In this document: positions 1-25,348 of the stretch, piece by piece
Position numbering within the stretch: position 1 is the stretch's first letter
How the letters are laid out: each line of letters starts with the position of its first letter
NCBI GenBank assembly: GCA_016928715.1
Contig: JAFGKG010000107.1
Location: 1 to 25,348, forward strand
Reading direction: 5' to 3'
Source of the DNA: Chloroflexia bacterium
Lineage (GTDB): Bacteria > Chloroflexota > Chloroflexia > DTKN01
Length of the DNA stretch: 25,348 nucleotides
Made by a program: the position numbers and the translations under genes
The notes under the pieces: model-generated
The model's input: only the letters and a program-made list of their open reading frames with translations
Databases searched by the model: none
Told to the model about the DNA's origin: nothing

Positions 1-225
1 GTTGATGATGCCGACCATGCTGTGGGTGCCATAGGGGATCACGCGGTTGCCCGACAGGGCGAACAGCAGGCTGAGCGAGCTAAAGAGCAGCGCGGGAAGG
101 GGGAAAAATCCTGCCGGCAGATCCGGCCAGCGGGCCAGCAGCCAGCCCCCACAGAGCAAGAGCAGCAATAGAGCCAGGGCAAAGAACCAGATTTGCCGGC
201 GGCGGCTTCTATGTCCCCGGTGCAC
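1..225 (-). CDS. Partial CDS (5' portion only; gene continues beyond window start): hydrophobic membrane protein N-terminus, probable GTG start at 223-225
   Basis: Minus-strand frame is open from the GTG at 225 to base 1 with no stop. Translation ...RRRQIWFFALALLLLLLCGGWLLARWPDLPAGFFPLPALLFSSLSLLFALSGNRVIPYGTHSMVGIIN reads as TM helices. Not in the ORF track because it has no stop inside the window. Overlaps the end of the next gene by ~17 nt. Confidence 0.3.
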   Translation of the reverse strand, partial: MHRGHRSRRRQIWFFALALLLLLLCGGWLLARWPDLPAGFFPLPALLFSSLSLLFALSGNRVIPYGTHSMVGIIN

Positions 226-991
226 AGCATGCCTCCAGGGCCTGCACCGCCGCCTCGCGCGTCTCATAGACGGAAAAAACCCGGTCAAAGCCAGTGATGT
301 GCAGCACGCGGGCCACGCTGTCCCGAGGGCAACAGAACAAAAGCGTGCCCTGCTGCCGTTTGAGATCTTTGGCTACGATGAGCAACACGCGCAGGGCACT
401 GCTGCTGATATAGCCGACCTGGGAGAGGTTCAACAGCAAAAGGCGGGCCCCCGCCTCCAGCGGATCCCGCAGCAGGCGTTCCAACTCGCGGGAGCGGGTC
501 GCATCGATACGGCCTCGTGGGGAAACCTCCGCCGAGCCGTCCGGCAGGTCGGCCCGAAAGCCAATGCAGCGCGTCATGGTCAGCACGTTTTGGCCATCCT
601 CGTGGGCGAACTCGACCCGATCCATCATCCGCCGCATCAAAAAAATGCCCAGGCCGCCCTCGCGGCGTTCCGCCAGAGCGGCATCCAGATTGGGTTCGGG
701 AACACAGTCCGGGTTAAAAGGCGGACTGCTGTCGCGCAGTTGGACCACAAAATCGCGACCCTGCTGCCAACAGAAAAGATGGATCGTACCCTCCAGCCCG
801 TTCTCCTCATAGCCGTGCACAATGATGTTGGTCGCCGCCTCGTCGACGGCCATCTGGATGGAAAAGAGCGCGTTTTCATCCAGCCCCACCTGCCGGCCGG
901 CCTCCATGACAAACTCGCTGATGGGGGTCAGTTGGTTCAACTGGCCGGGAAAGACGCGCTCCAGCAGGTGCTCTCGTTCGGGCATACTCAT
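209..991 (-). CDS. Fusion protein: N-terminal RsbW/SpoIIAB-like GHKL anti-sigma-factor serine kinase + C-terminal STAS (anti-sigma-factor antagonist) domain
   Basis: HATPase_c motifs (DEAATNIIVHG; GGLGIFLMRRMMDRVEF) in the first ~145 aa. STAS-like C-terminus (LLLNLSQVGYISSSALRVLLIVAKDLKRQQGTLLFCCPRDSVARVLHITGFDRVFSVY) with the Ser cluster at the position of the SpoIIAA/RsbV phospho-serine. Start moved from the track's 1051 to ATG 991 (MSMPEREHLL...), which has a GAGG 6 nt upstream. The 991-1051 stretch has poor third-position GC. Confidence 0.75.
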   Translation of the reverse strand: MSMPEREHLLERVFPGQLNQLTPISEFVMEAGRQVGLDENALFSIQMAVDEAATNIIVHGYEENGLEGTIHLFCWQQGRDFVVQLRDSSPPFNPDCVPEPNLDAALAERREGGLGIFLMRRMMDRVEFAHEDGQNVLTMTRCIGFRADLPDGSAEVSPRGRIDATRSRELERLLRDPLEAGARLLLLNLSQVGYISSSALRVLLIVAKDLKRQQGTLLFCCPRDSVARVLHITGFDRVFSVYETREAAVQALEACCAPGT

Positions 992-1170
992 CCACAACCT
1001 CTGTTCGGTAAAAGACCTAGGGCTTGCCCAAGGTCGCTCCCGAATTGCCAATCGGGCCGGGCTGCCGATCCGAGGCCGACCCTCGCAGCACGCCTTAAAA
1101 CCCTTGGGGGCGGCCCCATTTCCATCCTTTGTGGCGGCCGACCATAAAACAGCGCTGGAAAATCCCTGCT

Positions 1171-1199
1171 ATCATAACACATCTCCAGGGCCTTGACAA
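1171..1199 (-). promoter_or_regulatory. Sigma70-like promoter for the kinase-STAS gene: TTGTCA (1199-1194) - 17 nt - TATGAT (1176-1171)
   Basis: Read directly from the reverse complement: cTTGTCAaggccctggagatgtgtTATGATagc. Its -35 overlaps the plus-strand TTGACA at 1193-1198 within the near-palindrome cttgacaag. Confidence 0.4.
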
Positions 1200-1236
1200 G
1201 CACCGTATTGACAAGTCGGCCCATTCAGGGTACACT
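1193..1236 (+). promoter_or_regulatory. Sigma70-like promoter for the SPFH gene: TTGACA (1208-1213) - 17 nt - TACACT (1231-1236), preceded by a second TTGACAAG copy at 1193-1200
   Basis: ccTTGACAAGcaccgtaTTGACAAGtcggcccattcagggTACACTagg. Direct repeat of TTGACAAG at 15-nt spacing. A ~140-nt 5' UTR then leads to GAAGGAG 1368-1374 and ATG 1381. Confidence 0.5.
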
Positions 1237-1380
1237 AGGGGCGAAACCATGCTCTGCACGGGGACAAGAGCAGCAACGGACAACGGTCCAGCCCCGAGAT
1301 GGGGCTAAAACATAGGCCATAAACGGCCCCGCAGCACGGCTGACCATAACAAGAGCACGTTCAGAGCGAAGGAGATGACG

Positions 1381-2508
1381 ATGCAAGAGGGCAAGTTAAA
1401 GTTCATGCTACGCGGAGTCCTTTTGCTGCTGGCAGTCTTTTTCCTGGGATGGATCATCGCCAAAGGGCCTGATCTGGGGACAGGGTCTCTGCGGGGAAAC
1501 TGGCTTGGTCTCTTGGCCTGGCTGCTGACCATGTTCGTCATGCTCTATACCTCGGTCAAGGTGCTCTTTGGTTTTTATGAAGAACCTGGCCAGATCAAAT
1601 ATGGCCTAATGTATTGGGTAGCCAGCCTCTTTATGGGTCAGAAAAAGGTCCAGATCATCTTTCCCGACGGCCGTAAACTGGTGGTCAAGCCGGACGGTCC
1701 CCTGGCCAGCATCTTTGCCAAACTAGACGCCCCGGGCATCCTCATCATTGAAAACGGCGCGGCCGTCATCCTGGAACGCAGCGGCCGCCTGACCCGCATC
1801 CACGGCCCGGGTATCGCCTTTACCCTCGAGTTTGAAAAGATCGCCGAAGTCATTGACCTGCGGCCCAAGATCGCCGAGTGCAACATTGACAACATCCAGA
1901 CCAAGGACGGCTTTATCTTTTCCCTCCGTCCCATTTATGCCACCTACCAGATCGCCACCGGCTTTAACCGCAGAGATGGCAAATATACCTACAACGAGAG
2001 TGACATTATCCGCCTCTATTACGAGGGCGGTTTCCTGCACTCCCGCGAACGCACCGTGGACACTGAGAAACGGGTCCTGGGGCTATTAGAGTATTACACG
2101 CGCAACGTGGCCAATGAAAAGACGATCAACCAAATTGCTCGCCTGAACAGAGCGGGGGATAGCAGGACGGAGATGATCCAGCAACTCGAGGAGGCCTGCC
2201 AGCCGGTCTTGCTGGAGTATGGCATCCACTTGACCGGGATCGACATCGGCCGCATCCTGCTGCCCCCCGAGTTTACCCAGCGGCGCGCCATTCGTGAGAC
2301 CGGGGAGAGCCTGAGCCAGGTCATCACCCTCATCCAAAAAAGCATGGCCGACGTGCAGCACGTCGCCCCCCACGTCGCCATCAACATGGCCGATAACCTC
2401 GAACGCCTGGCCCAGGAGGCCGTCCGGCTGGCCACGGTTTTTGAACAAGGCCCCACAACAGCTCAACTACCGCCAGAAGAGGACACGGAAAAGAGGAAAG
2501 GCAAGTAG
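1381..2508 (+). CDS. SPFH / band-7 (stomatin-prohibitin-flotillin-HflK/C) family membrane protein
   Basis: N-terminal TM segment (LLLLAVFFLGWIIA) followed by a typical SPFH core (KLVVKPDGPLASIF...ILIIENGAAVILERSGRLTRIHGPGIAFTLEFEKIAEVIDLRPKIAE) and a helical/charged C-terminus. Start placed at the second ATG (1381), 6 nt after GGAG. ATG 1375 directly abuts the SD. Confidence 0.85.
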   Translation: MQEGKLKFMLRGVLLLLAVFFLGWIIAKGPDLGTGSLRGNWLGLLAWLLTMFVMLYTSVKVLFGFYEEPGQIKYGLMYWVASLFMGQKKVQIIFPDGRKLVVKPDGPLASIFAKLDAPGILIIENGAAVILERSGRLTRIHGPGIAFTLEFEKIAEVIDLRPKIAECNIDNIQTKDGFIFSLRPIYATYQIATGFNRRDGKYTYNESDIIRLYYEGGFLHSRERTVDTEKRVLGLLEYYTRNVANEKTINQIARLNRAGDSRTEMIQQLEEACQPVLLEYGIHLTGIDIGRILLPPEFTQRRAIRETGESLSQVITLIQKSMADVQHVAPHVAINMADNLERLAQEAVRLATVFEQGPTTAQLPPEEDTEKRKGK

Positions 2509-2530
2509 CGCGGCCGGCCAAAGCCGCCCC

Positions 2531-3040
2531 TCAGCTCCAACCTTGCCAATAGCGACGACCTCTTGGTCGCTTGCCCTCGGTCGGAGAGAGAGCCGGTACC
2601 TGCGCCGCGGCTTCCTTCAGGGGGCCCAACGGAATGCCCAATGCCTGCAGCAGGGAGGAAAGAGTGTCGTAAAAGCCCTGGAGGTATTCCCGAGCACCCC
2701 GCTCGTCTTGGGCGAACTCTAACATGGGGCTGGCCGAAAGGAGCAGCGACACGGTCAGGTTTTGCAGGTCCTGGGCAAACCAGACCTCGACGGCATTCAG
2801 CCACTCGGTGGGCTCGGCCGTGGGGTGGGCCAGGGCATCCAAGGGAAAGCCAAAGACCAGCAGCAGCGAGCGCACCGCCACCCGGCAGCCCTGCACGTAG
2901 CTCTGCAGCCGAGCCCCAGGTTCGCAGTCGTCCTGCAGCCAACGATCCTCTGCTGGAAGCTCTGTAGGGGCCAGCTTGGCCGCATAGATGGCACGGATAA
3001 AATTATATAATTCTTGGCGAGTCCATACTTCAGCAGGCAT
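2531..3040 (-). CDS. Hypothetical protein (~169 aa), no recognisable motif
   Basis: Open frame with protein-like composition. Start chosen at ATG 3040 (MPAEVWTRQELYNF...). Convergent with the SPFH gene, stop codons 22 nt apart. Confidence 0.5.
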   Translation of the reverse strand: MPAEVWTRQELYNFIRAIYAAKLAPTELPAEDRWLQDDCEPGARLQSYVQGCRVAVRSLLLVFGFPLDALAHPTAEPTEWLNAVEVWFAQDLQNLTVSLLLSASPMLEFAQDERGAREYLQGFYDTLSSLLQALGIPLGPLKEAAAQVPALSPTEGKRPRGRRYWQGWS

Positions 3041-3138
3041 AGCTGCTTCCTGAGCAGATCTCGGCAGGCCGACCAAACATGTGTTCTATGACCCTATGAT
3101 AGCGCAAAAGACAGCTCTTGTCAACCAGGAGGTTCCTG

Positions 3139-3705
3139 ATGAACCCTTCGACCATCATCGAGTACTTTCCGCTGCAAATCATGAGCCACGAACAACTCGA
3201 AGAGTTGGTCCAACAGGCCCGTGAGGAAACCAAGCGCAGCAGATTCGGCCAGGGCAAACTCAAAAAAGAAGATCAGCCTATCTGCGACATTTGGGAAGGA
3301 CTGGCCGAGCATGTCGCCCAAGCGGTCCTGGACACCCACCTCTATGGAGAGGGTGCCCCCAAAAACTGGCGACAAATCGTCGAGTCAGAGCTGGGGAGTA
3401 TGGAAACAACATACTCGGACGAAATCTGCCGCCAGGTCCGCGCCCTGTACAAAAACTATCTGGATGCGCTCTATGGGATCCTGCAGCGCCACACCCTGCG
3501 CAACATCCCCACCGGCCTCTATAGCACTCAGGGCTACCTGGTGCTCAGAGGGGTCCGCTTTTTCCGCTACACCATGCTGCGCGATACCCCGGAAAAAAGC
3601 TCCCTGGCGCAGTTGCTGGAGATCATGTACAAGGGCGGCTTTCGCTTCGAGCTCGAGTTCGATTTCAAACCACTGACCGGGGAATGGAGACCCCGAGATC
3701 GCTGA
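3139..3705 (+). CDS. Hypothetical protein (~188 aa), no recognisable motif
   Basis: AGGAGG at 3127-3132 followed by ATG 3139 (MNPSTIIEYFPLQ...). Balanced, non-low-complexity composition. Ends 11 nt before the stop of the convergent 1019-aa gene. Confidence 0.6.
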   Translation: MNPSTIIEYFPLQIMSHEQLEELVQQAREETKRSRFGQGKLKKEDQPICDIWEGLAEHVAQAVLDTHLYGEGAPKNWRQIVESELGSMETTYSDEICRQVRALYKNYLDALYGILQRHTLRNIPTGLYSTQGYLVLRGVRFFRYTMLRDTPEKSSLAQLLEIMYKGGFRFELEFDFKPLTGEWRPRDR

Positions 3706-3716
3706 TACTGTCGCCA

Positions 3717-6700
3717 CTACCGCCTTTTCTTCTTGTCCCGCTCCTGCCAGTAGGTCAGGAACAGGCCCAGGTAATCCGGCCACTCTATGATAGGCTTGAT
3801 CTCAAAAGGCGGCGTCCGGGTGACGTACAGCTCCAGCCCCTCCCGGGGCATGTCATAGTGCCAATAGAAAAAGTTGTGCAGATTCCACCGCTCCAGCTTC
3901 TCCCTGACCATGCTCCGGACACGCTTATCGAGCTCTGGTGCTCCGGACTCGTTCAGAGCGATCAGTTCATCCAACTGCTCGTGGATAGAATCCGCCAACA
4001 TGTCCACGAGACCCTTCCAATTGACAATAACATTGCGCTCCAGCAGGCTGCGAATATCCTGCCGCTCCGCGCCAGCCTGATGCAGCGACCCGAACCCGTC
4101 TAGCAGGTCGATCACCGTCCGGGTCAGCCCGTCCAAGTCCCCCTGCCAACCCGGCCGCAATTTGGCCTGCAAAAACTGCCGCACATACTGGCGCTCCTCC
4201 TCGCCCTGCAATCCGCTCTGCCGCACGGCCTTGAAGCGATCCAGGTTTTCAGAGACAAACTCGATCATCCCGTCCAAAAGATCCTCGCGATGGGCCATCT
4301 GGTCCAGGGCCCGGGTGACCTCGCTGAGACGGTTCCGCTGCAGGAGCCACTCCTCCAACTTGGAGGCATAGTCTACTCGATCGGATATCCACTGCAGCGA
4401 GTAGTAAAGTTCCTGCAAAAACCTGATCCAATAATCCGCAAGTCGATGGGCTCGCTCGGCCCGAATATGGGCTCGGATTTGCACCGCTGCCGGCAAATCC
4501 TGCCCCGCTTCAAGATCCTCCTCTATCTCTTGTATGACACCAGAGATCAACCGGGCCAGGTCGGCGACGCCTTTCTGCCAACCGGGGAAAAGCGCCCCTG
4601 CCAACCAGGCCGCCAAGCGCTCCCGCACGAGCTCGGACTCGGCCGGAGCCAGCGACAGGCCCTCCGAGAGCCAGGACTGCAGTTGAACCCAGTCACGCCG
4701 GAGTTGATTTCGCAGCCGCCGCCTCAGCCAGCGGCGCAACCGTTCGCCCTGCCAAGCGGCATTGGGGATAACCAGGCCAGAGGCCTCGAACAATGGGGTC
4801 CAGGGAAAATTCTCGAACAGGGGCAACTCGGTCTTGGCCAGATTGGACTCGACCAATTGGAGAAAGTGACCCTCCAGGTCTTTTTCCAACTCCCCCTTGC
4901 GTTTCAGCGGCCGGCCCCACAAATCCCCGGCCAGGGCATCCCACTTTTGCAGTCGCTGCCTGTAATCAGACAGACATTTGCCCCAAATTTCGTCGACGAT
5001 CTGGCGGGCCTCCTCTAGATCCAGACGGCGGCCGCGCTCATCCCAGGCCCCCTGTAATTTAGTCTCGAGGATCTGGTCCGGCCGGTGCAGCACCACCGCC
5101 TCCACACGGCCCAGATAGGCTTTGACCACATCCTCGATCAGACCGGGATCCAGAACAACACGATCCGCCAGCAATGGGGCCAGCAGTTTGTTGGCCTTTT
5201 CGGTCAATAAAGCCCGATCCAGGCAGATCCCCAGAACAACATCACTCCCAAACAGACGGGATTCGACCTGTTCCAATTGATCCGGGGTCAGTTGCAAGTT
5301 GTAGCCAGCCAGGGCCTCGTTCAGGCGACCCCGCCAATCATCCAACTTGGATGTAAGCAGCGTCCCACGGATCGCCAGGACCGCGGCGCGAGCGGCCTGG
5401 GCCAGCTCTTCCGATCCGCTCCCACCGGCCTGCTCCAACAACATCCCCCGCAGATACGCCTCCACAGATCCTGTCCCAACATGCCACTGCAGCCAGCCCC
5501 AAAAGTACTTTTGGAACAAAGCGATCTGCCGCGGGCTCAAGGGCATGGCATGGTCGTATTCCTTCAATGCCCGGCCGCAGGCCCTGTACAAATCCTCCTG
5601 CACCCGCCGGCACAATCGCCAGACAAAATCCTCGAGGGCTTGCAGGAGCTCCTCTCGATCCTTCTGCAAAGAGTCCGCCAGTCCACTGTATGCCGACTGT
5701 ATCAAAGCGGCAAGCTGCTGCAGGGATTCCTGCCATCCGGGGAAAAAATAGCGGTTCAGCCATCCCACCAGGACCTGTCGATCCATCGCCTGTCGCAGCA
5801 AAAGGATTGTGTCGGGGGACAAGGTCTCCCGCGCCTCCTGCGAAGGCTCGCGCAGAAATTGGCGCCACTGCTCCAGAACGTGGTCCGGCGGCAGCCGCAG
5901 GCGCTCCAGGTCACGCCCCTGAGCTTCCTCTCGCAGCTTTTGCACGAGCCCGGTCGGCAACTGCAGTTGCGAGAACTCGGCAAGGTCCTGCTGATGCATG
6001 GACTGCTCGATCAGCTTGGCCACCTCGCCCTGCGAGGGCAGTTCCTGCAAAGAGAGGGGCTCTGTCCGCAGCGCCCGCCAGTCCCGCCAGAAATCTCGCA
6101 CAAAGAGGCCCAGCAACTCGATCAGTCGCGAGACCTCGTTAGTTTCCAAGCGATCGGGGAGATTCAATAACGGCTCATCATCAATATCAAATCTCTCTCC
6201 CCGCCGCTGCAGCACGGCTTCGGACTGCACGTTAAAGGTCACCCGAATTCGATCGCGGGCCGCACTGCCAGAACGCAGCCATTCCACGATATCGTCCCAG
6301 TTCTGCAGACGAATGACCCGGCCGACCGCGCAGCTCACCAATAACAGCAGGGTCCCCCCAAAAAGAAAGCGCAGGGGTTTATAGCTAAAGCAAACGAGAT
6401 CGAGCAGCACCAAGGGGGCCATTCGCAGCAGGGTGCTGCGGCCCTTTTCGACTTTGCCCAGGGCCAAATACAACAGGGCCGTGATCGCGGCGGCCAACAA
6501 GACCAGGAAAAAGGCGCTCAGATATAACGAGAGATCCCCCTCCGGACTGCGCACCCACATCCAAAGCCACTGCAGCACAACCATCAACACTGTACTCAGC
6601 CAAGATCCCAACCCGGCACAGACGGCCACAAAGGGAGCGTAATAGGCATAGTACCACGGTCCAGGCGACTTGGCCCCCAGGCCTAGGCGATAGAAAAGCC

Positions 6701-6776
6701 AAAAGCGCACCATTTCCAGGATAAAGGTGAGACCGAAGGTCATGACCAGCATGACTTCGGTGCGAAAATTCTCCAT
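3717..6776 (-). CDS. Large (~1019 aa) membrane-anchored protein: N-terminal ~170-aa polytopic TM domain + ~850-aa helical cytoplasmic domain with 4 internal repeats containing a [F/R]PGWQ core; unknown function
   Basis: TM helices in the first ~170 aa (e.g. VMLVMTFGLTFILEMVRFWLFY; FFLVLLAAAITALLYLAL). Repeats: NRYFFPGWQESLQQLAALIQSAY / AGALFPGWQKGVADLARLISGVIQE / AKLRPGWQGDLDGLTRTVIDLL / FQKYFWGWLQWHVGTG. No P-loop. Start set at ATG 6776 (MENFRTEV) with GGAG 6 nt upstream. The track's TTG at 6803 would lie inside the 5' UTR. Confidence 0.7.
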   Translation of the reverse strand: MENFRTEVMLVMTFGLTFILEMVRFWLFYRLGLGAKSPGPWYYAYYAPFVAVCAGLGSWLSTVLMVVLQWLWMWVRSPEGDLSLYLSAFFLVLLAAAITALLYLALGKVEKGRSTLLRMAPLVLLDLVCFSYKPLRFLFGGTLLLLVSCAVGRVIRLQNWDDIVEWLRSGSAARDRIRVTFNVQSEAVLQRRGERFDIDDEPLLNLPDRLETNEVSRLIELLGLFVRDFWRDWRALRTEPLSLQELPSQGEVAKLIEQSMHQQDLAEFSQLQLPTGLVQKLREEAQGRDLERLRLPPDHVLEQWRQFLREPSQEARETLSPDTILLLRQAMDRQVLVGWLNRYFFPGWQESLQQLAALIQSAYSGLADSLQKDREELLQALEDFVWRLCRRVQEDLYRACGRALKEYDHAMPLSPRQIALFQKYFWGWLQWHVGTGSVEAYLRGMLLEQAGGSGSEELAQAARAAVLAIRGTLLTSKLDDWRGRLNEALAGYNLQLTPDQLEQVESRLFGSDVVLGICLDRALLTEKANKLLAPLLADRVVLDPGLIEDVVKAYLGRVEAVVLHRPDQILETKLQGAWDERGRRLDLEEARQIVDEIWGKCLSDYRQRLQKWDALAGDLWGRPLKRKGELEKDLEGHFLQLVESNLAKTELPLFENFPWTPLFEASGLVIPNAAWQGERLRRWLRRRLRNQLRRDWVQLQSWLSEGLSLAPAESELVRERLAAWLAGALFPGWQKGVADLARLISGVIQEIEEDLEAGQDLPAAVQIRAHIRAERAHRLADYWIRFLQELYYSLQWISDRVDYASKLEEWLLQRNRLSEVTRALDQMAHREDLLDGMIEFVSENLDRFKAVRQSGLQGEEERQYVRQFLQAKLRPGWQGDLDGLTRTVIDLLDGFGSLHQAGAERQDIRSLLERNVIVNWKGLVDMLADSIHEQLDELIALNESGAPELDKRVRSMVREKLERWNLHNFFYWHYDMPREGLELYVTRTPPFEIKPIIEWPDYLGLFLTYWQERDKKKRR

Positions 6777-6847
6777 GGCAAGCTCCACTACCACTCTGGA
6801 CAAATCGGCTTTTCCAGCGCCCCTGGTTCTTGGTCCAACACGATACC

Positions 6848-6876
6848 ATTATAGCCAAAGCCGGCAGCCCCGTCAA
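6848..6876 (-). promoter_or_regulatory. Strong sigma70-type promoter TTGACG (6876-6871) - 17 nt - TATAAT (6853-6848) driving the 1019-aa membrane repeat protein gene
   Basis: Reverse complement reads cttgTTGACGgggctgccggctttggcTATAATggtatcg: consensus -10, near-consensus -35, 17-nt spacer. About 65-nt leader to ATG 6776. Confidence 0.55.
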
Positions 6877-6898
6877 CAAGTCCCCGTGGCCCACTCGT

Positions 6899-7720
6899 TC
6901 AAGTCTTTTCCAGGACCGCCAACTGAAACGCGTGTTGGGCCTCCACCATCTGCCCCGGGTCCTCGTAGCGCCGCCGCAACCACTCCCGCAGCTTCTGCAG
7001 GGAGCGCTGGTGCAGATCTTCCGGCACACGCCAGGAATCGGAAAAGGCCCGTTCGGCGACGTGCTCCAGGACCTGCGCCGGGCAGGCCCGGCCCGACCAT
7101 ACCGCCGCGTCGGCTGCCTGTTGGGGCTGCAGGCCCAGCTCGCGCAGGGCCCGGCGCAGCCGTTCCGGCTCGCTCTGGCCCGGCCAACTCACCCGTCCGC
7201 CCATCGAGACCACGATCTCGCGCCAGCGCCCCATCACCTCCTCAAAGGGATTGGGCGTCCCCCAGCGCACCCAGCCCAACAGAAAGCAGCCCCCCGGAGC
7301 GAGCACCCGCCGCGCTTCGGCCAGGGCGGCGCGCCATCCACCGACCAGGTGGAACAGGTAGACGGCCAGGACGGCCTGAAAAGCGCCCCCGGCAAAGGGC
7401 AGGTGCACCACGTCGGCCTCGACCAGGGGGAGGCGCCCCGGTCCCTCCTTGGCCCGCAGCGCCTCCAACATGGGCCGCGACAGGTCGATCCCGGTCACCC
7501 GCAGGCCCCGCGCGGCCAGGGGCAGGGCCAGGCGGCCCGTCCCCACCCCCAGGTCCAACAGGGCCGCGCCCGGCCCCAGCCCGGCCAGCCGGCAGATGCC
7601 GGCCGCCACCCGCTCCGCCACGCCGGGAGGAAAGCCCCGGGTGCGATCGTACAGCGGGGCCGCCCGGTCAAAGGGCAGGGAGCCCCCCCGCAAGGCCGGT
7701 TCGACTACAAAAGCGGACAT
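6899..7720 (-). CDS. Class I SAM-dependent methyltransferase
   Basis: Motif I LLDLGVGTGRLALPLAARGLRVTGIDLS and post-I acidic/hydrophobic motifs (LPLVEADVVHLPF; LAPGGCFLL). Start at ATG 7720 (MSAFVVEP) with AGGAGG 5 nt upstream, 9 nt after the stop of the upstream gene. Confidence 0.8.
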   Translation of the reverse strand: MSAFVVEPALRGGSLPFDRAAPLYDRTRGFPPGVAERVAAGICRLAGLGPGAALLDLGVGTGRLALPLAARGLRVTGIDLSRPMLEALRAKEGPGRLPLVEADVVHLPFAGGAFQAVLAVYLFHLVGGWRAALAEARRVLAPGGCFLLGWVRWGTPNPFEEVMGRWREIVVSMGGRVSWPGQSEPERLRRALRELGLQPQQAADAAVWSGRACPAQVLEHVAERAFSDSWRVPEDLHQRSLQKLREWLRRRYEDPGQMVEAQHAFQLAVLEKT

Positions 7721-7728
7721 CGGGCCTC

Positions 7729-9915
7729 CTAGATCATCCGGGCATTCAACAACACCCACAGCGCCGCGTGGACGGCCGCGTACACCAGCAGTACGGTCAC
7801 CCCGTAGCGCTTGGCCTCGCCGTCCGCGACAACCCGATCGAGCAGATAGCCGCAGAGCAGGGTGTACGGCAGCGCCACCGGGGCAAAGAGATCCCAGTCC
7901 ATCGCGGCGCCCAGGTCCGGGTACATCAACGAGGCAAAGAGCAGCAGCCCCACCGCAGCGAGCAACAGCGCCCGCAGCGCTGGATCCCGCCAGGGCACCC
8001 GCCGAGGCGCCCAGAGCACCAACAGCGCCAGCAGGGGCAGGACCACCGGAGCCACCAAGAGATGTTCGTTGAGCAGGTTGGCCAGGTGCCGCAGGGAAAA
8101 GAGGCTATAGCCATCCGGGCTGCGCAGGGGCACCAACACGTAGGGATTGTTGCCCCGGGTCCAGCCCCCCTGCACCAAGGCCGCCCAATCATAGCCCCCG
8201 GCGCTCAAGAGGGCGACCAGGGCCAGCAGCGGCAGCGCCCCTGCCAGCAGCAGCCGGCCCAGCAGCAGCCGGCGCGGCGCCCCCGCCGGCAGATCCTGCC
8301 AGGCCCGCACGAGCGTATAGAGCACCGCCGGCCCCACCAGGAGGGCCTGCAGGTGGCAGGCGCAGGCCAATACCCACAGCGCCAGCACCAGCGCCGGCCG
8401 GCCCCGCCCACGCAGGACGCGCAGCATCTGCCAGAACAGGGCCAGCAGGGCCACCGTCACAAAGGTATAGTTCTCCAGGTAGCCGAAACCGAACTGCACC
8501 GTGGCCAACGTCGCCAAGAGGGCAAAGGCGGCCACCCGGCCAAAACGTCCTCGGGCCACCTCCTCGCTCAGGGCCGCCGCCAGCGCCACGTAGAGCGCCC
8601 CCAACACCACGCCGCTGAGCACATAGACGTCCTCCACCCGCCAGCCCCAGAGCCGCTCGGCCCATTGGTAGAGCGTGGCCTGGCTGAAAAAGGCCAATAT
8701 CTCGGCCTCTTTGAAACGATAGCCCGCGCCAATGTGGGCGATCAGGTGGGGGCCGTCCCCCCAGAGCACCCGCGAACGCAGGGCATAGCCCAGGGGGACA
8801 AAGAGCAGGCCCAGCAGCAGCCAGCGGCCCGGAGGACGCAGGCGCGGCGCCAGCCGGTGGCCCAGACGGATCAGGCCCCGGACCAGGCGGCGCAGGTCCC
8901 GATTGAAGCGGGGGATCGCCGCGCAGGCCACCGCCAGCAGGGGCAGCCAGCGCAGTAGGGACCGGGGGAAGGGGCCGGCCGGCGCGTAAAAGGGCTCCAA
9001 AACCTGCAGTGCCCAACTGCCCCCCACCGGCAGATAGGGCGTGAGCAGGTGCAGCAGGGCCAGGACCAGGGCCAGCAGCAGGCAGGCCAGGGCAAAGGGG
9101 GCCCAGGGGCGCTCCCGCCGCCGGGAGGAACGGGCCCAGCCCAAGGCCGACCGGCCCCGGAAAAGCCGGCCCACCAGGGCCGCCCCCAGCAGCACCCCCA
9201 GCAGCAGGCCGGCCCAGGGAAGCACGGCCGGCAGAAAACGGGCCAACAGCAGGCTCAGCAGCAGTTCCAGGGACAAGCCCAGGGCCAGACCGGCCTCCAG
9301 CGGCCAGCCCAGTGCCCAGGAAAGGGCCAGGGCGGCCAGGCCCACGGCGCTCCAGAGCAGGACCAGCGGCCAGAGCAGGCCGGTGGGCCGCAGGGGGCGG
9401 GAGGCGTGCAGCCGGTCCACGATTCCCCCCAGGTGGCGGGCGTCGCCGGGCGGCTGAAAGGTCTCGGTGCGCAGCTCCAGCACGCTCTCCCAACGCCAGG
9501 CCGAGGGGGCCTCGTAGACCAGGTGATAGAGGTGCGGGCCCGGGGCCGGCTCGATGCGCAGCGCGGGCCGGCCGTCCAGCCACAGCGTCACCGCCGCCGT
9601 CTCGAAAGCCGGCGGCCGGCTGCCGTCCAGGCGCAGGGTCAAACGCCGGGGCGCGCCCAGAACCGGCAGGCGGATACGCGCCCGCGAGGTCGTCCAACGA
9701 TAAGTATAGAGGCCGTTATCCTCCCAATCGTAAAAGCCCTGCAGCCGGCCCCACTCCCCCGGCCCCAGGTCCAGGGTGTAGCCGGGGGAGAGGCGGCCAG
9801 CCGTGCAGACCCCGGCCAGTGCCACCAGGAACAGGACCAGGACACCCAGCAGCAGGCGCCCATAGGTGGATCGCCCCTCGTTCAACACGGCCCGGCGTCC
9901 CCTCAACGCACCCAT
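7729..9915 (-). CDS. Large polytopic integral membrane protein (~728 aa), possible GT-C-type glycosyltransferase/DUF family. N-terminal TM + ~130-aa extracytoplasmic domain, then >10 TM helices
   Basis: Very hydrophobic Leu/Ala-rich helices throughout. Protein-like loops (YTYRWTTSRARIRLPVLG; IAHIGAGYRFKEAEILAFFSQATLYQWAERLWGW). Overlaps the upstream gene by 13 nt. Confidence 0.7.
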   Translation of the reverse strand: MGALRGRRAVLNEGRSTYGRLLLGVLVLFLVALAGVCTAGRLSPGYTLDLGPGEWGRLQGFYDWEDNGLYTYRWTTSRARIRLPVLGAPRRLTLRLDGSRPPAFETAAVTLWLDGRPALRIEPAPGPHLYHLVYEAPSAWRWESVLELRTETFQPPGDARHLGGIVDRLHASRPLRPTGLLWPLVLLWSAVGLAALALSWALGWPLEAGLALGLSLELLLSLLLARFLPAVLPWAGLLLGVLLGAALVGRLFRGRSALGWARSSRRRERPWAPFALACLLLALVLALLHLLTPYLPVGGSWALQVLEPFYAPAGPFPRSLLRWLPLLAVACAAIPRFNRDLRRLVRGLIRLGHRLAPRLRPPGRWLLLGLLFVPLGYALRSRVLWGDGPHLIAHIGAGYRFKEAEILAFFSQATLYQWAERLWGWRVEDVYVLSGVVLGALYVALAAALSEEVARGRFGRVAAFALLATLATVQFGFGYLENYTFVTVALLALFWQMLRVLRGRGRPALVLALWVLACACHLQALLVGPAVLYTLVRAWQDLPAGAPRRLLLGRLLLAGALPLLALVALLSAGGYDWAALVQGGWTRGNNPYVLVPLRSPDGYSLFSLRHLANLLNEHLLVAPVVLPLLALLVLWAPRRVPWRDPALRALLLAAVGLLLFASLMYPDLGAAMDWDLFAPVALPYTLLCGYLLDRVVADGEAKRYGVTVLLVYAAVHAALWVLLNARMI

Positions 9916-12900
9916 AGCGCCCCCAGATCCAGGCTGTCCCCCAGGGATTCCCCCGCGGCCGAGAAAACGGGCAAGCGCTGCATGGTGACCGGGTCATAGA
10001 CGGCCACGATCAGGCGGTAGCGGCCCGGCGGGGCCTCGGCGTCGACTTGCAGGGGGATGTCGTCGCGAATGTGCTGCCCCGGCTGCCAGAGCGTCGCCGG
10101 ATACCACTGCCCCAGGGGCCCATCCCACTGTCCCCAGAGCCGGTCCGGGCCGACGATCTGGGCCGTGACGAAATAGTCGAGCGGCAGTGGATCCAAAGCG
10201 CCCCACTCCAGGGCCAGGGGCACGCGATCGCCCGGTTCAAAGGGGCCCGCGCCCAGTTCGTAGGCGGTCAGCTCGAGGCCGGGGCCAAAACGCGCCCCGG
10301 AGGGCTGGGCCGGGCTGTGCGGCCAGAGCAGGGCAGCCGAGAGGTCCAGGGCGGTCAAATCCCGTACGGCGCCGTCCTCCCATTGGAAATGGGCCAGCGG
10401 CCGCACGGCCACGATCTCTTGCCCGTAATAGACCCACAGCGCGGCAAAGTAAGAGCCGGGGGGGAGCGCCGACCACGTCTCGGCCCCCGCCGGAAAAGCG
10501 CGCTCCTCCCCCTCCACCCAGGCCTGGGCGCTGCGGGCCTCCAGGTCCGCCCGCAGGCGCAGGCTGCCGCGATCGGGCAGGGCCAGCGGGCCCCACCAGG
10601 CATAGTGTTGGGCGCCATGGAAGGTATCCTCCCAGACCTCCAGCCCCAGGCGCAGGGGCCGGCCGCTGTCGTTTTGCAGGCGCAGGTCGATCTCCAGGAC
10701 CGTGCCCTCGACGCTCGTATCGGGCGCCAGCAGCACCTCCTGCGGTTGGGGCCACAGCCCGCCGGGCGCGCTGCCCTGCTGCAGGGCGACCCAGCAGGGC
10801 CAGAGCGGCCCCTCGGCCTGCAGGGAGACCTGCACGCGGCCGGGCAGCTCGCGGGGATCGCTGCCATACAGCGAAAAGCCGGCCGGCAGGTCGACGGTCT
10901 CGGTGGTGCCGTCCTCCCAGCGCACACTGAGCCGGGTCGGCTCGGGAGCAGCCAGGGCCAGGAGCAGGGAGCGGCGTCCGGCCTGGTCCGCCAGTTCGCC
11001 CGGCTGCCGGCCGAGGCCGGCCCCGTCGGCGTAAAAGACGAGCGACCGGCCCGGTTCCAGGGTGGGGTAGGGGCCATAGCTCTGCAGGAGCCGCTCGGCC
11101 AGGGGCTCGCGGGCGTGGATCTCGGCCGCCGGCCGCCCGCTGTAGGCGTCCGCGCGCAGGTCCAAAAAGGCGACGATGGCCGGGTCGCGCCGGTACAGGG
11201 CCATGCCGCCGCCGGCCCAAATGCGCTCTTGGGGGAAAAAGCCCAGGGGGTGGGGGTCGTCGGCCCCATCGAGCAGTGCGTAGGCCGGGGCCAGGCCGGG
11301 GACGCGCCGGTCCTGGGCACCGTAGGCCAGGCTCAGGCGGCCATAGACGGGGTGGGCGCGCAGAAAATAGGCGAACAGGCCCAACTGGACGCGCGAGCGC
11401 TCCGGCCGGCCGGTGAGATAGACGGAGGCCCCCGGCGGCAGGAGCGCCGCAGCCTCCTCAACCTGCAGCGCGGCCCGACCAAAATGCGCCGGCCGCTCCC
11501 AGTAGGGGGCCAGGACCAGGGCGTCGGCCCGCAGGAAAAGGAGCAGGGGGACCAGGAACAGGGCCAGCAGGGCAGCCTGTGCGAGGCGCCGCCGGGTGCC
11601 CGAGGCCGGCCGGACCAGCCAGGCCCAAAGCCGGTCCCAACCCTCCATCAGCAGGCCCAACAGCAGCGGCGCGACCAGGACGGCGCCCTTCATATAGGCG
11701 TAGGGATAGGGCTTGAAGCGCTCGGCCAAAGCCGCGCCCAACAGGCCGCGCTGCTGCAGGGCCCGGGCGGCCGGCCAGAACCAGCCGGCCAGCCAAGCCA
11801 AATAGAGCGCGCCGGGCAGGATCAACGACAGCCACAGCCAGCGCAGCCGGCTGCGCCAGAGTGCTGCCAGGAGCAGCAGGGCGCACAGCCCCAGGCCCAG
11901 CCACTGGAGGCCCCGGTCCAGGGCGGACAGCGCGGCGGCGGTGCGGGAAAAGGGCAGCAGGCCCAGGGCCTCCCCCGGCGAGATCAGGCGAAACAGGCCC
12001 AGCGTCGTCATCTGCTGGGAATAGCGAAAGGCAAAGCCCTGCCCATAGTCCAGGACCGGGCCCAGGGCCAGCAGCACCGAGAGCAGGGCCGTGCCTAGGC
12101 CGGTCAGCAGGAAGGCCCGGCGGCGCTGGCTGCGGATCAGCTCGTACAGGCCCAGGCCCAGCGCGGCAGGCACAAACACGGTCAGGGCCGGATAGTAGGC
12201 GATGGGCAGCACGGCCACCGCCGCCGCCCCCAGCAGCACCGTGGAGGCGGCCGGCCGGCGCAGCACGGCCAGCCAGAGCAGCAGGGCCAGGGGGACCAGG
12301 GGCAGGGCGGCCATCTGCATGCCGAAATTGAACAGCGCGATCCACAGACCCAGGGCATAGAGGGCGACCAGCAGGCTGGCCAGGAGGGCCGAGCGGTGCC
12401 CCATGCGCAGACCACGCCGGAACAGCAGATAGAAGGCCAGCACCGCCAGGCCGCGCAGCAGGGCCAGCGTGGGCGCAAAGCTGCGCAGCGCGTCCCAGCC
12501 CCGGAGCTGCTGCAGGCTGCCCTGCAGGATGCTAAAGCCCAGGGTCAGGCCAATGCGCGGGGGAGAGGCGTTCAGGTCGCGCAGCGGGTTGGGCGGCATT
12601 TCCCCGATCTGGCCCAGGGGCACCTGCAGCAGGTACTCGGCCACCGGCAAATAGTTCTCTGGGTCCCAGTTCTCGCCGATCACGGTGATATAGCCGTAGC
12701 GCATCAGCGGCAGCGCACCCAGCAAAAAGGCCAGCAGGGCCATCAGCCAGACCGGCCCGTGCCGGCGCCAGTTCGGGCTCAACCGCTCCCCCCGCCGCCG
12801 CCTCAGGGCCAGGCTGTTGATGAGCAGGCCCAAGGTCAGGGCCAGCCAAAAGGCCCCGCGCAGGTCCAGGACCGTGCGCAGGCTGTAATAGCCTACCAGC

Positions 12901-13055
12901 AGCAGCAGCAGGTAGCCCAACAGCGGGGCCAGCAGGCCCTGCTCCTCCCGCCACTGGCGGGGCAGCAGCAGACTGGCCAGGCCATAGCCGAGAAAAGCCA
13001 GAAAAGCCGTGGAAAGCAGGGCGTAGAGCAGCAGATTCAGGGCGTTCCAGAGCAA
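9903..13055 (-). CDS. Very large (1050 aa) GT-C-like membrane protein: N-terminal ~13-TM domain (candidate acidic loop-1 motif ENWDPENY) + ~450-aa C-terminal extracytoplasmic domain
   Basis: TTG start 7 nt after AAGGAGG (rc of 13056-13075). Architecture resembles ArnT/PMT/YfhO-type GT-C enzymes. Family assignment not verified. Confidence 0.7.
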   Translation of the reverse strand: MLWNALNLLLYALLSTAFLAFLGYGLASLLLPRQWREEQGLLAPLLGYLLLLLVGYYSLRTVLDLRGAFWLALTLGLLINSLALRRRRGERLSPNWRRHGPVWLMALLAFLLGALPLMRYGYITVIGENWDPENYLPVAEYLLQVPLGQIGEMPPNPLRDLNASPPRIGLTLGFSILQGSLQQLRGWDALRSFAPTLALLRGLAVLAFYLLFRRGLRMGHRSALLASLLVALYALGLWIALFNFGMQMAALPLVPLALLLWLAVLRRPAASTVLLGAAAVAVLPIAYYPALTVFVPAALGLGLYELIRSQRRRAFLLTGLGTALLSVLLALGPVLDYGQGFAFRYSQQMTTLGLFRLISPGEALGLLPFSRTAAALSALDRGLQWLGLGLCALLLLAALWRSRLRWLWLSLILPGALYLAWLAGWFWPAARALQQRGLLGAALAERFKPYPYAYMKGAVLVAPLLLGLLMEGWDRLWAWLVRPASGTRRRLAQAALLALFLVPLLLFLRADALVLAPYWERPAHFGRAALQVEEAAALLPPGASVYLTGRPERSRVQLGLFAYFLRAHPVYGRLSLAYGAQDRRVPGLAPAYALLDGADDPHPLGFFPQERIWAGGGMALYRRDPAIVAFLDLRADAYSGRPAAEIHAREPLAERLLQSYGPYPTLEPGRSLVFYADGAGLGRQPGELADQAGRRSLLLALAAPEPTRLSVRWEDGTTETVDLPAGFSLYGSDPRELPGRVQVSLQAEGPLWPCWVALQQGSAPGGLWPQPQEVLLAPDTSVEGTVLEIDLRLQNDSGRPLRLGLEVWEDTFHGAQHYAWWGPLALPDRGSLRLRADLEARSAQAWVEGEERAFPAGAETWSALPPGSYFAALWVYYGQEIVAVRPLAHFQWEDGAVRDLTALDLSAALLWPHSPAQPSGARFGPGLELTAYELGAGPFEPGDRVPLALEWGALDPLPLDYFVTAQIVGPDRLWGQWDGPLGQWYPATLWQPGQHIRDDIPLQVDAEAPPGRYRLIVAVYDPVTMQRLPVFSAAGESLGDSLDLGALWVR

Positions 13056-13096
13056 ACGGGCACCTCCTTGGCAGGAGCAAAGTTGCTGGTGAGGGT

Positions 13097-13105
13097 ATTA
13101 TAGCA
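13097..13105 (-). promoter_or_regulatory. Extended -10 element TGcTATAAT upstream of the 1050-aa gene
   Basis: rc of 13097-13105 = TGCTATAAT. Weak -35 (TGCAAA) 16 nt upstream. Lies in the 73-nt gap after the permease stop. Confidence 0.3.
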
Positions 13106-13128
13106 CAAGGTGTGCGGGTTTGCAGCCC

Positions 13129-15765
13129 CTACCTTTCCCGCAGCCGCGGTTCAAAGATGCGCTCCAAGGCGACACCCAACATGACGAAAGCGAAACCGAC
13201 GAGCAGGAGCAGCGCCAGCGGCTGCAGTACCACGTGATAATCCCCGGTATAGATGCCCCGAGAGAGACCGTCCGTGATCAGCTTGCCCCAGGTAGGCAGC
13301 ACGGGATCGCTCATCCCCATAAAGGCCAGCGTCGCCTCCAGAAAGACGTAACCCGGCACCAGGATGACCAACTGCGGGACCAGCACGGGGATGATGCGCG
13401 GGATCAGGTAGTGAAAGACGATGCGCCAATCCCCGGCCCCGTAGGAGCGGGCGGCCTCGATATACGACGCCCCCTTCATCTGCAAAAAGATGGAGCGATA
13501 GTTCTTGATCTGCGGGCCAAAGATACTCAAAAGCACGGTGACGCCCAAGAGCACCCAAAAGGTCTTGGAATAGAGGATATAGATCATGAGGCTGACGGGG
13601 AGAAAGGGCAGGATCAGGTTCACCTCGGTGATGCGCTGAATGATGGCATCCATCCAACCGCCGAACCAGGCGCCGATCGCGGCGATCATCATCGTGATCA
13701 ACGAGGTACTGACCGCCGCCAGGATGCCAAAGGACAGGGCCACCGGCATCCCCCAGAGCAGGGGCACCAGTAGATCCCGCCGACGATGGTCCGTCCCCGC
13801 CAATCCATAGACCTGTCCGTAGAGGATAAACTTGGCGTCCACGTCGGCGCCCTCCTCGAACACGAACGACTGCACCCGCAGTTCGTAGTGTCCCTCCAGG
13901 GCAACGGGGTCCTCGGGCTGCGGGTCGATAAACAACACCCGCACCGGGGATAGCTCCAGATCCACCCTCCAGAACGGCCTGCGGTTCAGCTTGCGGCGCA
14001 GGCTCTCGTCCTGGGAGAAAATATAGGTCTGCCGGGACGAGCGCAGCGAATCGGTCAGCAGATCGATCTCCCGGCCGTCGGGCCTCACCCAGGTCAGGGC
14101 GACATGCGGCGACTTGACGTCATATTGGGCCTCAAAGTAGAGGCTCAAGTCCTGGGGAAATCCTTCGTACGGAAAATCAAGGGGAAAGGAAAAACTGATC
14201 TCGGTCATGTCCTCCGAGATGGCGCGCACGCTCTTGTCGATCGACCGCTCCCGACTGTCCAGGATAAAGGTCTTGGGCAAATCGTCCTTCCTGAAAAGAT
14301 TGACCCAGGTAGGATAGGCGTTCTGCGGATTGTACCTCCAGCTCTCCTCGTCCTCGCGCCAGCGTGCGATCATCTCATCGTAGGGGATGGCGATCACGGC
14401 ATAGACCGAAAGGCCGATCATGACCACAATGATGGACAGGCCGAACAGGGCCGAGGGATGCCGCACGATCTCGCGCAGCGCCGGTTTGAACTGTTCCAGG
14501 CGGTCTCGCAGCGTTTTCCTGGATGCCAGGAGGCTGTTGCGCGGGCGATCGGGCGCGGCCGACGGGAGAAAGGCCGTCCAGGAGGGCCTCGCCCGGCGCT
14601 CAAAGGGCCGCCGCAGGGCACGCCTGAACGCCTCCAGGCGCTCCCGCAGGCTGGGCCGGCGGGCGCCCAGCGCCGCGCTGTCCTTTTGCGCGCCGCTGTC
14701 GATCCGCACCCGGGGATCTACCAGGGCATAGATAATGTCCAGTAAAAAGATCGTGATCGCCAAAAGATAGGCAAAGGCCGTCACGAGAGCCACGATCATC
14801 GGCGTGTTAAAGCGATGCAGGGCGCCCCAAAAGAGCCGCCCGATGCCCTCTACCTTGAAAAACTGCTCCAGTACGATCACCTCCTGCCAGAGGTTGACGA
14901 ACAGCAGGGCAAAACTGGTCACCAGGTAGGGCAGCACCGGCCTCAGGATATAGCGCCGTTCGAGCATGCCGGCGGGCAATCCCTTGGCCTTGGCCATCTC
15001 GACGTGATCCTCGCTGGCATAGATCAAAAAGAAGGTGCGCCAGGCATAGACGCTCTGTATGAACCCGCTGAGAAAGATGGCCAGGAAGGGCAGCAGCATA
15101 CGCTTGAGCAGGATCGGCAAATATCCCCAGGTAAACTCGCCGGGCCAGGCATCCAGGACCCCCCCGGTAGACAGGCCGCCCAACACCCGGATAGAGAGCA
15201 GGTTCAGGACAATGCCCAAAACCCAGGCCGGTACAGAGGACAAGGGGGAAAGCATCACGATAAAGCGGTCCATCCAGCGGCCGTACTTGCGGGCCAGCGG
15301 CGCCGCCACAAAGACGCTGGCGAAGAAAAGCAAGAGGTTGGCCGGGCCAAACAGGAGCAGCGTACGGGGCAAGCTGTCCAGAATCTGCGCCCGCATATCC
15401 TCCCCCCAATCGAGCCTCAGGCCCTGGCCCAGCCAGCGAAAACAGCGCAGCATAAAGGGCTCGTTCAAACCGGCCGCCTCCTCCATGGCCGCTTGGGTCT
15501 CCTCCACGAGCGCCATCCGCTCTTCGAGGGAGACGTCCCGCAGCCAGCCCCCCCGAATCCGCATGGCAATAGCCCAGGAGATGTTGTTGCGGATCACCAC
15601 GTCGACAAAACCACCCAGGTTGGCGATGAGGATAATCAGGTACACGGCCACGACGACGGTAAAGGCGAGCGAGACCGCCCGCACCGCCGTGTAGCGGGCC
15701 AGGCGGGCCAGCAGCGTGGTGCGCAGGCGTTTGAGCATTGCGTTGACACTTGTCCGTAGAGCCAT
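13129..15765 (-). CDS. Fused ABC transporter permease (OppB/DppB-like N-terminal half + OppC/DppC-like C-terminal half, peptide/nickel type), 878 aa
   Basis: Two EAA-type permease signatures (...LIYASEDHVEMAKAKGLPAGMLERRYILRPVLP... and ...KGASYIEAARSYGAGDWRIVFHYLIPRIIPVL...). About 220-aa extracytoplasmic insert after the first TM of the C-terminal half. AGGAGA RBS before ATG 15765. No ATPase or binding protein adjacent. Confidence 0.85.
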   Translation of the reverse strand: MALRTSVNAMLKRLRTTLLARLARYTAVRAVSLAFTVVVAVYLIILIANLGGFVDVVIRNNISWAIAMRIRGGWLRDVSLEERMALVEETQAAMEEAAGLNEPFMLRCFRWLGQGLRLDWGEDMRAQILDSLPRTLLLFGPANLLLFFASVFVAAPLARKYGRWMDRFIVMLSPLSSVPAWVLGIVLNLLSIRVLGGLSTGGVLDAWPGEFTWGYLPILLKRMLLPFLAIFLSGFIQSVYAWRTFFLIYASEDHVEMAKAKGLPAGMLERRYILRPVLPYLVTSFALLFVNLWQEVIVLEQFFKVEGIGRLFWGALHRFNTPMIVALVTAFAYLLAITIFLLDIIYALVDPRVRIDSGAQKDSAALGARRPSLRERLEAFRRALRRPFERRARPSWTAFLPSAAPDRPRNSLLASRKTLRDRLEQFKPALREIVRHPSALFGLSIIVVMIGLSVYAVIAIPYDEMIARWREDEESWRYNPQNAYPTWVNLFRKDDLPKTFILDSRERSIDKSVRAISEDMTEISFSFPLDFPYEGFPQDLSLYFEAQYDVKSPHVALTWVRPDGREIDLLTDSLRSSRQTYIFSQDESLRRKLNRRPFWRVDLELSPVRVLFIDPQPEDPVALEGHYELRVQSFVFEEGADVDAKFILYGQVYGLAGTDHRRRDLLVPLLWGMPVALSFGILAAVSTSLITMMIAAIGAWFGGWMDAIIQRITEVNLILPFLPVSLMIYILYSKTFWVLLGVTVLLSIFGPQIKNYRSIFLQMKGASYIEAARSYGAGDWRIVFHYLIPRIIPVLVPQLVILVPGYVFLEATLAFMGMSDPVLPTWGKLITDGLSRGIYTGDYHVVLQPLALLLLVGFAFVMLGVALERIFEPRLRER

Positions 15766-15789
15766 GTTTCTCCTGCTTAAACAGCGCCG

Positions 15790-15951
15790 CTATCCAGGCC
15801 CGCGGCCGGCCAGACGGCAGACGACGAGCTGCTTGTTCGAGCCGGCGCCAAAGGCCGTCTGCTCGTAGCTGCCGTATTTGTGTTTGATGGCCAGGCCGTT
15901 ATAATGCAGCAGCGCCTCCAGTTCCTGCAGAAAGTACATACGCATATTCAA
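15790..15951 (-). CDS. Unlisted small ORF (51-53 aa from ATG 15945 / TTG 15951), or a frameshifted C-terminal continuation of the cyclase gene
   Basis: Frame is open from 16074 to TAG 15790-15792. Third-position GC ~75% in this frame versus ~60% for the overlapping plus-strand ORF 15880..16305. Peptide ...VECPLNMRMYFLQELEALLHYNGLAIKHKYGSYEQTAFGAGSNKQLVVCRLAG is not low-complexity. Locally AT-richer DNA. Confidence 0.25.
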   Translation of the reverse strand: MNMRMYFLQELEALLHYNGLAIKHKYGSYEQTAFGAGSNKQLVVCRLAGRGPG

Positions 15952-16030
15952 CGGGCACTCAACGCTATCTACGCCGTGGATAGCGTGGTGCGTCTCAATC
16001 CGGCGGATTTGGTGTGGGACGGCGAAACTG

Positions 16031-16939
16031 TTATAGTGGACCGTGATCCAGCCTGCGTGCGCTTGCCCGCCGCGTCAGCCGCTCGATGCTCTCCACGTGC
16101 TCCGGCTCGTAGCCGTCCCCGAACTTGGTCTTGGGCAGTTCCGCCTTGCGCGCCATCAGCTCCGCGTACTCGTCGTCGTCCACCATGGCCACGCAGCGGC
16201 CGATACTGGACTCGCCGTCGACAAAGCGCCAGGGGAAAAAGCCGACGGTCGTGCGGCGGTTGCAGAGCAGGTCAATGTCCCCGCCCAGGCACTCGGCGTG
16301 GATGATGTGGTGGGGGAACATCTCGATGTGCATGAGCTGGTACTTGTCCGGCGTAAAGCGCTCGGCCAGGGGCTGGCCGTAGAGCTGCCGAAAGACCTGG
16401 TCGGCCTCGACGGCCTGGCGCGGCATCCAGTCGCGGATGATCGTGTTCATGGGGTGGTCGGCGCTGCCGCAGTCCACCCCAATCCACTGGATCTTTTTTT
16501 CCTTGGCCCAAACGGCGAATTCGCGGTCCGGACCCGGGTGCTGCACCATGTAGCGGATCTCGTCGGCGTAGGGCTGGTCCCAGCCAAAGTGGTGGTAGCC
16601 GGTGTGGATGATGAGGATATCGCCCTCGCGCACCTCCACCCGCTCCTCGATCATGGCCGGGGTATAGATCTGGTAGTCGCCGACGGCGTCCGAGAGGTCC
16701 ACCACCGCGGCCGGCCCGACCAAAAAGTCGTTCAGTTCGAGGGCGGCGATGTCCTTGCCGGCGCTGAAAAAGTGGATCTCGCCGTCCAGGTGGGTGCCCA
16801 GGTGGTTCGAGTGGGTCAGCAGTTGGCCGTTGGCGCCGTTGGGGGCCAGCCGCTTGAAATATTTCACCTGCAGCGGCTCGTAGGTGGGCCACGGTGGCGT
16901 GGCGATGCCCAGCGGGATGGTCAGGTCGATCAGTTTCAT
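16031..16939 (-). CDS. Cyclase-family protein (kynurenine formamidase / putative cyclase, PF04199-like)
   Basis: HxGTHxDxxxH metal-binding signature (HSNHLGTHLDGEIHF) near the N-terminus. AAGGAG RBS then ATG 16939. The last ~20 aa (RRASARRLDHGPL) look low-complexity, so the 3' end may be mis-framed. Confidence 0.8.
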   Translation of the reverse strand: MKLIDLTIPLGIATPPWPTYEPLQVKYFKRLAPNGANGQLLTHSNHLGTHLDGEIHFFSAGKDIAALELNDFLVGPAAVVDLSDAVGDYQIYTPAMIEERVEVREGDILIIHTGYHHFGWDQPYADEIRYMVQHPGPDREFAVWAKEKKIQWIGVDCGSADHPMNTIIRDWMPRQAVEADQVFRQLYGQPLAERFTPDKYQLMHIEMFPHHIIHAECLGGDIDLLCNRRTTVGFFPWRFVDGESSIGRCVAMVDDDEYAELMARKAELPKTKFGDGYEPEHVESIERLTRRASARRLDHGPL

Positions 16940-16980
16940 GGCGTTCTCCTTTTAGAATGCCGGCGGGCCAGTACCGGTCG

Positions 16981-17097
16981 TTATAGCCGGTTCGCGGGAT
17001 CTTGCTCCCGTTGGAACAGGGGGATCAGTTTTCCGAGGGATTGCTCGATGTTTCGGTCGAGTTCGCGGAATCTGGCCCAACGTTCGTCGATTCCCAT
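16981..17097 (-). CDS. Candidate small ORF (38 aa, MGIDERWARFRELDRNIEQSLGKLIPLFQREQDPANRL) immediately upstream of the cyclase gene
   Basis: Strong SD (GAGAGGAGG) 7 nt before the ATG. Stop 25 nt before the cyclase RBS. Hydrophilic, helical, not low-complexity. Below the 60-aa track threshold. Confidence 0.3.
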   Translation of the reverse strand: MGIDERWARFRELDRNIEQSLGKLIPLFQREQDPANRL

Positions 17098-17158
17098 GAT
17101 GGGCCTCCTCTCTAGCCCAAAACGAAGAGAACTAGGCCTGTTAACAGTTGGCCAGCCT

Positions 17159-17164
17159 ATTATA
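17159..17164 (-). promoter_or_regulatory. Candidate -10 hexamer TATAAT for the small ORF/cyclase transcript
   Basis: rc of 17159-17164 = TATAAT in an AT-richer intergenic stretch. No good -35 (GTTTTA at 15 nt). Confidence 0.25.
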
Positions 17165-17549
17165 CGTGCTTTTCAAGTTTAAAACAATGCCTTTGTCCTG
17201 TTTCCCCGCCGCTGAGATGGGTAATGAGTACAAGTGGGTGTGGAGGGCTTGGTCGCAGTCCGACGCGCCTCGATCCCGGCGCAGTTGGCGGGCCTTTTGG
17301 CGCAATCTGGAAATAAAAAACGCCTTCCATGAGCAGGAATCCGGGCAGCAGGCTGGCCGGTTCAGGGGCCTCGGCGATGCGGGTGGCCTGGCTGTACGAG
17401 ATCAGGGCCAGGTCGAGCAGTGGCATAAAGGCCAGGGCAAAGAGGACCAGCAGGCGTCGGCGCACGGTCATGCGAAAGGCCGGCTCTTGGACCCGCATGC
17501 CCGGGCCGAAAAAGCGGGGCAGTTCTTCCTGCCAGGTGCGCTCTGGCAA
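17160..17549 (-). pseudogene. Alternative (+1) frame carrying the coding signal downstream of ~17540: probable continuation of the preceding membrane protein after a +1 frameshift
   Basis: Frame +1 relative to 17362..18015. Translation FRMTVRRRLLVLFALAFMPLLDLALISYSQATRIAEAPEPASLLPGFLLMEGVFYFQIAPK has two more TM-like helices and ~78% third-position GC until ~17330, then decays. T5/T6 homopolymers nearby (ccgcttttt, gcgtttttta). Confidence 0.3.
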
Positions 17550-18015
17550 AATAGATGATAATCACCGTGACCGGTCCGGCCAGGCCCACAATGGCCAGGA
17601 CGGTCTGCGCCGCGCGGTCCCAGTTGAGGCCGCCCCCGCTCTCCAGGCCGTTGGTAAAGCCAAAGATTAGGCCAGCCAGCAGCCACATGGCCAGGGTGGC
17701 CAGGGCGGAGTTGCCGGGCATGTTCAGGGCCATGCGCCGGACCGTTTGCGGGGCCGGGGCCGCGACCTGGCCGTCCAGCGCCCGCCGGTACCAGGTCCAC
17801 AGCGGGGCCTGGCGGCGCTCGATCAGGTAATTGCCCAGCACCATCAGGCCTGCCGAGACCAGCAGCAGCACGCCCAGGTCCAGACCCAGCGGGGTGCTTT
17901 GGCGGAGCGTGCTGCGCAGGTAGGACATGACCAGGAACGCGCCAAACAGGTTGGCGACGGTGGTGATGACCGTGATGCGCCGGGACAGGCGGCGGTAATG
18001 CGGATGCGCTTTCAT
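17362..18015 (-). CDS. Membrane protein of unknown function (4 TM in this frame), translationally coupled to the ClC gene. 3' end probably frameshifted
   Basis: ATG 18015 overlaps the ClC stop (ATGA, rc of 18012-18015). TM helices ITVITTVANLFGAFLVMSYL, LGVLLLVSAGLMVLGNYLI, ALATLAMWLLAGLIFGF, VLAIVGLAGPVTVIIIYFA. After ~17540 this frame drops to low third-position GC and P/G/R-rich garbage before its stop at 17362. Confidence 0.55.
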   Translation of the reverse strand: MKAHPHYRRLSRRITVITTVANLFGAFLVMSYLRSTLRQSTPLGLDLGVLLLVSAGLMVLGNYLIERRQAPLWTWYRRALDGQVAAPAPQTVRRMALNMPGNSALATLAMWLLAGLIFGFTNGLESGGGLNWDRAAQTVLAIVGLAGPVTVIIIYFARAHLAGRTAPLFRPGHAGPRAGLSHDRAPTPAGPLCPGLYATARPGPDLVQPGHPHRRGP

Positions 18016-20093
18016 TCTTCCACTTTTTCCTCTTCCCCGGTCAGGCAGCGGCGGGCCTGCCGCAGGCAGGCGTCGTCGGCAAAGAGGGTGACCCGGTCGC
18101 CGGCCTGCAGCCGGGTCTGGCCGTGGGCGATCTGCAGCTTGTAGTTGCGCCGCACGGCGATCAGCAGGCACTGCTGGGGCAGCTCGAGTTCACTGACCCG
18201 CTTGCCCACGGCCGGCGCGCCGGGCGCGATGTCCAGGTGCACAAAGCTGGTGTCGTCCAGTTTGCCCAGGCGCATGAGCTTGGCCCGGTGCTGCTGGTGA
18301 GCGCGCAGGGCGATGGCCCGATCGTAGGCCTGGATAATGTCCGACCGGCGGACCACGCCGACCAGTCTGCGCGAGCCCTCGTGCTCCACCACGGGCAGCC
18401 GGCTGACGTTGCGCACGCCCAGGCGGTGCAGGGCCTTCCACATGGGCTCGTAGGGATGGGCCAGCAGCAGGTCCCGGGTGGTGGCGATGTCGGCGACCGT
18501 CTTGCCCTCCAGGGATCCGCCCTGGCGGGCGCGCTCCAGGTCGCGGATGCTGACCACGCCGGCCAGCAGGCCCTCCTCATCCACCACCGGGAAGCCGTGG
18601 TGGTGGGTGCGCGCAAACTCGTCCAAGAGGATCTCCAGCGGTGTGCCCAACTGGACCACATCCAGCTCGGTGGTCATGGCCTCCCCCACGGTGACCCCCT
18701 GCATGACGTCGATGTCCTGGCCCTGCTGCAGGTGGACGCCGCGGCGTTTGAGCTTGAGGGTATAGATGGATTCGGGGCTGATGACGCGGGAGATGATCGT
18801 GCTGATTACGGTGGCCAGCATCAGCGGCAGGATGATCCGATAGTCGCGGGTCATCTCGAATACGATCAGGATGGCCGTGGCCGGGGCGTGGGCAGCGCCG
18901 CTGAAAAAGGCGGCCATGCCGACCAGGGCGTAGGCGCCGGAGGGCGCGGTGGCGGCGGGGAAAAACTGGTGCGAAATCCGCCCAAAGGCCTCGCCCAACA
19001 TGGCCCCCATAAAGAGCGAGGGGGCAAAGACGCCGCCGGAGCCGCCGGAGCCCAGGGTGAGGATGGTGGCGACCAGTTTGAGCAGCAGCAGCAAGAGGGC
19101 GATCTGCAGGGTCAGCTCCCCCAGCAGGGCGCGGTCGATGCTGTCATAGCCCACCCCAAAGGCCAGGGGGTATCCAGCCGCCTTGAGGCTGAATAGGCCC
19201 AAAAGGCCGAGCAGGAGGCCGCCGAGGGCCGGCTTGACGTATTCGGGCAGGGGGATTTTCTCAAATAGATCCTCGCCCAGGTAGAGCAGGCGGGAAAAGG
19301 CCACCGAGACGATGGCCGCGAATAATCCCAGCAGGGCGTACAGCAGCAGTTCCCAGGGAGAATTCAGGGTGTATTGGGGGACCGCGGCAAAGGTCATGAC
19401 CTCGCCCTCCAGTACAAAGGAGATGATGTCGGCGACCACGGCCGAGATGACCACGGCGCCGAAATAGACGGCGTGGAACTGGCCCAGGATGATCTCCAGG
19501 GCAAAGAGCGCTCCGGCGATGGGGGCGTTAAAGATGGCGGCGATGCCGCCGGCCGCGCCGCAGGCGACCAGGTTGCGCACCCGCTCGTCGGAAAGCTTGA
19601 GCCACTGGCCCACGGTCGAGCCCAAGCCCGCGCCAATCTGGGCGATCGGTCCCTCGCTGCCGGCCGAGCCGCCGCTGCCGATGGTGACGGCCGAGGCCAG
19701 GGCTTTGATCAGGGCGACCTGGGGACGGATGCGCCCACCCCGGAGGGCTACGGCTTCCATGACCTCGGGCACGCCGTGGCCCTTGGCCTCGCGGGCAAAA
19801 CGGTAGATCATGGGGCCGACGATGGCCCCGCCCACGGTGGGGATGATCAGGAGGTGCCAGGGCGAGAGACCCCCCAACCAATGGGCCAGCCGCTCGTAGG
19901 AGAAATGCTGCATTTCTTCGATGAGCCACCGGAAAAAGACCGAGCCCAGGCCGGCCCCCGCGCCCACCAGCACGGCGGTAAACATAATAATGACCGATTC
20001 GGGTACGGCGTGCTCGGCGATCCAGCGCAGCACGTTCCGGCGAAACTTGGGCAGCAGGCCTGGTTTTTCTGTGCTCAGTGCTTGGAAGGGCAT
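18012..20093 (-). CDS. ClC-family chloride/proton channel-transporter with C-terminal CBS pair and TrkA-C-like domain (693 aa)
   Basis: ClC motifs GSEGP (gating-Glu motif, cf. GREGP) and GGVFAPS (cf. GxFxP). C-terminal CBS-like repeats (HHGFPVVDEEGLLAGVVSIRDL; LPVVEHEGSRRLVGVVRRSDII), then a TrkA-C-like end. Start moved from the track's 20615 to ATG 20093 (MPFQALSTEKPG) with AGGAGA upstream. The track's first 174 aa are low-complexity overlap with the upstream gene. Confidence 0.85.
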   Translation of the reverse strand: MPFQALSTEKPGLLPKFRRNVLRWIAEHAVPESVIIMFTAVLVGAGAGLGSVFFRWLIEEMQHFSYERLAHWLGGLSPWHLLIIPTVGGAIVGPMIYRFAREAKGHGVPEVMEAVALRGGRIRPQVALIKALASAVTIGSGGSAGSEGPIAQIGAGLGSTVGQWLKLSDERVRNLVACGAAGGIAAIFNAPIAGALFALEIILGQFHAVYFGAVVISAVVADIISFVLEGEVMTFAAVPQYTLNSPWELLLYALLGLFAAIVSVAFSRLLYLGEDLFEKIPLPEYVKPALGGLLLGLLGLFSLKAAGYPLAFGVGYDSIDRALLGELTLQIALLLLLLKLVATILTLGSGGSGGVFAPSLFMGAMLGEAFGRISHQFFPAATAPSGAYALVGMAAFFSGAAHAPATAILIVFEMTRDYRIILPLMLATVISTIISRVISPESIYTLKLKRRGVHLQQGQDIDVMQGVTVGEAMTTELDVVQLGTPLEILLDEFARTHHHGFPVVDEEGLLAGVVSIRDLERARQGGSLEGKTVADIATTRDLLLAHPYEPMWKALHRLGVRNVSRLPVVEHEGSRRLVGVVRRSDIIQAYDRAIALRAHQQHRAKLMRLGKLDDTSFVHLDIAPGAPAVGKRVSELELPQQCLLIAVRRNYKLQIAHGQTRLQAGDRVTLFADDACLRQARRCLTGEEEKVEE

Positions 20094-20157
20094 ACGCGTT
20101 CTCCTGAACCAGTTTTGAGCGCCGGTGCGTTCTAGGACAACGGATCTAGCTTTGGGT

Positions 20158-21549
20158 CTACCACCTTTGTACGGCCCTGAAGGCGGCCTCAAAGCACGCC
20201 GCCGGTGCTCGCAGCACGCCCGCCCCGACCATGCCGATGCCGGGTTCCTTGTGGGCGATGCCGGTGTTGAGCCGGGGCCGGATGCCGCTTTCCGCCACCA
20301 GGCGCACATCGATGCCCAGGGGCGTGCCGCGAAAGTCGAGGGCCGGCAGGGTGAAATGCTCGTGCTCGGCAAAGCAGATCTCGTACATCTCCAGGGTGGT
20401 CTCCAGGGCGTCCTCGGGGCTGCCCCCGACAAAGCGGGCGATGGCCGGCGCGCCGGCCATGGCAAAGGCGCCAAAGCCGGCCGTCTCGGTGACCGTGCTG
20501 TCGCCGATGTCGGGGTTGGCGTCCTCGGCGCCAAAGCCGGGCAGGTAGAGGCCGTCCACGACCCCGGCCGGGGCGGTGAACCAACGCTCGGGCTCGCCGG
20601 CCAGGCGGATGCCAAAGTCGGTGCCGTTGCGAGCCATTACGCTCAGGACCGTGCTGCCGGGGATGCCCTCGGCCGGCTCCAGTAAGGCCTTGGCCGCGGC
20701 CATGGAGAGGTTGAGGAAGAAATGGTCGTTCTTTTCAATAAACTCAAAGACCGCGGCCGCCCGCTGCCCGTCCGGGCAGGTGCGCATCAGGGCCGGGGTG
20801 ATGGCGCGCAGAAAGAGCGAGGTGCCGGCGCGGTTGCGGTTGTGGCATTCGTCGCCCATGTGCAGGGCCTGGCTGATCAGGGCGCGCAGGTCAATGCCGT
20901 CCTCGATCGATTCCAGGGCCGCCTGCAGGGTGGGGTAGAGCATCTCTTCCATCCAGCGCAGCCGCTCATAGACCCCCGGGCCGTAGGCGCCGTAGCGCAG
21001 CACCCGGCCCAGTCCCTCGTTCTGGGTGGCATAGGCCAGGTTGCCATAGGCCTGGTTCTCGACGACAAAGACGGGCATGGAGGGCGAGATGATGCCGGCC
21101 ATGGGCCCCACGGCGTGGTAGTGGTGGCAGGGGGCGAACTCGACCTCGCCCTCGGCGGCCAGGGCCGCAGCCTGTTCTTCGTCCTCGGCCAATCCTTCGT
21201 AGACCAGGGCGCCCATGACCGCCCCTCGCTGGGGCCCGCACATGCGCTCCCAGGCGATGGGCGGGCCGGCGTGCAGGATGAGGCGGTCGTGGCAGCCGGG
21301 GATGACCTGGCGAGCCGGGCCCAGGCCGAGTAGGCGGGGCCGGCCGGCGTTGATGCGCCGGCAGGCCTCGGCGTTGGCCGCCTCGATGTCGATGCCCTGC
21401 CCGGTGTGGTGCAGCTTGGGCACGCGCGGTGGGCTCCAGTCCACTTGGGTGACCGCCGCGCCCTGGGCCCGCAGGCTCTGGGCAAAGGCGTCCAGGCCGG
21501 CGTTGATGGCGTAGAGGGGGCGGGGAAGGAGATTGGATTTTTCTGCCAC
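20158..21549 (-). CDS. Conserved FdrA-partner protein, probably DUF1116 (YlbE-like) family
   Basis: 463 aa. GTG start 21549 preceded by AGGAGC. Sits immediately downstream of the FdrA-like gene, as ylbE does after fdrA. Family assignment from gene context and size only. Confidence 0.6.
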   Translation of the reverse strand: MAEKSNLLPRPLYAINAGLDAFAQSLRAQGAAVTQVDWSPPRVPKLHHTGQGIDIEAANAEACRRINAGRPRLLGLGPARQVIPGCHDRLILHAGPPIAWERMCGPQRGAVMGALVYEGLAEDEEQAAALAAEGEVEFAPCHHYHAVGPMAGIISPSMPVFVVENQAYGNLAYATQNEGLGRVLRYGAYGPGVYERLRWMEEMLYPTLQAALESIEDGIDLRALISQALHMGDECHNRNRAGTSLFLRAITPALMRTCPDGQRAAAVFEFIEKNDHFFLNLSMAAAKALLEPAEGIPGSTVLSVMARNGTDFGIRLAGEPERWFTAPAGVVDGLYLPGFGAEDANPDIGDSTVTETAGFGAFAMAGAPAIARFVGGSPEDALETTLEMYEICFAEHEHFTLPALDFRGTPLGIDVRLVAESGIRPRLNTGIAHKEPGIGMVGAGVLRAPAACFEAAFRAVQRW

Positions 21550-21566
21550 GGTTGTGCTCCTGTGAG

Positions 21567-21582
21567 AACGTGAAAACGTGAA
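21567..21582. repeat. Tandem direct 8-mer AACGTGAA x2 in the 34-nt FdrA/DUF1116 intergenic spacer
   Basis: gAACGTGAAAACGTGAActc read directly. Shares the ACGT(G/T) core and 8-bp period of the terminal array at 25027-25348. Confidence 0.5.
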
Positions 21583-21583
21583 C

Positions 21584-23140
21584 TCAATACTCAAGGATGC
21601 GGCCGGCCAGTCGGGCGGCGGCGGCGTTGCAGGGCGCGACGACGGCACCGGCGCCTTCCAGCGCCCCCACCTGCCGCTGCAGGTCCTGGGGGTCGTCGGC
21701 CGTCCCGGTCACCGAGGCCACCACCAGCAGCTCGCGGCCGTCTTGGGCGGCCTGCGCCCGCGCCCGGTAGAGGGCCGGGGCCAGTTCGGCGGCCGGGTCG
21801 GGGTGGGCGCCGTAGCCCAGGACGATGTCCAGCAGGATCACGGCGACCTCGGGATCGGTGGCCTCCTGGAAGAGGCGGCGGATGCGCAGGTCGTGGTCGA
21901 GCATGGGGTGCGGCCGGCCGACGGTAAACTCGTCCGCGCCCAGGTCCAGCAGGCAGTGGCCCTGGCTGCGGGCCGGGTCGGGCAGGGCCAGCTCTGGCCG
22001 CAGCGGCACGTTGGAGCGGACCGCGCCCAGGCTGTCCTCCAGGACGATCAGGGCCTCGCCGGCCAGGGTGCCGCCGCTGTAGAGGCCGCGTAGGCAGCGC
22101 TGGCCCGCCTGCAGCCGCGCGGCCAGCTCGCCGGCCAGGGCCCGCTGCTCGGCGCGCTCGCGCTCCAGGGCCTGCTCAAGGGAGGGCCCGCTGTAGCCCG
22201 CGACCTGGGCCGCGGTCCGGTAGGCCGCCTCCTGCAGGGTGCGGGCGGGGATGACCGCGCTGGCGAGCTCGGTTTCGCCGCCCAGGAAACAGACCACGGT
22301 GGGCTTGTCGCCCCGGCCGGCCTGGGTCAACACACGTTCGGCCACGGACGCGGCGGGCGGCTTGGAGATGAGCAGCAGCACCTCGCTGGCGGGGTCCTGC
22401 TGCAGCCGCCGCAGGCCCTCCAGCATCATGAGGCCGCCGACGGCCTCTTTGAGATCGCGGCCGCCCGTGCCGATGCCCTGGCTGAGCCCGACCCCCAGCC
22501 GGGCCAGCAGGCAGGCGGCCTCCTGCAGGCCGGTGCCCGAGGCCGAGACGATGCCCACCGGGCCGCGGGGGACGGCGTTGGCAAAGCCCAGGGCCACCCC
22601 GTCGAGGATGGCCGTGCCGCAGTCGGGCCCCATCAGCAGCAGGCCGTGTTCGACGGCGTAGCGCTTGAGGGCGACCTCGTCCTCCAGGGGCACGTTGTCG
22701 CTAAAGAGCAGCACGTGCAGGCCCTGGTGCAGGGCCTCCCAGGCCTCGGCGGCGGCGTGGGCGCCGGGCACCGAGATCAGGGCCAGGTTGGCGGCCGGCT
22801 GGGCCCGCGCGGCGCTGCGGATGGAGCGGGGGCGAAAACCGCGGCGGCCGCCGGGCCCGGACGCGGGCCGGCGGGCCAGCAGTTGCCCGGCCCGTTCCAG
22901 GGCCTGCTCGGCGTCGGACTGGCTCTCGGCCCGCACGGCGACGAGCAGGTCGTTGGGGCCGGCCGCCTCGCTCTCGGGCTGCAGCAGGCCGGCCTCGCGC
23001 AGCAGGGCCTTGTTGGCGCCGGTGCCCATGACCACGGCGGCGTCCTGGACGCCGGCCAGTTGGGTCAGATCCCGGGCCACCTGCATCAGGGTGACGGAAT
23101 CGCGATAGGTGCTCGCCTGGAGCAGAGTTTGTACAGGCAT
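21584..23140 (-). CDS. fdrA: FdrA-family protein (succinyl-CoA-synthetase-alpha-like CoA-binding/ligase-CoA domains)
   Basis: SCS-alpha-like motifs (GIVSASGTGLQEAACLLARLGVGLSQGIGTGGRD; LLISKPPAASVAERVL). 518 aa. GGAGG RBS then ATG 23140. Confidence 0.75.
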   Translation of the reverse strand: MPVQTLLQASTYRDSVTLMQVARDLTQLAGVQDAAVVMGTGANKALLREAGLLQPESEAAGPNDLLVAVRAESQSDAEQALERAGQLLARRPASGPGGRRGFRPRSIRSAARAQPAANLALISVPGAHAAAEAWEALHQGLHVLLFSDNVPLEDEVALKRYAVEHGLLLMGPDCGTAILDGVALGFANAVPRGPVGIVSASGTGLQEAACLLARLGVGLSQGIGTGGRDLKEAVGGLMMLEGLRRLQQDPASEVLLLISKPPAASVAERVLTQAGRGDKPTVVCFLGGETELASAVIPARTLQEAAYRTAAQVAGYSGPSLEQALERERAEQRALAGELAARLQAGQRCLRGLYSGGTLAGEALIVLEDSLGAVRSNVPLRPELALPDPARSQGHCLLDLGADEFTVGRPHPMLDHDLRIRRLFQEATDPEVAVILLDIVLGYGAHPDPAAELAPALYRARAQAAQDGRELLVVASVTGTADDPQDLQRQVGALEGAGAVVAPCNAAAARLAGRILEY

Positions 23141-23159
23141 TGTTTCCTCCTCTGCTCCA

Positions 23160-23187
23160 AGTATATCACGAATTTTGGGACGGTCAA
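23160..23187 (-). promoter_or_regulatory. Candidate promoter TTGACC (23187-23182) - 16 nt - TGaTATACT (extended -10, 23165-23160) for the fdrA-DUF1116-ClC operon
   Basis: rc: cTTGACCgtcccaaaattcgTGaTATACTtggagcagaggagg. The predicted TSS falls only ~10-12 nt before the ATG (very short leader), which lowers confidence. Confidence 0.35.
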
Positions 23188-23203
23188 GGGGGGAGAACCC
23201 CCC
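23188..23203. other. Perfect GC hairpin GGGGGG-AGAA-CCCCCC between the SBP-like stop and the fdrA promoter
   Basis: 6-bp all-G:C stem, 4-nt loop, read directly. No adjacent U-tract on either strand, so not a canonical intrinsic terminator. Possible attenuator or RNA-processing/stability element. Confidence 0.45.
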
Positions 23204-23206
23204 GGT

Positions 23207-24952
<1,746 letters not shown>

Positions 24953-25026
24953 ACCTGGGTCGCGATCTCGAGCAAGCTGTCCACGCCCCCCTTGGTGATG
25001 GACACGTGCGATCTCGCGCCGATAAA

Positions 25027-25348
25027 GGACGTTGGCGCGTTGGAACGTTCACACGTTCGCGCGTTAGAACGTTGGAACGTTCGAACGTTATGGGGGCAAG
25101 TGAAGGGTCAGGGGGAAAAGGGGGAAAAGACGTTGACACGTTCGCACGTTGGAACGTTAACACGTTCGCACGTTAACGCGTTGGGTACGGTTGACGGTTG
25201 CACGTTGACGGTTGAACGTTCGGGGCAAGTGGTGGGCCGGGGCGGGAAGAGCGGGAACGTTAGAACGTTCGCACGTTCGCGCGTTATGGGGGCAATTGAC
25301 GGTTGGGGGGAACGAGTGGGGAGAGACGTAGGGGCGGGCCGCCCCAAC
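25027..25348. repeat. Higher-order tandem repeat: three arrays of 8-bp-periodic NNNNCGTT units (about 8, about 12 and 4 copies; NNNN = ggaa/caca/cgcg/agaa/cgaa/gaca/cgca/aaca), each followed by a ~35-60-bp G-tract module (GGGGGcaaGTGaaGGGtcaGGGGGaaaaGGGGG etc.). Runs to the window edge
   Basis: Read directly: ggaacgtt cacacgtt cgcgcgtt agaacgtt ggaacgtt cgaacgtt | atgggggcaagtgaagggtcagggggaaaagggggaaaaga | cgttgacacgttcgcacgttggaacgttaacacgttcgcacgtt... | cggggcaagtggtgggccggggcgggaagagcggg | aacgttagaacgttcgcacgttcgcgcgtt | atgggggcaattgacggttgggggg.... The G modules each carry at least 4 G-runs (G-quadruplex-competent) and resemble one another. Confidence 0.7.

Follow-up and report, generated by a model that had tools for sequence, protein, structure and literature searches.

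The short minus-strand gene near the start of the window (the whole stretch of DNA analysed, a complete contig of 25,348 bp from a Chloroflexia MAG with a GC content of 66%) encodes an RsbW/SpoIIAB-type kinase domain and a STAS domain on a single chain. We propose that this kinase-STAS protein is probably the core of a partner-switching module in which kinase and substrate belong to the same polypeptide, the STAS domain acting as a phosphorylation-gated, tethered antagonist. Judging from its homologues, the fusion is in itself unexceptional and belongs to a widespread Chloroflexota family. The module is not phosphatase-less either, the next gene being predicted to encode, under translational coupling, a membrane-anchored PP2C phosphatase with four GAF domains (4xGAF-PP2C).

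The preliminary description of this DNA had placed the kinase and then the STAS domain in one ORF, divergent from an SPFH gene. This arrangement was recovered in full. The Pfam scan detected HATPase_c_2 and then, C-terminally, STAS in the same frame, the minus-strand ORF runs uninterrupted from 209 to 1051 without any stop that would split it into two adjacent genes, and the Band_7 (SPFH) gene lies on the opposite strand (Table 1). The start codon was assigned to ATG 991, which is preceded by AGAGG 8 nt on its 5′ side and is where all homologues, as well as the 260-aa NCBI protein (P0001), also begin; TTG 1051 was discarded on the basis of the same homologues and of P0001. Automatic pipelines already label kinase-STAS proteins “anti-sigma factor antagonist” or “RsbW”.

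Table 1. Features of the kinase-STAS locus, with positions in the window and the basis of each assignment.
Feature	Position	Strand	Description and basis
5′ end of the membrane 4xGAF-PP2C phosphatase gene	1..225	−	75 codons; GTG 225; translation; homology to the N-termini of L001/L003/L005
Kinase-STAS CDS	209..991	−	260 aa; ATG 991, TAG stop 209-211; ORF list, homologue alignment, NCBI protein P0001
STAS (anti-sigma antagonist) domain	248..526	−	aa 156-248; Pfam STAS E 5.6e-19; TIGR00377 E 3.5e-20; PDB matches; Foldseek
Ser197 codon, predicted phospho-acceptor	401..403	−	Middle Ser of YISSSAL; SpoIIAA/TM1442 alignment; 82/82 loci
RsbW/SpoIIAB-type GHKL kinase domain	572..952	−	aa 14-140; Pfam HATPase_c_2 E 3.9e-30; Foldseek; motif conservation
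Kinase-STAS promoter	1171..1199	−	TTGTCA at 1199, 17-nt spacer, TG-extended TATGAT ending 1171; 10/12 matches
SPFH promoter	1208..1236	+	TTGACA at 1208, 17-nt spacer, TACACT ending 1236; 10/12 matches
SPFH/Band_7 membrane protein gene	1375..2508	+	377 aa; Pfam Band_7
sA, small gene	2531-3076	−	No Pfam match; clade HMM
sB, small gene	3118-3705	+	No Pfam match; clade HMM

Thirteen residues precede the kinase domain (domain positions are given in the numbering of the 260-aa protein), and a linker of ~10 aa joins it to the STAS domain, whose canonical first beta strand is absent or replaced by this linker. In the AlphaFold2 model, computed from 27 sequences, the mean pLDDT was 92 and the pTM 0.63; because of this pTM value, the packing of the two domains is not confidently predicted. 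Foldseek matched the N-terminal half to structures of RsbW (6m36/6m37), SpoIIAB (1th8/1l0o) and UsfX (8ih8), with TM-scores of 0.77-0.90 on the target, as well as to the RsbU-RsbW fragment of Rv1364c (3ke6), and the C-terminal half to those of SpoIIAA, RsbV and TM1442 (TM ~0.8). The PDB matches of the STAS domain were TM1442, SpoIIAA and RsfB. The NCBIfam search returned a match to the anti-sigma-antagonist superfamily and weak matches to RsbW, RsbA and SpoIIAB.

The kinase domain carries the motifs expected of a HATPase_c_2 serine kinase, namely an N-box (DEAATN, aa 50-55), a G1 box (RDSSPPF, aa 86-92, in which Ser replaces Gly) and a G2 box (EGGLG, aa 111-115). On the STAS side, the HMMER alignment superimposed the middle serine of YISSSAL, Ser197, on the phospho-serines of SpoIIAA (1th8_B, FMDSSGL) and TM1442 (1sbo_A, YMDSAGL), which bears out the earlier placement of the phospho-acceptor in this cluster; the domain thus has a predicted phosphorylatable serine at the start of helix 2. 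Among the 82 aligned non-redundant kinase-STAS proteins, Ser197, the Glu and Asn of the N-box and the GGLG motif of the G2 box were invariant (82/82). The Asp of the G1 box was retained in 78/82 loci, including that of the window, and the Gly of the same box in 79/82. The window is among the three loci without this Gly, the change to Ser being common to its protein and the nearest relatives, so that the kinase activity could be weakened.

Homologues of the fusion were abundant. A word-indexed search recovered ~40 full-length proteins with 50-62% identity, all with both domains, and an exhaustive search gave 22,548 matches at E <= 1e-3 among 1.84 billion representatives; about half of the best 150 of these 22,548 were proteins of 250-275 aa aligned end to end. 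When one genome was scanned for each GTDB species, 305 loci were obtained, of which the best 80 were all from Chloroflexota (Chloroflexia, Roseiflexaceae, Herpetosiphonaceae, Kouleothrix, Oscillochloris trichoides DG6, Chloroploca, Viridilinea and Anaerolineae). We retained 83 non-redundant genome loci carrying the kinase-STAS gene: the nine loci of the window’s clade, defined by a kinase-STAS protein at least 55% identical, and 74 others. That the fusion arose from an assembly error or a frameshift merging neighbouring genes is practically ruled out, since the two-domain ORF of ~260 aa recurs in dozens of independent assemblies, across the 83 loci; the AlphaFold model is moreover continuous, and we found nothing in favour of such a joining. 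More distant relatives exhibited other layouts (PP2C-kinase-STAS, kinase-STAS-STAS, three STAS then kinase, kinase-GAF-GAF-PP2C, GAF-PP2C-kinase and STAS-kinase). Kinase, STAS and PP2C domains thus occur in many combinations, and fusion among partner-switch components is a common theme. Literature searches on the two-domain fusion or on partner switching in Chloroflexota found no paper in the library searched.

The absence of a PP2C phosphatase from the neighbourhood, as first reported, turned out to be an edge artefact: the phosphatase gene is cut by the contig end, and the minus-strand ORF beginning at GTG 225 is its 5′ end. This ORF leaves the window at the contig end, so that the PP2C domain itself lies beyond it. 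The start at GTG 225 has GGAGG six bases upstream and overlaps the 3′ end of the kinase-STAS gene by 17 nt; ATG 267 was discarded as a start in view of this GGAGG and of the register with relatives. The 75 residues encoded contain two hydrophobic helices and are 45-51% identical, in register, to the N-termini of the GAF-PP2C proteins of three relatives (L001, L003 and L005). In these loci, a protein of 1182-1195 aa is encoded directly 3′ of the kinase-STAS gene, with an overlap of 17-23 nt. This protein is hydrophobic in its N-terminal region and carries four GAF domains, with a SpoIIE/PP2C domain (E 1e-51 to 1e-57) at the C-terminus. The cognate phosphatase of the module is thus seen through the SpoIIE domain of the relatives, the window showing the homologous first 75 codons. 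In two of these three loci, the phosphatase gene is followed by that of a GAF-HisKA-HATPase_c histidine kinase. With our own HMM scan, a PP2C was recovered downstream on the same strand in 7/7 clade loci and in 49/52 other loci, counting only loci with enough downstream sequence.

The kinase-STAS and SPFH genes have back-to-back promoters (Table 1), with transcription predicted to start near 1164 on the minus strand and near 1243 on the plus strand; these promoters had been described as overlapping at a repeated palindrome that looked like a shared operator. The repeat is present, two copies of TTGACAAG (1193-1200 and 1208-1215) being offset by 15 nt, but in this window the hexamer is not shared, each promoter having its own copy. 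A consensus scan of 2.7 kb found exactly two sigma-70-like sites, against 0.9 ± 0.8 expected, and both were in this intergenic region. Conservation among relatives is the stronger evidence for the promoters. The arrangement TTGACA, 16-17 nt, TAAACT faces the SPFH gene in 7/7 relatives in which this gene is divergent, and an extended −10 element, TGnTAT(C/G)AT, faces the kinase-STAS gene in all nine clade loci, the window included. A single palindromic CTTGTCAA serves as the −35 of both promoters in L005, L007 and L008, and the kinase-STAS promoter has a separate TTGC(C/T)(G/C) hexamer in L001, L003, L006, L016 and L010. Since two conserved promoters explain the repeat, whose copies are their −35 hexamers, and since the relatives carry one copy where the window has two, a shared operator is unnecessary and this idea was dropped. 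Overlapping footprints of RNA polymerase would make the two promoters compete. The leader of the kinase-STAS gene is ~170 nt long in the window; in the comparison with relatives, leaders measured 43-179 nt and were not conserved, which makes no case for a riboswitch or attenuator; the Rfam scan of the whole window gave no match, and a terminator-like hairpin at 1032-1016 was set aside as not conserved.

The product of the divergent gene matched Band_7 (PF01145, E 1.9e-12, 48 bits for a cut-off of 23.6). A search with this single sequence gave no match, and a profile search recovered only 10 close relatives. Two small genes, sA and sB, neither of which had a match in the Pfam scan, adjoin the Band_7 gene in every clade locus according to the clade HMMs. 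While the fusion is conserved throughout the 83 loci, its pairing with SPFH is not: the Band_7 gene was present in 9/9 non-redundant clade loci, and none was detected within 10 kb in the 74 others with the HMM used, which is clade-specific. In L010, the SPFH-sA-sB trio is inverted and has moved downstream of the phosphatase gene, so that the linkage outlasts rearrangement. Conversely, L087 has the trio and no kinase-STAS gene in the 17 kb fetched, and the closest SPFH homologue (L086) is in an unrelated gene context. We thus regard the pairing as genuine, though specific to the clade and facultative. A PADLOC scan of seven neighbouring proteins gave no match to a defence system.

In agreement with the preliminary description, we found no sigma factor nearby: no sigma-70 family domain in the ORFs of the window, no sigma factor among the genes called within 10 kb in three relatives, and none in the neighbour clusters conserved around the 83 loci, which instead comprise a HEAT-repeat protein, a second PP2C and housekeeping genes.

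We suggest the following cycle for the module. The N-terminal kinase domain would transfer phosphate from ATP to Ser197 of the STAS domain, on its own chain (in cis) or on the partner chain of a dimer. Upon a signal sensed by its GAF or membrane domains, the co-transcribed phosphatase would remove this phosphate, and the unphosphorylated STAS domain would then dock on the kinase domain and displace the target bound to it, a sigma factor encoded elsewhere in the genome being our default guess for this target, which would not be encoded nearby. Re-phosphorylation would reset the switch. The fusion would fix the kinase and the antagonist at a 1:1 ratio with a high local concentration. Of this scheme, the identities of the domains, the conserved catalytic and acceptor residues, the operon linkage to PP2C and the conserved promoters are shown by the data above, whereas phosphotransfer, its cis or trans geometry, the signal and the output belong to the proposal.

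Different roles for the fused domains have to be weighed against this cycle. A standalone STAS gene lies directly upstream in 63/72 non-clade Chloroflexota loci, giving the order STAS / kinase-STAS / PP2C, and its product also keeps the acceptor serine (YISS[AP]GL). There, the principal substrate may be a STAS other than the fused one. RsbT of Bacillus subtilis is a HATPase_c_2 paralogue that activates the phosphatase RsbU, and by this precedent the fusion could work as an RsbT/RsbS-like input: the fused STAS would sequester the kinase domain until, once phosphorylated, it freed it to activate the GAF-PP2C, and the latter would act on another STAS, such as the upstream standalone one, the fusion being a regulator of the phosphatase and not its substrate. 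We consider this unlikely for the window. No standalone STAS was found within 10 kb in the clade (0/8 loci), which leaves the fused STAS as the sole local substrate there, the operon lacks an RsbR-type protein, a second kinase and an anti-sigma factor, and the best NCBIfam matches are RsbW, RsbA and SpoIIAB. Somewhat harder still to credit is a catalytically weak or dead kinase domain, which would make the protein a constitutively tethered pair of anti-sigma factor and antagonist, or a decoy antagonist comparable to RsbW3 of M. smegmatis, under a control other than self-phosphorylation. The change from Gly to Ser in the G1 box of the window protein and its nearest relatives points in this direction, and so do reports on mycobacterial proteins. 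Those on the kinase activity of Rv1364c conflict, a paper entitled “Loss of kinase activity...” (Sachdeva 2008, cited in PMC9138534) reporting, by its title, that this activity has been lost, and PMC10950880 describes RsbW3 as an antagonist that works by forming heterodimers. The Glu and Asn of the N-box, the Asp of the G1 box, the GGLG motif and the acceptor serine are nevertheless retained and strongly conserved, and a translationally coupled PP2C is sensible only if the phospho-serine forms.

The output of the switch could also be local, the module controlling SPFH, sA and sB, or being scaffolded by them, instead of acting on a sigma factor. The linkage of the three genes to the kinase-STAS/PP2C operon in 9/9 clade loci, L010 included, the back-to-back promoters with adjacent or shared −35 hexamers and the membrane anchoring predicted for the phosphatase would all fit such an output. 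It is nonetheless improbable, being without precedent, and the lack of Band_7 in the family's 74 remaining loci (with the clade-specific HMM), the trio without kinase-STAS in L087 and the unrelated context of the closest SPFH homologue in L086 argue against it. The corresponding evolutionary scenario, in which the clade kinase-STAS, having lost the standalone STAS, would form with the GAF-PP2C a sigma-independent switch that regulates SPFH, sA and sB or is organised by them, with the promoters coupling expression, strikes us as similarly doubtful; if an SPFH-directed role were true, the back-to-back promoters would tie the expression of each unit to that of the other.

The kinase-STAS protein is an ordinary, uncharacterised variant of the partner-switching module, in what is otherwise routine signalling. 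Fusing kinase and antagonist nevertheless takes stoichiometry out as a variable of the partner switch, and small proteins of this kind (260 aa) would serve conveniently as a model to distinguish phosphorylation of the antagonist in cis from phosphorylation across the dimer by anti-sigma kinases. Such proteins are common in Chloroflexota, with 83 non-redundant genome loci here, and our searches brought up no experimental study of the family.

Among characterised proteins, the closest relative is Rv1364c of M. tuberculosis (PAS-PP2C-kinase-STAS). In both proteins, the kinase domain is directly N-terminal to the STAS domain in one polypeptide, and proteins with the Rv1364c-type order PP2C-kinase-STAS occurred among the distant relatives recovered here (P0139, P0128). 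Rv1364c differs in carrying PP2C and PAS on the same chain, whereas the kinase-STAS protein is limited to 260 aa, its PP2C is encoded separately, as a much larger membrane protein with four GAF domains in place of PAS, and we saw no connection with a SigF-like sigma factor. Autophosphorylation of the fused STAS has a precedent in Rv1364c, whose Ser600, according to section 8.5 of PMC9138534 and to PMC10950880, is phosphorylated by its own kinase domain and dephosphorylated by its PP2C domain.

With the Bacillus modules RsbW/RsbV/RsbU(P) and SpoIIAB/SpoIIAA/SpoIIE, the window’s module shares the three predicted activities, the folds (TM 0.77-0.90), the position of the acceptor serine and the kinase motifs. 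It differs from them in that kinase and antagonist are fused, the operon is without a sigma factor gene, and the sensor of the phosphatase consists of a transmembrane region and four GAF domains. It is also unlike the stressosome (RsbR/RsbS/RsbT), in which an RsbR-type sensor-STAS protein and RsbS are encoded together with the RsbT kinase, the window and the clade loci containing no other STAS-containing ORF. Partner-switch components are combined on one chain in HsbR of P. aeruginosa, SypE of V. fischeri and CrsR of Shewanella as well, but in these it is the kinase and the phosphatase that are fused and the STAS that is free, whereas in the window’s module the STAS is joined to the kinase and the phosphatase is the separate partner. 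Some systems of this type have outputs other than sigma factors. The SypE/SypA pair is treated in PMC10120452.

A similar, uncharacterised arrangement is that of other Chloroflexota such as Oscillochloris trichoides DG6, Kouleothrix and Chloroploca, in which an orthologue with 35-46% identity is likewise followed by a GAF-PP2C gene. Their STAS / kinase-STAS / GAF-PP2C operon starts with the extra standalone STAS and has no SPFH neighbour, whereas the window’s clade shows the reverse, with a kinase-STAS/GAF-PP2C operon divergent from SPFH-sA-sB.

The small genes sA and sB adjoined the SPFH gene in all nine loci of the clade (the window and relatives with at least 55% identical kinase-STAS proteins), including the rearranged relative L010. 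They also stood beside the SPFH gene in L087, where no kinase-STAS gene was present within the 17 kb fetched. SPFH, sA and sB probably form a three-gene unit. Searched as a single sequence against a database of 5.8 billion proteins, the window SPFH protein returned zero matches, self included, an empty result probably due to a word-index limitation; the profile query with this protein (window 1375-2508(+)) recovered 10 relatives.

The three large ORFs of the window (Table) had no match in Pfam or PADLOC. Those of 728 and 1050 aa had syntenic genes in three clade relatives (L001, L005, and L007), with 57-59% identity. The 1028-aa ORF, in which internal repeats built around a PGWQ motif were seen by eye, matched the 353-394-aa proteins occupying the same position in relatives only over its first ~310 aa. 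The other genes at 6899-7759 and 13129-24952 look like ordinary housekeeping and transport functions.

Table. Coordinates of genes and ORFs in the window and in two clade relatives
Feature	Locus	Position	Strand	Remark
sA, small protein without family match	window	2531-3076	-	adjoins SPFH gene
sB, small protein without family match	window	3118-3705	+	adjoins SPFH gene
Unmatched large ORF, 1028 aa	window	3717-6803	-	
Methyltransferase	window	6899-7759	-	
Unmatched large ORF, 728 aa	window	7729-9915	-	
Unmatched large ORF, 1050 aa	window	9903-13055	-	
Fused ABC permease	window	13129-15765	-	
Cyclase-family protein	window	16031-16939	-	
CLC channel, CBS and TrkA_C domains	window	18012-20615	-	
AllG-like protein	window	20158-21648	-	
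CoA-ligase-family protein	window	21584-23140	-	
Solute-binding protein	window	23207-24952	-	
GAF-HisKA-HATPase_c histidine kinase, PilS-like 6TM domain	L003	14329-16179		directly after GAF-PP2C gene
GAF-HisKA-HATPase_c histidine kinase, PilS-like 6TM domain	L005	13875-15821		directly after GAF-PP2C gene

Some clade members (L003 and L005) carried a histidine kinase gene directly after the GAF-PP2C gene, a position lying beyond the end of the window, and the two may belong to the same operon. A 2-kb gap in L010, of a size fitting such a gene, is a candidate position. The Chloroflexota-type STAS / kinase-STAS / GAF-PP2C operon was also present in three loci titled "uncultured Klebsiella sp." (L040, L053, and L063) and in one labeled "Candidatus Gracilibacteria" (L032); these look like wrong MAG taxonomic labels or mis-binned contigs.

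Among the homologues of the kinase-STAS protein, P0042-P0047 (268-277 aa) were fusions in the reverse order, STAS-kinase, and P0050, P0095, P0150, and P0187 exhibited more complex permutations, including a kinase preceded by three STAS domains, kinase-HAMP-PP2C-HTH with three STAS domains after it, kinase-GAF-GAF-PP2C, and GAF-PP2C-kinase. The closest homologue of the window SPFH protein (43% identity), in locus L086 (1-13914), was flanked by unknown proteins of 757 and 1535 aa, with DUF1156 and DUF499 genes upstream, a pairing known from restriction/defence-type loci.

Follow-up and report, generated by a model that had tools for sequence, protein, structure and literature searches.

The periodic tail that closes this Chloroflexia contig is, in our view, likely to be a real compound repeat without coding function, made of simple sequence repeats with long units (STRR/LSSR), that grew by slippage in dead DNA. 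It is a member of a family of octamer arrays with an ACGTT core that show no preference for gene function or spacer orientation; the sequences of this family are new, but its kind is known. The window analyzed here is the complete 25,348-bp contig (locus tag JXA37_07910, protein MBN1484632.1), and the repeat structure therefore lies at a contig end, as had been proposed. The coordinates of its features are collected in Table 1.

Table 1 Features of the tail, its flanks, and the miniature array in the 25,348-bp window.
Feature	Coordinates	Strand	Description
Miniature array of the same kind	21561–21583	-	GTT-CACGTTTT-CACGTTCT-CACA
SBP_bac_5-type solute-binding gene	23207–24760	-	Lacks about 488 N-terminal codons
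P-type (Ca/Mg) ATPase, internal fragment	24766–25005	-	~80 codons, residues 446–528 of an 880-aa Ca-ATPase, E = 2e-8
Array 1	25026–25089	+	8 units: AGGA, GGCG, GGAA, CACA, CGCG, AGAA, GGAA, CGAA, each followed by CGTT
Module 1	25090–25129	+	ATGGGGGCAAGTGAAGGGTCAGGGGGAAAAGGGGGAAAAG, contains (GGGGGAAAA)x2; G 53%, C 5%
Array 2	25127–25182	+	7 units: AAGA, GACA, CGCA, GGAA, AACA, CGCA, AACG, each followed by CGTT
Degenerate 7/8-bp array	25183–25220	+	ACGGTTG / CACGTTG / AACGTTC
Module 2	25221–25253	+	CGGGGCAAGTGGTGGGCCGGGGCGGGAAGAGCG
Array 3	25254–25285	+	4 units: GGAA, AGAA, CGCA, CGCG, each followed by CGTT
Module 3	25286–25348	+	ATGGGGGCAATTGACGGTTGGGGGGAACGAGTGGGGAGAGACGTAGGGG...; G4Hunter region

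The arrays had been thought to begin at 25006, but their true start is 25026, and the periodic tail (25026–25348) comprises three N4CGTT blocks in strict 8-bp register (8 + 7 + 4 units). The strict 8-nt periodicity of ~24 units described previously was borne out, with 19 strict units and about 5 degenerate ones of the ACGGTTG type. CGTT does not vary in any of the 19 units (2 bits per position) and N4 takes 12 forms; the consensus of the unit is N-R-[CAG]-R-CGTT, near RRMACGTT, and T is absent from all 76 spacer positions. The pattern CGTT-N4-CGTT-N4-CGTT gave 14 overlapping matches, all within 25030–25285, where shuffles expect 0.00. TRF delimited arrays of period 8/16/24 at 25029–25090, 25130–25184, and 25257–25285 and a stretch of period 7/14 at 25187–25220, and super-periods of 16 and 24 bp as well as recurring units are found within the arrays. 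The 24-bp super-period was recorded in array 2 (86% matches, TRF period 24), whose first unit overlaps module 1 by 3 nt.

The units follow one another head to tail and are of the 5–11-nt size by which LSSRs and STRRs are defined. Both units and modules have a single polarity, with CGTT on the plus strand in all 19 units and a GC skew of +0.36. The longest exact repeats in 25006–25348 measured 15 nt (direct) and 14 nt (inverted), none of the 15-mers of the tail was found elsewhere in the contig, and the arrays have no inverted partner within it. The AACGTT cores had been called palindromic, which holds for 8 of the 19 units and not for the remaining cores. A HIP1-like over-representation of AACGTT was discarded (1 observed vs 1.4 expected outside the arrays). 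The N4 parts had also been considered prone to Z-DNA; this claim fails because alternating purine/pyrimidine runs of at least 8 are absent from 25006–25348, while they occur at 1.36 per kb in the rest of the window. Similarly, no fixed higher-order repeat of ~90–130 bp was recovered, the spacing being irregular (129, 67, and 196 bp).

One related G-rich module follows each array block (starts at 25093, 25222, and 25289; 71–75% identity). Module 1 has a period of 9 by TRF and a G4Hunter score of 2.0, and module 3 closes with the palindrome GGGGCGG-G-CCGCCCC (25331–25345), 3 nt before the contig stops. A 72-nt array-plus-module block is duplicated, with copies at 25062 (25062–25133) and 25258 that share 79% identity. 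The last 260 nt hold 7 of the 18 regions of the window that score at least 1.5 with G4Hunter, and the maximum of 2.0 is the highest in the window. The in silico check thus places the top scores of the window in the tail modules, which agrees with the original prediction of related, G4-competent modules after each block, but a canonical G3+N1-7 motif was found in silico only in module 2 (25234–25255). G-rich heptamers (GGGNATC and GGGGA(C/T)T) that form G4 in vitro and are transcribed have been described in Xanthomonas and Nostoc (Rehm et al. 2015, PMC4692102). The modules resemble them in their four or more G-tracts, their high G4 propensity in silico, and their non-coding location; however, the heptamers form clean arrays, whereas the modules are irregular with one canonical G4 motif. 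Membership in that family (at least four tandem GGGNATC or GGGGAYT units) was rejected, as the sole tandem part of these irregular modules is (GGGGGAAAA)x2.

Both gene remnants that had been proposed next to the tail, a doubly truncated ATPase relic and a 5′-truncated SBP gene, were confirmed by homology. The ATPase fragment lacks a start context, and 5.8 billion proteins contained neither an intact nor a near-identical source for it. Residues 65–422 of the SBP ORF align to residues 489–846 of an 850-aa homologue, and its homology to relatives starts at ~24760, which is the end of the ATPase fragment. In the closest relative (76% identical, from another sample), the SBP gene is also truncated and is preceded by other repeats. 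The ATPase fragment and the SBP gene that lost about 488 codons place the tail in scrambled, decayed DNA, in keeping with the gene relics described earlier. The window proteins are of ordinary chromosomal types (ABC permease, cyclase, CLC channel, AllG, and FdrA; Pfam and NCBIfam), and neither rep, par, dnaA, integrase, nor phage genes were recognized among them with the same databases. No tRNA was found in the window and no skew switch at the contig end.

The tail is non-coding because its unit is 8 bp and it lacks 3-periodicity, in line with what had been proposed. Identity at lag 8 was 0.50 in the tail vs 0.27 in the rest of the window, while identity at lag 3 was 0.20 vs 0.31, hence no coding periodicity. 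A conserved CGTT would shift through all codon positions, and the ORFs across the region are frame-independent artefacts. A coding 8-residue repeat was rejected, as was a small peptide translated from the ATG that modules 1 and 3 contain, as module 2 has no ATG, the frames are not conserved, and 3-periodicity is absent. The tail is not a CRISPR array either, as had also been stated, since its units are contiguous and 8 bp long, whereas CRISPR needs repeats of 23–50 bp and unique spacers of similar length. Searching the window against Rfam gave no match that reached the gathering thresholds and nothing but noise when E ≤ 10 was allowed, a scan for promoter-like or terminator-like sites found none, and a protein-database search with the translated repeat returned nothing resembling it. 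A hairpin or terminator formed by complementary spacer dinucleotides was set aside because the spacers are not complementary by eye. The fold z-scores vs shuffles (-2.5 and -3.9, the latter for the minus-strand RNA) are not telling for the hairpin model because self-complementary ACGT cores yield such values anyway.

A pattern of three units with one mismatch (0.05 matches expected per window) revealed the miniature array between the FdrA-like and AllG-like genes. It occupies all 23 nt that separate the stop codon of the FdrA-like gene (21586–21584) from the GGAG ribosome-binding site (RBS) of the AllG-like gene (21560–21557), which starts with GTG at 21549–21547. In the 25-kb contig, this one extra mini-array is the sign of a possible dispersal within the genome.

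To place the tail in a wider context, we scanned 185,579 species genomes with a generic five-unit pattern, which returned at least 120 loci. Among the matches listed, ~24 are heterogeneous arrays with an ACGT/AACGTT core, and 15 of those come from Chloroflexota. Beyond this phylum, the family as a whole is also represented in Acidobacteriota, in one cyanobacterium, on a plasmid of Deferribacterota, and in viral contigs. The arrays were found in many independent assemblies, complete chromosomes included. Five viral contigs carry arrays, four of them heterogeneous, while three control hexamers gave perfect microsatellites only. A Calditerrivibrio plasmid carries an (RGAACGTT)n array located after an ‘ATP-binding protein’ gene; no par annotation was seen there, and a link to partition through this plasmid was therefore not retained.

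Family members are short (28–68 bp) fillers of intergenic spacers. Of 28 arrays that were placed, 14 lay in tandem spacers, 4 in convergent ones, 1 in a divergent one, and 8 inside heuristic ORFs. Their neighbours are unrelated (permease, aminotransferase, peptidase, tail protein, and holin), for which reason a regulon reading was rejected. Arrays may be multiple in one locus: the cyanobacterial locus L099 has four in four successive intergenic regions over 8 kb, and L023 and L061 have two each. Array ends often lie 0–20 nt from an RBS or start codon (L034, L071, L085, L100, L125, L127, L128, and the mini-array of the window), a nearness that is largely forced because the spacers are short. 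Outside the window, the arrays are strand-symmetric with the AACGTT palindrome as core, and in 13 co-directional spacers their spacer bases had no polarity relative to transcription. Two samples of one locus (L121 and L123) were identical over 226 columns save one 8-bp unit, so that whole-unit length polymorphism is seen in another member of the family than the tail.

The family is lineage-patchy, because five loci from relatives, picked regardless of repeats (87 kb), contained zero ACGT-core arrays. Arrays with units of 7–8 nt are nevertheless a habit of the phylum at large: in 137 kb of Chloroflexota loci, TRF found 31 arrays of period 7 and 32 of period 8, many of them as inverted pairs, and L141 harbors (AGTRAAG)15 beside (NATTCGCN)12. 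A metagenome scan for the exact composite of an array and a GGGGCAAKTG module returned a single unrelated locus, present in two samples, and a further match due to chance. With more than 320 bp and at least 19 units, the compound of the window is five to ten times the typical family member. A common dispersed repeat without positional specificity, which the original prediction had set against its own reading, is largely what the other genomes contain, and a second small copy is present in the window.

Repeats of this kind have precedents. STRR hairpins are known from cyanobacteria (PMC2670836), the LSSR concept (units of 5–11 nt) and TAACTGA heptamers just 5′ of start codons have been described (PMC4679880), and scattered heptamer satellites occur in Chloroflexus aurantiacus (PMC6749651). 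The tail family shares with STRRs and LSSRs the tandem units of 7–8 nt, the variation between units, the dispersed non-coding locations, a frequent capacity for hairpins, and the whole-unit length changes. The usual STRR/LSSR unit is 7 nt, however, whereas that of the tail is 8 nt with an ACGTT/AACGTT core and a free dinucleotide, mainly in Chloroflexota. Our literature search on these octamer sequences found none except in papers on CpG oligonucleotides.

An alternative that we judge unlikely is a platform on dsDNA, coated by a small dimeric RHH or type Ib ParB-like protein with one core per 8 bp; such an array would then serve in partition as a centromere, or else as an operator or ‘global regulator’ site. 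The strict 8-bp register with a constant core and a free spacer is consistent with it, as are the palindromic AACGTT and absence of strand preference elsewhere, which is as for a dimer on duplex, and the G/C-tract blocks near arrays (6 of 30 vs 2.3 expected). Comparable binding is known for MetJ, whose targets are tandem 8-bp metboxes (AGACGTCT), and for ParG, which recognizes ACTC boxes with 4-bp spacing in parH; TP228 parH, the metboxes, and the omega heptads are comparators of the type Ib centromere/RHH type. Such centromeres and operators, direct or inverted, resemble the tail in their 7–8-bp units, strict register, and short conserved core, but they adjoin parA/parB or a regulated operon, whereas the tail has no such genes and its family is scattered. 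Octamer arrays of this type are precedented: in the type Ib parS of pESBL each unit is bound by one ParB in EMSA (PMC7602700), and Geobacter metallireducens has paired tandem octanucleotides (GTTGCTYN x4) at 48 sites, proposed to be regulator sites (Aklujkar et al. 2009, PMC2700814). The Geobacter sites are likewise multicopy tandem units of 8 nt in which the core is conserved and the last positions vary, and many Chloroflexota arrays resemble them in forming inverted pairs; the Geobacter sites have four units in opposite-strand pairs, whereas the tail has at least 19 units in one orientation. The tail was not assigned to this paired-octamer class, given its plus-strand CGTT in 19 of 19 units and the absence of an inverted partner in the contig. 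A type Ib centromere is also disfavoured, as no parA (Walker ATPase) with a small parB was recognized beside the array in the window and the gene context is chromosomal in type.

Several further results weigh against the binding platform. No ParA, small DNA-binding protein, Rep, or plasmid or phage gene was recognized in the 25 kb, neither a phage match nor a meaningful plasmid match was obtained, and only 8 of the 19 cores in the window are palindromic. One operator set is unlikely because the arrays are too numerous and scattered, in convergent, tandem, and divergent spacers beside unrelated genes. In favour of the platform, the structure is cut by the contig end, and a partner operon could lie on the far side.

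Improbable as well is an element of the minus-strand RNA, namely a leader rich in C, poor in G, and punctuated by AACG that would load Rho, bind a post-transcriptional regulator, or serve as an intercistronic spacer or stabiliser. The minus-strand RNA would be C-rich because the tail (GC ~60%) has 41% G and 19% C on its plus strand. This strand is co-directional with all neighbouring genes, the family is often intercistronic and near an RBS or start codon, and the predicted fold of the minus-strand RNA is stronger than that of shuffled sequences (z = -3.9). TAACTGA sets, found in Beggiatoaceae, Cyanobacteria, and Bacteroidetes and proposed as S1, Csp, or CsrA sites (MacGregor 2015, PMC4679880), are placed alike, and the G-rich heptamers are transcribed (PMC4692102). 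Both TAACTGA sets and ACGTT arrays are intergenic and often end near start codons or RBSs, with no pattern in downstream function, a patchy cross-phylum distribution, and whole-unit indels. However, TAACTGA sets point to the start codon, whereas ACGTT arrays have no polarity, and the terminal compound is not 5′ of a functional gene: the mini-array abuts the AllG-like GGAG, but all that the terminal compound has before it is the fragment of a gene, which lacks a start context. The absence of polarity in the 13 co-directional spacers, spacer dinucleotides that are not hairpin-complementary, and the lack of any promoter-like or terminator-like site or Rfam family also argue against an RNA element.

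Very unlikely is an assembly artefact, in which a repeat would have been wrongly joined or collapsed where a short-read MAG contig ends. The position at the very end of a contig from a metagenome bin and the juxtaposition of unrelated gene fragments at ~24760 and ~25005 would fit such an error. Against it, the longest exact repeats of 15 nt (direct) and 14 nt (inverted) are shorter than an assembler k-mer, assumed to be ~21 nt or more, and the units are heterogeneous rather than a cycling k-mer. Moreover, the ATPase fragment has no near-identical source in the 5.8 billion proteins, truncation of the SBP gene, with repeats before it, recurs in the 76%-identical relative, which comes from another sample, and arrays occur in complete chromosomes.

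Finally, an iteron-type origin or a prophage or island boundary or attachment site, for which only the many direct repeats beside disrupted genes speak, is extremely improbable: iterons are ~17–22 bp and helically phased, whereas the tail has a unit of 8 bp and lacks an AT-rich stretch (GC ~60%), and neither rep, par, dnaA, integrase, or phage genes nor a tRNA or skew switch were found in the window. The suggested iteron, replicon origin, or prophage boundary thus found no support, and neither did a relationship to plasmids or phages, since 72,556 plasmids gave two short array-only matches and 50,697 phage records gave no match.

If the tail is a compound of long-unit simple sequence repeats in dead DNA, it would have grown and shrunk by replication slippage of whole units, and block duplications of 2–3 units or of an array plus its module would have added length. 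Its overgrowth to more than 320 bp might be explained by dead DNA putting no constraint on length, and the repeat probably also halted the assembly. Slippage alone is insufficient, given that CGTT is fixed and the other four positions are free, and the core is probably kept either through selection or through some step that is sequence-specific. Recognition by an abundant factor in 8-nt register is the likeliest reason for it, and the arrays may be generic sites of protein binding; we do not think that the tail copy has a local role as an origin, centromere, or attachment site.

Some observations count against this best explanation. The absence of T and the constant core are unexplained by slippage. 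The tail has a single polarity, whereas the arrays elsewhere are strand-symmetric. The composite was found nowhere else, its size is atypical, the family is patchy, and within this genome its dispersal is represented by a single further mini-array in the 25-kb contig.

Repeats of this kind are open in every reading frame and give spurious ORFs of 79–122 aa; they break assemblies and should not be annotated as an origin, a centromere, or a gene. How a core of 4–6 bases stays constant while its neighbours vary, in several phyla and in viral contigs, is a question that they share with STRRs, TAACTGA sets, and the G-rich heptamers. As a long shot, the ACGTT-core arrays might be cis-sites of an undescribed DNA- or RNA-binding factor of Chloroflexota, Acidobacteriota, some cyanobacteria, Deferribacterota, and phages, and thereby a regulatory or chromosome-organising code that crosses phyla. 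If this were true, this factor would have an exceptionally large platform in the block of the window, whose sites number at least 19 and have G-tract partners; the block would possibly be one arm of a larger structure cut at the contig end. A clean octamer with a palindromic core would then be a convenient probe for the factor, if there is any.

The final 323 bases of the window (25026–25348) form a patchwork of short tandem repeats, in which each block of 8-bp N4CGTT units is followed by a G-rich module. The motif CGTT-N4-CGTT-N4-CGTT matched 14 times in the window, always within arrays 1–3, and never in 100 shuffles, placing the strict 8-bp periodicity of the original prediction far beyond chance. 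Lag-8 identity was 0.50 in the tail (25006–25348) versus 0.27 in the rest of the window, and no lag-3 signal, typical of coding DNA, was found in the tail. Tandem Repeats Finder (TRF) returned periods of 8, 16 and 24 for the arrays, the 16/24-bp periods fitting arrays 1 and 2 better (79–86% matches versus 71–75% at period 8).

Features of the window and their coordinates.
Feature	Position	Strand	Description
Array 1	25026–25089		8 units, CGTT every 8 bp exactly
Array 2	25127–25182		7 units, CGTT every 8 bp exactly
Degenerate 7/14-bp stretch	25187–25220		ACGGTTG, from TRF
Classical G4 motif of G-rich module 2	25234–25255		
Array 3	25254–25285		4 units, CGTT every 8 bp exactly
Ca-ATPase fragment	24766–25005	−	Aligns to residues 446–528 of an 880-aa calcium ATPase, E = 2e-8
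Spurious ORFs	24795–25347	both	79–122 aa, ...ERxNVxTx... repeat
AllG-like gene	20158–21648	−	Longest ORF begins at GTG 21648, within FdrA-like gene
878-aa ORF	13129–15765	−	Two BPD_transp_1 stretches
Methyltransferase	6899–7759		Within high-GC stretch

CGTT was kept in 19 of 19 strict units, whereas the preceding N4 took 12 forms (G or A at position 2; C, A or G at position 3; A or G at position 4) and never contained T. The cores had been described as palindromic AACGTT, which held for 8 of the 19 units but not for the remainder. General over-representation of AACGTT in the window was ruled out (one occurrence outside the arrays versus 1.4 expected). The proposed Z-DNA proneness failed, as 25006–25348 contains no alternating purine/pyrimidine run of at least 8, with 34 such runs in the rest of the window. 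Since a unit of 8 bp shares no factor with the codon length of 3, several reading frames remain open through the arrays, and the resulting spurious ORFs are a hazard for annotation.

The three G-rich modules, which start with (AT/C)GGGGCAA(G/T)TG, share 71–75% mutual identity across 28 nt. Of 18 G-rich regions scoring at least 1.5 in G4Hunter, 7 fall within the final 260 nt (maximum 2.0), making the modules the window's most G4-prone sequences by in silico score. Their predicted G4 competence is in keeping with these scores, but the classical motif (G3+N1–7) is found in module 2 only.

A 72-nt array-plus-module segment is present twice, 196 bp apart, with 79% identity, and several units recur (GGAACGTT four times, CGCACGTT three times, AGAACGTT and CGCGCGTT twice each). 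Together with the 16/24-bp super-periods, these duplicates point to a tail that would have been built by copying both blocks of one to three units and entire array-plus-module segments. Two comparison sequences of one locus from different metagenomes (L121 and L123) are identical across 226 aligned columns save one 8-bp unit inside the array, which is the signature of slipped-strand mispairing.

The relics described beside the array, a truncated P-type ATPase and a 5′-truncated solute-binding protein (SBP) gene, were confirmed by alignment. Neither a start context for the ATPase fragment nor, among 5.8 billion proteins, a close relative was found. Residues 65–422 of the SBP ORF align with residues 489–846 of an 850-aa homologue, so ~488 codons are gone, and SBP-family homology begins at ~24760, exactly at the end of the ATPase fragment. 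In the closest relative (L129 1–300, Logan SRR25621645; SBP 76% identical), a different repeat-rich stretch lies upstream of the truncated SBP gene, with TTACGAAAAGCGTAACCGCTGTCTTTCCCTCG twice, ~150 bp apart, and GGTTACG/CGTAACC motifs; upstream of this pseudogene, repeats seem to accumulate in both lineages. Two separate permease genes (379 and ~444 aa) come directly after the SBP gene in homologous operons. The window's permeases look fused, judging from the 878-aa ORF, and lie 7.4 kb from the truncated SBP; the operon is therefore scrambled. Elsewhere in the window, GC content rises to 0.70–0.75 over ~5.5 kb (7000–12500; flanks 0.53–0.64), spanning the methyltransferase and two large minus-strand ORFs (728 and 1050 aa, GC3 0.88–0.89) without a match in Pfam or NCBIfam. 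This may be a block of membrane-protein genes, either acquired by horizontal transfer or evolving fast.

As the window is the entire 25,348-bp contig, the repeat does lie at a contig end, as had been suspected; a 488-aa hypothetical protein encoded in it is 100% identical to JXA37_07910 (MBN1484632.1). An assembly artefact is nevertheless very improbable. The longest exact repeats within the tail are 15 nt (direct) and 14 nt (inverted) and none of its 15-mers recurs elsewhere in the contig, so that a collapsed k-mer loop is unlikely with assembler k-mers of ~21 nt or more.

A second, tiny copy of the array (GTT-CACGTTTT-CACGTTCT-CACA, minus strand) fills the 23 nt that separate the stop codon of the FdrA-like gene from the AllG-like gene's GGAG/GTG start. 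The true start of the AllG-like gene is likely GTG 21549–21547, with GGAG 7 nt upstream.

We then turned to one genome per species from 185,579 species, with five CGTT at 8-bp spacing as the query, and obtained at least 120 loci. Among the matches listed, about half were ordinary perfect microsatellites and ~24 were heterogeneous arrays in which, as in the window, a variable dinucleotide accompanies an ACGT/AACGTT core. Chloroflexota (Anaerolineae, Caldilineales, Chloroflexia, Roseiflexaceae) host 15 of these 24; the other hosts among the matches listed include two Acidobacteriota MAGs, one Methylomirabilota MAG, a filamentous cyanobacterium and two Bacteroidota. Five viral contigs carry at least four AACGTT units at 8-bp spacing (heterogeneous in four), and (RGAACGTT)n was found behind a gene on a Calditerrivibrio plasmid. 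Three hexamers matched in composition and used as controls (ATCGAT, AAGCTT, TTGCAA) gave perfect microsatellites only, or nothing.

Arrays elsewhere are short (28–68 bp) and occupy short spacers of all types: with genes called heuristically, 14 of 28 arrays are in co-directional, 4 in convergent and 1 in divergent spacers, and 8 within ORFs. Several fill the whole spacer, ending 0–20 nt from the ribosome-binding site, and at one cyanobacterial locus four successive spacers contain arrays. No common function was found among array-neighbouring genes. Of 30 ACGT-core arrays, 6 have a G- or C-tract block no more than 80 nt away (2.3 expected), and the blocks at two of these (L015, L023) resemble the window's (GGGGGAAAA)n. 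At these two loci (L015 700–800, L023 5179–5270), G-tract and C-tract short-period arrays flank the ACGTT-core array (in L015, GGGGGTA GGGGGTT GGGGATT ... CCCCGGG CCCCCGG); base pairing between the two flanks could enclose the self-complementary array.

Tandem heptamers and octamers are a general trait of Chloroflexota. In 137 kb of Chloroflexota loci, TRF found 31 period-7 and 32 period-8 arrays, many of them heterogeneous and in inverted pairs with tandem heptamer/octamer arms (GACCAAR...TTGGTCY, GACGAWR, ATTCGC-type octamers). ACGT-core arrays were absent from 87 kb of loci from relatives chosen blind to repeats; each sequence family is therefore patchy. At a locus fetched blind to repeats, via a gene homologue (L141 1938–2157), the spacer behind an SbcC-like gene contains (AGTRAAG)15 and, immediately after it, (NATTCGCN)12. 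The ATTCGC octamer, also present in L051 and L085, looks like a second octamer family of the phylum. Ca. Ribeiella danica (Roseiflexaceae, L111) has at least five hairpin-type elements in 8 kb (e.g., 15–84, 1964–2084, 2784–2861, 5675–5752 and 7624–7713) with tandem-heptamer arms (GACCAAR ... TTGGTCY and others); these elements resemble cyanobacterial STRR2 (TTGGTCA). In Prevotellaceae/Bacteroidales MAGs (L047, L077, L080, L092, L109, L014, L019, L108, L120), heterogeneous (CGTTATNN)n octamer arrays keep a core of six bases conserved while the other two vary; several lie 5–21 nt upstream of ATG and one locus (L108) has an inverted pair. They share the architecture of the Chloroflexota arrays, differing in core and phylum. 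On a viral contig (L124 11208–11466, IMGVR_UViG_3300022559_000016), three distinct 8-bp arrays (TTTTAACG/TTAAAACG, GGTACRTA and AATTAACG) adjoin in an 870-bp non-coding gap flanked by DNA methylase-like and SRAP-like ORFs, near UmuD-/UmuC-like ORFs (translations judged by eye). This gap and the tract blocks near arrays mean that mosaic compounds are not unique, the window's being merely unusually large.

Comparable repeats have been described. Short tandemly repeated repetitive (STRR) heptamers of filamentous cyanobacteria are able to form hairpins, without established function (PMC2670836), and long-unit simple sequence repeats (LSSRs) are general among prokaryotes; in Beggiatoaceae, cyanobacteria and Bacteroidetes, TAACTGA heptamers lie just 5′ of start codons, showing indels in whole units and no pattern among the genes that follow (PMC4679880). 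In Xanthomonas and Nostoc, G-rich heptamer repeats located between aligned ORFs are transcribed and form G4 in vitro (PMC4692102), and Chloroflexus aurantiacus has a scattered heptamer satellite family (PMC6749651). Geobacter metallireducens has 48 sites of four tandem GTTGCTYN octanucleotides, paired on opposite strands and proposed as global-regulator sites (PMC2700814). The sole experimentally proven octamer-array function is that of the pESBL type Ib parS, where one small ParB binds per octamer (PMC7602700). ACGTT-core octamer arrays were found in the literature only in papers on synthetic CpG oligonucleotides. The terminal compound is ordinary in kind, and the ACGTT-core octamers are a new, previously undescribed sequence family.

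The region is probably an overgrown STRR/LSSR-type compound of this family, which would have grown within decayed DNA through slippage and the duplication of blocks, and which probably caused the contig to break off. A platform for proteins binding duplex DNA would suit the palindromic core and the strand symmetry of arrays elsewhere, and has precedents in parS and the metboxes: MetJ metboxes are tandem 8-bp AGACGTCT, and these and ParG/parH follow the same 8-bp logic as the pESBL array. It is unlikely, however, as no par or RHH gene was found in the window and the arrays are scattered, blind to gene function. An element acting as RNA, suggested by arrays beside ribosome-binding sites, by a C-rich minus-strand transcript and by its fold (z = −3.9), is quite unlikely, since arrays lack polarity relative to transcription, the compound has no gene downstream, and no promoter, terminator or Rfam signal was found. 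The suggested iteron, replicon origin or prophage boundary has practically no likelihood and nothing in its favour, the window showing no tRNA, rep or int genes, AT-rich element, or similarity to phages or plasmids.

No support was found for a local function of the window's copy. Growth by slippage does not account for the invariant core versus the free spacers, nor for the T-less spacers and single polarity of the window's arrays and modules (GC skew +0.36). We infer a sequence-specific constraint on the ACGTT-core family, whose arrays may, as a rather doubtful prospect, be sites at which a candidate factor common to several phyla and phages would bind in 8-nt register.
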